Below are positions 1-64,000 of a stretch of DNA of 64,000 bases, one piece after another. Made by a program: the position numbers and the translations under genes. Source of the stretch: Thermodesulfobacteriota bacterium (GTDB lineage: Bacteria; Desulfobacterota_D; UBA1144; Nemesobacterales; Nemesobacteraceae); contig CBDAUE010000008.1 of assembly GCA_965200595.1 (NCBI GenBank), positions 97,859 through 161,858 of the forward strand, written 5' to 3'. A model generated the notes under the pieces. The model had not been told where the DNA came from. It saw only the letters and a program-made list of their open reading frames with translations, and did not search any database. The number at the start of each line of letters is the position of its first letter. Positions within the stretch are counted from its first letter, which is position 1.

Positions 1-342
1 GGTGTGCGATAAATCCATACGCTCAACAGCAGCAGAGCGGACACCCATATTCTGAACGGTAGCAGCGCCTATTCGAACAGCGGTATCTGATGATGGCTTC
101 TCCCCATCCGCTTGGTATACAGGGATGAGATCCATCCCCATTCTGGATTTTCCGGGTTGATCATATATCTCTGTAGGATCCATCGGGGCTCTCCAGTAGA
201 GCACCGTTCGTTCGGTCGAAGGATCTTCTGAAGGGGCTGGCTGCGAATCGGTAGAAAAACGACCGAGCAAAAATGCCCCTGCCAACAGGACTGCCAGGAG
301 TAAAATCAATCCGGATCGAGTAAAAAGAGGGTTCATAATCAT
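1..342 (-). CDS. Heavy-metal efflux RND periplasmic adaptor (membrane fusion protein, CusB/SilB-like), N-terminal part only. The gene runs off the window start (3' end missing).
   Basis: I translated the minus strand by hand. It is open from the ATG at 340-342 to position 1, giving MIMNPLFTRSGLILLLAVLLAGAFLLG...VLYWRAPMDPTEIYDQPGKSRMGMDLIPVY... The YW-x-PMDP...PGKS-MGMDL-PVY block is the conserved N-terminal signature of Cu/Ag efflux adaptors. The gene sits immediately downstream of a TolC-family gene on the same strand. It is not in the ORF track because the stop lies outside the window. Confidence 0.7.
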   Translation of the reverse strand, partial: MIMNPLFTRSGLILLLAVLLAGAFLLGRFSTDSQPAPSEDPSTERTVLYWRAPMDPTEIYDQPGKSRMGMDLIPVYQADGEKPSSDTAVRIGAATVQNMGVRSAAVERMDLSHT

Positions 343-349
343 TAATCAA

Positions 350-1663
350 TTAGTCCATAAGTGCAGGGATTTCCAGGTCAGAAAGAGAAGTGACACCGAG
401 AATGTTCTCCAGCATGGCGGTTCCCTTCAGGTATTGGGAGAACAGATCCTCGTACTGGAATTCTAGCGTAAATAGCATTTGCTCAGCATCAAGAAGGTCC
501 ATGTAGTCGGTTCGCCCTGTGGTATATGCGCTGAGAGTTGCACTTAGGGCGATGTTTGCCTGCGGAATGAGCACGGTTTTGTAGAGGTCCAATTGCTGAC
601 GCTCTTCATCCAGTGAGTGGGTGAAGTCAAAGAGACGGGTCTGAAATATCGTCTCGAGCGATTCCTGGCGTACCTTAACCTGGTCCTTCCTGATTTCTGC
701 TTCTTCAACTCGTGCGCGTAAACGATCCCGATCTATTGGGATGCTGACAACGAAACCGACAGAAAATGCGTCTCTCCCAGTGCCTGTGGGCACTTCGCTG
801 CTCCTACTGATATCGAAGTATGAAGCAAAAAATCCAATATCAGGCCTGAATAGCTTCTGCGACAAAGCAACTTGCGCATCAGCACGTTGTGAAGCTGCTT
901 CGAATGCAGCCACCTCGGGACTATCCCGATAGGCAGAAACAAGAACCTCAGGATTCTGAAAATCAGGAAAGGGGGGCGCATCCACGGTGATGTGCGAATC
1001 CAAAGCGTCCAGAGAGTAGCTGTTTTGCAATCGCGCAAGGGTTCGGGCAGCAGTGCGTCTCTCAGATGAAAGCTTCAGCTTCATTCCAGTGAGCATGTTG
1101 GATTGGAGTTGGGTTTTAAGGATGGCCTGTTGCATTCCGATGCCCACCTCATATTGTGCTGAGGCTATATCCTGAAAACTTTCCAGTCGCTGCCTAAAAG
1201 CATCGATGAGCACTTCCTGCTGTTGTATCCGATAGAGATCGTAGTAGGCTTCTTTCACCTGCAGCATCAGGTCTTCTTCGAGAATCTCAGCTTCAAAGCC
1301 GGCAATTTCTGCCGAATGGTCAGCGATTTTTTCCTGAAGTCGCAGTGCACCCCTATTGGGGATCATCTGCTCTATGCGCCATTGACTGCGCTGAAAGCCG
1401 CGAGCGGTGAGGATGGGAATCGGCTGAAAGCTCACCATCACCTTGGGGTTGGGCCAGGAGGTTACCTGACGGTGCCGTGTAAGGAGCGCCTGGTTTTCCA
1501 ATCGGGAATCCCTTAACGAGGGGTTAAGTGAAGAAACCTCTTCAATAAGCTCCCCGAGAGTGAGCAAGGTATCAGCGGGAACGTCAAGAGGAGCTTGCCC
1601 TGCTGAGATTGTTGGAATTAAAAGCGTAGCGCCCAAGGCGCTGAGTAAAGCGTACCAGTTCAT
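350..1663 (-). CDS. TolC-family outer-membrane efflux protein (CusC/CzcC-like) of a tripartite heavy-metal efflux system
   Basis: 437-aa ORF with an N-terminal signal peptide (MNWYALLSALGATLLIPTISAGQ) and the alpha-helical coiled-coil character typical of the outer-membrane factor family. It lies 8 bp upstream of the CusB-like adaptor on the same strand. Confidence 0.8.
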   Translation of the reverse strand: MNWYALLSALGATLLIPTISAGQAPLDVPADTLLTLGELIEEVSSLNPSLRDSRLENQALLTRHRQVTSWPNPKVMVSFQPIPILTARGFQRSQWRIEQMIPNRGALRLQEKIADHSAEIAGFEAEILEEDLMLQVKEAYYDLYRIQQQEVLIDAFRQRLESFQDIASAQYEVGIGMQQAILKTQLQSNMLTGMKLKLSSERRTAARTLARLQNSYSLDALDSHITVDAPPFPDFQNPEVLVSAYRDSPEVAAFEAASQRADAQVALSQKLFRPDIGFFASYFDISRSSEVPTGTGRDAFSVGFVVSIPIDRDRLRARVEEAEIRKDQVKVRQESLETIFQTRLFDFTHSLDEERQQLDLYKTVLIPQANIALSATLSAYTTGRTDYMDLLDAEQMLFTLEFQYEDLFSQYLKGTAMLENILGVTSLSDLEIPALMD

Positions 1664-1744
1664 AAAAACCTGACCGGAAAGGAATGCCCGAGGGAGTGAG
1701 GCCGGCGCTCAGTTAAGAGGCGGCTTCGGAAGAAGGGTCGGGTA

Positions 1745-2272
1745 TCAGATCAGGAAGGTGGCCAACAGGGCTTGACTATCTGTTGGGGGTGGCGCCCAGG
1801 AAACGGGGGTTGGGGAAGAAGGCGCTTGATTCAATTGCGATACCGCCGCCACAAGGGCGGAAAAAGCAAGCACTAACGCCCGGGAATGATCAAAAGTTGT
1901 GGTGGCTTTGGAAAGAGTCGGGATGTCCGGAATGGAGGAAACCAAACAACACCGATGGTTATTCTGTGGCTCTACTGGAAGACTATTCCGATCATTGTCA
2001 GCAGAGGCCGTGTGCGTGGGAGGATGATCATGTCCATATCCTTCAGATGCTGTGGTCCCATCGCCACTGTGGCAGTTCGGGGAGGCATGTTCCATCGCCC
2101 CCTTCATGTTACATGTGGAGTGAATTAGAGGAACCAGGCCGCCGAAAAAGAGGCAGATGCTTAGAACTGCGGACAAGAGTCGGCCCCTTCTGGACTGGAC
2201 CAATGAACAACGTGACCCAAAGCGGCGCAATGTAAAAATCTTCCGAATATGAAGGGATGACAGATTTTTCAT
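1745..2272 (-). CDS. Hypothetical small protein with a hydrophobic N-terminus and a His/Cys-rich segment (HASPNCHSGDG...GYGHDHPPTH). It may be a metal-binding periplasmic protein. The true start may be internal.
   Basis: 175-aa ORF directly upstream of the efflux operon on the same strand, with a His/Cys cluster. I recognise no family and the codon usage is unremarkable, so this call is weak. Confidence 0.25.
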   Translation of the reverse strand: MKNLSSLHIRKIFTLRRFGSRCSLVQSRRGRLLSAVLSICLFFGGLVPLIHSTCNMKGAMEHASPNCHSGDGTTASEGYGHDHPPTHTASADNDRNSLPVEPQNNHRCCLVSSIPDIPTLSKATTTFDHSRALVLAFSALVAAVSQLNQAPSSPTPVSWAPPPTDSQALLATFLI

Positions 2273-2557
2273 CCCGGACAGAAACCACCCTGGAAAGATA
2301 CCAAATGTATGTGATCATTACCAGACCCGGTCAAGCACCATACAGAAGGGGGCTTGGTGTTACTGAATCGAGGCCACAGTCGTGTTTGCTATGGTAAGAG
2401 CGTGTAGCATGCTCCAGGAGTCGCCACCACGGGCTGTAAATCACAACCCGAAAAAACGGGAATGCTGCAACTCGCAGGCGCAATACGAAGGGGAGCAATA
2501 ATCCGGAGAGGCGCGGCAAGACGAACGAGTATCAAAGTACCCGCATCTTCACCGGGA

Positions 2558-3340
2558 TTATTCAGAGAACATGTTCTCGTACTGGATCAGTGCCAGGAGC
2601 ACACCATCCGGATCGAGAAGATGCGTCATTCGTCCGACGCCCTCATAGTCAAATGGGCCCATTAGCGCCTTGGCACCCAGCGATACGGCTAAATCAGTTT
2701 GTCGGTCTACATCGGAGGAGGTTATATAGCCCATCCAATTGGCCCGTTCGACTTCCACTTGGGCAATCCCGCCAATAGCAGTACACCCTACATTAATCTG
2801 GTGATAGACACCACCGGGAATCTCCATTTCCTTGAATGTCCAGCCAAAAATGTCCCCATAGAATGCTGCAGCAGCCACAGCATCCGGAGTGTGAAGCTCG
2901 AACCAGCTAAAAAGACCCGGAGTAGTGAAGGTGGACAAGAAGTTGGTAACGCCTTGAGTTTCAGAGCCAGGAGGAAGGGGGTTGTATTGCATGGCGTAGA
3001 CCATTCCTCCGTGTGGATCTGCCAGACCACAGAAAGGCCCCATGGGGGTGTCGGTCAAGGGAATGAACAGTTTCGAAGCATGCTCTGCGGCGAATGCCTT
3101 TACGTCGTTGACGGTGATATAGAAGCCCCAGCAGGCCGGGATAGTCTCTTGAGGGCGCTTCATTAGTCCAGCCACGTTAATTCCACCCTGTTGGGCGATA
3201 TGGTAGGTGCTCCCATCCTGCATAGGCATGGTCAGGTACTGCCATCCGCTGATTTTAGAGTAAAAGTCAAGAGATCTGGCGGGATCGATAGCGAGATACT
3301 CACTCCAGCTAACAGCACCATGAGTTACAAAGGGATTCAC
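2558..3340 (-). CDS. VOC-family (glyoxalase/bleomycin-resistance fold) protein with two tandem domains, PhnB-like
   Basis: 260 aa. It shows the duplicated glyoxalase-fold pattern (HGAVSWSEYLAIDP... then LFSWFELHTPD...). It is about 60 % identical to the ORF at 5044..5832. Confidence 0.75.
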   Translation of the reverse strand: MNPFVTHGAVSWSEYLAIDPARSLDFYSKISGWQYLTMPMQDGSTYHIAQQGGINVAGLMKRPQETIPACWGFYITVNDVKAFAAEHASKLFIPLTDTPMGPFCGLADPHGGMVYAMQYNPLPPGSETQGVTNFLSTFTTPGLFSWFELHTPDAVAAAAFYGDIFGWTFKEMEIPGGVYHQINVGCTAIGGIAQVEVERANWMGYITSSDVDRQTDLAVSLGAKALMGPFDYEGVGRMTHLLDPDGVLLALIQYENMFSE

Positions 3341-3979
3341 AATAAAGGATCGATAAAATTAGTGGTACACAAACAAGATGAGACTGCGGTGTGCACATTG
3401 CCCCCAACCGTTTACCCCATCTGAGAGAAAAATGTTACTTCCAGGGCCTCCAGAGGAGGGTAAAAAAGAACCCAAAAGGCTGAGCTGGAAACCTGCCAAG
3501 ATCAAATTCGGATAGTAGATACTCGTTGAGTTAGTCGATGAATAATTCCAACAGGAGAGACCGATTTTTCTTGCCCTGCCAGGTCGGTCGTTGTTTCACG
3601 ATGAAGTGAATAATCAAAATTCTCAGAGCGGGTGAGTTCCACCTGAAATCTGATACAAGAATATCATGCAGAACCTATGCTAATTTATTTGAATCCTTCA
3701 CAATATTATCCCATAGATGGATAATGATTGTACTGAATCCCGGGTTCCTATTGGCATGAATTCGGGAAGCTTATGAAGCAGAGCAATTGGGAGATATGGT
3801 CTTCAAAACAGGAGCGCCTGGTTCAGGTTCAGCTGAACTATTGTCCCCGAAACGTCTTATGACAGGGGAGTGTCTCACCATCCTGAATAGGCATCCTACA
3901 CCCCGTTTGTTTTTCTGAGCCGCGACCTAAGCGGCAACCTGTAACTGAAGAGTGAAACCAATCCCAATTGGGATGAATC

Positions 3980-4429
3980 TTGCTATCAAGTACCACAACA
4001 CCAATCGAAAGTCAAGGGATGCCCGCAAACAGGGACAAACCTGCTGGAGATGAAAAAGCCCATGAAAAGCTCTACTGCACTCGGCTTTGGCTTTCTTATT
4101 TGGTCATCAGCTCTGTCATTACAACCGAGTCAGAAGCACAAAATTGGCAACTCATTGGCAGCATCGGAGCACATCACTATAGTGATTTCGAGTATACCTT
4201 GATTACTATGAACGTCGATGCCATTATCCCCGGGAAGACATGGGGAGGATATCATCGTGCGTCTATTATTGCTCCGAATTTAGGTTGGTATGATGCTCCG
4301 GTACTGCGATTGCATATACCTACGGTACGGGAAGAGTATTCAGAAACGAGTCTGTCACTTTCGCAGTCTCGGTGGGCCCTGCTGTTGTTCCTGAATGGAA
4401 TGTCCCTGTTGCTGGCCAAGCTCAGATAG
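3980..4429 (+). CDS. Hypothetical protein in an AT-rich spacer. It may be a frameshifted secreted protein (an upstream out-of-frame ATG encodes a signal-peptide-like MKSSTALGFGFLIWSSALS).
   Basis: This is the only ORF above 100 aa in the 1.7-kb spacer 3341..5043. It is followed by a hairpin at 4452..4478. I recognise no family. Confidence 0.2.
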   Translation: MLSSTTTPIESQGMPANRDKPAGDEKAHEKLYCTRLWLSYLVISSVITTESEAQNWQLIGSIGAHHYSDFEYTLITMNVDAIIPGKTWGGYHRASIIAPNLGWYDAPVLRLHIPTVREEYSETSLSLSQSRWALLLFLNGMSLLLAKLR

Positions 4430-4451
4430 CCCTCCTCTTTACTCCCGTGAA

Positions 4452-4478
4452 AATCCTGGGACTCTGAGTCTCAGGATT
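4452..4478 (+). terminator. Imperfect palindrome/hairpin (aatcctggga...tctcaggatt) 23 nt after the stop of ORF 3980..4429. There is no U-tract.
   Basis: Inverted repeat of 10-13 bp with one G.U position, read directly from the sequence. Confidence 0.25.
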
Positions 4479-5043
4479 AGGATTCCAGAGACTTGGAGAA
4501 GATCCTGGCGGGGTAGGGTTCATATTCGTGATTCTCTGTGGCAGAAAAGTGAACCTTTGTAGAAAGACTGATAGAGGGATTCGGCAAGCTTGAAGCCTTC
4601 GAGGCTAGGAGTGATTCAAGGGCAATTCCTGAAAGTTGATAAGTCTCTACTGGGGATTATTTAGCTATACCCTGCACCTATTCTATCGGAATCTGTGTCA
4701 TGGGATAACGGCACATTCCGGTCAATCCACTTAGCTGATTGATTCTTCAATAACGATTGGAAAGGGGCTCCGTCTCAAGGAGACTAACCTGGCTACTCGC
4801 ATCTATAGATTTAGGGTGCAACGACCTTCGGAAAAATAAAATCACCCCTTCGCCGTGCCTGAATCTTAAGTAACCAGAGGCCTTTTTAGTGGGTTTCGTG
4901 GTGCCCGATGCATCTACCCACCAGTACAGGGAGAAGACTACGTGAATTCCCGGAGAGGAAGTAGAAAGGTGTTATCACTTATTAAGTGAATAGGGGCAAC
5001 ATGTAATTAGAGTTAAAGATCACCAGGCAGCATCGATCCCGGG

Positions 5044-5832
5044 TCAAACCTTAAAATCATCCCCGTACTGCATCAGCGACAGGTGCGCCCCTAGTGGGTC
5101 ACGCAGGTAAGACATTCTTCCCACGTCAGGAAAATCAAAAGGCTGAACCAAAATGGTGGATCCCAGAGATGCTGCGATCTCGGTTTGCTTATCTATGTCC
5201 TTGGCGGTAATGTATCCGTGCCAGAACGCCTGCTCAACGTCAGGCATTTCTGCGATACCGCCTATTTCAGTGCCATCTACGACGATGTGCCGGTACACAC
5301 CACCTGGGATCTTGTTTTCTTTGTAGGTCCATCCAAAAATGTCACTATAGAATGCTGCTGCTCCAGCACCATCGGGAGTGCTAAGCTCATACCAGCTGAA
5401 TAGGCCAGGGGTACTATAAACTGCTGAATGATTGGTGACTCCTTCCGCTTCACCTTCCGGCTGGTGATACTGCATGACCTGGATCATTCCTCCTTGCGGA
5501 TCTACTATTCCACAAAAAGGCCCAACAGGACTCTCGGTATAGGGAATGAATAAATTCGAAGCATTCTTGTCGGCAAAGGAGCGAGCATCCCGAACAGTAA
5601 CGTAGAACCCCCAGCCAGGAGGGATAGACTCATGGGGTCTTTTCATGAAGCCGGCAGCATTGGTGCCGTCCTCCACGGTGACTACGTGGTACGTGCCGCC
5701 CCCCTCCATTTGCATTTCCATGGAGTAGGGTTTCCAACCAATGACCTTGGCATAGAAGTCTAGAGATTCCGAAGGGTCGATAGCGAGATATTCATTCCAG
5801 CTGATCGCCCCGTGAGTAAGGAAAGGATTCAT
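5044..5832 (-). CDS. VOC-family (glyoxalase fold) protein with two tandem domains. Paralog of 2558..3340.
   Basis: 262 aa, collinear and about 60 % identical to the other VOC ORF (MNPFLTHGAISWNEYLAIDP... / GLFSWYELSTPD...). Confidence 0.75.
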   Translation of the reverse strand: MNPFLTHGAISWNEYLAIDPSESLDFYAKVIGWKPYSMEMQMEGGGTYHVVTVEDGTNAAGFMKRPHESIPPGWGFYVTVRDARSFADKNASNLFIPYTESPVGPFCGIVDPQGGMIQVMQYHQPEGEAEGVTNHSAVYSTPGLFSWYELSTPDGAGAAAFYSDIFGWTYKENKIPGGVYRHIVVDGTEIGGIAEMPDVEQAFWHGYITAKDIDKQTEIAASLGSTILVQPFDFPDVGRMSYLRDPLGAHLSLMQYGDDFKV

Positions 5833-5912
5833 CCTGCGCTATAAGATGAAGTTCGAAAGAGTTGCATAAAAAGGCACTCTCGATATATACCGTGTTTGGG
5901 ACACTTAGGTTA

Positions 5913-6602
5913 CTACCACGGCAAATCGACGGCATAAGCCAAAAAGGACATCATAGGGGACCCTTTCTGATAGATTCCGGCAAGATTGCTCATGAACCGG
6001 GGATGCAGCACTTCCTCCCGATTCAAAGGTGTAGAGATGATATAATGCTTCCGTTTCAGGTCTTCTACACAGGGGTGTTTATTGTCAAAACCCCGAGGTG
6101 CACGTTTGAGGGTTGCGCCCAGGTGTGCCATTTCAAAGCCGGACTCTGCCAATGACTTTTTTAGATTGGTCCATTCTTCGGGATCATCGACGATCAAATT
6201 TCGGATCTTGGTGAGAGTTTTGGTATCCGCCTTCCAAATTCCTCCTGCCGCAAAGCATTCTTCAGGAGATAAGTGCAGGTAAAAGGAGGGAGCAAAGTGT
6301 TCTGTGGCCGACTCATGTCGAAATCTGATCCCAACAAAGGTCTTGAACGGTGACTTGTCTTTGGTAAAGCGAATATCGCGGTGAATCTTGAAGAGTGATT
6401 GCCCCCACTTTGGCTCGGCCCGAGCGTGTGGACTGATTTGATTCAGAAGAGGCGCGAAAGTCTCGATAAACATCAGAAGAGGCTTTTTGATATGATCCTC
6501 GTAACGATGCTTATTGTCTGCAAACCAAGGGCGATTGTTGTTCGTTTTCAGCTCAGTAAGAAAGTCGAACAATTCGGGGCGAATGAACAAGGCAGTTACC
6601 AT
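5913..6602 (-). CDS. DUF2461 (TIGR02453) family protein
   Basis: 229 aa starting MVTALFIRPELFDFLTELKTNNNRPWF. I call this from memory of the conserved N-terminal pattern of that family. Confidence 0.65.
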   Translation of the reverse strand: MVTALFIRPELFDFLTELKTNNNRPWFADNKHRYEDHIKKPLLMFIETFAPLLNQISPHARAEPKWGQSLFKIHRDIRFTKDKSPFKTFVGIRFRHESATEHFAPSFYLHLSPEECFAAGGIWKADTKTLTKIRNLIVDDPEEWTNLKKSLAESGFEMAHLGATLKRAPRGFDNKHPCVEDLKRKHYIISTPLNREEVLHPRFMSNLAGIYQKGSPMMSFLAYAVDLPW

Positions 6603-6770
6603 GTATGTGTAACTTTTCTACGCCTTGCATTTGTCGAAGTCCGGCAGAGGAGAATGAAATCCCCACGATGTTAACAGAATGAAAACTCCCCACAAATGGA
6701 GAATAGTATTTTCCCTGGCAGTCTTCGGCAATAACTGTCGATTTAAGGTGAAGCAGCAGCCAAGCTTTCA

Positions 6771-7961
6771 ATGAAGCCATTTCATATACGCACACGCGCC
6801 ATTCATGCAGGGGAACCTGATCATTCCAGGGGCGGCGCAATTTCCCCGCCCCTCCACATGGCCAACTCCTTTATGGCATCCCCGGATGTGAGTTTCTCTG
6901 CTGAGGATCTGACTCCGGATTCACCATTCATCTATACCCGTTGGGGAAACCCCACCGTTCAAATGCTGGAGCAGCGGCTGGCATCATTGGAAGGTGGAGA
7001 AGAGGGGCTGTGTTTTAGTAGCGGTATGGCAGCTATTACTGGTCTGTTTACCCATCTATTGGGTGCTGGGGATCATATGGTGATGTCTGATGTGGCCTAC
7101 GCTGGAGCTGCCGAGTATACTTTTGACCTACTCCCACAGATGGGCGTCTCTGTCAGCCATGTTGACACGTCAGATCTTAAAGCGGTAAGGCAAGCGCTCC
7201 GACCGGAAACGAAGCTTATTCATATAGAGACTCCTTGCAATCCGATCCTTCGATTGACGGATATAGCAGAAGTAGGAAGATTGGCACATGGGTCTGGTGC
7301 GGCCCTTTCGGTAGACTCAACTTTTTCCTCACCAATTATCACTCGCCCTCTGGAGCTCGGCGCAGATTATGTGATTCATTCTCTGACAAAATATCTCGGT
7401 GGTCATGGAGATGCGCTGGGAGGCGTGATTGTGGGAGACGCTGAAAAGGTCGCCCCGATTCGTACACGTATAGGAATCCATGCGGGAAGTGTGCTTAGCC
7501 CGTTCAATGCATGGTTGATTTCAAGAGGTCTTGCCACGTTACCTCTGAGAGTACGTGCACATTGTGAGAGTGCCGAGTATCTGGCAACCAGGCTGGTTGA
7601 CCATCCCCGTGTGAAAAAAGTCATTTATCCGGGGCTGGACTCTCACCCCCAATGTGAGTTGGCAAAGGCTCAAATGACTCATCCTGGTGGAATGCTCACT
7701 TTTCAGGTTGGTGATGGGGATTCGATGGCGAAGCAGCTCCACAAGAAAATGCAACTAATCAGGTATGCGGTATCGCTGGGGCATGTACACAGCCTGATAT
7801 ACTATCTCGATACGGATAGTATGATGCGAACCTCCTTTCATCTGACAGGAGGTAATCTGGAGTCTTACCGCAGTTATGCCGGAGAAGGCGTGATGCGCTT
7901 TTCGGTAGGGTTGGAGGATCCGGAGGATTTATGGCGCGATCTCTCTCAGGCGCTGGAATAA
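6771..7961 (+). CDS. Cys/Met-metabolism PLP-dependent enzyme (methionine gamma-lyase / cystathionine gamma-synthase / O-acetylhomoserine sulfhydrylase family)
   Basis: 396 aa with TRAIHAGE near the N-terminus and a PLP-lysine motif SLTKYLGGHGD. The overall length and pattern match the trans-sulfuration family. Confidence 0.85.
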   Translation: MKPFHIRTRAIHAGEPDHSRGGAISPPLHMANSFMASPDVSFSAEDLTPDSPFIYTRWGNPTVQMLEQRLASLEGGEEGLCFSSGMAAITGLFTHLLGAGDHMVMSDVAYAGAAEYTFDLLPQMGVSVSHVDTSDLKAVRQALRPETKLIHIETPCNPILRLTDIAEVGRLAHGSGAALSVDSTFSSPIITRPLELGADYVIHSLTKYLGGHGDALGGVIVGDAEKVAPIRTRIGIHAGSVLSPFNAWLISRGLATLPLRVRAHCESAEYLATRLVDHPRVKKVIYPGLDSHPQCELAKAQMTHPGGMLTFQVGDGDSMAKQLHKKMQLIRYAVSLGHVHSLIYYLDTDSMMRTSFHLTGGNLESYRSYAGEGVMRFSVGLEDPEDLWRDLSQALE

Positions 7962-9185
7962 AGCCTTAACAGAAGCCTGCCCGGAGCGGATTGCACCCTC
8001 GATAGTGGCTGGCACCTGCGTGTTAGTCCAGTCACCTGCAAGGAACACATTCGGAATGAGAAGGCAGGGTCCGGGCCTTTTGCACTCATTTTGGGGAGTT
8101 TGCTTGAATGTGGCGCGCTTTTCTTTAACAATTCGGTAGTTCGGGATGGTGTTATGTGTCATGCCTAAGGCTACAGCAACATCTTTCCACAGGATTTGAG
8201 CTATTTCAGAACTGGTCTTCATGACCAAATTGTTTGCAGCACTGACAGTGACCGAGGCGATTTCATCCCTAAAGAAAATCCACTGGGCTGTTCCGTTGAC
8301 AACTCCCAGAAGTGGGGGGTCTATCCAGGGAGGTAACGGCGCGGGGAGAACATAATGAGCATTTACGATAGCACAGTATTCGTCAGGAACAGTGAGGTGG
8401 GGAATCAGCGATGAAGCCACCCAAGGAGGCACAGCAAGGATAACGAAGTCTTTTTTGCTCAGATGGATAATTTCAGTGCCAAAGTCCAGCCCAGCTGCGA
8501 AATCTTCTGCAAAAACAAGATGCCGAAGGACGTTAGAAAAGTGGAGTTTAGCCCCTTGTCTGCGGAGCCATTCCAGAGCGGGAGTGATAAAAGTGTCTGT
8601 CAGGCTTTCTTTGGCTACTCTGGGGCGACATTGTTTTTCCCCTTTCAGGAAGGTTTCCCTCATTACAGACCAAAGAATTTGAGCAGATCCTTCGGCCAAG
8701 TCGGTGTTTAGAGCTCCGACACCAAGCGGTTCCCAGAAGCGTTCGTATAGATGACCGGAATTCCGAACGCATTCGTGGACCGTGTCCGAAGGTCGAGCAA
8801 AAGCCATTCGTAGCACGGAGGAATAATCTCGCAGCCGGGTATTGGGGATTCTCTTCCTTTTGTCTAGCACTGATGAAACATCAGGGGAAACTTCCCAGCG
8901 CTCTCCGGTATGGACGTCAATAAATGGGAAGATTGCCTTTTTCGGACCGATCAGTCCGTCGGTGGCTCCAATTGTTTTCAGGAAACTGTAGACACCTTTG
9001 TTGCCGCTGAGCAAAAGATGGTTGCCATTATCGATCGTTCGGTGAAGATGTCTATCGTGATAGGATCGACATCGCCCACCTGCCAACCGGGCAGCCTCGT
9101 GAAGGTGAACTTCAAACCCATTTTCTATTGAGGCGACCGCGGCTGAAAGCCCCGCAAGACCGGCGCCGATGACATGGACTGTCAC
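7929..9185 (-). CDS. hpnE: Hydroxysqualene dehydroxylase HpnE (FAD-dependent amine-oxidase-like)
   Basis: 418 aa with an N-terminal dinucleotide-binding motif VIGAGLAGLSAA. It is the last gene of the hpnC-hpnD-hpnE operon and its start overlaps hpnD by 4 bp. Confidence 0.8.
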   Translation of the reverse strand: MTVHVIGAGLAGLSAAVASIENGFEVHLHEAARLAGGRCRSYHDRHLHRTIDNGNHLLLSGNKGVYSFLKTIGATDGLIGPKKAIFPFIDVHTGERWEVSPDVSSVLDKRKRIPNTRLRDYSSVLRMAFARPSDTVHECVRNSGHLYERFWEPLGVGALNTDLAEGSAQILWSVMRETFLKGEKQCRPRVAKESLTDTFITPALEWLRRQGAKLHFSNVLRHLVFAEDFAAGLDFGTEIIHLSKKDFVILAVPPWVASSLIPHLTVPDEYCAIVNAHYVLPAPLPPWIDPPLLGVVNGTAQWIFFRDEIASVTVSAANNLVMKTSSEIAQILWKDVAVALGMTHNTIPNYRIVKEKRATFKQTPQNECKRPGPCLLIPNVFLAGDWTNTQVPATIEGAIRSGQASVKALFQRLREIAP

Positions 9186-10030
9186 CTTAGTCCGTTCCGA
9201 ACCATAAGCTGTAGTCTCTCCAGCTTACTGGGTCTTATAGAAGTGGTCCAGTTGGTCCATCCACGAGAGATTAAACGATCCAGAATGTCTTTGTATACGG
9301 CCTTCATTAACGCCGGTGGGCGTGTGCGCCACCAGCCTAACTGGTTCATGAGTCGCTCGGCCTTTTCATACTCGGATATGGCGTACGCGGCAAGAAAATC
9401 ACAAACACCCGCAAACCCTGTTTGCTGAATTAGCGATCCGGAAAGGTCAGGATTCACATCGTACTTACGTAACAGATGGGATGGAATGTATAGCCGGTTA
9501 ATGGCGAGGTCTTCCTTGATATCCCTCAGAATGTTGGTGAGTTGAAAGGCGTTACCTAACGTTACCGCGAAGCGTGGGGCAGGTGACCGAACGAGTCCGA
9601 AGATAGGAATGCAGAGCATTCCTACTGCGCCTGCTACCCGACGACAATAGCGTAGCAGGTCGTCCATGGATTCCATACGCACCTCCATCTTTGCATCGAT
9701 TTCCATCCCCTGGATCAGAGCATGAAATTCTTCCTGCGGTAACTGATAGTGCAGTAAAACCTCTTCAATGGCTTTTGTGACGGGGTGTTGGGGCTTGCCT
9801 TGAAAAAGATTGTCTATTTCCTGATGCCACCCTGACAGCTGACGCTGCTTTGATTCGGGTGAATCATCGGAATCGGCGATGTCATCTACGATTCTGGAAA
9901 AAGCATAAACAGCATAGATAGCCTTGCGGCCCCGCTTGGGCAATATTCGCATTCCCCACCAGAATGATGAATTAGCTTTGCCCACGATATGGTGAACATA
10001 GTCCCAGTTATCCGGTGCTGTGGAGGCCAT
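9182..10030 (-). CDS. hpnD: Presqualene diphosphate synthase HpnD (squalene/phytoene synthase family)
   Basis: 282 aa. The pattern SSFWWGMRILPKRGRKAIYAVYAFSRIVDDIAD is the Asp-rich first motif of the squalene-synthase fold. Confidence 0.8.
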   Translation of the reverse strand: MASTAPDNWDYVHHIVGKANSSFWWGMRILPKRGRKAIYAVYAFSRIVDDIADSDDSPESKQRQLSGWHQEIDNLFQGKPQHPVTKAIEEVLLHYQLPQEEFHALIQGMEIDAKMEVRMESMDDLLRYCRRVAGAVGMLCIPIFGLVRSPAPRFAVTLGNAFQLTNILRDIKEDLAINRLYIPSHLLRKYDVNPDLSGSLIQQTGFAGVCDFLAAYAISEYEKAERLMNQLGWWRTRPPALMKAVYKDILDRLISRGWTNWTTSIRPSKLERLQLMVRNGLR

Positions 10031-10032
10031 TC

Positions 10033-10917
10033 TTACAGAGAAGCTCGATTAGTACCTATAGTACGATCCCAGACGACCCTGGTACTTCCGGAAATCATGC
10101 AGGACAGAAACTGCCAGAAGTTTAGGGTAACCCGTTCTGCCAGAGGGTCTCTCTTGCGAAGTATTTCGGTGAGTTTCCAGGCGATAGCCAGTATCGCAGA
10201 AGCGTTCATAGCGAGACGCCTACTGTGAATCAATTTAGAAAGAGGAGCAGCTTGCTTAAGAAGCGATTCTACTCCGGACAGGCAGTGGTCCAATACCCGA
10301 CGCAGCTCGGGTGAGGAATGCTTCTTGGAAAGGGCACTGAGCGCAGCACCTTCCTGACGCATCCAATCTAGTGGTAAATACACACGGTCAAGCTCCAGAA
10401 AGTCGTTTGAACAATCCTGCAGATGGTTAAGGACCTGTAGCGCATTGCACAGAGCATCCGATGCAGGATATGCTCTGGGAGGCCCGTTGTGTAAATCTAT
10501 CAGGTATCGCCCAACCGGAGCAGCAGACAGAGAACAGTAATTCATGAGCTCCGACCATGAAGCATATCGTTGCTTCGTGGCATCTTGGGAGAACGCACGT
10601 ATGAGATCCTGACAATGGCGTGGGGTGATACCAGTCTTCTGAAGGCTAACACGCATTTCAGCTACTTCTTTGAACAGGACGCTGTCTGCCTCAGAATTAT
10701 CCAGTCCATCGGTAAAAGCAGAAAGTTTGGAGAGTTTTTCTGTATGGTTGAGAGTATCGGTGTCGGCAATGTCGTCAGCTGCGCGAGCGTATCTGTAGAA
10801 TACCTTCACGTGCTTGCGTTCCATTGAACCAAAGAAAACAGATGCAACAGGAAAGTTTTCGTCTCGGGCGGTTTTTCCGGAGGACGGTAGATAGTCCTGC
10901 TCAGTGCGGCTCATCAA
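10033..10917 (-). CDS. hpnC: Hydroxysqualene synthase HpnC (squalene/phytoene synthase family)
   Basis: 294 aa with an ENFPVAS motif followed by YRYARAADDIADTD. It abuts hpnD on the same strand. Confidence 0.8.
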   Translation of the reverse strand: MMSRTEQDYLPSSGKTARDENFPVASVFFGSMERKHVKVFYRYARAADDIADTDTLNHTEKLSKLSAFTDGLDNSEADSVLFKEVAEMRVSLQKTGITPRHCQDLIRAFSQDATKQRYASWSELMNYCSLSAAPVGRYLIDLHNGPPRAYPASDALCNALQVLNHLQDCSNDFLELDRVYLPLDWMRQEGAALSALSKKHSSPELRRVLDHCLSGVESLLKQAAPLSKLIHSRRLAMNASAILAIAWKLTEILRKRDPLAERVTLNFWQFLSCMISGSTRVVWDRTIGTNRASL

Positions 10918-12484
10918 ATTGTCTGGCGATGCAAGGGACAGTTCAAAACAATCGATTTCGCTTACCCGGCATTGGCTGGTATGCCAAATTCCTCAGATTT
11001 GTCAAGAATTAATCTCCGACAAATCATCGTCATGGGAGTTCGCTTTGTGTTCAGATGACATTGGAACCCATAATAATAGAAGGGCGCTTATTATTCCTTT
11101 CTTTCTGATGAAGCTTTATCGCTTTATGAACTGAAGGCTGTGCACTTATTTTGATAGTGACTTAACCGACATGCTGCTGCAAGGTAAAAGCCCTGTACAA
11201 AAAGGAGACAAAGCAGTTTTGAGTCCGTTCTGCCACAGCAAACCCCTTCAAAGAATGGCAGTTGTTTCCGATAATTGTTATAGTCATCGACTGGCTACCA
11301 AAATTTTGTGTGCATTTATACTCTTGGGCTTGGGAGCGTGTGGGGGTACGCCAGACCCAGTCAGTAGTGATTCAATGGAGGACTTCCTGGTCGAGTTACA
11401 GCCAAAATGGGATCATTAGCCTGATTCCACATCACAGTATGCGGAGGTCCAATCCCGGGCCTCCGAGATTTTGATGGATGTGTGAGTTCCCCTCAGGGGA
11501 TATTTTGAGATATTTTGAGCTGAGTACTCAACCGGACAGCTCCATTCTTCCAGATGTTTTCCAGGTTCTTGAGGACATACTTGACAGTAAGTATGAGACA
11601 GGTACAAGTACGAGGGTCCCGATTACGTCGTCCGGTGATTGTGGCAGCTTCAGTTTAGGCCGAGAGGACTTTGTAGGTGGAGACTCTCAAATGAATCTTG
11701 CGCTCGATCGTGTCATCCAAAATCTCCATGCTGGGCAGATTGAAGCTGTCAGTCTTTGTTACTGACATGCTGGTTTCTCCAGATCCACCCAGTGCCATGT
11801 ACCTGATAAAAAATTCTGTCTCTGAGGAATTGCTCCTCTCAGGGCTCGTGCTACAAGAGCTGGATGTGGTGATGATGGGGGTAAAATTGACTTTTTGGGG
11901 CCTGCAGGGAATGTGTGGTGGCAGTAATCGATGTTGGCTTAATGAGGGAATGAAACCGCAGCGATGGGTTCCTTTGCCCCAGCCAGTACATAGGCCACTT
12001 TATATTCTGATGATAGGGCGCTTTCCTGTGGATGCCATGCAAGAAGGACTAATCCCCGGGGTTGCCACCGAGTTGGAGAGCGCTATTAATTCGCTGGACT
12101 CCGAAGTTGAAGCAGTGGTAGAAGCGTTTTCGGAGAATAAAGAGTATGAGGCCACAGGGTGGGACATAGAGACCCAGCACATAGTGAACTATAGAAGTGC
12201 GTCCAAGAGTTATTACTGTCGCACAACCAATGGAACACTGACAGGGAGGGGCCAGCTCCATGAAGAGCTGTCTGATGATAGCTTCGCTGATATTCCCCGT
12301 TTTCTTTCGATTTCGAAGCATCGTGCAGTGAAATCACGAGTGACTTGAGTGATAAGGATGCCGTTCTGCATAAGCACACCCTTAGTGTTTCCTGTATCCG
12401 ACAATCCTGAGTGGGAGGAATGGAACTGCCTGAGGCATGCCCCAAGCTGCACTTTCGGGATGAAGAGGCTAGCTTACAGCCTTC

Positions 12485-13246
12485 GTGCAGTCAGATACGA
12501 AGGCGACTTTACCCTTCGGTTCGAAGGACAAAACTAGGATCCGAAAAGAGCTGGATACTGTAAATCCGGCCTTGGTAGGATCGATTAGGCCGAGACATCC
12601 GTTTTTTTTCGAACGGTTGTCCGGGCGGATTCTGGTGATCGAGGTTTTTGGGCGCTATGCAGGGTACTCGGCCCTGCTACCCACTATGGCTGGTGCTGCC
12701 GATCGGTGTGTGATTCCAGAAGTAGATTTTGATATTGAACACTTGGCAGAGCTGATGGTCTACGACAGAAACCGTCGTAGCAGCAAATACTCTGTGGTAC
12801 TTATTTCGGAGGGAGCAAAAATTAAAGGTGATGCGGCTATGTCGTTCCTGGGCCAGGAGAAGGACCAGTACGGTCATGCGAAGCTTGGCGGGATCGGCGT
12901 ACGCGTAGGAAGCGAGCTTAAGCGCTTGTCGACAAAGTACAACAATGGAAAGCGGATCAACGTCGTGAACCAGCGTTTGGGCTATCTGGTGCGCTGCGGT
13001 GCTCCCGATGCACTGGACTGTATCGTTCCCATGGCTTTCGGTAACCTGGCACTGGATCTCCTTCTGGAGGGCGTATCGGGTAAACTGGTCAATATCCACG
13101 ATGGTATCTACGGAAGCACTTCACTGGAGTGTATCAACGCCCCCCACAAGGTCGTAGATGTCAACAGATTCTATAATCAGGAACGGTTACGTCCAAACTA
13201 TCTGGCCTTTGACGGCGTCCCCCTGTTTGTGATGACAGCGGACTAG
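12485..13246 (+). pseudogene. Truncated phosphofructokinase copy. It has the C-terminal ~205 residues only, fused to an unrelated 48-aa N-terminus. It lacks the GGDD and PKTMDND catalytic motifs.
   Basis: From codon 49 (nt 12630) it is about 99 % identical to nt 35014..35630 of the intact pfk at 34437..35630. Upstream of that point there is no similarity. Confidence 0.7.
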
Positions 13247-13314
13247 ATTCGGACCTGGAAAAGGTCGGATAGCGTGAACCCGCAATTCGGTGTTGGGTAT
13301 AGCTAACTTTCCTG

Positions 13315-14835
13315 ATGTACCTCCAGGCACATCGTTCAAAACTGGTTTCTATGCGAAGTATAGCGCTTGTGTTTGCTTTATTGCTTCCGGCCGCAGTTTT
13401 TGGCCAGGAGGTGTCTGTGAAATCTATCCCTATAGCGACGGGCAGTCAGTTTTTACTGTATCCCTCAGTTTCAGCTGCAATGGGGGGTGTCAGTATTGCT
13501 GTTGATGACCCTTGGGGCGACCCCTTCGTTAATCCCGCCAAGGGTAGTGGCATTTCCAGCAGCATTTTCACAGCGACCCCACAATTCTATTCCATAGGAA
13601 GGTCAACCAGTGGGTTGGGCCACTCCGCCTACACCTTGCCCGTCACCGTGTTAGGTCGCTATAGACAATACTTTGGGGGGATTGGGTTGGCATGGCAGGA
13701 GATGACTCGCCAAGAGCAGAATGACTGTTGCTGGGTATTTTCGGAGTCTTCGACCAGTTCCTTCGCGACCCTGTTGGACGTGGCGCCACAGGGAGGGATC
13801 TCGCGGAGAAACCTGTATCTCACACTATTTGGAGGTAAGGAACTAAGCAAAGGGCTAAGTGTCGGGTTCAGTGTTTTCGCAGCCGGCCTCGCAGGGGTTG
13901 AAGGCGTGCAGCTGCTCTATGGTCAGGGAGATGATGTCGATCAGGAAGGCGGAATGGCGACATACAAGGTCGGCCTCAGTCAGCGATGGGAGAGTGGCCG
14001 CACAGCAGAAGTGATTTTGCAACATAACCGGTTCAAAATGTCCCATACCATTACATCCGTGTTTTGGGATGGAGACTGGGACGATGGTCAGTGGCGCTCG
14101 GAACAGCGTCTGGAGAAGGACGAGACCAATGGCGTAGCCCTCAGGCTTGGTTATTCCCAGCCACTCTCAAAAGGGTGGACCATCGGGGCCCGACTGGTTG
14201 GGGATTGGAAATCACACCCCAAGATTCCCAACTATGACCTGATGCAGATACCGAGAGATCCAGGAAATACCGGAGCCTACAATATAGGGGTAGGTTTTTC
14301 TCGGGTTATCAGAAAGACCACGTTTGCTTTTGATGTGATCTACGAGCCCATTTGGAGTCACACCTGGGCGTACGCTGAAGAGGATATTGTGTTTGATGAT
14401 TTACCTCCCATCAAGGCTGGAGAGAAAACTGTCGAAAACTTCTTTCGCTTCAATAACAGTCACTTTCGGATTGGAGTCCAACAGAAGGGTTCACGGATAG
14501 AGTTTGGGATGGGGCTGAATCTGCACGCAATCAGTTATCGCCTGGAGCAGGAGAATTTTGTCGGTCGATTTGAGCGTACTCTGGATGAATCGTGGGGAGA
14601 GTGGACGCTTACGGCCAGCCTGGGGTATGATTTTAAAGGATTCCTGCTGAAGTACTTGAGTATTCTGACATGGGGCACCGGTCAGCCAGGGATTTTAAAT
14701 CGGGGTTTCTCCGAAGCAGGAGATGGCCTCCTGAATAATAGCAGCTTTGTGGCTGCTCCCGCTGGGGCATTGGACCTGATTGATGCTCGCGTCTGGACGC
14801 ATCGCCTGACACTAGTTGTGCCTTTGACAGAGTAG
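13315..14835 (+). CDS. Second, full-length copy of the putative secreted / outer-membrane protein (paralog of 35698..37254). The likely start is the M at 13351 (signal peptide MRSIALVFALLLPAAVFGQE).
   Basis: 506 aa versus 518 aa. It differs by a 12-aa (36-bp) tandem-repeat unit and 5 substitutions. The upstream 70 bp is also duplicated, so a promoter may be retained. Confidence 0.55.
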   Translation: MYLQAHRSKLVSMRSIALVFALLLPAAVFGQEVSVKSIPIATGSQFLLYPSVSAAMGGVSIAVDDPWGDPFVNPAKGSGISSSIFTATPQFYSIGRSTSGLGHSAYTLPVTVLGRYRQYFGGIGLAWQEMTRQEQNDCCWVFSESSTSSFATLLDVAPQGGISRRNLYLTLFGGKELSKGLSVGFSVFAAGLAGVEGVQLLYGQGDDVDQEGGMATYKVGLSQRWESGRTAEVILQHNRFKMSHTITSVFWDGDWDDGQWRSEQRLEKDETNGVALRLGYSQPLSKGWTIGARLVGDWKSHPKIPNYDLMQIPRDPGNTGAYNIGVGFSRVIRKTTFAFDVIYEPIWSHTWAYAEEDIVFDDLPPIKAGEKTVENFFRFNNSHFRIGVQQKGSRIEFGMGLNLHAISYRLEQENFVGRFERTLDESWGEWTLTASLGYDFKGFLLKYLSILTWGTGQPGILNRGFSEAGDGLLNNSSFVAAPAGALDLIDARVWTHRLTLVVPLTE

Positions 14836-14904
14836 CGATCCAGGGCTACATCCCGCCAGCAACCGGCTATCACAACCGGCGTAAACTATGGTGTAGCCGG
14901 GAGC

Positions 14905-15150
14905 ATGACTCGGTCGGACGACCGAACGAATATGGATACATTATACTGGGCAACGCTAATCGTAGGTGGGGTTTTTGTGCTGGCCGCAATCTTTGGTGGC
15001 GGTGAAACCGATTCTGATGTTGAGGCGGAAGTCGATGTGGACGCTGATGCGGACGTGGACATGGATGCTGATGGGGGTGTTGGTTGGGTAGACCTTTTCT
15101 CGCTCCGAACCATTTTTCTCTTTGCCGCATTTTTTGGTCTGTCAGGTGTT
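14905..15150 (+). pseudogene. NfeD-family gene fragment. It has the first 82 codons only (TM1, the acidic [19 protein letters not shown] stretch, half of TM2), then reads out-of-frame into a pfk fragment.
   Basis: Identical at protein level to residues 1-82 of the ORF at 37324..37908. It diverges exactly at the duplication junction (15150/15151). Confidence 0.65.
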
Positions 15151-15307
15151 CAATACCGAAAACCATGGATAACGACGTCCCGGGAACAGACTACTGCATA
15201 GGGTTCGGGACGTGCGTCACGCGTACCCTGGAACTGTCACATACGCTACGTACCTCTGCTGGATCGCACGAACATTTTTTGATATTTCTGGATACACCGT
15301 AGTCAAA

Positions 15308-15757
15308 TCAGGAATTTCGTGTCTCAGCCATATAGCGCTGAATTCCTGCACAGGTATCCTGCCATCCACGTACGCAGGCTTCGAAAAAGTCCTCTGATCC
15401 CGGGGGAAATCCATCATGAATAACTCTCAACTCTGAGCCTTTTTCATGGGGTAAAACCTCAAACGTAACCACGAATTCTGCATCCACGGGGTAATAGCCG
15501 TCTTTGGCGTAGTACTCAAAGTCGACTAGAACAATTCGGTGTGGGGCGTCAAACTCAGCAATCTTCGAATAGGAGAGGTAGGTCGGGTCATCTTCATCTC
15601 CCCAAGCGGCAATGTAGTATCCGTTTTTTCGGGCCACTACAATTGCGGTGGAAGCCCCCCACCATCCGCGGATAGCCCTTGGGGTGTGCATGGCAGCAAA
15701 GAGGGAGCTCGGAGAGTCTGGGAATATCTCTTTATGGATCAGGCAGGACTTTGACAC
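15308..15757 (-). CDS. SRPBCC-superfamily protein (AHSA1 / activator-of-Hsp90-ATPase-homolog-like)
   Basis: 149 aa. The pattern ...RIVLVDFEY...FEVLPHEKGSELRVIHDGFP...GWQDTCAGIQRYM resembles the AHSA1 subgroup. Confidence 0.6.
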   Translation of the reverse strand: MSKSCLIHKEIFPDSPSSLFAAMHTPRAIRGWWGASTAIVVARKNGYYIAAWGDEDDPTYLSYSKIAEFDAPHRIVLVDFEYYAKDGYYPVDAEFVVTFEVLPHEKGSELRVIHDGFPPGSEDFFEACVRGWQDTCAGIQRYMAETRNS

Positions 15758-15835
15758 GACGGGGTGAGCTTAGTGATCCACTTCAACATATGAAACCAAC
15801 GGGGGTTAAAACGACAACTACAATCTAATATTCCC

Positions 15836-18184
15836 ATGTCCACACCGTCCAGTACCACGCTGAAGGTAACAGGGATGTCGTGTGCCGGTTGTTCTGCGCG
15901 ATTGGAAAAAGTGCTCAAAGAAGTTCCTGGAGTGCAGGATGCGCAGGTAAACTTTACAACGGGTACAGCAACGGTCTCTCAGGAATCAGTCAATAATGCC
16001 GCTCAGTGCGTTGATGCAATAGAACAGGCTGGTTTTGGAGTAGGATATGACTCCATGATCCTTACAGCCGGTAGCAGCACGAAGTTAGTGCCCGCCCTCG
16101 AAACCATGCCAGGCGTTCGTGATGTCCGCACAAGTACAGATGGGGAGGTAAAGGTCAGGTTTATCTCGGGACTTGTAAGCCGTGAGGAAATAGAATCCCA
16201 AGCGCGTGAAGCGGGCTATGTTGCCGAAGCACATGAAGAACCTCTTGGTGATCGCGTTCCGGAATATGTTGCAGAGCGTAAACGCTTTATCATTGCGGCG
16301 ATTCTGAGTGTCCCGATCCTGGTGCTTTCGATGGTCCCCGGAATAGCGTTTTCCGGGTTGCCATTCCTCCTTTTTGTTCTAACCACTCCGGTGGTAGTAT
16401 GGACAGGAAGAGAGTTTTTTGTTCGAGCCGCACAAGCGTTGCGTCACGGCTCTTCTGATATGAATACGTTAGTGGCGCTCGGAGTTGGCACGGCTTATCT
16501 GTACAGTGTAGTGGCCACTTTTTGGCCCTCATGGGTTGCTGGTGCAGGCACCACTCCAGACGTATACTTTGAGGCCGCTGCCGTCATCGTGGCTTTGGTG
16601 CTCTTGGGGAGGCACCTGGAGGGGAGGAGTAAGGCCAAGACTAATGTCGCGCTGGAAGCACTCATGGACCTGCAACCTTCCATTGCTCACGTACTAAGGG
16701 ACGGAGAGGTTGAGGACATCTCGGTTGGTGAAGTGCAAGTGGGAGACAGGATTATTATTCGCCCCGGCGAAAGCATTCCTCTGGATGGTGAGGTAGTAGA
16801 GGGAGTTTCCGCGGTCAATGAGAGCATGATTAGTGGAGAACCCCTGCCTGTTGAGAAGGCTCAGGGAAGCACTGTGCTGAGTGGAACGGTCAATACCCAT
16901 GGCTCTATAGTGGTCCAGGTCACCCAGATCGGTGACCAGACCACACTTCAACAGATTGTTCGCATGACACGCGAAGCACAGGAGCGTAAAGCGCCGGTAC
17001 AGCATCTGGCTGACAAGGTGTGCAGTGTTTTCGTGCCGGTGGTCCTTGGGATTGCTGTAATTACGCTGATTGCGTGGCTGATCTGGGGCCCTGAACCCTC
17101 CTTATCACGAGCACTGGTGGCATTTGTATCAGTACTGATCATTGCATGCCCGTGTGCCTTGGGGCTGGCGACACCAACAGCCATTGTTGTTTCTACAGGG
17201 GTGGGTGCCAAGCGTGGTATGCACTTCAAGGGTGGCGAAACCTTACAGCGGCTGGCTTCGGTTCGTCAGATAGTAATGGACAAGACGGGGACACTGACCG
17301 AAGGGAAACCAACCGTAGAATCAGTAACGACTGCCAATGGTTGGGAGGAAAATGAACTTCTCCGCCTGGCAGCGTCAGCGGAGATTCGCTCCCAGCATCC
17401 TTACGGGAAGGCTATTGTTTCTGAGGCAAAGCAGCGGGGACTGGAGTTATTTCCGGTGTTGACTTTTCAGTCTACAACAGGTCTGGGGATAACGGCGCAT
17501 GTGAATATGCAAGAAGTAGTAATAGGTAACGCTGCCCATCTAATAGAGCATGGAGTGGAGCTGGTAGCGCCAAAGCATGCTACGGTATTGGTTGCTGTGG
17601 ATGGCGTTTTGGCTGGGAAGATTCGACTATTTGACCGAGTTCGATCCTCAGCTCCTTCAGCAGTACAGTCACTAGATACCCTTGGGCTACAAATAACTAT
17701 GGCGACTGGGGATACTGTTGCTAATGCCCGAATGGTGGCAAAGGAGACGGGGATAGAGCGAATGGCTGCGGGGATTTTGCCCGGTGATAAAGCTCAAATT
17801 GTTCGTGAGATGCAAGAAGATGGAGATGGGGTTGCAATGGTAGGGGATGGAATCAATGATACCCCAGCACTTGCTGAGGCAGAAGTCGGAATTGCCTTGG
17901 GTACTGGCAGTCAGGTAGTTGTGGAAGCAGCGGACGTCACATTAATGAGAGATGACTTGCAGGCAGTGGGTGACGCTGTACGGCTGTCTCGAAAAACCAT
18001 GCGAATTGTAAAACATAATCTTTTCTTCGCATTCGCATACAACGTAGTGAGTATTCCTATCGCTGCTGGAGTTTTGTACGGGGCTTTGGGAATGATGCTG
18101 AATCCTATGATTGCCTCGGCTGCGATGGCTGCTTCGAGCGTGTCCGTGGTGACAAACAGCCTGCGACTAAACCGATTCAAGTAG
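15836..18184 (+). CDS. copA: Copper-translocating P1B-type ATPase
   Basis: 782 aa with an N-terminal HMA domain carrying GMSCAGC, the CPC transmembrane motif (CPCALGLATP), the DKTGTLT phosphorylation site and the GDGINDTPAL hinge. Confidence 0.9.
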   Translation: MSTPSSTTLKVTGMSCAGCSARLEKVLKEVPGVQDAQVNFTTGTATVSQESVNNAAQCVDAIEQAGFGVGYDSMILTAGSSTKLVPALETMPGVRDVRTSTDGEVKVRFISGLVSREEIESQAREAGYVAEAHEEPLGDRVPEYVAERKRFIIAAILSVPILVLSMVPGIAFSGLPFLLFVLTTPVVVWTGREFFVRAAQALRHGSSDMNTLVALGVGTAYLYSVVATFWPSWVAGAGTTPDVYFEAAAVIVALVLLGRHLEGRSKAKTNVALEALMDLQPSIAHVLRDGEVEDISVGEVQVGDRIIIRPGESIPLDGEVVEGVSAVNESMISGEPLPVEKAQGSTVLSGTVNTHGSIVVQVTQIGDQTTLQQIVRMTREAQERKAPVQHLADKVCSVFVPVVLGIAVITLIAWLIWGPEPSLSRALVAFVSVLIIACPCALGLATPTAIVVSTGVGAKRGMHFKGGETLQRLASVRQIVMDKTGTLTEGKPTVESVTTANGWEENELLRLAASAEIRSQHPYGKAIVSEAKQRGLELFPVLTFQSTTGLGITAHVNMQEVVIGNAAHLIEHGVELVAPKHATVLVAVDGVLAGKIRLFDRVRSSAPSAVQSLDTLGLQITMATGDTVANARMVAKETGIERMAAGILPGDKAQIVREMQEDGDGVAMVGDGINDTPALAEAEVGIALGTGSQVVVEAADVTLMRDDLQAVGDAVRLSRKTMRIVKHNLFFAFAYNVVSIPIAAGVLYGALGMMLNPMIASAAMAASSVSVVTNSLRLNRFK

Positions 18185-18211
18185 CTAACCCTTCTTGGCG
18201 AGTCCTCCACA

Positions 18212-19813
18212 TTGAGGCAGCCAAATCACCCCGGTAATGCTCTACTGATGAAAGCCATGCAACCTGTACTGGGTACCCAGGCCCAGCGAGAAGCTGACCG
18301 ATTGACCATCGAATCATTTGGTTTGCCTGGCGTGGTCCTCATGGAGACGGCCGGCAGGGGGGTGGCATCCCATATAGAGCATCTTCTGGGGACTGTTGCT
18401 GGAAAACAAGTCGATATACTGGCAGGAAAGGGCAATAATGGAGGGGACGGTTATGTCATAGGCCGTGTGCTCCATTCAAGAGGGGCGAGAGTGCGAATCT
18501 GGGCCATGGGAACTGCTGATGAGATGCCGCCGGATGCAGCGCATCATCGGAGGTTGGTAGAAGAAATGGCTTGCCACACATCCGATGAAGAGTTGCCGAT
18601 ACATCCCTTAACAGGCAGTGTTTCTTTCAGAACGGACCTCTGTGTTGATGCCCTGTTGGGGACAGGGCTATCCAGACCCCTTCGCCCCAATCTCCGCAGC
18701 GTAGTGGAATATCTTAATGCCCAGCGTGCCCCAGTAGTAGCTGTTGATATCCCTACGGGTTTACACGCTGATACAGGTGAGGTCCTTGGCGCGGCGGTTC
18801 GGGCCCAGAGCACGGTGACCATGGCAGCGCTGAAGCCGGGGCTTCTATTGAATGAAGGCCCTGACCATGCTGGCAGTATCAAAACGGTGGATATTGGAAT
18901 TCCGCCGCATGTGTTTAGCGAAGTAGTTGGAAAGCATGGTGGGATTTGGCTTACAACTGACGCCGGAGTAAGGGCACTGATACCTGAACGCCCGGGTGAT
19001 GTACACAAATACTCTGCCGGAATGGCACTGGTCATTGGTGGCTCTCCCGGCCTCACAGGTGCTGCTATCATGGCCTCTCGAGCTGCGGCCCGAGTTGGGG
19101 CTGGCTATGTGACTTGTGCTACTTCTGAGTCTGTTTATCCCATTTTAGCCTCGCGATTTACTGCTACCACAACAATTGCTCTTCCCGAAGAGACTCCTGG
19201 GAATCTAGCATCGGTCCCTAATCATCCAGCATTAGAAGGAACACTGCGTAAAGCCGGGGCCGTTCTTGTCGGACCGGGCTTGGGTCGTGGTAGGGGCACA
19301 CAGTTATTCGTTCGGGACTTTCTGCGAAAGTCTTCGAAACCGGCTGTGATTGATGCTGATGGGCTGAACAGCTGGATAGGTCACACGAAAGAGTTATCTA
19401 GTCACTCCCAGGGACGCTGGATTTTTACTCCACACTCCGGAGAGTTAGATAGGCTGACTGGAAATGCAGATAGAACCAATCGCATTGAATCTGCCCGAAA
19501 ATGGGCCAAGCGATGGAATGTAGTTCTTGTGGCCAAAGGAATGCCGAGCCTCGTGGCTGCTCCTAGCGGGGAAGTATTTATTTGTGGATCCGGAAATAGT
19601 GCATTAGCGACGGCAGGATCAGGGGATGTATTGGCTGGAATGTGTGTGGGACTTTTGGCTCAAGGGCTAACCCCTATAAATGCAGCGGTAGCCGCACTAC
19701 ATTTGGGAGGCCGATGTGCTGATCACTATTGCCGGGACAGGTCGGGACGGGCAATGACAGCTACCGATATGATTGCTGTCGTGGCGCAAGTGTTGAAGGG
19801 AATCGTTCTTTGA
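18212..19813 (+). CDS. nnr: Bifunctional NAD(P)H-hydrate repair enzyme (epimerase + ADP-dependent dehydratase), YjeF N+C fusion
   Basis: 533 aa with the YjeF-N motif GKGNNGGDGYV and a C-terminal carbohydrate-kinase-like half (GPGLGRG...ATAGSGDVLAG). The start may be an internal M (~18248). Confidence 0.85.
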   Translation: MRQPNHPGNALLMKAMQPVLGTQAQREADRLTIESFGLPGVVLMETAGRGVASHIEHLLGTVAGKQVDILAGKGNNGGDGYVIGRVLHSRGARVRIWAMGTADEMPPDAAHHRRLVEEMACHTSDEELPIHPLTGSVSFRTDLCVDALLGTGLSRPLRPNLRSVVEYLNAQRAPVVAVDIPTGLHADTGEVLGAAVRAQSTVTMAALKPGLLLNEGPDHAGSIKTVDIGIPPHVFSEVVGKHGGIWLTTDAGVRALIPERPGDVHKYSAGMALVIGGSPGLTGAAIMASRAAARVGAGYVTCATSESVYPILASRFTATTTIALPEETPGNLASVPNHPALEGTLRKAGAVLVGPGLGRGRGTQLFVRDFLRKSSKPAVIDADGLNSWIGHTKELSSHSQGRWIFTPHSGELDRLTGNADRTNRIESARKWAKRWNVVLVAKGMPSLVAAPSGEVFICGSGNSALATAGSGDVLAGMCVGLLAQGLTPINAAVAALHLGGRCADHYCRDRSGRAMTATDMIAVVAQVLKGIVL

Positions 19814-20397
19814 TCACGATCAAAGAGCTTTGATGCGTGGCCGCGGTGTTGCTCGTTGAAGGAGGGGTTGACAATCTCTCTCCCCCCAATCAATATCCAT
19901 GATGTTGCTCAACCTGGGATTTTTCGCTTCGATCCAATAGTTAGTGATCCTCTCTGCGGATTACAGGTTGTAAAAAGCAGTTATCAGGCTCTACGCTGCC
20001 ATTCTTGAGGATCGAGGTGGTCTTAAGACACCTTCTTCGGTGGTTTCTCGGTCGTTATTACAGATTTTGTTGTGCCGAAGCATTTTTCATTGAAAACCAG
20101 GGCATATACCCCTACGCAAGGGTCTCGTTGTTGTTGGTCTGTGTCGGGGAATTGACAGACCTGAATAGTTTTTCAGTGCGGGAGCGACAAAAATTGTCTA
20201 TTCCGGTGTGGCTGCATTGGCAAAGAACAATAAAGTGCTGGAGAACAATAGCCCCTGGCAAAATCCCTGGCGAGACGTTGCCACAGTCTGCCATCTTGTC
20301 ATACCTCACGACACTGGTACGTTTTTAGTTCTTACCGTCAATTGATACAACGCAGCACATACTGCAAGAACAATAAGACAAACTGACAACCTGAACT

Positions 20398-23007
20398 ATG
20401 AACCTTGACAGATTTACAGTAAAAGCGAAAGAAATTGTCCAGAGTGCCCTGTCAATTGCCGCGGCAAACCAGCACCAGGGGCTGGAGCCACCCCATGTGA
20501 TGGAGGCCTTGTTGGCTGAGAAAGGCGGCGTTGGCGGTGCAATTCTCCAGAAGCTTGATGCCAGCATGCCACTCGTAGATGTGGCTGTAAAAGAAGCGAT
20601 GAAAAAGCTCCCCAAAGTCTCGGGAAGCACAGTATCTGGTACTTATCTGGGAGAAGGGATCAAGCAGGTTTTCGACCTGGCTTCCAAAGCAGCTGCATCG
20701 ATGCAGGACCAATATGTCAGCAGTGAACACTTGCTAATGGGAATTGCCTCATCGGAAACGCCACTGGGACGCTCCCTCCGAAAGCAGGGCATCACAAAGA
20801 AAAGCATCGCCAATGTATTGAAAGGCATTCGCGGTGGTCAACGGGTCACTGATCCGCACGCCGAAGACAGATATCAGGCTTTAGAGCGCTTTACGCGCAA
20901 TCTGAATGACATGGCCCGAAAAGGCAAGATCGATCCGGTGATCGGAAGAGACGAGGAAATTCGTCGAGTTCTTCAAATTTTATCCCGACGCAAAAAGAAT
21001 AATCCTGTTCTGATTGGTGAAGCAGGAGTCGGCAAAACGGCTATTGCCGAGGGGATCGCGATAAGGATCGTACAGGGGGACGTTCCAGAAGGCCTTAAAT
21101 CCAAGGTGGTCCATACCCTCGATATGGGTGCCATGATCGCCGGAGCAAAGTATCGTGGGGAATTCGAAGACAGGCTGAAGGCAGTGATAAAGGAGGTGGT
21201 CGATTCAGATGGAGAAATCCTTCTTTTCATCGATGAGATTCACACACTGGTAGGGGCTGGGAGCGCTGAAGGGGCCATGGATGCGGCAAATATCCTGAAG
21301 CCCGCCTTGGCAAGGGGAGACTTGCGGACAATAGGTGCAACGACGATCGATGAGTATCGCAAGCATCTCGAGAAAGACAAGGCCCTGGCACGTCGTTTCC
21401 AGACCATAATGGTGGATGAACCCACAATTGAAGACACAGTCTCCATTCTTAGGGGCATCCGTGAGCGCTATGAAGTGCATCACGGGGTTCGAATTAATGA
21501 TGAAGCAATCGTGGCAGCTGCAGAGCTGAGCCAGCGGTACATAACCGATCGCTTTTTACCGGACAAAGCCATTGACCTCGTTGATGAAGCTATGGCAAAG
21601 CTGCGAACCGAAATTGACTCCATGCCAGAGGAGATCGATGGACTGGAACGCCAGATCAGGCAGCTGGAGGTAGAGCGTGAAGCTGTTAAGAGAGATAATG
21701 ATGAAGCGAAGCTTCAACATATCAATAACCAGTTGGCGAATCTGGAAACAGAGCGAACGGCGCTCCACCTTCGTTGGGGAGAAGAAAAACAGCTCATTCA
21801 GGATATCCGAATGGCAAAAGAGGAAATAGAAAAGCTGGGCATTAAGGCCGAGGAAATGCTGCGTAACAGCAGGTTTGCCGAGGTAGCACAGATTCAGTAT
21901 GGTCAGATTCCCGGTCTGGAGAGAAAGATCAACGAAGCCCAGGCCAAGCTTAATGAGATTCAATCTCAGGGGGCTTTGCTGAAGGAGGAGATTGGGGGCG
22001 AAGATATTGCCGAAATAGTTTCCAAATGGACTGGGGTGCCGGTATCTCGTATGATGGAAAGTGAGCGCACACGACTGGTTCGAATTGAAGAAGAACTCAA
22101 AAAGCGGGTGATCGGTCAGGACGAGGCCATTACAACAGTAGCGCATGCAGTTCGTCGTGGGCGTGCAGGGCTACAGGAAGTGGGGCGTCCCATAGGGTCA
22201 TTCATCTTCCTGGGTTCGACCGGAGTAGGAAAGACAGAGTTGGCAAAAACGCTCGCACTATTCCTCTTCAACAAGGAAAATGCGCTGGTACGAATTGATA
22301 TGAGTGAGTATCAGGAGCGCCATAGTGTCAGCCGCCTCGTGGGTGCCCCTCCGGGATATGTAGGATTCGAAGAAGGAGGACAGCTGACAGAAGCGGTAAG
22401 AAGACGCCCCTATTCGGTGGTCCTGCTGGATGAGATCGAGAAGGCCCACCCAGAGGTTTTTAACACGCTTCTGCAGGTTCTGGATGACGGCGTGCTGACA
22501 GATGGAAAGGGTAGAACCACCGACTTCAAGAATACCATCATCATAATGACCAGCAACCTGGGGTCAGAATTGCTGATGAAGAAAATGGAGTCTTCAGACG
22601 GAGACCTGACACCCCAGGAGCAAAAAAGATTGAAAGAGTCCGTGCTCCAGCTTCTCAAAAGTCGTTTGCGTCCGGAGTTCCTCAATAGGATCGATGAGAC
22701 CATTCTGTTTAATGCCCTCGGCAAGTCTGTCATTGAAGAGATTGTCAGAAATCAGTTTGCACGCCTCCAGGAAATGGTTCTAAAGACTCATGGCGTAGAA
22801 CTGAAGCTTGCAAACGATGCCGTTTCGTTCCTTGCTGAAAAGGGGTTTGAGCCAGCCTTTGGAGCACGCCCTGTAAAGCGGGTATTGCAGCGCGAAGTAG
22901 CGAATAAGCTCGCTGAGGGAATACTGTCGGGTTGGGTCCAGCCGGGACATCATATTACGGTGCGCATGGCCCCGGACAAATCAGGGATTGTGCTGGAAAC
23001 ATCATGA
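20398..23007 (+). CDS. clpB: ATP-dependent chaperone ClpB
   Basis: 869 aa with two AAA+ modules ([13 protein letters not shown] and [15 protein letters not shown] Walker A motifs) separated by a long coiled-coil middle domain. The N-terminus is the Clp-N domain. Confidence 0.95.
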
Positions 23008-23267
23008 AGAAAACAGTGCCCGTCCGGTGAAAGGACTGCCCTTAGGGCCTCATTGATTTGCTGATAGCGGTGGTTATGTGGTTTTTTGACCAACTGAGGT
23101 AGGTGTAGAAAGCAATAGCGTATCTTAGTTTTGGTGCTAGATACGCACCAATGGCCATGTGTCGTTGCTGGTAGCGTATCTGAAATTGGTATGAGAGACT
23201 GATTGATGTCGAGCCCCTTATAGCTCCAACCCCTCAGCTACGCTGCAAAACGTAATGTTGGTCCCTC

Positions 23268-26200
23268 ATGCATCTTAGCAAGCTTCTGATCCATGGATTC
23301 AAGAGTTTTGCTAATCCCACAGAGTTGCTCTTTCACTCCGGAATCACGGCAATAGTAGGTCCTAATGGATGCGGCAAATCCAATATTGTTGATGCCGTTA
23401 GGTGGGTTGTAGGGGAGCAGCGGTCGCGCATTCTGCGGTCTGACAAGATGGGTGGCGTGATTTTTAACGGGACGGCTACCCGAAGAGGGTTGGGCATGGC
23501 TTCCGTAGAGCTTACAGTGCAGAATACCCGCGGAATCCTTCCGACAGTGTATTCAGAAGTGACGTTAGGGCGACGCCTGTATCGCTCTGGTGAGTCAGAA
23601 TATCTTCTCAATGGTGTCATCTGCCGCCTGAAGGATATCAAAGACCTGTTTCAGGACACAGGCATGGGTGCAGAAGCATATTCGGTAATCGAGCTCAAGA
23701 TGGTAGAGACCATCCTTTCGCAAGAGGCTGGGGACCGACGTCGCTTATTTGAAGAGGCTGCAGGGATTACCAAGTATAAGCATCGGCGTAGACAGGCCCT
23801 CAGGACATTGCAGGGAATCCAGTCGGATCTAACTCGGATTCAGGACCTCGCCAGTGAGGTGGGACGGCGCGTTAAGAGATTGGAAAGACAGGCCAAAGCT
23901 GCGGCGCGGCATAGCCAGTTGGTAGCACGGATACGTGAACTCACCCTGGCACTGGCTGTCATAGAGCACAGGGGACTAACCCTGGAAACAGAGTCTATTG
24001 GGAACCGCCTCAAGGAGCTCAGAGATAAGCTCACAAAGATCAAGGCAGTGCAGGGACGAAGAGAAGCCCTGCTGCAGGACAAGAAGAAAAAGCATACCGA
24101 CTATGAGCAGGAAGTTGTTCGGCGTGATCGTGAACTGAATGACCATCGCAACCACATACGGGACCTGACCGCCTCTCTGGAGCTCTCTAATGAGCGTCGC
24201 ATTTCGGTAAAAGCAGAAAATTCTGGCACCCGTAAGCGATGCCTCCAATGGAGAAAGCGACAGGAAGAACAGCAGAAAAGAGGCGAGAACCTTTGCGAAG
24301 AGAGGGTGGACGTCCTGTCGAAGGTCGAAAGCGCAAACACAAAGCTGAAGCCCCTACAGCAAGCCCGAGATAGTGCACGCGAGGCCCTGTCCATTAAGCG
24401 CAGGGATTTGGACGACCTTTCCCGAAAGCATGCCACGCTGACCGCTTCAGAATCATCTCACCTTAGAGAGTATGATCGGATCACCAATCGAGCAACCTTC
24501 GCCAAAGACAAGGAAAGGAGGCTAGGCAAGGAGGTTCAACTACTGGAACAGGCAAGGGAAGAGAGTAGAAAGAGGAAAACGAAGGCATGTACTGAGCTGC
24601 AAGCAGCAACGACAGCCTTGCACAGCGCCACAGAATCGCTAAAGAAAGCTGAAAAGCGATCACATGCGCTGCAGGGAGAAATCTCCGAAGAAAGGAGTCG
24701 GTTACAAATTTTGGCCGAACAGCGTGCTGCCTTACTGGCGGAGAGGAAGTTAGTCAATGAACTTGTTCAGGGATATGTGGATTTTCCTGTACCTACACGT
24801 TTTTTAGCTGATAATTTTGAAGAGCTGACTATTGTAAGTGATATTCTTCGTACCGACCAGAAGTACCGGACTGCACTGGCAGGGGTGCTGGGGACGGCGA
24901 GCTCAGCGATCGTTGTTGAAACTGTACAGGAAGCTTGTCGAGCGATCTCCCTGCTGCGTGAAGAGGACAAGGGCCGGACCCTATTTATTGTACTGGAGAG
25001 AATTCCTTCAGGTATTCCTGCTCCTGAGCCCCTTCCTGAAATGGTGCCGTTTGTTGACCTCGTATCAGTATCCGACGATCGATACCAATCTCTGGCTACC
25101 CTGCTGCTGCAGGATACTTATTTGGGACTCTCATTCGAGAGACTGAACGGACAATCAGCACGCGTGGTAACTGACACCGGTGAATGGATAGATAGTCGTG
25201 GAATAATCAGCGGAGGAAGCGACTCAACAGAACAGGTTCTGGTCCAGCATATGGACCGAAAGGAGCGATTGGCCTCGGTAACCGAGGAGCTCACCACGCT
25301 GGGGCAGCGCTATGCCAGGGGCAAAGGCAATCTGGACCTTCTCAACATGCAGCACCAGGAGGTCAATCTTGAGTCCAGACAGAAAAGTCAATACGATGCA
25401 CGGGTAGCATTGACATCTGCAGAACAGGCAATGAGTCGCCTCGAGCGAGAGGAAAAAGAGCTATTGAGACGACAAGCCAGATTGGAGCGATCACAAGAAT
25501 CAACGAAAGAAGAGATAAAGGCTTTATTAGCCGAGGCAAAGGTGCCCCGTGATGCTGCGAAATCAGCAGGAGAGAGTTTGAAGAAGATTGTAAGCCAAAT
25601 GGATGGTGTCCGAAAGGAGGTGTCGACTCTGGAAATACGGAGCAATCACACTCAAGATCAATTCACCGCTTCTCGTCTGGAGGCTCAGGACTTAAAAAAT
25701 AAACTGGCGCGGATAGATCATGAGATTGGGAATGTGATCCGGGAGGTTTCGGCGTCCAGATCTCGTGTTAAGGAGCTTCGGAAAGAAGAAACAACCTTGA
25801 ATAAGACACTCTCTTCATTGGAGGAGGAGCAGAACAGCATAAGAACATCACTGGATGAAGAGAGAAGTCGCGATTCTCTCGAACAGCCCGTTCGTGAAGC
25901 CCGAACCCGATTGATGGAAAACAGGGTGGCCATAGAAAAGATCGATCGATCCCTCAGAACCCTACGTCGAGAATCAGATGCTGCCCATCAGGAGGAGAGG
26001 GCGTTGTCAGTTCACTTTACAGCGCTGTCCACAAGAATGGAGGGAATTGTTGCTTCCGCACAAGAGCGGTATGGGGAGACGCTCAATGATTCATTGATTC
26101 CTGAAGGGTGGGATGAAGACGCCATGCGCAAGGATCTTGACCACGCTACAAATGAGCTGGGAAGAATGAGAAGTGTAAATGTGCTCGCAGAAGAGGAGTA

Positions 26201-26783
26201 CAGGGTTGAAAAAGAGCGACATACCTTCCTGGTGGAACAATACGAGGATTTGCAAAAATCCGAAACGGCTTTGTTGCAAACAGTTGATGCAATCAACAAG
26301 ACCGCCGCCAAGCGTTTTATGGAAACTTACGAGACCATTCGTGCCAGCTTCAAAAATCTCTTTCGAGAGCTCTTCGGCAAGGATACCGTAGGTGATCTGC
26401 GACTAAACACCAAAGACGACGTGCTGGAATCGAGGGTATCAGTAATGGCCCAGCCTCGCGGCAAAAGGCCTGTCAGTATTTCTCAATTGTCCAGCGGAGA
26501 AAAAACTCTTACGGCGATAGCTTTACTTTTTGCCATCTATCAGGTGAAACCCAGCCCTTTTTGTTTTTTGGATGAAGTTGATGCACCCTTAGATGATGCG
26601 AATGTGGACCGCTTCATGAATCTTGTTCGTCAGTTTTCAGGAAGCACACAGTTTGTTCTGGTCACCCACAACAAGCGGACGATGGAGCTGGCCGATCGCC
26701 TCTACGGCATTACAATGCGCGATCAGGGGATATCCCGTGTCGTGGGGGTACAGTTTAAGGAAGCGGTAGCTATTGCCGGATAA
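23268..26783 (+). CDS. smc: Chromosome segregation protein SMC
   Basis: 1171 aa with an N-terminal Walker A (GPNGCGKSN), long coiled coils, a hinge, and the C-terminal signature LSGGEKTLTAIALLFAI plus Walker B (FCFLDEVDAPLD). Confidence 0.9.
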   Translation: MHLSKLLIHGFKSFANPTELLFHSGITAIVGPNGCGKSNIVDAVRWVVGEQRSRILRSDKMGGVIFNGTATRRGLGMASVELTVQNTRGILPTVYSEVTLGRRLYRSGESEYLLNGVICRLKDIKDLFQDTGMGAEAYSVIELKMVETILSQEAGDRRRLFEEAAGITKYKHRRRQALRTLQGIQSDLTRIQDLASEVGRRVKRLERQAKAAARHSQLVARIRELTLALAVIEHRGLTLETESIGNRLKELRDKLTKIKAVQGRREALLQDKKKKHTDYEQEVVRRDRELNDHRNHIRDLTASLELSNERRISVKAENSGTRKRCLQWRKRQEEQQKRGENLCEERVDVLSKVESANTKLKPLQQARDSAREALSIKRRDLDDLSRKHATLTASESSHLREYDRITNRATFAKDKERRLGKEVQLLEQAREESRKRKTKACTELQAATTALHSATESLKKAEKRSHALQGEISEERSRLQILAEQRAALLAERKLVNELVQGYVDFPVPTRFLADNFEELTIVSDILRTDQKYRTALAGVLGTASSAIVVETVQEACRAISLLREEDKGRTLFIVLERIPSGIPAPEPLPEMVPFVDLVSVSDDRYQSLATLLLQDTYLGLSFERLNGQSARVVTDTGEWIDSRGIISGGSDSTEQVLVQHMDRKERLASVTEELTTLGQRYARGKGNLDLLNMQHQEVNLESRQKSQYDARVALTSAEQAMSRLEREEKELLRRQARLERSQESTKEEIKALLAEAKVPRDAAKSAGESLKKIVSQMDGVRKEVSTLEIRSNHTQDQFTASRLEAQDLKNKLARIDHEIGNVIREVSASRSRVKELRKEETTLNKTLSSLEEEQNSIRTSLDEERSRDSLEQPVREARTRLMENRVAIEKIDRSLRTLRRESDAAHQEERALSVHFTALSTRMEGIVASAQERYGETLNDSLIPEGWDEDAMRKDLDHATNELGRMRSVNVLAEEEYRVEKERHTFLVEQYEDLQKSETALLQTVDAINKTAAKRFMETYETIRASFKNLFRELFGKDTVGDLRLNTKDDVLESRVSVMAQPRGKRPVSISQLSSGEKTLTAIALLFAIYQVKPSPFCFLDEVDAPLDDANVDRFMNLVRQFSGSTQFVLVTHNKRTMELADRLYGITMRDQGISRVVGVQFKEAVAIAG

Positions 26784-26877
26784 CTACCAACCGCAACCAC
26801 CGAGCATTCGGCTCACTCAACTTTGTATCACCGGTATCCGCCCCTTCCGAAGGAGGGATAATGTCATTGTAGCACCG

Positions 26878-27267
26878 CTACTCCATTAGTGCCTGGGCCT
26901 CAATTTCGACGACCATTTTATCGTCAATCAGGCCAGAAATCTCAAACATTGTGCAGGCGGGCTTCACTGTTTGGAAATACTCAGCATGAGCACGTCCGAC
27001 GTCGTGCGCATGAGCAGCGATATTGGTCACATAGATGCGGGTACGTACCACATCTTCCAACCCTGATCCAGCCTTTTCGAGAGCCTTCTTAATTATAGAG
27101 AGAATATGCTTGGTCTGGCCGTATCCGTCGTGGGGTGCAACAACAACCCCCGACGAATCAACCGAGGCGGTACCGGCAACAAAAACATGCCGCCCCACAC
27201 GTACAGCTCGGCTGTAACCTACTGTGGACTCCCAGGGAGCACCACTAGAAATGAGTTGCCGTGCCAA
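26878..27267 (-). CDS. ridA: RidA/YjgF-family reactive-intermediate deaminase
   Basis: 129 aa with a C-terminal AxExE-type pattern (VVEIEAQALME) and PARS/V..VY motifs typical of the RidA family. Confidence 0.8.
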   Translation of the reverse strand: MARQLISSGAPWESTVGYSRAVRVGRHVFVAGTASVDSSGVVVAPHDGYGQTKHILSIIKKALEKAGSGLEDVVRTRIYVTNIAAHAHDVGRAHAEYFQTVKPACTMFEISGLIDDKMVVEIEAQALME

Positions 27268-27634
27268 ATCGGTGTATCAGAAGCCTGCTGAGAGAGCAAA
27301 ATATGAAAGTTCCGCACAGTATCACCAGGATACACTGCTGAATACATAAAGGGCTTCGGGGTGTGTATTCGGTGCTAATAAGCAGCCAGAAAATGGGGCC
27401 GCCCTTAGCAACTGGTACAGTGGCTATCAAGACTGATAACCAGACAAGCGCGGTTTGATATTGATTTGTTCTTCTGAGAAGGATCGCGTTGATCAATAAA
27501 GCAAACCCAAGAAGCGAAGGAAGCATGAGATGTGCCTCACCTTCCTGTACCATAGCCCAGGTACCGAAGCCCAATATGATCAGTAGTCCACCCATGACAA
27601 CGGTGTTCCTGATAAACAGGTGTCTCTCACCCAT
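27245..27634 (-). CDS. Hypothetical integral membrane protein (about 4 transmembrane helices)
   Basis: 129-aa hydrophobic ORF. It overlaps the ridA start by 23 bp. I recognise no family. Confidence 0.3.
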   Translation of the reverse strand: MGERHLFIRNTVVMGGLLIILGFGTWAMVQEGEAHLMLPSLLGFALLINAILLRRTNQYQTALVWLSVLIATVPVAKGGPIFWLLISTEYTPRSPLCIQQCILVILCGTFIFCSLSRLLIHRFGTATHF

Positions 27635-27703
27635 AGATTTTCAGCCAGGAAAAGTCACTCACACATGAAGTATTCCAGGAGAAAAAATCCCGGAATACAC
27701 GAT

Positions 27704-28483
27704 TTATAGCGTCACAAATCGAGCCAGGCGCTCCAGCTCTGTATCATCGACGTATTTACCTATTTCACGGTGAAATTCGCCAATGTTAGAGTAGGGTCGG
27801 TATTCTTTAAATTCCCCCATCATCCTCGGACCGACACCGGGGATGGCCAGGATTTGCTCATCGGTTGCGTGATTCAGGTTGACTGGCACAAAGATATACT
27901 GCTCCAGTCTGGCAACTTCTACTTCGTCAACATATTTTCCGATCTCTTTTCTGAATTGTCCGATATGGGAGTAGGGTCGGTATTCTTCGAATTCATAAGC
28001 CATGCGATCTCCGACACCAGGGATGGCAAGAATTTCTTCTCGAGAGGCAGAGTTGAGGTTGATCGGGATACTCACAATTGCCAGGAGAGAATCAGCCCTT
28101 GAAGAACTGTCATGCTGCATGGCCATGTTGTTGGCTTCTGCTGCACCACTATCAGCCGGAGCGCCTTCTTCCTCAACAGGCATTTCAGGTGTTTCTTCTT
28201 CGAGGGTAACATCCATTTCCATAGAGTCAGATTCCATGGGCATCATGTCATACACTCCAACATTCGAGAGGGTAGAATGGAGATCAGAGAGGGAGTGGAA
28301 TGGTCTGGCATTCAGGATTGCCATAGCTAATTCTTCGCCCACAGCGGCTTGCAAAGCTTCAACTGAAGCTATGTTGGCGTTGAGCATATCGTCAGTTGAT
28401 GCTACTTCAGGCTGAACTTCAGGCGCTGCACAAGCCGCAAGGAAAAGGAGAGCGGGTACCAAAGACAATACTGCAGATTTCAT
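27704..28483 (-). CDS. Lipoprotein with two tandem ComEA-like helix-hairpin-helix DNA-binding modules and an acidic Met-rich linker
   Basis: 259 aa with a lipoprotein-type signal (LLFLAACAAP). The LNSASREEILAIPGVGDRMA and LNHATDEQILAIPGVGPRMM units are each followed by EYRPYS-IG-F--EIGKYVD. The linker reads MMPMESDSMEMDVTLEEETPEMPVEEE. Confidence 0.65.
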   Translation of the reverse strand: MKSAVLSLVPALLFLAACAAPEVQPEVASTDDMLNANIASVEALQAAVGEELAMAILNARPFHSLSDLHSTLSNVGVYDMMPMESDSMEMDVTLEEETPEMPVEEEGAPADSGAAEANNMAMQHDSSSRADSLLAIVSIPINLNSASREEILAIPGVGDRMAYEFEEYRPYSHIGQFRKEIGKYVDEVEVARLEQYIFVPVNLNHATDEQILAIPGVGPRMMGEFKEYRPYSNIGEFHREIGKYVDDTELERLARFVTL

Positions 28484-29273
28484 AGTACCAAAATCGAAGG
28501 TTTAAGAATTAGGATCAGATTTTCCCTGCAGTGAGCCGAAAATGCTATAAATGCTATAGTAGAACCTCAGAAAATCGCTCTACAAACAGAGATAGAAAAA
28601 TACCGATCATCCCGACCTGTTCAGGCTGTCTGAGGACGAATATATAGTGAATGTAGAGGGTTAAGAACAGAGTATAAGTTTGACTGTGAGAGAAAAAAAA
28701 AGAGACTATTGGAATGACCAGGAATTTTCGATTCAACACAAGCCTGAGGGTTTCTCTTTATAAGAGATAGAGGTATTTAAGCGCCTCTGGTGGTGAATTC
28801 GGACTGCATGTTTCCCAGGATGGGTTTGGAAAAGAAAAATTTACGCTCCAATGAAGCTGATTCAGTTGATTGGGCATCCGAAGGAGTGTCAGATGACCTG
28901 CATGCTGGCAGAGGCCGCACAGGTGATTCTCGTTTACAGAAGAAGAATCTAATGGAGATTTGGGCCTGCCTGGCTTATTTCTGACACGTAGTACCGTCGC
29001 TCCTTCATCAGATCTATTACCAGAGAGCCGCGATCGCGGGTATTTTCCGCAAAATTGAACGTATTGGATTTTTTCGAGGACCGGGTGTTTTCAATTTTTA
29101 TGCGCTTCAACGGGGTAAGGACATACAGCCAGAGGGAGAAGCTGGCATGCTTCGCTTCTCTTAGAGGTTAAAGAGAGAGACTGTGAGTTTTGTCTAAGCA
29201 ACTATCTAAGGAATTTCCCGACACAGAATGCGATGAGAAGTCAATCCATTCAAAACGACACGATCGGCAGCTA

Positions 29274-29693
29274 CTATACTTTAAGGTGTTTCACAAGGAG
29301 GAAATAAATAATTCCCAGTGAACCGACGAAGGTCATCATTAGGGGAGCAAGCGTCGGGGTGGCACCAGTCATTGACTCAGAAAAGAGCTCCATTCCCGAT
29401 AGGGAAGGCTGGTATTCAAGGGCAAACAGCATGTTGCTGTTGTAATGAAGAACAACTCCCACGGCACCAATGAGCAACATTGCGCTCATACAGACAAAAA
29501 AGATGCGCCCACTCCACGCCCCGGATAACTGAATTCTAAACCAGATAGTCACCAGGATGGCAATATCCAGGATGAAAATAGGAATTCGTTGAGCGGGCTG
29601 TAAATAGTGCTCAAGAAGACCCAGCTCCACTAACGTCCCGACAAGCGTAACGAGGAGGGTGATAAAAACCAGAAATCGAATTCGTTTTGCCAC
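29274..29693 (-). CDS. Hypothetical small membrane protein, last gene of the MacAB-like operon
   Basis: 139-aa hydrophobic ORF starting 11 bp after the permease stop on the same strand. Confidence 0.4.
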   Translation of the reverse strand: MAKRIRFLVFITLLVTLVGTLVELGLLEHYLQPAQRIPIFILDIAILVTIWFRIQLSGAWSGRIFFVCMSAMLLIGAVGVVLHYNSNMLFALEYQPSLSGMELFSESMTGATPTLAPLMMTFVGSLGIIYFLLVKHLKV

Positions 29694-29703
29694 GGAGAGA
29701 AGT

Positions 29704-30921
29704 CTACTCGTAGCGTAGTGCGTCGATAGGGTTCAGTGCAGCGGCTTTCCTGGCGGGATAGAACCCGAAGAATATTCCCACCCCTGCAGAGAAAATCAAC
29801 GCAATCAGAACAGTCTCAGGGGAAATGGTCGTACTCCATCCCGTAGCACCGCCTACTATACGCGCTCCACCAAAGCCTATACCAACCCCGATAAGGCCTC
29901 CAATTAAACTCATCACGATGCTTTCTACCAAAAACTGTGTTAGCACGTCCCGTCCACGAGCGCCAATGGCCATTCTGATGCCAATTTCACGTGTCCGTTC
30001 GGTAACCGAAACGAGCATGATGTTCATGATTCCAATACCTCCAACGAGCAGAGAGATCGAGGCTATAGCAGCGAGAAGCATCGTCATAACCTGCGTGGTG
30101 CCCTGGGCCGCGTCGGCAAGATCATTCTGGTTACGAACGGTGAAATCGTTCTCCTCCCATTCCGATAACTTATGCGACTCCCGCATGATGAGAGTGATTT
30201 CATCCTGCGCCAAAGGAATATCTTTCGGTGAGGAAGTATTGGCCATGATCTGAAAGATTCTGCTCCATCCGCTCAGACGTGTCTGTACCGTGGTATAAGG
30301 GGCAAGAATGACGTCGTCCTGATCGTTGCCATCGGGTGTTTGCCCCTTGGGTTCTAGTACGCCAACAATTTCCACAGGCACGTTACGAATTTGTACTCGG
30401 CGACCTACGGGGTCTTCACCAGGAAAAAGTTGCTCATAAACAGTGTGACCCAGCACCACGACGCGGCGCTGTGAACGAAGCTCGCTGGCGTCAAAAAAGC
30501 GTCCGTACTTCAGGTCCCAGTCTCTGATCAGGGGGTAGTCTTCGGAAACTCCGTTGATGGAGGTGCGCCAATTTCCAGCGCCTCCGATGACTTGGGTACG
30601 GGTCCACACAATGGGAGAAACCGCATTGATATACAGGCTTTCTCTGCGAATCTTATCCGCATCGTTGATCGTGAGTCGGTTGTAGCTTTGAGCTCCACGA
30701 CTTACCCCACCTGAGGAACTGGATCCCGGAGTGATGACCATAAGGTTTGTGCCCAGATTGTTGATCTGATCCTGAATTTGGCCTTGTGCTCCTTGCCCGA
30801 TTGCGACCATCACGATGACAGCGCCTACCCCGATAACGATACCAAGCATCGTTAGCAGAGTCCGCATCTTGTTTTTCAGAATGCTTTGGGAGGCGACCTT
30901 GATCAGGGTGGAGGCTTTCAT
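29704..30921 (-). CDS. ABC transporter permease, MacB/FtsX family
   Basis: 405 aa. It has an N-terminal TM, a large periplasmic domain and a C-terminal FtsX-like 3-TM bundle. Its start overlaps the ATPase gene by 4 bp. Confidence 0.85.
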   Translation of the reverse strand: MKASTLIKVASQSILKNKMRTLLTMLGIVIGVGAVIVMVAIGQGAQGQIQDQINNLGTNLMVITPGSSSSGGVSRGAQSYNRLTINDADKIRRESLYINAVSPIVWTRTQVIGGAGNWRTSINGVSEDYPLIRDWDLKYGRFFDASELRSQRRVVVLGHTVYEQLFPGEDPVGRRVQIRNVPVEIVGVLEPKGQTPDGNDQDDVILAPYTTVQTRLSGWSRIFQIMANTSSPKDIPLAQDEITLIMRESHKLSEWEENDFTVRNQNDLADAAQGTTQVMTMLLAAIASISLLVGGIGIMNIMLVSVTERTREIGIRMAIGARGRDVLTQFLVESIVMSLIGGLIGVGIGFGGARIVGGATGWSTTISPETVLIALIFSAGVGIFFGFYPARKAAALNPIDALRYE

Positions 30922-31676
30922 GTCAGTGCGGTGGTTTTGGGGTCAGGTATTATCGCCAGGTCGGATTTGGCATCGCGTCTGTTCAAAACGGGCTCATCTC
31001 GAATAATCAAGCCATCCCGAAGCTCAATGATTCGACCTGTGCAGGCAGCGATGTCTGATTCGTGTGTGACAATAAGAATAGTAATTCCTTGATTGTTAAG
31101 CTCCTGAAACAGCGAAAGTACCTCTACTGAGGTACGGCTGTCGAGATTACCGGTCGGTTCGTCAGCTAACAGTATCGCGGGGGAAGATACCAGGGCGCGA
31201 GCGATGGCAACGCGCTGCTGCTGGCCACCCGAAAGTTCGTTTGGTTCGTGATCCATGCGATCTCCTAGCCCTACACGTTCCAAGGCCTCCTGTGCAAGAG
31301 CACGAATCTTGATTTTACGACCGCTACGGTCATAAAGGAGCGGAAGTTCAACATTTTCAAGAGCAGAGGTCCGGGCTAACAGGTTGAATCCCTGAAAAAC
31401 AAAACCGATTTTCTGGTTGCGGATATCGGCAAGGGCATTTTTTTCAAGCTTCTCCACCTGGACTCCATCCAGCGCATAGGTGCCATCGGTGGGATAGTCC
31501 AGACAACCGATGATATTCATCAGGGTAGATTTTCCTGAGCCGGAAGCGCCGACGATAGCAATCATTTCTCCACGCCGAACGGTGAGGTCGATCCCGCGAA
31601 GGGCGTGCACCTCATTTTTGCCCATGCTATAAACCTTGCGTACGCCTTGCGTACGCATCACCACATCATCGCTCAT
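30918..31676 (-). CDS. ABC transporter ATP-binding protein (MacB/LolD-type)
   Basis: 252 aa with Walker [10 protein letters not shown], the signature [15 protein letters not shown], Walker B ILLADEP and an H-loop. Confidence 0.9.
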
Positions 31677-31686
31677 TATGTCGGGT

Positions 31687-32970
31687 TTAAAAACCGCCTG
31701 GACGTCTTCGGGTGTTGTTTTGCTGGAAAGGATTTAGTGTTCTTCCTTCTTCAACCACCGTAACCCCGGCGATAATATCCATTCCAGCGGTTAGCCGCCT
31801 GGAGACAATTTCTGTCATCGTGCCGTCCGTGATTCCGGTACGTACGGGCTCCATAGTGGCTGCCCCAGCTTCATCCAGATACCAAAGCATGGCAAAATCG
31901 CTCATACCACCTCCACCCCCGAATCCTCCTTGGCCACCGCCAAATCCACCGAAGCCACCACCTCCGCCTCTTTCACGACCTTCTCGTCCTTCACCTCCAC
32001 CCCTGCCAGCAGAATCCTGACGAGCTTCCATGCGTGCACGAAGATCAGCCCACATGGATTCCGTAGGACGAAAGCGCAAAGCGGCGTTAGGAACCTTGAG
32101 GACATCACCGGCAGTTTCGATAAGGAAATCCACAGTGGCAGTCATGCCAGGGAGAAGACGACCGTCAGAATTATCAACCTGCACAGCCACGGTATAGTTC
32201 ACGACGTTTTCCAGCGTAGTTGACTGAAGGCGTACCTGGTGAACAATGCCTTCAAAGGTTTCCTCAGGATAGGCCTGAACGGTAAATCGGACAGCCTGCC
32301 CCTGCTTAATAGTTCCTATATCACTTTCATCCACGGATGCCAGAATTTCCATACTGGTGAGATCCTGGCCTATAAGGAACAGCTGAGGCGCAGAAAAGCT
32401 GGCAGCAACTGTCTGACCCACATCTACATTACGCTCGATGACTGTTCCAGAGACAGGTGCAAAAATTGTGGCATAGGACATGTTCTGACGGGCCCGCTCA
32501 AGGCTGATTTGAGCAGATTTGGATGAAGCAATAGCGATGTCGAGATTGTATTCCGCCTGATTGTACTCTACCTCGGTAGTAAACTGCTTCTCAAACAGTG
32601 GTTTCAAGCGATCGAACTCACGTTGTGCCTGCCTCCGCTGAGCCTCGATACGCTCAAGATTCGCCTCAGCGTCACGTACGGCGCTAACCAGAAGTGTCGT
32701 ATCGATACGTGCGATGATTTGCCCCCTGCGGACAATGTCATTAAAGTCAACGTATATGTGGGAAATGATTCCTGAAACCTGGGTACCCACCTGTACGGTG
32801 GTGACCGGGTTAAGTGTGCCGGTGCTGGATACGATAGCCTCCAGATCTCCCTGTTCCAGTGTTACAAAGCGATAGGGGCTTTGAACCTCTGCTGCGCCGC
32901 GGTTGATATACCACAGCACACCTACGCCCACAACGGCAACTATCCCGACTATCGTAACAAATTGCTTCAT
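31687..32970 (-). CDS. Efflux periplasmic adaptor subunit (HlyD/MacA family) with a Gly-rich low-complexity insert
   Basis: 427 aa with an N-terminal TM, a biotinyl/lipoyl-like hairpin and a coiled coil. The insert is an unusual stretch RGGGEGREGRERGGGGGFGGFGGGQGGFGGGGG near the C-terminal third. It is the first gene of the operon with the ABC pair. Confidence 0.8.
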   Translation of the reverse strand: MKQFVTIVGIVAVVGVGVLWYINRGAAEVQSPYRFVTLEQGDLEAIVSSTGTLNPVTTVQVGTQVSGIISHIYVDFNDIVRRGQIIARIDTTLLVSAVRDAEANLERIEAQRRQAQREFDRLKPLFEKQFTTEVEYNQAEYNLDIAIASSKSAQISLERARQNMSYATIFAPVSGTVIERNVDVGQTVAASFSAPQLFLIGQDLTSMEILASVDESDIGTIKQGQAVRFTVQAYPEETFEGIVHQVRLQSTTLENVVNYTVAVQVDNSDGRLLPGMTATVDFLIETAGDVLKVPNAALRFRPTESMWADLRARMEARQDSAGRGGGEGREGRERGGGGGFGGFGGGQGGFGGGGGMSDFAMLWYLDEAGAATMEPVRTGITDGTMTEIVSRRLTAGMDIIAGVTVVEEGRTLNPFQQNNTRRRPGGF

Positions 32971-32992
32971 AACGGTTATGAGTAATAAATGA

Positions 32993-33505
32993 CTACCACC
33001 AGGGTCCGAGATATAAGACCAACCTTGATGTGATGTTTCGAGAAAGCGAGGAGAAGGGACGGATAGTCAACGAATCCACTAAGGATTGAAAAAGGGAGAC
33101 TCTTCCCACGGGTACGCGATTTTGGGGTGGTGTTACTGCTAAAATCCAGGTGGAGCCACTGAATCTATCTCTCCTCCGAGCAGGATTAAATTTCGGGTAG
33201 CGTGTAGCTGTACCGGCCTGTTCGAAGTGAAAGGACTTTCGCCAGTAGACCCAGATTCGCCAGCCGGGCACATCATGCCAGAATAGTATGCGGAGTGACT
33301 TTGCCTGAACTGTTCTGTTAGCTGACACTTTTTTTCGCACCGCATTAATGATGTCCCCTAAAAAATGAGCAACATCAGCCCGATTTTTTCTTGTCTTCGA
33401 GGATGCCGATTCTTCAGGGTGTGCCAGAATGAAACACGCCGCAATAGCCAGTGGATCAAGCTGACACAGGTCCCCTTTACCGTTGAAGTAGGTGAGGGTT
33501 TTCAT
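32993..33505 (-). CDS. Hypothetical ORF upstream of the adaptor gene. Its composition after about 40 aa is odd (W/R-rich), so it may be a gene remnant.
   Basis: 170-aa ORF with no recognisable family. It is listed only because it fills the gap. Confidence 0.2.
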   Translation of the reverse strand: MKTLTYFNGKGDLCQLDPLAIAACFILAHPEESASSKTRKNRADVAHFLGDIINAVRKKVSANRTVQAKSLRILFWHDVPGWRIWVYWRKSFHFEQAGTATRYPKFNPARRRDRFSGSTWILAVTPPQNRVPVGRVSLFQSLVDSLTIRPFSSLSRNITSRLVLYLGPWW

Positions 33506-33834
33506 GTCAGTTAGTGGTAACCAGTGGTAAGGTACAGGCTTGCTGCCTTGACTGAAAATGCTGCATTTCGGGCTAGCGCCAAGCTGGATTTCCAGCTATG
33601 AAATGATTTGTTTCCCGTTAAAACGATGCGATCCCACTCAGTCATCAAATGTACCGTTGAACTTCCAGCACAGCAGGTACCAGGAAAAACTTGCTGTGCC
33701 GACTGCAAGTTTTCTACCGGGAACATCCATGATCCAGTCTCAGGATCCACTGGAGAAGAGATCATACGCCATTCATCTTATCAGGATGAGAAGGGGAGCA
33801 ATTCAGCCAAAAGCCGACAGAACAAAATCTTCCG

Positions 33835-34236
33835 CTATTGGCCTCGTCTAGGCCTCCGCCTTTCGCGTTGACTCAGGAGAAAGCTTTTATAAGCTTTCAT
33901 CTGCTCCTCAGAAAGAATGGTGGCAAGGGTTTTCTCAGTTTTCGTGTCGATAGTACCCATCGCCTCACGCATGCCCATGCGACTTCCTCTTTCTCCCCGC
34001 ATCTTTGCCTGGAGAGCAATTATTTGTTCGTTTCTGTCGATAAGGACAGAACGGACCGTGTCGGCTACCTCTCCGGTAAGTTCCAGATGCTTGATGACCG
34101 CTTCAGTTTGCTCAGCCATCCGAGCAGCCGTAGCACCAGGAGCAAGAGATCTCCGGGGCTGCTGTTGAGCAAAGACAGCAGTCGCGCACATTAGCGAGAG
34201 GAAAAAGAAGGAAAAAAGGTTTACAGAAACTTTCAT
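33835..34236 (-). CDS. Small secreted periplasmic protein, possibly of the Spy/CpxP-like LTXXQ family
   Basis: 133 aa with a signal peptide (FFFLSLMCATAVFAQQ). Two L-T/S-x-E-Q/V-like helical motifs (HLELTGEV, LSEEQMKAY) sit in a charged, helical sequence. Confidence 0.4.
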   Translation of the reverse strand: MKVSVNLFSFFFLSLMCATAVFAQQQPRRSLAPGATAARMAEQTEAVIKHLELTGEVADTVRSVLIDRNEQIIALQAKMRGERGSRMGMREAMGTIDTKTEKTLATILSEEQMKAYKSFLLSQRERRRPRRGQ

Positions 34237-34436
34237 GACGAGAAAAGAGAATGTGAGAAACGAAACTAGTATATAGATTCATCGAAGACCCGATTCTTTC
34301 CACCAACTGGAAATATATTTTGCAAACGCTTGCATCAAAAAACGTTTAACAACATGAACGATACTATAGATACTATAGTTGTGTATTACTATTCTGCTAT
34401 AATGGCGTCTCTTTAAGTAAATCATCAAGACTGACA

Positions 34437-35630
34437 ATGGGCTACAAAGGTACAATTGGAATTCTCACAGGCGGCGGGGATGTCCCCGGTCTGAATCCTG
34501 CAATCCGCGCTGTTACCGTCCGTGCCATGCACGAAGGGTATCGTGTAATTGGCATTAGAAGAGGGTGGGCAGGTTTAGTAGAGGTGATTCCCGATCCGGA
34601 AGCAGATAACAGTGAAAACTTTATCGTTTTGTCGGAAACGATTGTTAATCCCGCTGCCCGTACCGGGGGGACTTTTTTACATAGCTCTCGCACACGTCCC
34701 AGCCATTTGCCCAAGACGAATGTTCCGCCGCATCTAAGGTCGAAGTATACCGATGAAATTAATGACGTTACCCCGGAGATTCTTAAAAACATCGAGTTTA
34801 TGGGCCTGGACTATCTCATCCCCATAGGGGGGGATGACACGCTCAGTTATGGCTACAGGTTGCACAAGGAGGGAGTCAAAGTGGTGGCAATACCGAAAAC
34901 CATGGATAACGACGTCCCGGGAACAGACTACTGCATAGGGTTCGGGACGTGCGTCACGCGTACCCTGGAACTGTCACATACGCTACGTACCTCTGCTGGA
35001 TCGCACGAACGTTTTCTGGTGATCGAGGTTTTTGGGCGCTATGCAGGGTACTCGGCCCTGCTACCCACTATGGCTGGTGCTGCCGATCGGTGTGTGATTC
35101 CAGAAGTAGATTTTGATATTGAACACTTGGCAGAGCTGATGGTCTACGACAGAAACCGTCGTAGCAGCAAATACTCTGTGGTACTTATTTCGGAGGGAGC
35201 AAAAATTAAAGGTGATGCGGCTATGTCGTTCCTGGGCCAGGAGAAGGACCAGTACGGTCATGCGAAGCTTGGCGGGATCGGCGTACGCGTAGGAAGCGAG
35301 CTTAAGCGCTTGTCGACAAAGTACAACAATGGAAAGCGGATCAACGTCGTGAACCAGCGTTTGGGCTATCTGGTGCGCTGCGGTGCTCCCGATGCACTGG
35401 ATTGTATCGTGCCCATGGCTTTCGGTAACCTGGCACTGGATCTCCTTCTGGAGGGCGTATCGGGTAAACTGGTCAATATCCACGATGGTATCTACGGAAG
35501 CACTTCACTGGAGTGTATCAACGCCCCCCACAAGGTCGTAGATGTCAACAGATTCTATAATCAGGAACGGTTATGTCCAAACTATCTGGCCTTTGACGGC
35601 GTCCCCCTGTTTGTGATGACAGCGGACTAG
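34437..35630 (+). CDS. pfp: 6-phosphofructokinase, probably pyrophosphate-dependent (PPi-PFK)
   Basis: 397 aa with GGGDVPGLN and the GGDDT plus PKTMDND motifs. The Asp and Lys at these positions are, from memory, characteristic of PPi- rather than ATP-dependent PFKs. Confidence 0.85.
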   Translation: MGYKGTIGILTGGGDVPGLNPAIRAVTVRAMHEGYRVIGIRRGWAGLVEVIPDPEADNSENFIVLSETIVNPAARTGGTFLHSSRTRPSHLPKTNVPPHLRSKYTDEINDVTPEILKNIEFMGLDYLIPIGGDDTLSYGYRLHKEGVKVVAIPKTMDNDVPGTDYCIGFGTCVTRTLELSHTLRTSAGSHERFLVIEVFGRYAGYSALLPTMAGAADRCVIPEVDFDIEHLAELMVYDRNRRSSKYSVVLISEGAKIKGDAAMSFLGQEKDQYGHAKLGGIGVRVGSELKRLSTKYNNGKRINVVNQRLGYLVRCGAPDALDCIVPMAFGNLALDLLLEGVSGKLVNIHDGIYGSTSLECINAPHKVVDVNRFYNQERLCPNYLAFDGVPLFVMTAD

Positions 35631-35697
35631 ATTCGGACCTGCAAAAGGTCGGATAGCGTGAACCCGCATTCGGTGTTGGGTATAGCTAACTTTCCTG

Positions 35698-37254
35698 ATG
35701 TACCTCCAGGCACATCGTTCAAAACTGGTTTCTATGCGAAGTATAGCGCTTGTGTTTGCTTTATTGCTTCCGGCCGCAGTTTTCGGCCAGGAGGTGTCTG
35801 TGAAATCTATCCCCATAGCGACGGGCAGTCAGTTTTTACTGTATCCCTCAGTTTCAGCTGCAATGGGGGGTGTCAGTATTGCTGTTGATGACCCTTGGGG
35901 CGACCCCTTCGTTAATCCCGCCAAGGGTAGTGGCATTTCCAGCAGCATTTTCACAGCGACCCCACAATTCTATTCCATAGGAAGGTCAACCAGTGGGTTG
36001 GGCCACTCCGCCTACACCTTGCCCGTCACCGTGTTAGGTCGCTATAGACAATACTTTGGGGGGATTGGGTTGGCATGGCAGGAGATGACTCGCCAAGAGC
36101 AGAATGACTGTTGCTGGGTATTTTCGGAGTCTTTGACCAGTTCCTTCGCGACCCTGTTGGACGTGGCGCCACAGGGAGGGATCTCGCGGAGAAACCTGTA
36201 TCTCACACTATTTGGAGGTAAGGAACTAAGCAAAGGGCTAAGTGTCGGGTTCAGTGTTTTCGCAGCCGGCCTCGCAGGGGTTGAAGGCGTGCAGCTGCTC
36301 TATGGTCAGGGAGATGATGTCGATCAGGAAGGCGGAATGGCGACATACAAGGTCGGCCTCAGTCAGCGATGGGAGAGTGGCCGCACAGCAGAAGTGATTT
36401 TGCAACATAATCGGTTCAAAATGTCCCATACCATTACATCCGTGTTTTGGGATGGAGACTGGGACGATGGTCAGTGGCGCTCGGAACAGCGTCTGGAGAA
36501 GGACGAGACCAATGGCGTAGCCCTCAGGCTTGGTTATTCCCAGCCACTCTCAAAAGGGTGGACCATCGGGGCCCGACTGGTTGGGGATTGGAAATCACAC
36601 CCCAAGATTCCCAACTATGACCTGATGCAGATACCGAGAGATCCAGGAAATACCGGAGCTTACAATATACCGAGAGGTCCAGGAAACACCGGGGCCTACA
36701 ATGTAGGGATAGGTTTTTCTCGGGTTATCAGAAAGACCACGTTAGCTTTTGATGTGATCTATGAGCCCATTTGGAGTCACACCTGGGCGTACGCTGAAGA
36801 GGATATTGTGTTTGATGATTTACCTCCCATCAAGGCTGGAGAGAAAGCTGTCGAAAACTTCTTTCGCTTCAATAACAGTCACTTTCGGATTGGAGTCCAA
36901 CAGAAGGGTTCACGGATAGAGTTTGGGATGGGGCTGAATCTGCACGCAATCAGTTATCGCTTGGAGCAGGAGAATTTTGTCGGTCGATTTGAGCGTACTC
37001 TGGATGAATCGTGGGGAGAGTGGACACTTACGGCCAGCCTGGGATATGATTTTAAAGGATTCCTGCTGAAGTACTTGAGTATTCTGACATGGGGCACCGG
37101 TCAGCCAGGGATTTTAAATCGGGGTTTCTCCGAAGCAGGAGATGGCCTCCTGAACAATAGCAGCTTTGTGGCTGCTCCCGCTGGGGCATTGGGCCTGATT
37201 GATGCTCGCGTCTGGACGCATCGCCTGACACTAGTTGTGCCTTTGACAGAGTAG
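35698..37254 (+). CDS. Putative secreted / outer-membrane beta-rich protein, family unknown. It has a signal peptide; the likely start is the M at 35734.
   Basis: 518 aa with alternating hydrophobic/polar strands rich in G/S/T/Y/W, suggestive of a beta-barrel. It lies between pfk and nfeD-flotillin on the same strand. A second copy is at 13315..14835. Confidence 0.55.
   Translation: MYLQAHRSKLVSMRSIALVFALLLPAAVFGQEVSVKSIPIATGSQFLLYPSVSAAMGGVSIAVDDPWGDPFVNPAKGSGISSSIFTATPQFYSIGRSTSGLGHSAYTLPVTVLGRYRQYFGGIGLAWQEMTRQEQNDCCWVFSESLTSSFATLLDVAPQGGISRRNLYLTLFGGKELSKGLSVGFSVFAAGLAGVEGVQLLYGQGDDVDQEGGMATYKVGLSQRWESGRTAEVILQHNRFKMSHTITSVFWDGDWDDGQWRSEQRLEKDETNGVALRLGYSQPLSKGWTIGARLVGDWKSHPKIPNYDLMQIPRDPGNTGAYNIPRGPGNTGAYNVGIGFSRVIRKTTLAFDVIYEPIWSHTWAYAEEDIVFDDLPPIKAGEKAVENFFRFNNSHFRIGVQQKGSRIEFGMGLNLHAISYRLEQENFVGRFERTLDESWGEWTLTASLGYDFKGFLLKYLSILTWGTGQPGILNRGFSEAGDGLLNNSSFVAAPAGALGLIDARVWTHRLTLVVPLTE
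36634..36705 (+). repeat. Imperfect 36-bp (12-aa) tandem duplication inside the ORF (PRDPGNTGAYNI / PRGPGNTGAYNV). The copy at 14251..14286 has a single unit.
   Basis: Read directly from the sequence. The units differ at 5 of 36 nt. Confidence 0.7.
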
Positions 37255-37323
37255 CGATCCAGGGCTACATCCCGCCAGCAACCGGCTATCACAACCGGCG
37301 TAAACTATGGTGTAGCCGGGAGC

Positions 37324-37908
37324 ATGACTCGGTCGGACGACCGAACGAATATGGATACATTATACTGGGCAACGCTAATCGTAGGTGGGGTTTTTGTGCT
37401 GGCCGCAATCTTTGGTGGCGGTGAAACCGATTCTGATGTTGAGGCAGAAGTCGATGTGGACGCTGATGCGGACGTGGACATGGATGCTGATGGGGGTGTT
37501 GGTTGGGTAGACCTTTTCTCGCTCCGAACCATTTTTCTCTTTGCCGCATTTTTTGGTCTGTCAGGTGTTTTGCTTTCTCTGACAGGAATAAGTGAGCTGG
37601 CGAGAGGGCTGATTTCCCTGTTTACCGGACTGGGCGTTGGGCTGGTGGGTAACCTGGTAATAAAGCGCATCGGCTATGAGCATGTATCCAGCACACTGAC
37701 TTCCGGAGATCTGGCAGGAAATACAGCCAAGGTGCTGATCCCGTTTGGCAGTGACGATCTGGGCAAGGTTGAATTAATCAGCAGGGGGCGGCGCGTACAG
37801 CTCCGCGCCTGTGCCTATGAAAATGTCGAAGAGAATTTTGCCACCGGAGACGAGGTGGTAGTGATGCATGTCAAGGATGCGGTCGCACAAGTACTAAAAC
37901 CAAACTAA
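37324..37908 (+). CDS. NfeD-family membrane protein (short form, C-terminal OB-fold beta-domain), partner of the downstream flotillin
   Basis: 194 aa with three TM segments and a C-terminal soluble domain (GNTAKVLIPFG...GDEVVVMHVKDAVAQV). Its position immediately upstream of an SPFH gene is typical of this family. Confidence 0.65.
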   Translation: MTRSDDRTNMDTLYWATLIVGGVFVLAAIFGGGETDSDVEAEVDVDADADVDMDADGGVGWVDLFSLRTIFLFAAFFGLSGVLLSLTGISELARGLISLFTGLGVGLVGNLVIKRIGYEHVSSTLTSGDLAGNTAKVLIPFGSDDLGKVELISRGRRVQLRACAYENVEENFATGDEVVVMHVKDAVAQVLKPN

Positions 37909-37923
37909 AAAAACTACTGTTCA

Positions 37924-39174
37924 ATGGAAGTAGGAGTGATCATAGGAGGCGTAATTGTAGTCGCCCTATTTACCATATTCGGAATCATCAAGTCAAACCT
38001 CCACCTGTGCCAGCCTAATGAGGCCCTGATTTTTAGTGGTCGAAAGCGAACACTGGAAGATGGTACGCCAGTAGGGTACCGCATTGTTCAGGGTGGGCGC
38101 GGTTTTAAAATTCCCCTGGTAGAAAGGGTTGACCGAATACAGCTCAACACCATTCCAATCGACCTCACGGTATCCAATGCCTACTCGAAGGGGGGTATTC
38201 CGTTAACGGTGCGTGCAATAGCAAATGTTAAAGTGGCTTCCAATGAGATTGAGTTGGCCAATGCTGTCGAACGACTGCTCGGAAAGGGGCTTGGAGAAAT
38301 TGAAGAGATCGCCAAGGAAACCCTTGAAGGCAATTTGCGCGGTGTGCTTGCCACCCTAACACCTGAGGAGGTCAACGAGGACAGGCTGAAATTCGGCAAG
38401 GAGCTTCTGGATGAAGCAGACTCGGATCTGAGCAACCTGGGGCTGCAGCTCGATACGATGAAGATTCAGAGCGTAGAGGACGAGGTAGGCTACCTTGATG
38501 CCATAGGACGACAGCAGACCGCACATATTATTGCAGCCGCAAGGGTTGCTGAGGCTGAAAAGAAAGAAGAAGCAAGGCTGGCAGAGTCACATGCCGAAAA
38601 AGCTATTGAGACGGCTGAAAATGAAGTCAGGGTACTAAAAGCCAAGTTAGCAGCAGAAGCTCGGGCGGAAGAAGCACGCATAGAGGTGGCAGCTTCAGTT
38701 TCTGAGGCTCAAGCGAAACAGGAGCTCGCTGAAGAAGAGATCAAGCTTTCCGAAAAACGTGTCCGAGCCCAGGTGGTCGTTTCTGCGGAAGCAGAGAGAG
38801 AAGCGAAGGAGCAGGTCGCCAAAGGGAATGCAGCACGAATCCTTGAAGACGGAAAGGCAGAAGTGGAAGTGCTAAGGCAAAAACTTCAGCTCTGGGTTGA
38901 CGCTGGCCCCGATGCCGAACGCCTGTTTCTGATCCAGATGCTTCCGGATATCCTGAGTCAAGTAGTCAAGACCGTAGACAGTTTGGAAATTGACAAACTG
39001 ACTGTAGTGGACAGTGGGCAGGGCACGGGGGTGCCAGCGGTTTTTAACCAGATCGCCGGAGCAACTCCTGCGCTACTGGAAAGCCTCAAGGCTTCCACCG
39101 GTATCGACGTAGCAGGAATGCTACGTCGGGCTTCGATCACTAACGGGGAATCAGCAGACACAGAAAGCGGCTGA
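37924..39174 (+). CDS. Flotillin-like SPFH/band-7 domain protein (YqiK-like)
   Basis: 416 aa with an N-terminal TM, an SPFH domain (NEALIFSGRKR...GGRGFKIPLVERV), a long Ala/Glu-rich coiled coil with EA repeats, and a C-terminal flotillin tail. Confidence 0.8.
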   Translation: MEVGVIIGGVIVVALFTIFGIIKSNLHLCQPNEALIFSGRKRTLEDGTPVGYRIVQGGRGFKIPLVERVDRIQLNTIPIDLTVSNAYSKGGIPLTVRAIANVKVASNEIELANAVERLLGKGLGEIEEIAKETLEGNLRGVLATLTPEEVNEDRLKFGKELLDEADSDLSNLGLQLDTMKIQSVEDEVGYLDAIGRQQTAHIIAAARVAEAEKKEEARLAESHAEKAIETAENEVRVLKAKLAAEARAEEARIEVAASVSEAQAKQELAEEEIKLSEKRVRAQVVVSAEAEREAKEQVAKGNAARILEDGKAEVEVLRQKLQLWVDAGPDAERLFLIQMLPDILSQVVKTVDSLEIDKLTVVDSGQGTGVPAVFNQIAGATPALLESLKASTGIDVAGMLRRASITNGESADTESG

Positions 39175-39176
39175 GC

Positions 39177-41873
39177 CTATTCCTGTTCGTTACCGTCTGC
39201 GTCGATAATACTGATCGTACCCCCTGCAAAGGCACGCAGGTCTGATTCCAGCGCCTTACGATCGCCAACAACCACCCAGATCAGCCGGTCGGGACGTAGC
39301 CACTTTCGGGCGGCTTCAGCTACCTGATCGACATCCAGGTCCCTTACACGGTCAGCATAGGTGTGGAAATAGTCATCGGGTAAGTGGTTCTGGACGATAC
39401 TGCCCAGAGAAGCGGAAACGTCTTCCATAGTTTCCCATTCCCCTGCCAGAGACAGCGTTAAGTTTTGTCTTGTTTTGTGAACCTCATCTTTGGTAGGTGG
39501 ACGCTCACCACGAATATCTTTCAGCTCGCGATAGATCTCCTTCATCGCGTCTATGGTCTTGTCCGCCTGAACAGACGTATGCACGATAAATGGTCGTGGA
39601 CCTCTGGTGGTAGTGATCCTAGATCCGGCACCATAGGTCCAGCCCTTATCCTCCCGGAGGTTCAGGTTGATTCGGGAAGTAAAAGAGCCTCCTAAGATGC
39701 TATTCATTGAGACAAGTGCAAGATGATTCGAATCATTACGAGGCGGCATGATATGTCCCGCAATGACTATTGACTGTACTGAACCGGGGCGATCAACGAG
39801 ATAGACCGAGGGCTCGTTACGATGTGAAACCTCAGCAATATTCTTCCGGGGTACCGGCGTAGCCTGCCATCCGGAGAATCTGCTTTCCAACACAGGTAGA
39901 ATCTTGTCGAGGGTGGTATCACCGACCACGACTAATGTAGCGCATGAAGAACTGAACCACGTGTTGTGAAAAGAGACTATGCCGTCACGGGTAAGCTTTA
40001 GGGTTGAGTCTATCGTACCGCTGCCAGACATCGGGATGCTATAAGCATGCCCTTCTCCGTAAAGCAGTTTGGGAAACACGCGCATCACCATGCCTTTAGG
40101 GGTAGACTTCTCATTCTGGATGTAAGCGAGCTGCTGTTGCTTCGCCAGCGCAAACTCATTTTCAGGAAAAGAAGGCTGGAACAGGATTTCAGTAAAGATG
40201 TCCAGAGACTCTTCCAGTCGATCAGTCACAGAATGAAGGTCAATTATATGACCATCAACGGTTATCGCCACTCCTACGGATGCACCCAAGAGCATTGTGT
40301 GGTCGTTGATTTCCATAGAATTGAGTCGCTTGGTACCTTTCTTCAGGAGGTTTCCGGCGAGCGATGCAGTACCAAGGGTGCCATTATGATCTGCGGCATA
40401 GCCGATGTCCAGATGAAGCGTAGTGTCCACCATAGGCACAGTATTACGCTCAACAAATAGTATGGGAATACCATTCGATAGCGAACCGCGCTTAACATCA
40501 GGAAACCTTACGTCAGGTGGGGTGGAGATTTCTGGGAGCCGGTCGCGACTGACTCCCGTAGTCGTAGATTTGGGAGATCCGTAAGGATGAGTTTCCAGTA
40601 CGTAAGCGCCATCCTGCAGCCATCGTGCTGCAGCAGCACGGATGCTCTCAGGTGTGGCATTGCCATGATGCTCGAGTAACCTTTTGTAGGCGCCAGGGTT
40701 ATTGTGGTACATCATTCCGCTCGCCAGGATAGATGATTTTCCACCGAATCCACCAATTTTTTCCGTTCCCCGAACAGCGGATACCTCAAGTCCGGCAATG
40801 GTCCGGCGAAGTTCATGTTCAGTAGGTCCTTCAGAGAGAAATTGCTGAAGTACATTGTCAATCCCGGATTCAAGCTTCTTCAGGTCGCCGCCGGGATAAA
40901 CAAGCCCATCGATGATAAACTGACTGCCAATTTCCCCACTTCTTACATCGGCAGATGCATGAATGGCAATTTGGTCTTTATACACCAGTTGTTTATGAAG
41001 ACGAGAGGTGACTCCAATGCTCAGAATAAATCCAGCCAGCGCCAAAGAGTCATGGTCATCGGAATCAGTTTCCGGAACATTCCAGACCTTCGTCAGCCGT
41101 CCCTGCGGCACACGGTCCTGGATGATTTCCCGTTGCTCTCCAAACCGTGGGGCTATCCATGATTTGAATCCCCCTACCGGAGGGCCGGGTGGAATATCAC
41201 CGAAGTATTGTTCGACAAGATCCTGCGCTTCCGGAGGTGTAATATTTCCGACAAGGGCCAAAACCGCGTTGTTGGGGCCGTAATAGGACTTGAACCAATC
41301 GTGAACGTCTTCGACAGTGGCGGCATCGATATCCTCCATGGAGCCAATGACAGTATGATCGTATGGATGCCCCTTGGGATAAGTGGCATTGACAATATGA
41401 TCCTGTATCCGTCCATAGGGCTGGTTCTGACCCTGCCGCTTTTCATTTTTTACCACATCGCGCTGTTCGTCCAGCTTCGCCTGGTCTATTGCTCCGAGAA
41501 GGTGACCCATACGATCAGACTCCATCCATAGTGTGAGTTCCAGCGCGTTGCGCGGGACAGTTTGGAAGTAGTTCGTTCGGTCTTGGTTCGTGGTACCGTT
41601 GAGCTCAGTAGCCCCCACGCGCTCCATGGCCTGGAAATAGTCATCGTTAAAATGCTCCGACCCGTTGAACATGAGGTGCTCAAAGAGATGGGCGAAACCG
41701 CTTTTTCCAGCCGGCTCATTTTTTGATCCGACGTGGTACCAGACATTGACCGCTACAACGGGTGCCTTGTGATCTTCATGCACTACGACCCTTAGTCCGT
41801 TGCCAAGAACAAAAGTCTGGTATTCTATTTCGGGAATTATCATCAGAATTTGATAAAACATACTAATCCCCAC
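39177..41873 (-). CDS. M16-family (pitrilysin/insulinase-like) zinc peptidase, double-length (two M16 units). No obvious signal peptide.
   Basis: 898 aa with an inverted zinc-binding motif HLFEHLMFNGSEHF (HxxEH). The C-terminal half is an M16 inactive domain repeat. It is a paralog of the next gene. Confidence 0.85.
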   Translation of the reverse strand: MGISMFYQILMIIPEIEYQTFVLGNGLRVVVHEDHKAPVVAVNVWYHVGSKNEPAGKSGFAHLFEHLMFNGSEHFNDDYFQAMERVGATELNGTTNQDRTNYFQTVPRNALELTLWMESDRMGHLLGAIDQAKLDEQRDVVKNEKRQGQNQPYGRIQDHIVNATYPKGHPYDHTVIGSMEDIDAATVEDVHDWFKSYYGPNNAVLALVGNITPPEAQDLVEQYFGDIPPGPPVGGFKSWIAPRFGEQREIIQDRVPQGRLTKVWNVPETDSDDHDSLALAGFILSIGVTSRLHKQLVYKDQIAIHASADVRSGEIGSQFIIDGLVYPGGDLKKLESGIDNVLQQFLSEGPTEHELRRTIAGLEVSAVRGTEKIGGFGGKSSILASGMMYHNNPGAYKRLLEHHGNATPESIRAAAARWLQDGAYVLETHPYGSPKSTTTGVSRDRLPEISTPPDVRFPDVKRGSLSNGIPILFVERNTVPMVDTTLHLDIGYAADHNGTLGTASLAGNLLKKGTKRLNSMEINDHTMLLGASVGVAITVDGHIIDLHSVTDRLEESLDIFTEILFQPSFPENEFALAKQQQLAYIQNEKSTPKGMVMRVFPKLLYGEGHAYSIPMSGSGTIDSTLKLTRDGIVSFHNTWFSSSCATLVVVGDTTLDKILPVLESRFSGWQATPVPRKNIAEVSHRNEPSVYLVDRPGSVQSIVIAGHIMPPRNDSNHLALVSMNSILGGSFTSRINLNLREDKGWTYGAGSRITTTRGPRPFIVHTSVQADKTIDAMKEIYRELKDIRGERPPTKDEVHKTRQNLTLSLAGEWETMEDVSASLGSIVQNHLPDDYFHTYADRVRDLDVDQVAEAARKWLRPDRLIWVVVGDRKALESDLRAFAGGTISIIDADGNEQE

Positions 41874-41929
41874 ACGCCTGCTTCAGACATGCGGGGAAAG
41901 TGCTAAGTGAGAAAAAAGAATACTAAGAC

Positions 41930-44701
41930 CTAATCTGCGATAGGGTTACCGTCAGAATCGAGAAAGTGAATTTGACCAAGATCCAGGGCACGAATATCTT
42001 CTTCTATGAGCGATCGGTCACCAACGATGATCCAGATAAGGTTGTCGGGTTTGATCACCTCATGGGCAGCATGGGTCACCTGTTCTACATTTAGGCCACG
42101 AACCAGCGAGGTATAAGTGTCATAATAGTCTTCAGGGAGATCGTATTGAATCATGGTGGAGATACTCCCCAGAACGGCCGAATTGGTCTCCCACTGCCCA
42201 GGAAGGGTTAGGGTAAGCGTCTCCTGTGACTTGAGAACCTCGTCTTCAGTCGGTGGGTTGTCTCCAAGAATGCCATTGAGTTCTTTCAAAAGCTCTGCAA
42301 TAGAATCATCGGTCTTATCGGTCTGAACAGGAGCAAACACAATAAATGGACGCTGCCCCCTGGCATTGAGCAATAGGGAAGACACCCCATAGGACCATCC
42401 CTTCTCCTCGCGCAGATTCATGTTGATTCTGGAAACAAAAGTGCCGCCCAGGAGCGTGTTCATCGTTTGAATTGCCAGGTTGTTCGGCGTATTTCTTGGA
42501 GGGGCGACATGTCCGGCTAAAATGATCGATTGCTCAGCACCCGGACGATCCATCAGGTATACTACTGTTTCATCCTTGTGGCCAACCATGGCGATGTTTT
42601 TCTCGGGAACCGTGCCGGATTCCCAACTCCCAAAGCTCGATTCAAGCATGGGCACAACCTCATCGAGGCTGATGTCACCTACGACGACAAGGGTAGCATT
42701 GTTGGGACGAAACCACGTCTGGTGGAAGCTGATAAGATCATCCCGGGTGAGTGCGGAAACAGAAGCCACATTGCCGCTGCCCTGGTAGGGATTGCTGTAG
42801 GCATGGCCTTCACCATAGAGGATTTTCGGGAAGACTCGCAGCGCTAACTGGACGGGAGAAGCTTTTTGCGCCTGAATACCTGCTAGAGTCTGTTGCTTGA
42901 GCCTGTCCAGATCTTCCTGTGGAAACGAAGGGTTCAGCACTACATCCGCATACAGGTCCAGCGTAGGTGCCAGATTGTCAGTAAGGGAAGACAACGAAAC
43001 AGTAGAGCCGTCTACGGAGGAACCTGTCGAAATCGAAGACCCCAGATTGGCCAGGTGCTCGTTGATTTGCAGAGAAGTCATGCTGGTGGTCCCTTCATCG
43101 AGCATGTTGAGCGTGAGGCTTGCGGTGCCAGGGGTGGAATGCTGATCTGCAGCATAGCCTGCATCGAGGATCATGGTGATATCCACGATCGGGGTGGCTT
43201 GACGTTCGACCAGTAGGACGTTGATGCCATTCGATAGCGTAGCGCTTTCTACTTGTGGAAAGACCGCATCCGCGGGGGATTCAACAGCAGGAAGTTCGCT
43301 TCGATCGGCGCCTTCAGATGATGCATTCAGCGGAGGGAATGGATGGACTTCGATTGCGTAGACACCGTCAGAAAGCCAGCGCATGGCGGTCTCACGCACG
43401 GACTCAGGGGTAGCGGCGTCTTTATGAAAAAATTCGGTTTTATAGGCGTCCGGTGTGCCGCCGTACACCTCACTATAGGCGAGGATATCGGATTTTCCTC
43501 CAAACCCGCCTATTCGTTCAATACCCCGAATAAAGTCGGCTTTATCCTGAGTGATAACCCTGTCGAGCTCGGCTTGGGTGGGGCCCTCAGTAAGGAAGCG
43601 AGCCATTTCTTCATCCAGCGCAGCTTCTACGGCGCCAAGATCCGCGCCGGGCTGTGCCGTGCCGACAATGATAAACTGACTGCCAATCTCGCCACCGCTT
43701 ACAAAAGCAGAAACAGAGGTAGCAGTCTGTTCGGTGTAAACCAAGCGCTCATAGAAGCGGGAGGTTTTTCCGCTGGCGAGAACGGAAGAAGCAAGATCCA
43801 GCAAGTGATAGTCTTCAGAATAGATTTCCGGAACGTTCCAGACTTTGTAGATGCGAGCTTGCGGAACGCGATCCTGCATAATCTCACGCTGTTGGCCGGA
43901 GCGTTTAGCCACCCACGTGTCAAAATGCATTACCGGCGGCCCCGGAGGGATGTCTCCGAAGTATTGTTCGGCCAGATTTTTTGCCTCCTGCGTGTCGATC
44001 GCTCCTGCGATAGATACCACTGCATTGTTGGGGCCGTAGAAAGCATTGAACCAGTCGTAAACATCTTCAAGGGAAGCAGCATTGAGGTCCTCCATTGAGC
44101 CAATGACGGTATGGGCATAGGGGTGGCCCTTTGGATAGGTAGCGTTGGTGATTCTGTTGAAAACTTGCCCGTAGGGTTGATTTTCTCCCTGACGTTTTTC
44201 ATTCTGGACTACGCCCCGCTGTTTATCCAGCTTATCCTGGTCGATGGCCCCCAGAAGGTGTCCCATGCGGTCGGACTCCATCCACAAAGCCAGATCGAGT
44301 GCATTTCTTGGAACGTTCTGAAAGTAATTGGTGCGGTCCTGGTTGGTGGTACCGTTCATATCGGTAGCACCGGCCCTTTCGAGTGGTTCAAAGTACTCGT
44401 AGTTATAGTTTTCGGTACCATTGAACATGAGATGCTCAAAGAGGTGAGCAAATCCGCTCCGGCCTTCGGGCTCGTTTTTTGAGCCGACGTGATACCAGAC
44501 GTTGACCGCTACGATCGGTGCCTTGTGATCCTCATGTACGATAAGTGTCAGACCATTATCCAGGGTGAACTTCTCGTAGGGGATCTCTGGAAGAGAAATA
44601 GGAAGAGAAGTCTCTTCCTGAGCTTTTACCGCAGGGATCAGCAGGACGAGACCCAGAAAAGCAAGGAGCAAGCGTTGCATGAACGAGGAAATAAATGTCA
44701 C
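41930..44701 (-). CDS. M16-family zinc peptidase, double-length, secreted (signal peptide MQRLLLAFLGLVLLIPAVKAQ)
   Basis: 923 aa with the HLFEHLMFNGTENY motif. It is about 55-60 % identical to 39177..41873 over the full length. Confidence 0.85.
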   Translation of the reverse strand: MTFISSFMQRLLLAFLGLVLLIPAVKAQEETSLPISLPEIPYEKFTLDNGLTLIVHEDHKAPIVAVNVWYHVGSKNEPEGRSGFAHLFEHLMFNGTENYNYEYFEPLERAGATDMNGTTNQDRTNYFQNVPRNALDLALWMESDRMGHLLGAIDQDKLDKQRGVVQNEKRQGENQPYGQVFNRITNATYPKGHPYAHTVIGSMEDLNAASLEDVYDWFNAFYGPNNAVVSIAGAIDTQEAKNLAEQYFGDIPPGPPVMHFDTWVAKRSGQQREIMQDRVPQARIYKVWNVPEIYSEDYHLLDLASSVLASGKTSRFYERLVYTEQTATSVSAFVSGGEIGSQFIIVGTAQPGADLGAVEAALDEEMARFLTEGPTQAELDRVITQDKADFIRGIERIGGFGGKSDILAYSEVYGGTPDAYKTEFFHKDAATPESVRETAMRWLSDGVYAIEVHPFPPLNASSEGADRSELPAVESPADAVFPQVESATLSNGINVLLVERQATPIVDITMILDAGYAADQHSTPGTASLTLNMLDEGTTSMTSLQINEHLANLGSSISTGSSVDGSTVSLSSLTDNLAPTLDLYADVVLNPSFPQEDLDRLKQQTLAGIQAQKASPVQLALRVFPKILYGEGHAYSNPYQGSGNVASVSALTRDDLISFHQTWFRPNNATLVVVGDISLDEVVPMLESSFGSWESGTVPEKNIAMVGHKDETVVYLMDRPGAEQSIILAGHVAPPRNTPNNLAIQTMNTLLGGTFVSRINMNLREEKGWSYGVSSLLLNARGQRPFIVFAPVQTDKTDDSIAELLKELNGILGDNPPTEDEVLKSQETLTLTLPGQWETNSAVLGSISTMIQYDLPEDYYDTYTSLVRGLNVEQVTHAAHEVIKPDNLIWIIVGDRSLIEEDIRALDLGQIHFLDSDGNPIAD

Positions 44702-44785
44702 AATACAAACGGGGTATACAGAAATTGGGCATAGTTGTTACGCAGTTAGCATGTTGCCAATAGCTGAAACGCATTGCCCCCGGCC

Positions 44786-45922
44786 TTATTCTTCGGAGCT
44801 TTCTCTCGCTTCGATAAACAGGGCGAGAATTTCATTGGCAAGTTGTCCCGGGATGCTGGCTGCAGTCAGGTTCGCATGGGTTGCGACTACCACACGTGCT
44901 TCCGGCTGCATGATGAGCATTGTGGATCCGCCAACAGAGCTACCGCCGTGCCAGTAGTAAGGACGCCCCGCACGCATTTCCGTAAACCATCCAAACCCGT
45001 ATCGGGTAGCTTCGCCGTTTGGAAGCGTGAGGCTGGTAAATAGGGTTTCTAGCGCAGCTTCGGACAGATATCCTTCCGTTAGGTGAGCATCCCCAAAATG
45101 CACCAGATCGATCACGCTGGAAAGAAGCCCACCACCGGCCCACTTGAGGCTGTTATCAACATAGGGGCCATTGATGAATGACCCTCCGGGGCTGCGCTCG
45201 TAAAAGCGCACTCGCTGGGTAATGAGACTGTCAGGGTAGTCAGCAGCTGTGTGTTCCAATCCTAATGGATCAAGAACCTCTTCTTCCAGCACTTGCAAAA
45301 AGGAGGCATTGGCGGCGCCTTCAATCACCGCGCTGACCAGATTCCACCCATAACTGGAATACAGGAACGCCGATCCCGGAGAATGCATCAATGTATCAGC
45401 AAGGAAGACCTGCAAGCCTTCTTCAACAGTTGCATACGGTTGGGTACTTAGGTACTCCTCACCTCTATAGTGTCGGATCCCTCCCAGATGCCCTGCAATC
45501 TGTCTTGTTGTTACCTCCCATCGTTTTTCGGGGAAATAGGAAACGTACTCCTGAACAGGTGCATTGATGTTGAGCTTTCCCTGATCCAACAGCCTCATGG
45601 CCGCAGCAGCGGCCATTGGCTTGGAGACACTTCCGATACGAAGCTTACTATAGGGTGTCATAGGTACTTGTTGCTCCAAATCAGCATATCCATAGCCATC
45701 AGACCAAACCACTTCTCCATCCACCATGACGGCGATAGCGAACCCCGGCACAGGATTCTCTGTCATCTGGGTTCGGATGAGTGCTTCTGAGGACCCTATG
45801 ACATCGTCATAATCCTGAGCGAATGCGGTGATACAGGAGAGCGTAAGGAATGGCAGCAGAAACCAGAGCAAGGATTTTTTCATCGCTGGCGGAAGTATGT
45901 ATATGGTGAAAATTCGCATCAA
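44786..45922 (-). CDS. Serine hydrolase of the beta-lactamase / penicillin-binding-protein superfamily (class C-like)
   Basis: 378 aa with a signal peptide, an SxxK motif (RIGSVSKPMAAAA) and a downstream Y-x-N-like motif. The likely start is the M at ~45880. Confidence 0.75.
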   Translation of the reverse strand: MMRIFTIYILPPAMKKSLLWFLLPFLTLSCITAFAQDYDDVIGSSEALIRTQMTENPVPGFAIAVMVDGEVVWSDGYGYADLEQQVPMTPYSKLRIGSVSKPMAAAAAMRLLDQGKLNINAPVQEYVSYFPEKRWEVTTRQIAGHLGGIRHYRGEEYLSTQPYATVEEGLQVFLADTLMHSPGSAFLYSSYGWNLVSAVIEGAANASFLQVLEEEVLDPLGLEHTAADYPDSLITQRVRFYERSPGGSFINGPYVDNSLKWAGGGLLSSVIDLVHFGDAHLTEGYLSEAALETLFTSLTLPNGEATRYGFGWFTEMRAGRPYYWHGGSSVGGSTMLIMQPEARVVVATHANLTAASIPGQLANEILALFIEARESSEE

Positions 45923-46017
45923 ATGAAAGCCCGTATTTCAAAGGATAGCGTAAGAGAATTTATTTTACCGCATTCCTGCTGGAACGTCGTAACTCTTTGG
46001 GTAAACAGTAAAATAAA

Positions 46018-49000
46018 ATGAGAAAAACCTCATTCGGGGCACCACTGCTACTGGCATTACTGATCATCGGATGTGGTAGTGATGTGCCGCAGCCGGGTTC
46101 GGTAGAGTACAGAGATTTTATTTCTGCCTTTTATTCGGGTGTGGCAGCCATGGAAGTTGGAGAAGATCTTCGCGCCGCAGCCAAACTTGAATATGTTACG
46201 GAGCTTGCTCCTCTTGAGCCTGCCGGATGGGCAAATCGGGCGCTGATGTCGATGCGTCGTGGTGAGATGGAAACAGCTAAAGCCCACCTGGCGGAGGCTT
46301 TGGCCGTTGATCCGGAGGGAACTTATGTCCCATACCTATCAGGTCTTATGGCACTGCGCGAAGGCCGCACAGAAGAGGGACAGCAATATTTAAGGGATGC
46401 GGTGGCAGCCGATAGTACCAACCTTCGCGCCTCGTATGCACTGTGGGAATCCCTGGGAGAAGACGATGTGGAATCTGCTGCTCTGCTCGCGGCAATGCGA
46501 CGCAGTGCTCCGGATAATCTTGTGTTACTTCTGGCAGATGTGCGACAGGGTGTGGCAAAGGGAGAACGCGGCAGTGCACAGTCCCTGATGAATCGCCTCT
46601 CTGCAGAAACAGCCCAGATGTTGGGAGACGCACTCCAATCCTCATCGGAAGGGGACGTTCAGAGCGCTACGATGCAGCTGAGCTTTCTGCGCAATGTGCT
46701 TTTGCAGGATCCGGTTTTTCGTCAGGACCTGCTTTCCGTGAGGGCCCCGGTGGAGGTGATCGCGTATCCGATGGTAGAATTTCGTCGCATTGAGGCACCA
46801 GCCCCAACTCCGGCAGCAAAGGACGACTCCCTAAGGTTTGAAACCTTTCCGCTCATGCAGGAAGCAATATCTGAGCAGTTGGTGGTGGCTCCTGTAGCAC
46901 TGGGTAATGGCATGTTGCCGGCTGTGTTTTTTACCGACGGCGATTCGCTGTTGACTGTTCGGGGCGAAGCATGGCCTTTTCCGGGCGTACCCAGTCGCCA
47001 TGCTATTCTTGGTGTTGATTACAACTTTGATTTTCGTACCGATTTAGGTCTTGTCGGAAGCGAGGGGCTGCGAATTCTCGCCCAGGATTCCACGGAAGCC
47101 TTTGCGGATGTGACATCGACGCTGGGGTTGGACACCCGCGTTCTGGAGAATGCCTATACAGGTATTTGGGCAGCTGACCTGGACCTGGAAGGGGATATGG
47201 ATTTGATTCTGGCAGCGGAGCGAGTACGATTGCTGCGCAACAATGGTGACGGTACCTTCATAGAGGTAGACTATTTCGGTGACCGTCCGGCGCCGGTTAA
47301 TTTTCTCTGGGCAGATATAGACAGTGACGGAGATTCCGATGCTGTTTGGCCGGATGAAGAAGGGGACTTGCACATCATGTTCAACGAGCGTCAGGCACGC
47401 TTTGCGGAATCAGATACTCCAGATGAAATAGGGCGTGTCGTTGACCTGGTGGCAACGGACAGTAATAGTGACGGAGTGATCGATCTGTTACTATTAACTG
47501 ACGGGGGTGAAGTCCGTAGGCTCCAATACCAGCTGGGCTGGTCTCTGGAAGGGTTGGGCAATGCTCCCGAAGGAGCAGACCGCATTCTGGCAGGAGATCT
47601 GGACAATAACGGAGGCGTGGACATCATCTTTTCCGGTTCTGGGGGAAGTACCGTTTGGTTGCAAGATGAAGACTATTCTTTTCATATCCATGACCAAACC
47701 ACTGAGGTGGAAGCGCAGGCCGTGGTAGCACTCTGGCGAGCGGGCACGCTGGATCTGGCAGGGCTTGACGAAAGTGGGCAGCCGGTGCGTGCAGAAGTGA
47801 TCTCCCCACAAGATTATCACTGGAAAGAAATTCGCCCCCGTGCGGCCGCTGCCGTTGGTGATCAGCGGATCAATGCCTTCGGGATAGGTGGTGAGGTAGA
47901 GATACGGGCCGGGGCACTGTACCAGAAGCAGCCTATTACCCAGCCTATCATTCATTTTGGGCTGGGTAATGATCTGTTGGCTGATGTGGTTCGAATTACC
48001 TGGCCCAATGGCACTGTGCAGGCGGAATTTGATGTCCAGTCCGGATCGGTTATTTCTGCCCAGCAGCGACTGTCGGGTTCGTGCCCATGGCTGTTTGCCT
48101 ATGACGGTACTGAGATGCAGTTTGTTACGGACTTTATCTGGCGCTCTCCCCTTGGGCTAGCGATCAATGCGCAGGAGACCGCTGGGGTGATGACTACGGA
48201 GGACTGGGTCAAAATACGGGGAGATCAGCTTCAACCCAAAAACGGCAATTATGACGTTCGAATTACCGGTGAGCTATGGGAGTCGCACTTTTTTGACCAC
48301 ATCTATCTGATGGTGGTAGACCATCCCGTGGATACAGAAATATTTCTTGATGAGCGGTTTGCATTTCCTCCCCCAGAATTTTCCGTTCAGGTCACGCAGC
48401 CCTTGCAGTCTCTGGTAAGCGTGATAACAGATACCGGAGAAGATGCCTCTGAAAGGGTTAGTGAGATGGATGCGCAGTATCTGGACTTCTTTGGTCGAGG
48501 AAATTACCAGGGCATTACCAGAGACCATTACATAGAATTGGATTTTGGTCCGGACTTACCGGAATCTTCCTGGCTGGTCGCTAACGGGTGGCTACGTCCT
48601 ACGGACAGCTCGATAAATGTCGCCATCAGCCATGGCACTCAGCCACCACCCAGCCCCTTGCGTATAGACGTGCTCCGCGAGAATGGAAATTGGGAAACAG
48701 TATATCCCAACCTCGGCTTTCCGTCCGGCAAGACAAAAACGATATTGATAGATCTGGAGGGCATCTTCGCAAGCAATGATCCACGCCGCATTCGACTCCA
48801 TACTAACCTCGAAATATTCTGGGATGCGCTCCATTGGGCGGCAAAAGCGTCATCGGAAGAAGCCCAGATCACCCCGGTTGCTCCAGGGTCGGCTCACTTG
48901 CGCTACCGAGGATTTTCCAGGGCCGAGGAGGCTGACAGATCATCTCCGGAGCTCCCGGAATACGGAGTCCTGGAGGGAACCGCCCCTATCTGGCGTGACC

Positions 49001-49365
49001 TGATTGGCTATTACACCCGGTTTGGAGACGTGGGAGAGCTGCTCTCCCAGGTTGATGACCGCTACGTGATTATGAACGCTGGTGATGAACTGGTGCTGCT
49101 GTTTCCGGAGGCTGGGCCTGTCAAGGAGGGCTGGACCAGAGACTATGTACTGGTGGGCGACGGCTGGGTGAAGGATGGTAACCTGAACACCACGGCGGGA
49201 AAATATCTACGCCCTCTGCCCTCACATGATGAGCCGAATTACTGGCACATTCCCGGTGAGCTACGCAACGACCCCGTTTACCAACGCCATTTCGAGGACT
49301 GGGTCAACTATCATACACGCTATGTTGCCCCAGACAGGTTTGGACAGGTTGCAAGGCTCCGTTAG
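46018..49365 (+). CDS. CRTAC1-family lipoprotein with N-terminal TPR-like repeats, FG-GAP/VCBS beta-propeller repeats and an ASPIC/UnbV domain
   Basis: 1115 aa with a lipobox LLIIGCGS. It has repeated D-x-D-x-DG Ca-binding-like loops (DIDSDGDSDAVW, DSNSDGVIDLL, DLDNNGGVDIIF) and the ASPIC/UnbV pattern GGEVEIRAGALYQKQPI...HFGLGN...VRITWPNGTVQ. Confidence 0.65.
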   Translation: MRKTSFGAPLLLALLIIGCGSDVPQPGSVEYRDFISAFYSGVAAMEVGEDLRAAAKLEYVTELAPLEPAGWANRALMSMRRGEMETAKAHLAEALAVDPEGTYVPYLSGLMALREGRTEEGQQYLRDAVAADSTNLRASYALWESLGEDDVESAALLAAMRRSAPDNLVLLLADVRQGVAKGERGSAQSLMNRLSAETAQMLGDALQSSSEGDVQSATMQLSFLRNVLLQDPVFRQDLLSVRAPVEVIAYPMVEFRRIEAPAPTPAAKDDSLRFETFPLMQEAISEQLVVAPVALGNGMLPAVFFTDGDSLLTVRGEAWPFPGVPSRHAILGVDYNFDFRTDLGLVGSEGLRILAQDSTEAFADVTSTLGLDTRVLENAYTGIWAADLDLEGDMDLILAAERVRLLRNNGDGTFIEVDYFGDRPAPVNFLWADIDSDGDSDAVWPDEEGDLHIMFNERQARFAESDTPDEIGRVVDLVATDSNSDGVIDLLLLTDGGEVRRLQYQLGWSLEGLGNAPEGADRILAGDLDNNGGVDIIFSGSGGSTVWLQDEDYSFHIHDQTTEVEAQAVVALWRAGTLDLAGLDESGQPVRAEVISPQDYHWKEIRPRAAAAVGDQRINAFGIGGEVEIRAGALYQKQPITQPIIHFGLGNDLLADVVRITWPNGTVQAEFDVQSGSVISAQQRLSGSCPWLFAYDGTEMQFVTDFIWRSPLGLAINAQETAGVMTTEDWVKIRGDQLQPKNGNYDVRITGELWESHFFDHIYLMVVDHPVDTEIFLDERFAFPPPEFSVQVTQPLQSLVSVITDTGEDASERVSEMDAQYLDFFGRGNYQGITRDHYIELDFGPDLPESSWLVANGWLRPTDSSINVAISHGTQPPPSPLRIDVLRENGNWETVYPNLGFPSGKTKTILIDLEGIFASNDPRRIRLHTNLEIFWDALHWAAKASSEEAQITPVAPGSAHLRYRGFSRAEEADRSSPELPEYGVLEGTAPIWRDLIGYYTRFGDVGELLSQVDDRYVIMNAGDELVLLFPEAGPVKEGWTRDYVLVGDGWVKDGNLNTTAGKYLRPLPSHDEPNYWHIPGELRNDPVYQRHFEDWVNYHTRYVAPDRFGQVARLR

Positions 49366-49366
49366 G

Positions 49367-50209
49367 CTATGACTGGAGCTTGAACTTTACCGGAATTGAC
49401 ATGCGCACGCGAACGGCTTTGCCCCGCTGACGGCCCGGCCTGAACTGCTGCTGCATTACCGCAGCAACGGCTTCTTTGTCCAGAACATCGTGAGCAGAGC
49501 GAACAACCACCGGGTCGGTGGGAGTGCCATCGGTATCTACGACTATTTGAACGACAACCATCCCTTCTATGCCGGCCCGTTGTGCGATCAGCGGGTAATT
49601 CAGTGAAGCGGTGAGTGCGGCATGACCGCCGACGATTGAAGGCATCTCTTCAACCACGGTGAATAACTCCTCCTCAAATTCTGTGACGGGGTCTGGAGTA
49701 GGTGGGGGCGGAAGGGGCAGAGGCTCAGAAAAGTCCAGCGGATCGCCCAGGGGGAGCTCATCGTCCTCCAGAATTGTGTCATCGGGGACTTCGATAGGAA
49801 TGGGTGGCGGCGGCGGTGGGGGTGGCTTGATCTCCTGTCGTGTCTGGAGAATCTCCTGCATTGTCACCACCTCCTGCTCAGCAGCAAAGATGGGCTCCGC
49901 TTCCTGGGGGCGCAAATCGAGGTTAAATGCACCGATAATGATCATCAGGGCAAAGGCAAACCCAGCCTGCAAGGTAAAAAGGTGGCCGTGACGCTTCATC
50001 CTGAAACGGTGGGCACGCTCTCTGAAACGTCGCTCCAGCGTCTCCCTGGTCAGATGCGGGACATTCGCTTTGGGCTTGGGATGATACTGGTAAGCTCCTG
50101 CGTGACTCTGAAGAAAACGTCCTATTAGAAATGATCTAAACATGACTTGATAGTTTAAAGTGACTAATTGGTCAGTGAATTTGTATGCGACTATACGTAG
50201 TCTTTTCAC
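49367..50209 (-). CDS. tonB: Energy transducer TonB
   Basis: It has a TM helix, a Pro-rich spacer (PPPPPPPPIPIEVPDD...LPLPPPPTPDP) and a C-terminal TonB domain (GIEGMVVVQIVVDTDG...RVRMSIPVKFKL). The true start may be the internal M at ~49999 (MKRHGHLFTLQAGFAFALMIII). Confidence 0.7.
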   Translation of the reverse strand: MKRLRIVAYKFTDQLVTLNYQVMFRSFLIGRFLQSHAGAYQYHPKPKANVPHLTRETLERRFRERAHRFRMKRHGHLFTLQAGFAFALMIIIGAFNLDLRPQEAEPIFAAEQEVVTMQEILQTRQEIKPPPPPPPPIPIEVPDDTILEDDELPLGDPLDFSEPLPLPPPPTPDPVTEFEEELFTVVEEMPSIVGGHAALTASLNYPLIAQRAGIEGMVVVQIVVDTDGTPTDPVVVRSAHDVLDKEAVAAVMQQQFRPGRQRGKAVRVRMSIPVKFKLQS

Positions 50210-50940
50210 TCAGGATACAAGAAATGTGCCAGTACAAATTTCTTAACATTCCTTTGTGTAGAGTCGGGGCACACCTTCTGCCTCTGTTTCTACTGCTCCT
50301 GACGATCTTATGGCCGTCAGTTGTATGGGCGCAAGAGCATGCTATGTCCATAGCACGCGTTAAATACGGTGGTGGGGGCGACTGGTACAGCGATGAGCAA
50401 TCTCTTCCCGAGCTCCTCTCTTTTGTTCGGGACAATACGCTCCTGAATGTTTCGCCCCGTCCCGAAGTTGTGGAGTTGTCCAACGACAGACTCTTTTCCT
50501 TTCCGTACCTGTACCTTACCGGGCACGGTAATGTTGTTTTTACAACGGAGGAGGCGCAGCGACTGAGGCGATATCTGGAGCAGGGCGGATTCTTGCATAT
50601 CGATGACAACTATGGACTTGATCCTGCAATACGTCGCGAGATGTCAAAGGTGTTTCCGGAACAGAATTTTGTTGAGTTGCCCTTTGATCATGCGATCTAT
50701 GCAGCGCATTATTCGTTCACCGGAGGGCTTCCCAAGATTCATGAACATGATGGCAAACCCAGTCAGGGGTTCGCAATTTTTGACGAATCAGGGCGTGTAT
50801 GTGTCTTCTATACCTACGAGACGGACCTGGGGGATGGCTGGGAGCCGGAATCCGTACACAATAATCCCCCTGAAGTACGCGAGCAGGCGCTTCAGATGGG
50901 GACCAATATTCTCATTTACGCAATGACTGGTACTCGATAA
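50185..50940 (+). CDS. DUF4159-family secreted protein
   Basis: 251 aa with a signal peptide (LLPLFLLLLTILWPSVVWAQEHA). The conserved block ARVKYGGGGDWYSDEQSLPELL...YLYLTGHGNVVFTEEAQRLRRYLEQGGFLHIDDNYG is typical of DUF4159. The start is probably the M at ~50224. Confidence 0.6.
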   Translation: MRLYVVFSLRIQEMCQYKFLNIPLCRVGAHLLPLFLLLLTILWPSVVWAQEHAMSIARVKYGGGGDWYSDEQSLPELLSFVRDNTLLNVSPRPEVVELSNDRLFSFPYLYLTGHGNVVFTTEEAQRLRRYLEQGGFLHIDDNYGLDPAIRREMSKVFPEQNFVELPFDHAIYAAHYSFTGGLPKIHEHDGKPSQGFAIFDESGRVCVFYTYETDLGDGWEPESVHNNPPEVREQALQMGTNILIYAMTGTR

Positions 50941-50949
50941 ACTCACGAT

Positions 50950-52263
50950 TTGGTAATGAAAAGTTTACAGCATGCTGATCCTGCCATCGCTGCTGCGATA
51001 GAGCAGGAAGTTGCACGTCAGAACGAGGGACTTGAGCTGATTGCTTCAGAAAACTTCGTCTCCATGGCGGTGATGGAGGCGATGGGGACGCCCCTCACGA
51101 ATAAATACGCCGAAGGTCTCCCCGGTCGTCGCTACTACGGGGGATGTGCTCATGTGGATACCGCCGAAAATCTAGCAAGGGATCGAGCACGGAAGCTGTT
51201 CAATTGCGCGTGGGTAAATGTGCAGCCTCATTCCGGCGCCAGTGCCAATGCTGCGGTTTACCTTACGCTCCTCAAACCCGGCGATACCTTTTTGGGACTG
51301 GATTTGGCTCACGGGGGACACCTGACACATGGAAGTGCGGTGAATTTCTCCGGGATACTCTACAAGGCCGAGTACTACGGTGTTGAGCGCGATGGCCCCC
51401 TGCAAGGCCGAATAGATATGAACCGTGTCCGAGACAAGGCGCTGGAGATTCGTCCCAAAATGATCTCTATCGGCGCCAGTGCATACTCCCGCGATTTTGA
51501 CTACGCGGCCTTTCGAGAAATCGCTGATGAAGTCGGAGCTTTTTTGTGGATGGACATGGCACACCCTGCAGGATTGATTGCCGCTGGGGTGCTCAATGAT
51601 CCCTTACCTCACGCCCATGTAGTCACCACTACGACACACAAGACACTACGTGGTCCCCGAGGGGGAATGATCCTTATGGGCAAGGACTTTCCAAACACCC
51701 TGGGGAAGGTCGCACCGAAGAGCGGAAGAGTGCGGCGCATGAGTGAGCTTTTTGATTCGGCAGTATTTCCGGGAACGCAGGGTGGTCCCCTGATGCATGT
51801 GATTGCTGCCAAGGCGGTCTCTTTTGGTGAGGCCTTGAAGCCAGAATTCAAGGAGTATGCGCTACAGGTTCAGAAAAATGCTGCTGCAATGGCAGAGGCA
51901 TTTCTGGAAAGAGGCTACAAGGTTATTAGCGGAGGCACAGACAATCACCTGGTGCTGGTTGATCTGCGAAACAAGGGACTTACAGGCAAGGTCGCCGAAC
52001 GAGCACTTCAGAAGGCCGAGATTACCGTTAACAAGAATATGGTCCCATTCGATACAAAGAGCCCCTTTGTGACAAGCGGAATCCGTTTGGGTACCTCGGC
52101 GGTGACCACTCGGGGATTTTCCGAGGACACGATGAGGCAGGTGGTTTCTCTTATAGATGCGGTGCTCCAGCGTCCGACTGATTCTGAGATCCATGCCGCG
52201 GTGCGGAGCAAAGTCCGGACCATTACCGAGGCTTATCCCCTCTACGACTATAGCACCCTTTGA
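50950..52263 (+). CDS. glyA: Serine hydroxymethyltransferase
   Basis: 437 aa. ...[34 protein letters not shown]... plus the PLP-lysine region [14 protein letters not shown] are unmistakable. Confidence 0.95.
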
Positions 52264-52314
52264 ACCGCTAAAAGAATCTTCTGTAGAACGGGGGTCACGC
52301 TGGAAAAGAAGGCG

Positions 52315-52905
52315 GTGTTAGAAACAATAGATCGTCCATTTCCGAAGGAATTGGCGCAGCGGCTTTTTGATCTGTCGTTGGTACGCAAGGATGAGGAATT
52401 CCTTACCGGTCCCGATGGCATTCCGGTTGCTTGGCTGTTGGATGCCCGTGTTCCGATGCTTATGGGGGAAGCAGCAAGAGATGTGGGGATCACCCTTGCC
52501 GATCGGTTGCGAGCTCGTGGCACGACGCAGATTGCCGGATATGGGCTGGGGGCATTTCCTGTTGTTTGCTCGGTGCTTAATGCACCGGGGTCTCCGCCAC
52601 TACGGGGAGGATTTATTCGTGAAGAGCGAAAAAAGTATGGTCGGCATCGTCTGGTAGAGGGACCTCTCCAGAGGCATGAGCCGATTGTGGTTGTCGACGA
52701 TATTCTCAATAGTGGCAGCAGCGCGGTTTATGCGGTTGAAGCGTTACAAACAGAGGGATACCAGGTAAAGGGGGTCGCGGCAGTCTTCGAGTATACATGG
52801 AGTCAGGGGAGAAAGCGTCTTGAGGAACAGGGACTATGGGTTGAATCCCTCGTTGACCTCTGTATCGGTAGTGAGAACAGTAAAAGCAGATCAGATTCGG
52901 TTTAG
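52315..52905 (+). CDS. Type I phosphoribosyltransferase (orotate-PRTase-like)
   Basis: 196 aa with the PRPP-binding motif PIVVVDDILNSGSSA, followed by a flexible loop and hood arrangement like PyrE-type PRTases. Confidence 0.55.
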   Translation: MLETIDRPFPKELAQRLFDLSLVRKDEEFLTGPDGIPVAWLLDARVPMLMGEAARDVGITLADRLRARGTTQIAGYGLGAFPVVCSVLNAPGSPPLRGGFIREERKKYGRHRLVEGPLQRHEPIVVVDDILNSGSSAVYAVEALQTEGYQVKGVAAVFEYTWSQGRKRLEEQGLWVESLVDLCIGSENSKSRSDSV

Positions 52906-52908
52906 TTC

Positions 52909-53817
52909 ATGGCACGCAGCTTTTTAAGCTTGATTCGGCGCAAGCGGTCACGACAGCATAATAAAGCTGCTGGAAAAGGCGATGCTGAGGCTCCCGAGAA
53001 AGGGAGCGCCACGGCTGCGGAGGAACCCAAAGAGAGGAAGCTCGGTGGTGAAATGAGCTTTCTGGAGCATCTCGAAGACCTGCGGTGGACCTTTATCAAA
53101 GGTGGAGCAGGTGTCCTTGTGATGATCGTGTTTGCGGCAATTTTCAGCAACTGGATTGTGGAAGAGCTGCTGATGGGCCCAGCCAGAGAGGACTTTTTTA
53201 TGTATCGCCTCCTGAATTTTGAGGCCCAAACACTTGTCCTGCAAAGCCGAAACCCAACAGGTCAGTTCTTTGCCCACATGGGGATCATCCTGGCTGTTGG
53301 CTTTTTGGCCGGTTCTCCTATTCTGATCTATTATCTGTGGAAATTTGTCGAGCCCGGACTGTATCCCAAGGAGAAAAAGGGCATGCGCTATTCGGCTTTG
53401 TCAGCGTCACTGTTCTTTCTGGTCGGCGCATCCTTTGGGTACTGCATTACTACCCCGTTGGCACTTCAGTTTTTTAATAACTATCAAATATCACCGATCA
53501 TTGTCAACGAGTTTGATATCACCCGCTACTTCAGCATGCTGATGTGGTGGGTCTTTGGTGCTGGCCTGCTTTTTGAGCTCCCTGTTGCAATTTATTTTCT
53601 TGCGAGACTCGGTATTGCAACACCGGAGCGCTTACGTGCCAGTCGCAAGTATGCCATTCCTGGGCTGATGATTATTTCAGCTATGATGACGCCCCAGGAC
53701 CCCTTTACCATGCTTTTGATGTGGTTGCCTCTGATGGGTCTATTCGAAGGTTCGATCATCGTGGCCAAGGTATCTATTGAGCGCCGCGATAAGGCAATGG
53801 AGAAAGCCTTGTCCTGA
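52909..53817 (+). CDS. tatC: Twin-arginine translocase subunit TatC
   Basis: Six TM helices and a conserved N-terminal MSFLEHLEDLRW. The 48-aa basic extension upstream of that M may not be translated (alternative start ~53053). Confidence 0.85.
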   Translation: MARSFLSLIRRKRSRQHNKAAGKGDAEAPEKGSATAAEEPKERKLGGEMSFLEHLEDLRWTFIKGGAGVLVMIVFAAIFSNWIVEELLMGPAREDFFMYRLLNFEAQTLVLQSRNPTGQFFAHMGIILAVGFLAGSPILIYYLWKFVEPGLYPKEKKGMRYSALSASLFFLVGASFGYCITTPLALQFFNNYQISPIIVNEFDITRYFSMLMWWVFGAGLLFELPVAIYFLARLGIATPERLRASRKYAIPGLMIISAMMTPQDPFTMLLMWLPLMGLFEGSIIVAKVSIERRDKAMEKALS

Positions 53818-53850
53818 GGGAAGCAGGCCTAGGAGGAGAGAGGAATTGTG

Positions 53851-55050
53851 CTATCGGGCAATCTGGTCGATTACCCACATGAGTGTGCGAACACCGAGGC
53901 CAGCGGTAATCACCACGATTGCGACACCCAAAGCCTTGTACCACTTCGGGAGAGTGACAGCCCGTTGGCGAGAAGTGAGGTAAAGAACAAACCCTGCCAT
54001 TAGAGGGAGCAGAAGCCCGTTTGCAGCCTGGGCAGCGATAATGATTTCGAGGGGATTGCGCCCTACCAGTGCAAATGCCAGACCGGTAACAAGGACGGAA
54101 ATCCACACGGCCCTGAATCTCCAGTCACTAGCGTCATCGGGCCAGTTAAAAATCTCTCGCACCCCAAATGCTGCAGCCAGCGGGGCCGTTACCGCAGAAG
54201 TGATTCCTGCTGCAAAAAGTCCCAGTCCAAAAAGAAGTCTTGCGGCACCACCGGCTGCTGGTTCGATGATAGGCGCTATATCAGCGACACCTCCAATGCC
54301 TCCTTCCGGTACCGTAAGTGTCGCCCCAGCCAAAAGGATAGCGATAGAGATCAGCCCCCCAAGAGGCAAAAAAATCGCCATACCGATCATTTCGCGTCGC
54401 CAGGCCTTCTGTGATACAGTGTTATTCCAGTACTTTTTGACGGCGCTGGCATGCAAGAACAGGTTGTAGGTCACGACTGTGGTCCCAACAAGGGCCAAGC
54501 CTTTGAGGAGGCTGCCGTCTGGCAGGCGGGGAAGGAATAGTCCATCGAGTGCTGCTCCCCAGTCAACTGGTGCCAAAAAGACAGTGACCAGAAATACCAC
54601 GCTCATCAAGGCAACCAGCGCTCCCAGAATTTTCGTCAGGATGCTAAGGTTTAGAGCAAGGATAAAAGCGGCAACTGCCCCTAGAACAAGAAGGATGGCT
54701 ATGCGATTTGTCTGGCCATCGAGTAGAGACTCAATTCCAGCGGAAGCACCCAGAAGGTTTCCTGTTTGAAAGGCGGCCGTACCCATCCAAAGCCCCGCGA
54801 CTACCAGAACGGCTACCAGTAGTCGTGTTAGAGGTGTCTTGGCCGCCTCACGCATTGCTTCACCAACACCCCTGCGGGCGAGGATGCCGGCACCAGCAGA
54901 AAAAGACTGCAAAACGAATGTCGCAGCAACAGCAAAAACCAGTATCCAGCCAAGCGTGTATCCAAACTCAATCCCTGCGGTAGCACAAGTCAGAACAGTC
55001 CCTGGACCAACAAAGGCTGCAACGACCACCGAGGAAGTACCGAGTTTCAT
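53851..55050 (-). CDS. Nramp-family-like divalent metal cation transporter (short, ~11 TM)
   Basis: 399-aa polytopic membrane protein with an N-terminal FVGPGTV-type motif. It resembles short bacterial Nramp-superfamily members but lacks the canonical DPGN. I assign it from memory with moderate certainty. Confidence 0.45.
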   Translation of the reverse strand: MKLGTSSVVVAAFVGPGTVLTCATAGIEFGYTLGWILVFAVAATFVLQSFSAGAGILARRGVGEAMREAAKTPLTRLLVAVLVVAGLWMGTAAFQTGNLLGASAGIESLLDGQTNRIAILLVLGAVAAFILALNLSILTKILGALVALMSVVFLVTVFLAPVDWGAALDGLFLPRLPDGSLLKGLALVGTTVVTYNLFLHASAVKKYWNNTVSQKAWRREMIGMAIFLPLGGLISIAILLAGATLTVPEGGIGGVADIAPIIEPAAGGAARLLFGLGLFAAGITSAVTAPLAAAFGVREIFNWPDDASDWRFRAVWISVLVTGLAFALVGRNPLEIIIAAQAANGLLLPLMAGFVLYLTSRQRAVTLPKWYKALGVAIVVITAGLGVRTLMWVIDQIAR

Positions 55051-55127
55051 AGAATTGAGAGAGTATCCACTGGGCGTGAGGGATTACCGCAGGATAGGTA
55101 GAAATTACAAGGACATCCTTGGTTAAA

Positions 55128-56234
55128 TCAAGTGATCTCCCAGGTGTCACCGAGTCCAAGAAGTGCATCCAGGTCACCCTCTCCGCGCAGCTTCACGACA
55201 TGGTCCAACTGTTTGTGTAGGCTATCTTCGTATGAAACACGAGGACTACAGTAGAAAACCCCGAAGGGGCGAGGCAAGTCCGTGTCTCCAAAAAGTCTGG
55301 AGATAATGCTGGCCAAATCCAGACTTGTTTCGTCATGAACAATGGCATCATTGACAGACCAATCACCGCTGGTGAGGTCGATTGATTTCAGCTTGAATCC
55401 TTCCAGACGCAGCCCTCGGGTACCGTTGGCGTACACCAATGGCTTCCCGTGCTCGATGTATACCGTGCGATCGGGCTTGGTGCCTCTGTCCGTAAATTCG
55501 AAGAAGGCCCCATCGTTGTAGATGTTGCAGTTTTGATAAATCTCTACCAAAGATGCCCCGTTATGCTTATGGGCCCGCTTAAGGATGGTGGTGAGATGCT
55601 TCGGGTCACGATCCGCAGATCGTGCTACGAAACTGGCAGAAGCGCCCAAGGCCAGCGATACGGGGTTGAAGGGGGGGGCCATCGACCCGTAAGGGGAGCT
55701 TTTGGTGATTTTCCCGAACTCGGATGTTGGACTGAATTGTCCCTTGGTTAGCCCATAGATCTGATTGTTGAACAGCAGTATTTGGCAGTTAACGTTTCGT
55801 CGCAGGATATGGATGAAATGGTTTCCCCCAATAGACAGGGCATCTCCATCTCCGGTTACGACCCACACATCCAAATCGGGCCTGGATGCTTTCAAGCCCG
55901 TCACAAGCGTAGGGGCTCGTCCATGGATTGAGTGCATCCCGTAGGTGTTCATGTAGTAGGGGAAGCGGCTGGAGCACCCAATGCCGCTGATGAACACCAC
56001 TTTCTCCCGTTTGACGCCCAGCTTGGGCATCAGTCTCTGAACAGTTGCCAGGATAGCGTAGTCGCCACATCCGGGACACCAGCGAACATCCTGATCGCTG
56101 GTAAAATCCTTGCGCGTAAGCCCGTTTTTGGGTTTGGGCTTCCGTATCCCCATGGGTGGCCTGCCCTTTGGAGGACGTTTGGGCCTTGGTTTGGCGAATC
56201 CGGGGGGAAGCGTCGGTTTTTTTGGTCCGGACAT
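55128..56234 (-). CDS. korB: 2-oxoacid:ferredoxin oxidoreductase beta subunit (TPP-binding)
   Basis: 368 aa with CPGCGDYAI and TPP-binding GDGD...N patterns. It is directly downstream of the alpha subunit. Confidence 0.85.
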   Translation of the reverse strand: MSGPKKPTLPPGFAKPRPKRPPKGRPPMGIRKPKPKNGLTRKDFTSDQDVRWCPGCGDYAILATVQRLMPKLGVKREKVVFISGIGCSSRFPYYMNTYGMHSIHGRAPTLVTGLKASRPDLDVWVVTGDGDALSIGGNHFIHILRRNVNCQILLFNNQIYGLTKGQFSPTSEFGKITKSSPYGSMAPPFNPVSLALGASASFVARSADRDPKHLTTILKRAHKHNGASLVEIYQNCNIYNDGAFFEFTDRGTKPDRTVYIEHGKPLVYANGTRGLRLEGFKLKSIDLTSGDWSVNDAIVHDETSLDLASIISRLFGDTDLPRPFGVFYCSPRVSYEDSLHKQLDHVVKLRGEGDLDALLGLGDTWEIT

Positions 56235-56240
56235 GATCGA

Positions 56241-58166
56241 TTACGTTAGATCGAGAATGGCTCTTTCAACTTCGCCCGCCTTGAATGGGCGACCTTCAAC
56301 CTTGTTAAGCCCCACAAATGGGAGAAGGAATTTATTTCGCAGCAGCATCGAGAGCTGCCCCGTATTCATCTCGGGGATCAGATACTGTTCAAAGCTGGTC
56401 AGAATTCTTCCAAGGTCCGGGGGCAGTGGATTAAGGAACTTGAGTTGTACGGCCCCCACTTTATAGCCTCGGCTTCGGACCCTATCGACCGCAACGCGGA
56501 TGGAGCCTTCAGTGGAGCCCCAGCCTACAACGAGGATGTCTCCTTCCTGGTCGCCGTAAATTTCCAAAGGCGGAATATCCTGGGCCACACGTGCAACCTT
56601 CTCTGCACGCAAGTCCGTCATCAGCTGATGATTTTCAGGGTCGTATGAAACGTTTCCTGTTTCGTTTTGCTTTTCCAGTCCTCCCAGGCGATGTTCGAGG
56701 CCTTTCGTTCCGGGTCGTGCCCACGAGCGTGCTAGCGTGTTATTGTCCCGCGCATAAGGCAGAAATGCAGGCTGGCCATCAACCACGCGGTTAGGTTTGG
56801 ATGCAAACTTCACCTTGAAGGGGGACAGCTCACTGGAGTGAGGAATACGCCATGGTTCAGCACCATTGGCCATGTATCCATCTGCAAGAAGGATCACCGG
56901 GCACATGTACTTGACGGCAAGGCGGCACGCTTCATAAGCCATAAAGAAGCAGTCCCCTGGAGTGGAAGGAGCAAGTACAGGAAGAGGAGACTCTCCATTG
57001 CGGCCAAACAGGGCCTGCAACAGGTCACTTTGCTCCGTCTTGGTTGGAAGGCCCGTGGAAGGTCCGCCGCGCTGAACATTGACAATGACCATGGGGAGCT
57101 CCATCATCACAGCCAGTCCGACGGCTTCTGCTTTCAGGGCCATTCCGGGACCACTGGTGGCGCAGACGCCCAGGCTGCCTCCAAAACTTGCGCCGATCGT
57201 AGCCCCTACAGCGGCAATCTCATCTTCAGCCTGGAAAGAGAGGATGCCAAAATTTTTATGCCGGCTGAGCTCATGCAGGAGATCCGAGGCCGGGGTGATA
57301 GGGTAGCTGCTATATAATAGGTGCAACTTGCTTTTTGAAGCTGCCGCTACCAAGCCCATTGCCAGCGCCTGGGCACCACGAATCAGACGATACCGACCCG
57401 GAGGTTGGGATGCCGGGGCAACATCATAATTGACGATAAAATCCTCGGTGGTTTCGCCAAAATGAAATCCATTCTTGAGGACATGAACGTTGGCATCACG
57501 AATCTTGGGCTTCTTGGCAAATTTTCGTTCCAGCCATTCAATGGCCGGCTCGACTGGACGCGAGTACAGCCACAGTGCCAGGCCCAGGGCAAACATATTC
57601 TTGCTCCGATCCATGGACTTTTTGTCCATCCCAAAGTCCTTGAGTGCCTCATCGGTCATGTGGGAAATTTCTACCGGAAAAACCCGATAGCCCTCCAGAG
57701 ACTTGGGGTCTTCAAGGGGATTGGATTTGCCGTAGCCTGCAAGCTTCAGATTGTGAGGCTTGAAAGCATTTTTGTTGACCATGATTGCACCCCCAGGTTT
57801 CACGCGCGAAAGGTTGACCTTCAGCGCAGCAGGATTCATGGCAACAAGGAGGTCCACCTCGTCACCGGGGGTGCGAATGCTCGAAGAGCCAAAATGAAGC
57901 TGGAAACCACTAACACCATAGGTTGTCCCAGCAGGAGCACGAATCTCCGCAGGAAAGTCAGGGAGTGTAGCTAGGTCGTTATACGCCAAGGCTGTGGCTA
58001 GCGTGAATTGCGTACCGGTAAGCTGCATTCCATCTCCGGAATCGCCAGCGAACAGGATAGTGGCGTCGGAAAGTTTCTCGGTCTTCTTGAGAATAGTGGT
58101 CTCTTGCGACATGAGCTGATATAATGCAATCTTTAATTCAACATACTGTAGTTCGGTCGGTTGCAC
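56241..58166 (-). CDS. korA: 2-oxoacid:ferredoxin oxidoreductase alpha subunit (fused gamma-alpha type)
   Basis: 641 aa. Its N-terminal gamma-like domain is followed by the pyruvate-flavodoxin-oxidoreductase-type alpha domain. It is adjacent to korB. Confidence 0.85.
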   Translation of the reverse strand: MQPTELQYVELKIALYQLMSQETTILKKTEKLSDATILFAGDSGDGMQLTGTQFTLATALAYNDLATLPDFPAEIRAPAGTTYGVSGFQLHFGSSSIRTPGDEVDLLVAMNPAALKVNLSRVKPGGAIMVNKNAFKPHNLKLAGYGKSNPLEDPKSLEGYRVFPVEISHMTDEALKDFGMDKKSMDRSKNMFALGLALWLYSRPVEPAIEWLERKFAKKPKIRDANVHVLKNGFHFGETTEDFIVNYDVAPASQPPGRYRLIRGAQALAMGLVAAASKSKLHLLYSSYPITPASDLLHELSRHKNFGILSFQAEDEIAAVGATIGASFGGSLGVCATSGPGMALKAEAVGLAVMMELPMVIVNVQRGGPSTGLPTKTEQSDLLQALFGRNGESPLPVLAPSTPGDCFFMAYEACRLAVKYMCPVILLADGYMANGAEPWRIPHSSELSPFKVKFASKPNRVVDGQPAFLPYARDNNTLARSWARPGTKGLEHRLGGLEKQNETGNVSYDPENHQLMTDLRAEKVARVAQDIPPLEIYGDQEGDILVVGWGSTEGSIRVAVDRVRSRGYKVGAVQLKFLNPLPPDLGRILTSFEQYLIPEMNTGQLSMLLRNKFLLPFVGLNKVEGRPFKAGEVERAILDLT

Positions 58167-58335
58167 ATAACTTTTTTCTTATGGCGCGACAGAATAGAGT
58201 TTGTAGAAATGCAATCGGGGTCCAGGCGTTATAGTGATTAACGAGGGGAAATGCCAGGATGCTGCCATCGAGAGAAGGGCTTTGCAATAACTGATCCGGC
58301 GCGAGGCTGAATAATCATATAAGCCGTTCTTCTTT

Positions 58336-59493
58336 CTAGGTGACGGTAGATAAGGTTTTCGAAAGTGGGGGGAGCTGCGTTTGTGCTGATGCGCGGGCGC
58401 GGACCATGTAGGCCTCACGCGTTCCGCGATGCTGGGCGGGGGACTCGGCTGCGGAGACCATCAGCGTATGATCCAGACTGTTTACGCGGTCACATGCAGC
58501 CCGAATGGCATCCATAGAGATTTTCAGTGCCACATCCACAGGCATGCGCTCCGGATTAATATCCAGACCATAGTAGCCATCATAGCCGTGCATCTTCAGG
58601 GTATACAGTCCCGCTTCCAGTTGTTCAGGAGAGATCAAACCAACATTCAGGTCCTGATCGTAGTTACCCAGGGGCTGGCTGTTCCAGTGTGTGTGAGCCA
58701 GTCGCCCTTCGGACAAGGGCCAACTCAAGGCATAGGGCACGTCTTCGAAACCCATCAGCAGATGGCCAATCTCCGGATTCATACACATCAAGGAGTGTCC
58801 CTCCTTCATCAGGCGAAGATTTTCTTCATGATTCAGCATGGACTCTACCTGTCGACCTAAAAGGACGCCTTCGGGTGTCAGGCTGTAGAGGATGTGACCG
58901 CGCGGCTCGTAGGGTTTGGGTTCGAAGGCGATACGTACCCCGGGGACAGCATCCATTGCTTCAGCCAGTCCGGAAGCAAAACGGTGACGCATGACGGCAA
59001 GATTAATGCCCAAAGGATTTTCGTATCCGTCAATTCCGGGCCATACCACAGAGAAGTCACAGTCCAGGGTTTTGGCAAGGGCTAGCGAGCGACGCGTGCG
59101 ATCGATCGCCATCTGGCGGATCTTTGAATCAGGATTGGAGAGGGATCCAAACTCGAATTTTGCGTCATAGAAAAGCAATGGAATGACTGTGATCAGACGT
59201 ATGCCGGTGTCTTGCGAAAAAGTTTGCCACAGGTCAACATTGTCTTCGTTGATTTCATTGGGGTAGTGGGCCTCCAGACCTTCCAGTCCATAATCCCGAA
59301 GACTTGCTGCGATGTCCAGGCGCTCCTCGATAGACAAATCAGGTTTGTACTTTCCATGAAAGCGAGAATCGGGCGGAGAGAAAAACCAGATTCCTGCAGA
59401 AAAGCGAGGCTGCAGCTCAAAAGCGTTGAGGTGCTTGATCAGGGCTTCTCCACAGAGCATTTGTGCCTGTGAACGAAGATCTCTAAGGGGCAT
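58336..59493 (-). CDS. Xylose-isomerase-fold (TIM-barrel) sugar isomerase-like protein
   Basis: 385 aa. VVWPGIDGYENP resembles the xylose isomerase WGGREGYE region and IAFEPKPYEPRGH resembles its EPKP-EP motif. The exact substrate is unknown. Confidence 0.5.
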   Translation of the reverse strand: MPLRDLRSQAQMLCGEALIKHLNAFELQPRFSAGIWFFSPPDSRFHGKYKPDLSIEERLDIAASLRDYGLEGLEAHYPNEINEDNVDLWQTFSQDTGIRLITVIPLLFYDAKFEFGSLSNPDSKIRQMAIDRTRRSLALAKTLDCDFSVVWPGIDGYENPLGINLAVMRHRFASGLAEAMDAVPGVRIAFEPKPYEPRGHILYSLTPEGVLLGRQVESMLNHEENLRLMKEGHSLMCMNPEIGHLLMGFEDVPYALSWPLSEGRLAHTHWNSQPLGNYDQDLNVGLISPEQLEAGLYTLKMHGYDGYYGLDINPERMPVDVALKISMDAIRAACDRVNSLDHTLMVSAAESPAQHRGTREAYMVRARASAQTQLPPLSKTLSTVT

Positions 59494-59550
59494 GCGTCGT
59501 GATTGAAATCTTTTAAAAAAGCGTAGGCTGCACCAGTTCTGTCTGGGAGT

Positions 59551-61236
59551 TTATCGAGTCAGCAAGAGCGTTTGTTGGTAGGTAGTGTTATCTGCTCTAA
59601 GGCGGTAGAAGTAAAGCCCACTGGCAAGATTTTCGGCTTCAAAGGACACAGTGTGCAGCCCAGTTCCACGAAATTCATCAGCGAGAACACGTACTTCCCG
59701 TCCCAGAATATCGTACACCGCAACGTGGACAGGACCGGGCTTATCCAGCGAAAAGCTTATCTGGGTAGAGGTATTGAAAGGATTGGGATAGTTTGGATAT
59801 AGCGTTATACCCTTCTGGGCATCGGTCAGGTCTTCGACAGCAGTAGGCGCCAGCTCAATGGGTCCCTTTCCGGAGAGGTCTTTTCCCTGAAGTCCGGGAT
59901 AATCCCTTGCGAACGTGTACGTGCGAAAAAGGCTGTTTTGAAGGATGGGAAATGGATTCGGGTCGTTGGGGATGAATGTGGGGATGGGCGCGTCTCTTGG
60001 CAGGGGGCCAGAACGAATTACCGGGTTAACGTACTCCCAGACTATGTTCTCATTTTTGTCTATTTCAATTATTCTTCCATTCATGCCCTCAAGGATCATC
60101 GTATGTCCATTCGGGAGTCGCTGCATACCGGACGCGATCTGGGAATACAGATTGGAGGGGTCACTATAGCTCCAGATATCAAAGGGAGGTACATAGGCTC
60201 CGTCAGCGCCAATATCGAAGAAAACATTACCGTCGTAGTCTACATTGTGGGGTAGTGCCAGCTCCAGAATCGTAGAGAACTGAGGCGGAGGGAGAAAACG
60301 CCCATTGTCAAAAACAAGAACATGACCATCGCCCTCAAGACCTGCGGGGATCCAGTGGGCAGAATGGTTGAAGTGGAGGAAGCGATCGTCATCGTCGCCT
60401 ACGCCATACATCTGGGGATTTCCAAAACGATAAATCAGGTCTCCTTTTTGTCCCCGTGCTTCCTCAGTAGAACTGTTTCGATTGATGACCCATACCTCAC
60501 TGAAGTAGCCGGCACTGACCATAATGATGTTCAGGTCCTCGTTATAATCCAGGGCATTGAAATGCAGCCAGGAACCACCATGCCCGGTATTGACATCGAT
60601 TTTCCAGGGATAGTCGCTGATTACCCCATAGTTCGATTTTGCGGGATCATGGTCCTGCACGAGGTGGTCAAAAGCGCTCCACTCCCACACTATTTCTGCT
60701 GAGTCGGGGTAAATGGGTTTGAATTCGATGATCTTCTCGGACCACAAGGTGGTGTCGGCGGTCAGTTCGGTGAGATCGTATCCCACCGCATCCAAAGAGT
60801 CTTTATGTATTTGCTCCCATACCGTTGTGAGGACATTGCCATCGGGCATGGGCACAATATCATGATGCATCGTGACAACCGAATCGACAAAGTCAAATTG
60901 CCAAACGACGGTTCCGTCCCATTCAATTTCTTCAAGACGACCCCCTTGACCGCCTTGTACTACCCAGGAGTCTGGTGCTCCTGAAGCACGTAAGAGATTA
61001 CCGTTCTCGAGAAGGTGAACGTTTGCTCCCAGGTTGAAGTCGTGGGTCCACTTGTGAGCCATATCTCCGTATTCATTGACCAGGTAAGTGACCGGGTGAA
61101 ACAGCGGAGACATCAGGGTGAACCCCCCGAAACTGTCGTCGTCGTTAGTAAAGATTCCCACAGTTCTGGTCTGTCCAAATGCAAGGCTGGAACTGAGAAC
61201 AGAGAAAAGAATGACAGTTAGAGAGATACGAGGCAT
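59551..61236 (-). CDS. Arylsulfotransferase (ASST)-family beta-propeller protein with a C-terminal type-IX-secretion sorting domain
   Basis: The C-terminal ~80 aa (LYPNYPNPFNTSTQISFSL...VHVAVYDILGREVRVL...SGLYFYRLRA...QQTLLLTR) match the T9SS CTD consensus. I moved the start to M64 (61236) because it precedes a signal peptide (MPRISLTVILFSVLSSSLAFGQ). The ORF-track start at 61425 adds a non-secretory extension. Confidence 0.7.
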   Translation of the reverse strand: MPRISLTVILFSVLSSSLAFGQTRTVGIFTNDDDSFGGFTLMSPLFHPVTYLVNEYGDMAHKWTHDFNLGANVHLLENGNLLRASGAPDSWVVQGGQGGRLEEIEWDGTVVWQFDFVDSVVTMHHDIVPMPDGNVLTTVWEQIHKDSLDAVGYDLTELTADTTLWSEKIIEFKPIYPDSAEIVWEWSAFDHLVQDHDPAKSNYGVISDYPWKIDVNTGHGGSWLHFNALDYNEDLNIIMVSAGYFSEVWVINRNSSTEEARGQKGDLIYRFGNPQMYGVGDDDDRFLHFNHSAHWIPAGLEGDGHVLVFDNGRFLPPPQFSTILELALPHNVDYDGNVFFDIGADGAYVPPFDIWSYSDPSNLYSQIASGMQRLPNGHTMILEGMNGRIIEIDKNENIVWEYVNPVIRSGPLPRDAPIPTFIPNDPNPFPILQNSLFRTYTFARDYPGLQGKDLSGKGPIELAPTAVEDLTDAQKGITLYPNYPNPFNTSTQISFSLDKPGPVHVAVYDILGREVRVLADEFRGTGLHTVSFEAENLASGLYFYRLRADNTTYQQTLLLTR

Positions 61237-61273
61237 GGGAGAAGTTTTATCAATCGAGGCCTGAGAATTCAAT

Positions 61274-62719
61274 TTACGGCAGGATACAGGGTAGAAGTTC
61301 TCCACGATGATAGGTAATGCCAGACTGCCCATCGGGGAGATGCATCGTGGCCTCGTACACCACTTGATCACTTGAGACATTGATTGCGACCAAACGACCG
61401 AAACTGGGTGGGCCGTTATCAACATTCCTGCTCTTAAACAGGATGGTGTTTTCGTTTCTGTGGAAGTCAGCTTCAGACACTATGCGGGAGTACGTTTCCA
61501 GGACCCGCTCTTTTCCGTATGACCATACCTGCTCACGGTCATTACGTCTTTATCCATGCGACACATCACGGCCCGACTGTAGGAGGGGCTATTTTCATAA
61601 TTACGGTAATCACCGCTATCAAAGATAAGCAGGTCGCCGTTAGGAAGTAATTCGGGTGCTGTTGGACCATGTCCACTCGAACTTAGGAATGGTTTGTGCT
61701 CCCATTTAGTATCTCTGGATCGGTAATAGTAATTCCTGCAGCATCCAGGGGAGGGAGTAGCTTGGTACTCAGATCGACTTCATTCCTTGCTCTGTCCCAG
61801 TCCTGATGAGGGGTAGTTATCCAGATGACCTTGTTATCGCGGGTGAGCTTTACCGACCCCAAGACACTGCCATTGACCATGATAGCATCATAGGCCAGTC
61901 TGTTGCCGTGAACCAGTCTTTTGCACTGATGCGCCACGCACTCTCTCAAGTCCCACTCATGAACGATGTTGCCAGAAAATCGGCCGATTCCTAGATTTAG
62001 CTTTCTATTGTGGTTAGACCCCGCTTGATAACGGTAGCTGACAGGTTCCCATCGGGGACCAATTCGAGGACATGATGATGAAAGAAATGCCCGGGATCGG
62101 CCATTCATTCGTGATGTTACTGAGCATGTCAAAAGACATAATCCAATCGGTTTGTCCGTCACCAAATAGCAGGTCTCTACTGGCCTCCGTTCGGCCTATT
62201 AAAAAATCTTAAGGAGGATAACAAGGGGTGTGCTTCGAAATCTCCATCCAAATCAAAGATCAAGGGAGTATTCGGGGGGCACCTGTAGGGCCATAGTAGC
62301 TCAAAAGGTTGGTTCCCGGCTTAGAGCCCTGTCTTCTGACATCTACAGATATGGAGGGCATTCCATCAATCAGACTATCTGAAATTATTGTTCGGGTTGT
62401 TTCCCCGAGTGAATTTCCCGATTCTCATAAAAATGCAGGGAAGCCTCATTTCAGCGTCTGGATAGAAACCCAAGATGGGGATTACATGAGAGAGTTCAAC
62501 TTATTTAAATCTGTGTCCCACATTGCCCGAAGCGCTACGGCGTCCTGGAATGAAGATCTCGATCTGCACTGAGCGGAAGGTTGTGAGCGTAATTTCGGCT
62601 GCCAGTGGCACATAACCAGTGGGATTGACAACCACCCTCTCCTCGGTGATGAGATCGTTGCCTATCAGTAATGGAAGAGTAGAATCCTTATCACATGCAG
62701 TGACTTCCAGTGTCAGCAT
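61274..62719 (-). pseudogene. Degraded arylsulfotransferase-like paralog with multiple frameshifts and in-frame stops
   Basis: ORF pieces 61274..61480, 61683..62165 and 62501..62719 align in order to the intact paralog at 62955..64000+ (for example DMLSNITNEWPIPG vs DMLGNVTNQWPIPG, VKLTRDNKVIWITTPH vs VKLTRTNDVIWIMAPH, VVYEATMHLPDGQSGITYHR vs VLYEATVRLPEGQSGITFHR). They are in different frames with stops between them. Confidence 0.5.
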
Positions 62720-62954
62720 TACTGGAAGTAAGAAAATATGATGTCAGAAGAAGCAACTGCCCTACGTAATCAGGGGTGATTTTTTGGAATGGGACAGTCT
62801 TCATTACTGGATCAACGGAGGAAGATGCTCTGGAATATGGATATTGGATGATCGGTAATAGAGGCAGCGCCTATGATGGAGAAGAATTCTGATCGCGCTT
62901 CGGAAAGGCTGAAAGTTCCTAGGGGATTTTCCCGAGGGGAATCATTTCCGGGGT

Positions 62955-64000
62955 TCAATTATTCGGAGCATATAATGGAAGACGTTCTACCCGATGAAAG
63001 GTAATTCCGGATTGCCCCTCAGGGAGTCTGACAGTGGCTTCGTATAACACTGTACGACTACTGACATCGATCTCTACCATGCGTCCCAAAGCGCCTATTC
63101 CGTCAAAAACAGTTCCTGGCATAAAGAAAATATTGTCTTCAGTAATGTGGTAGTCTACGTCGGAAACAATCGATGAATACGTCTCGCCACCGCGTTGTTT
63201 GCCGTACGACCAGATTTGCTGAACAGTCATGTTATCGTCATCAATTCGATATACCACGGCCCGACTGTAATTCGGACTGTTGCCGAAATTGCGGTTGTCA
63301 CCGTTGTCAAAGAGCAGAAGGTCACCATTGGGTAAAATTTCCGGGGCATGCTGATACCAGGCCCATTCGAAGTCGGGATGATTTGTGCTCCCATCCAGGA
63401 TATCGGGATCAGTGATAGGGTTGCCACCAGCATCCAGAGGTGTAAGCAGTTTGGTATTCAAATCGACACCATTACCGGCCGTTAGCCAGCCCCGATGGGG
63501 CGCCATAATCCAGATTACGTCGTTGGTACGGGTAAGCTTAACCGTCCCCTGAACACGGCCACTGACGATGATGGCATCTTTTTGAACATCGTAGGCCAAG
63601 CCGTTAGCATGAAACCAGTCACGCAAGTTGTTCGTCCACGTTTTCCGGGAGTCATCGAGAGACTGTCGCAGATCCCACTCCTGAACAATGTCTCCTGAAG
63701 CGCGGTCGATTTCGATAATATGGTCCTCTATCGTGGGGAGTCCCCGCTTGTTGACGGTAGCGAGCAAGTTTCCGTCCGGGACCATCTCCATGACATGATG
63801 GTGAAAACCATACCCGGGGATAGGCCATTGATTCGTGACGTTGCCGAGCATATCTATGGAGGCAATTCTGTCACTGCTCCCGTCCCCAAAAAAGAGGTCA
63901 CCATTGGCCAGACGTTCGACTCCAGCATCGTAGAACAGTGAACCCAGAATGGGATGGCCTTCGAAGTCGGCAAACCAGCGAATATCTCCCTCAGAATCAG
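62955..64000 (-). CDS. Arylsulfotransferase-like beta-propeller protein. The N-terminus lies beyond the window end.
   Basis: The reading frame is open from 62955 to the window edge (hand-translated ...DSEGDIRWFADFEGHPILGSLFYDAGVERLANGDLFFGDGSSDRIASIDMLGN...). It is an intact paralog of the pseudogene. Confidence 0.65.
   Translation of the reverse strand, partial: DSEGDIRWFADFEGHPILGSLFYDAGVERLANGDLFFGDGSSDRIASIDMLGNVTNQWPIPGYGFHHHVMEMVPDGNLLATVNKRGLPTIEDHIIEIDRASGDIVQEWDLRQSLDDSRKTWTNNLRDWFHANGLAYDVQKDAIIVSGRVQGTVKLTRTNDVIWIMAPHRGWLTAGNGVDLNTKLLTPLDAGGNPITDPDILDGSTNHPDFEWAWYQHAPEILPNGDLLLFDNGDNRNFGNSPNYSRAVVYRIDDDNMTVQQIWSYGKQRGGETYSSIVSDVDYHITEDNIFFMPGTVFDGIGALGRMVEIDVSSRTVLYEATVRLPEGQSGITFHRVERLPLYAPNN

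Follow-up and report, generated by a model that had tools for sequence, protein, structure and literature searches.

The window, by which we mean the whole 64,000-nucleotide stretch of DNA that was analysed, contains at 34.4–39.2 kb a locus in which pfk is followed by an ORF for a predicted outer-membrane β-barrel, a gene for a 194-aa protein and an SPFH/Band7 gene. A rearranged version of part of this locus lies at 12630–15278, between an AHSA1-like gene and a squalene-synthase-like (SQS_PSY) operon. The relevant features are as follows.

10918–12629, no strand: orphan region X, left of the insert, with no homologues outside the species
12485–13246, + strand: chimeric 253-aa ORF, 48 flank codons and the C-terminal ~204 residues of PFK; a gene fragment
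12630–15150, + strand: block B′ of the copy, duplicate of parental 35014–37569 (last ~204 pfk codons, intergenic region, whole barrel ORF, first 82 codons of the 194-aa gene)
13315–14835, + strand: intact 506-aa paralogue with a signal peptide and a predicted outer-membrane β-barrel, of an uncharacterised family
14905–15201, + strand: fragment of the 194-aa membrane-protein gene, its first 82 codons followed by pfk sequence read out of frame
15139–15162, + strand: closure join region, around the join 15150/15151
15151–15278, + strand: block A′ of the copy, an internal pfk segment (parental 34888–35015) joined after B′
15279–34887, no strand: region M between the repeats (AHSA1, P-type ATPase, YjeF, ClpB, SMC, an ABC/RND export set, 5′ pfk)
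34437–35630, + strand: parental pfk
34888–37569, + strand: parental unit of 2682 bp, within pfk, the 518-aa barrel ORF and the 194-aa gene
35014–35015, + strand: TT, the putative opening point of the unit, found at both outer ends of the copy
35110–35134, + strand: inverted bridge segment T, duplicated at 12726–12750
35698–37254, + strand: parental 518-aa barrel ORF
36658–36693, + strand: 36-bp (12-aa) tandem repeat unit in the parental ORF, in a low-confidence loop of the structure model
37324–37908, + strand: parental 194-aa gene, upstream of the SPFH/Band7 gene
37558–37585, + strand: 7-bp hairpin CTGTCAG/CTGACAG, whose loop holds the parental right breakpoint 37569/37570; a weak lead

Comparison of the window with itself by blastn shows that 12630–15278 corresponds to parental 35014–37569 followed by 34888–35015. 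The match comprises three alignments, 12630–14286 with 35014–36669 (99.4% identity), 14248–15150 with 36667–37569 (98.5%) and 15151–15278 with 34888–35015 (99.2%), and copy and parent differ by 20 substitutions, one 1-bp indel (13284) and one 36-bp indel. The blocks keep their orientation and exchange their order, from A-B in the parent to B-A in the copy, and at the internal join parental 37569 is fused exactly to 34888. This closure join lies 128 bp from the right end of the copy, which is about 2.65 kb long and non-tandem, its offset from the parental locus being 22.4 kb. The outer ends overlap by 2 bp, at the same parental TT. The self-alignment thus bears out the permuted duplicate and the 37569/34888 join described in an earlier note on this DNA, and it is confirmed that the duplicate is real and permuted, with exact junctions. 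The earlier note was also right to place both outer ends at one parental point; however, the 3-bp gap that it reported there (35010/35014) is in fact the 2-bp TT overlap, and the second block, which it had halted at a single mismatch (15274) and hence ended at 15273/35010, extends to 15278/35015.

The copy yields one extra intact and conserved barrel gene, together with two dead gene fragments. The 506-aa paralogue, described earlier as the one complete ORF of the copy, is indeed intact, and between strains it shows no nonsynonymous and two synonymous differences. The barrel protein has no match in Pfam or NCBIfam, and Foldseek returned only generic outer-membrane barrels, at a TM of 0.43 or less. 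The chimeric 253-aa ORF also occurs as protein P0126 (161,858-bp contig, NCBI/ENA sources). The earlier note was correct on the length of the other fragment (82 codons), on its fusion out of frame and on the pfk peptide. The name nfeD, under which the truncated gene had been introduced, lacks Pfam or NCBIfam support, and the gene is referred to here by its 194-aa product and its position upstream of the SPFH/Band7 gene. The previously noted 36-bp indel is present, but its polarity has to be corrected: it is a tandem insertion private to the parental copy of the window, and the 36 bp are missing from the window's own duplicate, from both copy and parent on an independent ENA contig, from a Logan contig and from a 2.87-Mb circular genome. 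The start codons of the 506-aa ORF, the 518-aa ORF and SQS294 vary between gene callers.

The window stems from a metagenome-assembled contig, and the related 2.87-Mb assembly (L009) is arranged differently, as might be expected of a chimeric contig or a strain-mixing error. However, all three junctions recur on the independent ENA contig, ctg149077_4x_l (L007). Two Logan short-read contigs (L001, L002) also carry the right junction (A′/M), and the 2.87-Mb genome carries the left one. A further Logan contig (L008) corresponds exactly to block B′ (12630–15150). The flank SNPs differ among these junction-bearing sources, and fixed copy-specific SNPs are common to several strains. An assembly artefact, the main caveat of the earlier note, is therefore effectively refuted already and is scarcely conceivable as an explanation. 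Furthermore, 10 substitutions and one indel between copy and parent are fixed in two strains, showing that the duplication predates the split of these strains, in keeping with the earlier view that the event is not brand new.

The direction of the duplication is apparent from related genomes. The synteny of pfk, the barrel ORF, the 194-aa gene and Band7 is kept in distant Rhodothermales MAGs (L003, L005), which identifies the 34.4–39.2 kb locus as the parent. In two related species 93 bp and 29 bp separate the AHSA1-like gene from SQS_PSY, so that 12630–15278 represents an insertion into a formerly short spacer; the polarity originally assigned to parent and copy is thereby upheld. A strain free of the insert was not found. 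An empty site would be expected to read GTTGTCCGGGCRGA, followed within 0–10 nt by TTGATATTTCTGGATACACC. The right-flank sequence had no exact match in a pattern scan of JGI metagenomes, a protein-guided scan with the AHSA1 protein recovered only relatives at 54% identity or less, and exact-protein look-ups of the flank genes returned only insert-bearing contigs. Region X shows frameshifting indels between strains and is missing from the short ancestral spacer. If, as is possible, region X came in with the copy, the event would have been more complex than the insertion of a single circle.

The usual explanations for dispersed gene duplicates in bacteria are mobile elements and horizontal transfer. 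The scanned ORFs and precomputed gene tables, which between them cover most of the 64-kb window, contained no recombinase or transposase domain; nor did the window yield an integrase gene, and the copy has no terminal inverted repeats. Within the window, the previously claimed lack of mobile-element hallmarks is therefore upheld. Neither integron attC sites (GTTRRRY core) at the copy boundaries nor an IntI/attI platform in the window could be found, and scans for tRNA genes, Rfam families, promoters and terminators revealed nothing relevant. The boundary sequences of the copy are ggaTTCTGG and ACATTTTTTGAT, with no target duplication beyond the 2-bp TT at its ends, and these insertion ends are distinct from the circle junction, the closure join being internal. 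Similarity between donor and target is at chance level, a score at least as high being reached by 36% of random 80-mer pairs, and the gaac(g) microhomology proposed earlier for both ends is absent from the junctions. A 9-mer common to 15128 and 15273, CATTTTTTG, was dropped because chance alone would produce about 20 pairs of this kind. The 2-bp overlap could have arisen by a conservative crossover within a run of T, by a staggered cut of 2 bp or by fill-in.

While the closure join 37569/34888 has no direct microhomology, it is matched in reverse complement at 19 of 24 positions by segment T, inside the unit, and a perfect 10-nt core of this match spans the join. None of 4000 simulated joins reached a score of 19/24, and the second-best match across the window scores 17. 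Although segment T first drew attention post hoc, in a list of repeats, the simulated null is conservative. The end of B (37557–37569) and the start of A (34888–34898) can pair side by side on segment T. In addition, the start of A is complementary at 14 of 15 positions to 35413–35427 (p about 0.0013). Bridging templates for the two outer junctions do not rise above background level, and of the hairpins at the breakpoints only the one at 37569 stands out, and then mildly (p about 0.018, uncorrected for the four sites). The reverse-complement match suggests template switching or self-splinted single-strand annealing at the closure join, which was probably not formed by blunt end-joining.

For a random stretch of a tandem array, the probability of both outer ends falling within 2 bp of each other in a 2682-bp unit is about 0.1%. 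The one-unit length and the 2-bp overlap strongly favour a unit-length intermediate, in support of the circle-type topology put forward in the earlier note, which had not decided between a circle, template switching and a slice of a tandem duplication. The copy is best explained if either a unit-length circle or a single unit excised from a tandem duplication was inserted by illegitimate recombination; we consider it probable that this was a circle, inserted into the spacer that separates the AHSA1-like gene from the squalene-synthase-like operon. From the sequence we infer the circle itself, the manner of its joining and the chemistry of its integration. The 2682-bp unit of the ancestral pfk/outer-membrane-barrel/194-aa/SPFH locus would have given rise to a unit-length circle, which would have been opened at the TT and inserted, by illegitimate, homology-independent recombination, into the AHSA1-like/squalene-synthase-like spacer 22.4 kb away, apparently without the involvement of a mobile-element enzyme. 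Closure could have occurred by a double template switch through segment T or by ligation of a single strand that served as its own splint. Neither a circle nor a tandem duplication was seen, the parent locus being single-copy in the window and in L006 and L010.

The same final topology would arise without a free circle if 34888–37569 had been duplicated in tandem, and a linear piece of unit length, cut out at the same position in adjacent units by, for example, a sequence-specific nuclease, had been captured at a double-strand break between AHSA1 and SQS before the tandem array collapsed. Tandem duplications with little or no junction homology are common in bacteria, as known from the Roth and Neidle laboratories, and cuts at the same site would account for both the unit length and the 2-bp end repeat, the latter through fill-in of a 2-nt overhang. 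The donor site, as read from the sequence, also lies in a partly symmetric context, GAACGTTTTC (GAANNNNTTC). Yet a blunt cut at GAANN^NNTTC would fall at 35011/35012 rather than at 35013–35015, an extra nuclease and a break-capture step are needed, and the tandem form is present in no assembly examined; adjacent units with the 37569/34888 join at the parent were not encountered in the window or in L006 and L010, although such a precursor could have been transient. We therefore regard this route as unlikely. A single replicative event of the MMBIR/FoSTeS type, which has been discussed for mammalian cases (PMC7450558), would proceed from a broken fork at the spacer through 35014–37569, hop via segment T to 34888–35015 and return to the spacer. 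Here the inverted bridge would be the type of microhomology that template switching uses, and TT at entry and exit could act as 2-nt priming microhomologies; template switching at short inverted repeats can, moreover, yield extrachromosomal DNA, as outlined in PMC10766183. The outer junctions, however, lack bridging matches above background, and the exit at the nucleotide of entry (35015 versus 35014) is left to a chance of about 0.1% unless the template was itself circular or tandem, which makes such an event quite improbable.

A 2-bp core without a longer target duplication or terminal inverted repeats is the footprint of serine-type and IS110-type recombinases. An enzyme of this kind encoded elsewhere, acting between a pseudo-donor site on the circle and a pseudo-target site, would be consistent with the identical TT overlap at both junctions and with the lack of both further target duplication and terminal inverted repeats. 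Conversely, no recombinase gene was detected in the 64-kb window, donor and target have no common motif beyond chance, and the unit carries no element functions, so that this reading appears very unlikely. Construction of the L-B-A-M-A-B-R arrangement by sister-chromatid exchanges, or through a 19.7-kb (M-A) circle, was rejected, since at least three events would be required as opposed to two for the small circle. For the small circle, a more general proposition can be framed: that gene-sized bacterial segments are mobilised without a mobile-element enzyme through self-splinted circles. A single strand spanning 34888–37569 would fold so that both ends anneal side by side on 35110–35134; the ends would be trimmed and ligated, and the resulting circle would be converted to a duplex and inserted illegitimately at the distant spacer. 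If so, the locus would be a natural fossil of a general pathway of dispersed duplication free of mobile elements, a proposition that we hold to be doubtful.

In cattle and humans, the B-A order together with 0–2 bp microhomologies has been described as the hallmark of duplications that proceed through circles (PMC7450558). These include the cattle KIT colour-sidedness alleles, attributed to duplication or translocation via circular intermediates (Durkin et al. 2012, as cited in PMC7450558), and human segmental duplications via circular intermediates, or cSDPs (Chicote et al. 2020; PMC7450558). The present locus similarly shows a change from A-B to B-A in the same orientation, outer ends from a single opening point, breakpoints with 0–2 bp of microhomology and no extended homology, a non-tandem site whose acceptor genes are adjacent in relatives, and no mobile-element machinery. 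Unlike the cattle and human cases, which span tens to hundreds of kb, it is bacterial and of 2.7 kb, its breakpoints lie outside interspersed repeats, and its closure join is bridged by an inverted match within the unit. The locus is thus a bacterial example of the signature described for cattle and human segmental duplications, in which an ordinary housekeeping segment, as seen at nucleotide resolution in several independent assemblies, would have been copied to a new site via a unit-length, almost certainly circular, intermediate, and the inverted bridging microhomology is a testable clue to how the circle was closed. A keyword search of the literature found no bacterial permuted duplicate free of mobile elements, which is not proof of absence.

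Joins of bacterial duplications can form independently of short homology. The models of Mahan and Roth, as cited in PMC2568036, comprise tandem duplication, loop-out of a circle and reintegration. The present locus resembles them in that its join lacks direct homology, collapse of a tandem duplication would be expected to release a unit-length circle, and the copies later recombine homologously. In those models, however, reintegration is normally homologous and directed to the parent locus, whereas here it would be ectopic and illegitimate, with a 2-bp overlap, and no tandem precursor is preserved. Copy-out/paste-in IS elements, IS26 translocatable units and integron cassettes likewise involve circular DNA inserted as a linear permuted copy, but the present locus has no transposase or integrase gene, no terminal inverted repeats and neither an attC nor an IS copy. 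Furthermore, IS circles integrate at their joined ends, whereas the proposed circle would have been opened 126 bp from its closure join. Quasipalindrome-associated template switching is known in bacteria. It shares with the present locus, as does the ODIRA model of template switching at short inverted repeats in yeast (as outlined in PMC10766183), a short inverted microhomology near the breakpoint that may serve as a transient template, and extrachromosomal DNA as a possible product. Those processes leave inverted sequence or inverted triplications, while here the join is direct and the inverted template would have contributed no more than 5 nt.

The duplication has had downstream effects in nature, in the form of the conserved extra outer-membrane barrel gene and of sequence exchange between the two 2.5-kb direct repeats. 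The 2.87-Mb circular assembly has the arrangement L-B-R with a single chimeric repeat, which is copy-like up to 36411 and parent-like from 36754. Being a chimera of copy and parent, this repeat rules out that L-B-R is the ancestral state or arose by direct illegitimate deletion. None of the region M genes that were checked is present on this assembly, and for the five region M proteins present in the protein collection, no relative of at least 90% identity is encoded on the 2.87-Mb contig. In one assembled population, therefore, the repeats have apparently recombined and deleted the intervening 22.4 kb, a repeat-mediated loss that includes smc, clpB and pfk.

Comparison of the window with itself by blastn, together with the junction sequences, bears out the circularly permuted duplicate that the earlier note had described from the sequence alone; the topology stands, with small errors of coordinate and detail corrected here. 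The blocks run in the following order, with B' and A' forming the copy and A and B the parental unit.

L: left flank of the copy
B', 12630-15150: first block of the copy; 12630-14286 matches 35014-36669 at 99.4% identity and 14248-15150 matches 36667-37569 at 98.5%
A', 15151-15278: second block of the copy; matches 34888-35015 at 99.2% identity
M, 15279-34887: intervening region
A, 34888-35013: first block of the parental unit
B, 35014-37569: second block of the parental unit
R: right flank of the parental unit

The copy starts at parental position 35014 and ends at 35015, leaving TT at both ends, and at its internal closure join 37569 is fused directly to 34888 with zero bases in common. It is 2649 bp long, compared with 2682 bp for the parental unit, and the two are set apart by 20 substitutions and two indels, one of 1 bp and one of 36 bp.

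The same arrangement recurs in other assemblies. Both loci, with equal spacing and three identical junctions, are found on an independent ENA long contig (ERZ25068762 ctg149077_4x_l; L006, L007, L010). The right junction is crossed by two Logan contigs built from short reads of other runs (L001 and L002); both carry the copy-specific base at 15274, and they reach 46 and 35 bp into the repeat before ending. A third Logan contig (L008) corresponds exactly to block B'. The left junction is present on a 2.87-Mb circular ENA contig (L009). The junctions recur, strain-level SNPs distinguish the flanks of these sources (for example, gggcGga versus gggcAga), and in both strains holding both loci the copy is set apart from the parent by ten substitutions and one indel. 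The duplication event therefore predates the divergence of these strains, and an assembly chimera is excluded.

In Rhodothermales MAGs (L003, L005), the parental order of pfk, barrel ORF, 194-aa gene and Band7/SPFH gene is kept at about 50% protein identity. Intact pfk and 194-aa genes occur only at 34.4-37.9 kb, and the copy contains one complete gene and two dead fragments.

13315-14835: complete barrel gene, 506 aa (parental version 518 aa)
12485-13246: dead fragment, 48 flank codons fused to the last ~204 codons of pfk
Second dead fragment: from the 194-aa gene, 82 codons that continue out of frame into the piece of pfk

The barrel protein has zero Pfam or NCBIfam matches; it belongs to an unannotated family that occurs widely, in Rhodothermales, KSB1 and Gemmatimonadetes. 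An AlphaFold2 model (43 sequences; pLDDT 75, pTM 0.76) predicts a signal peptide and a large beta-barrel of about 18 strands, for which Foldseek against the PDB returned only generic outer-membrane barrels (for instance FadL/TodX and TonB-dependent receptor barrels; TM 0.43 or less). The name nfeD, previously given to 37324-37908, is not sustained by Pfam or NCBIfam, neither of which gives an NfeD match even at E = 10; the 194-aa product has an acidic D/E-rich stretch, and its position upstream of the SPFH/Band7 gene is conserved.

The target site is indicated by two related species, in which the order SMC, ClpB, ..., P-type ATPase, AHSA1, SQS_PSY, SQS_PSY, amine oxidase corresponds to the L and M flanks of the window. 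The gap between AHSA1 and the first SQS_PSY gene is 93 bp (L030-L032) or 29 bp (L033) in these relatives; in the window the spacer measures 4.39 kb, consisting of a 1.7-kb region X, the 2.65-kb copy and 29 bp. The two SQS_PSY genes and the amine-oxidase gene that follows them (7929-10917) lie directly downstream of the AHSA1-like gene in the relatives (L030-L033), and resemble an HpnC/HpnD/HpnE-type squalene synthesis set. In this lineage they are parted from the AHSA1-like gene by 4.4 kb of inserted DNA, and the promoter context of the SQS_PSY set has therefore changed.

10918-12629: region X, 1.7 kb, an orphan between the SQS_PSY operon and the insert

No homologues of region X were found outside this species, and it is missing from the 29-93 bp spacer of the related species. 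It looks non-coding or decaying, since frameshifting indels of 10, 1 and 11 bp separate the strains. The 10-bp indel is a tandem duplication (11499-11508) confined to the window, and L009 has lost 11 bp at 12182-12192; a lipoprotein-like signal is present in ORF 11171-11419 of region X. As the start of B' is intact, region X must either be older than the arrival of the copy or have come together with it.

The two ends of the copy bear on how it was made. For a piece cut at random from a tandem array, the chance that its ends lie within 2 bp of each other is only about 0.1%, and the intermediate therefore appears to have been one unit in length. It could have been a circle closed at 37569/34888 and opened at 35014/15, or a unit freed when a tandem array was cut twice at one position. 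Scenarios starting from sister-chromatid exchange or from a 19.7-kb (M-A) circle were rejected, as each requires at least three events where the small circle requires two. The outer junctions share the TT overlap and nothing more, which might reflect a conservative crossover in a T run, a 2-bp stagger, or fill-in. The opening point (35007-35016) sits in GAACGTTTTC, a match to the interrupted palindrome GAANNNNTTC; if the palindrome were cut blunt at its centre, the cut would lie 2 bp to the left of the boundary seen here, and the palindrome is probably a coincidence.

The closure join, CTGTCAGGTGTT fused to CAATACCGAAAA, has no direct microhomology. Its reverse complement matches a contiguous stretch inside the unit, 35110-35133, at 19 of 24 positions, with a perfect 10-nt core (GTGTT joined to CAATA); a repeat finder places the 24-nt arm at 35111-35134. 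None of 4000 simulated joins of the 2682-nt unit reached 19 and 0.15% reached 18, and the second-best match in the whole window scores 17. Position 37569 pairs with 35122 and 34888 with 35121, a geometry that fits a ligatable nick, and three of the five mismatched positions, as read from the sequence, are G-T pairs. The stretch 35413-35427 is also complementary to the start of A (14/15; p about 0.0013), and the loop of a 7-bp hairpin contains the right breakpoint (p about 0.018). We infer that the join would have arisen either by a double template switch via the inverted stretch or by circularisation of a single strand on its own internal splint.

The ORFs scanned and the precomputed gene tables, between them covering most of the window, yielded no domain of a transposase, integrase or other recombinase; nor does the window contain tRNA genes or Rfam matches, or the copy terminal inverted repeats. 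The likeness of donor to target site is equalled by 36% of random pairs. Tested as an insertion sequence, as an integron cassette and as an IS26 unit, the locus fails in each case. It does carry the signature of the circle-mediated KIT translocation in cattle and of human "cSDPs", namely a B-A flip, a single opening point, microhomologies of 0-2 bp and a non-tandem site (PMC7450558). It is of a known kind, and its new, testable detail is the inverted bridge at the closure join. Keyword searches of one literature collection met no bacterial permuted duplicate free of mobile elements, which is weak negative evidence.

A tandem repeat, PRDPGNTGAYNI / PRGPGNTGAYNV, accounts for the 36-bp indel and is present only in the parental copy of this window; its units are only 88% alike, and around them lie six private substitutions. 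This private 12-aa loop duplication and substitution cluster occupy 36631-37030 (parental ORF codons ~312-445), a stretch that was probably acquired as a divergent allele. When strains are compared, the parent has seven nonsynonymous and three synonymous changes in addition to the loop insertion, compared with zero and two in the copy; the "original" gene is therefore changing faster than its duplicate, a difference that may come from an imported allele or from diversifying selection acting on a surface loop. Copy-type bases in patches of one strain's parent suggest gene conversion.

In L009 (ENA ERZ25068043 ctg12662_232x_c, 2159994-2181412; 232x coverage), the arrangement is L-B-R, with window 3380-15150 joined to 36667-47255. 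A chimeric repeat, which follows the copy as far as 36411 and the parent from 36754 onwards, links the left flank of the copy to the right flank of the parent, and is the product to be expected of recombination between B' and B. The intervening 22.4 kb (AHSA1, ATPase, YjeF, ClpB, SMC, the ABC/RND set and full-length pfk) is missing. On the 2.87-Mb contig, no relative at ≥90% identity was found for five region-M proteins, namely YjeF, full-length pfk, the 427-aa RND adaptor and two proteins of 170 and 133 aa; L and R proteins do have such relatives there. This contig reflects either a natural repeat-mediated loss of 22.4 kb, smc, clpB and pfk included, or an assembler jump that dropped the loop.

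Three older internal similarities, at 71-78% identity, are also present in the window: two adjacent M16 peptidase genes resemble each other (41263-41780 and 44019-44536), as do two arylsulfotransferase genes (61552-61889 and 63240-63578), and a glyoxalase-domain gene resembles sequence near 5.3 kb (2805-2924 and 5294-5413). All are diverged and look like ordinary ancient paralogy.
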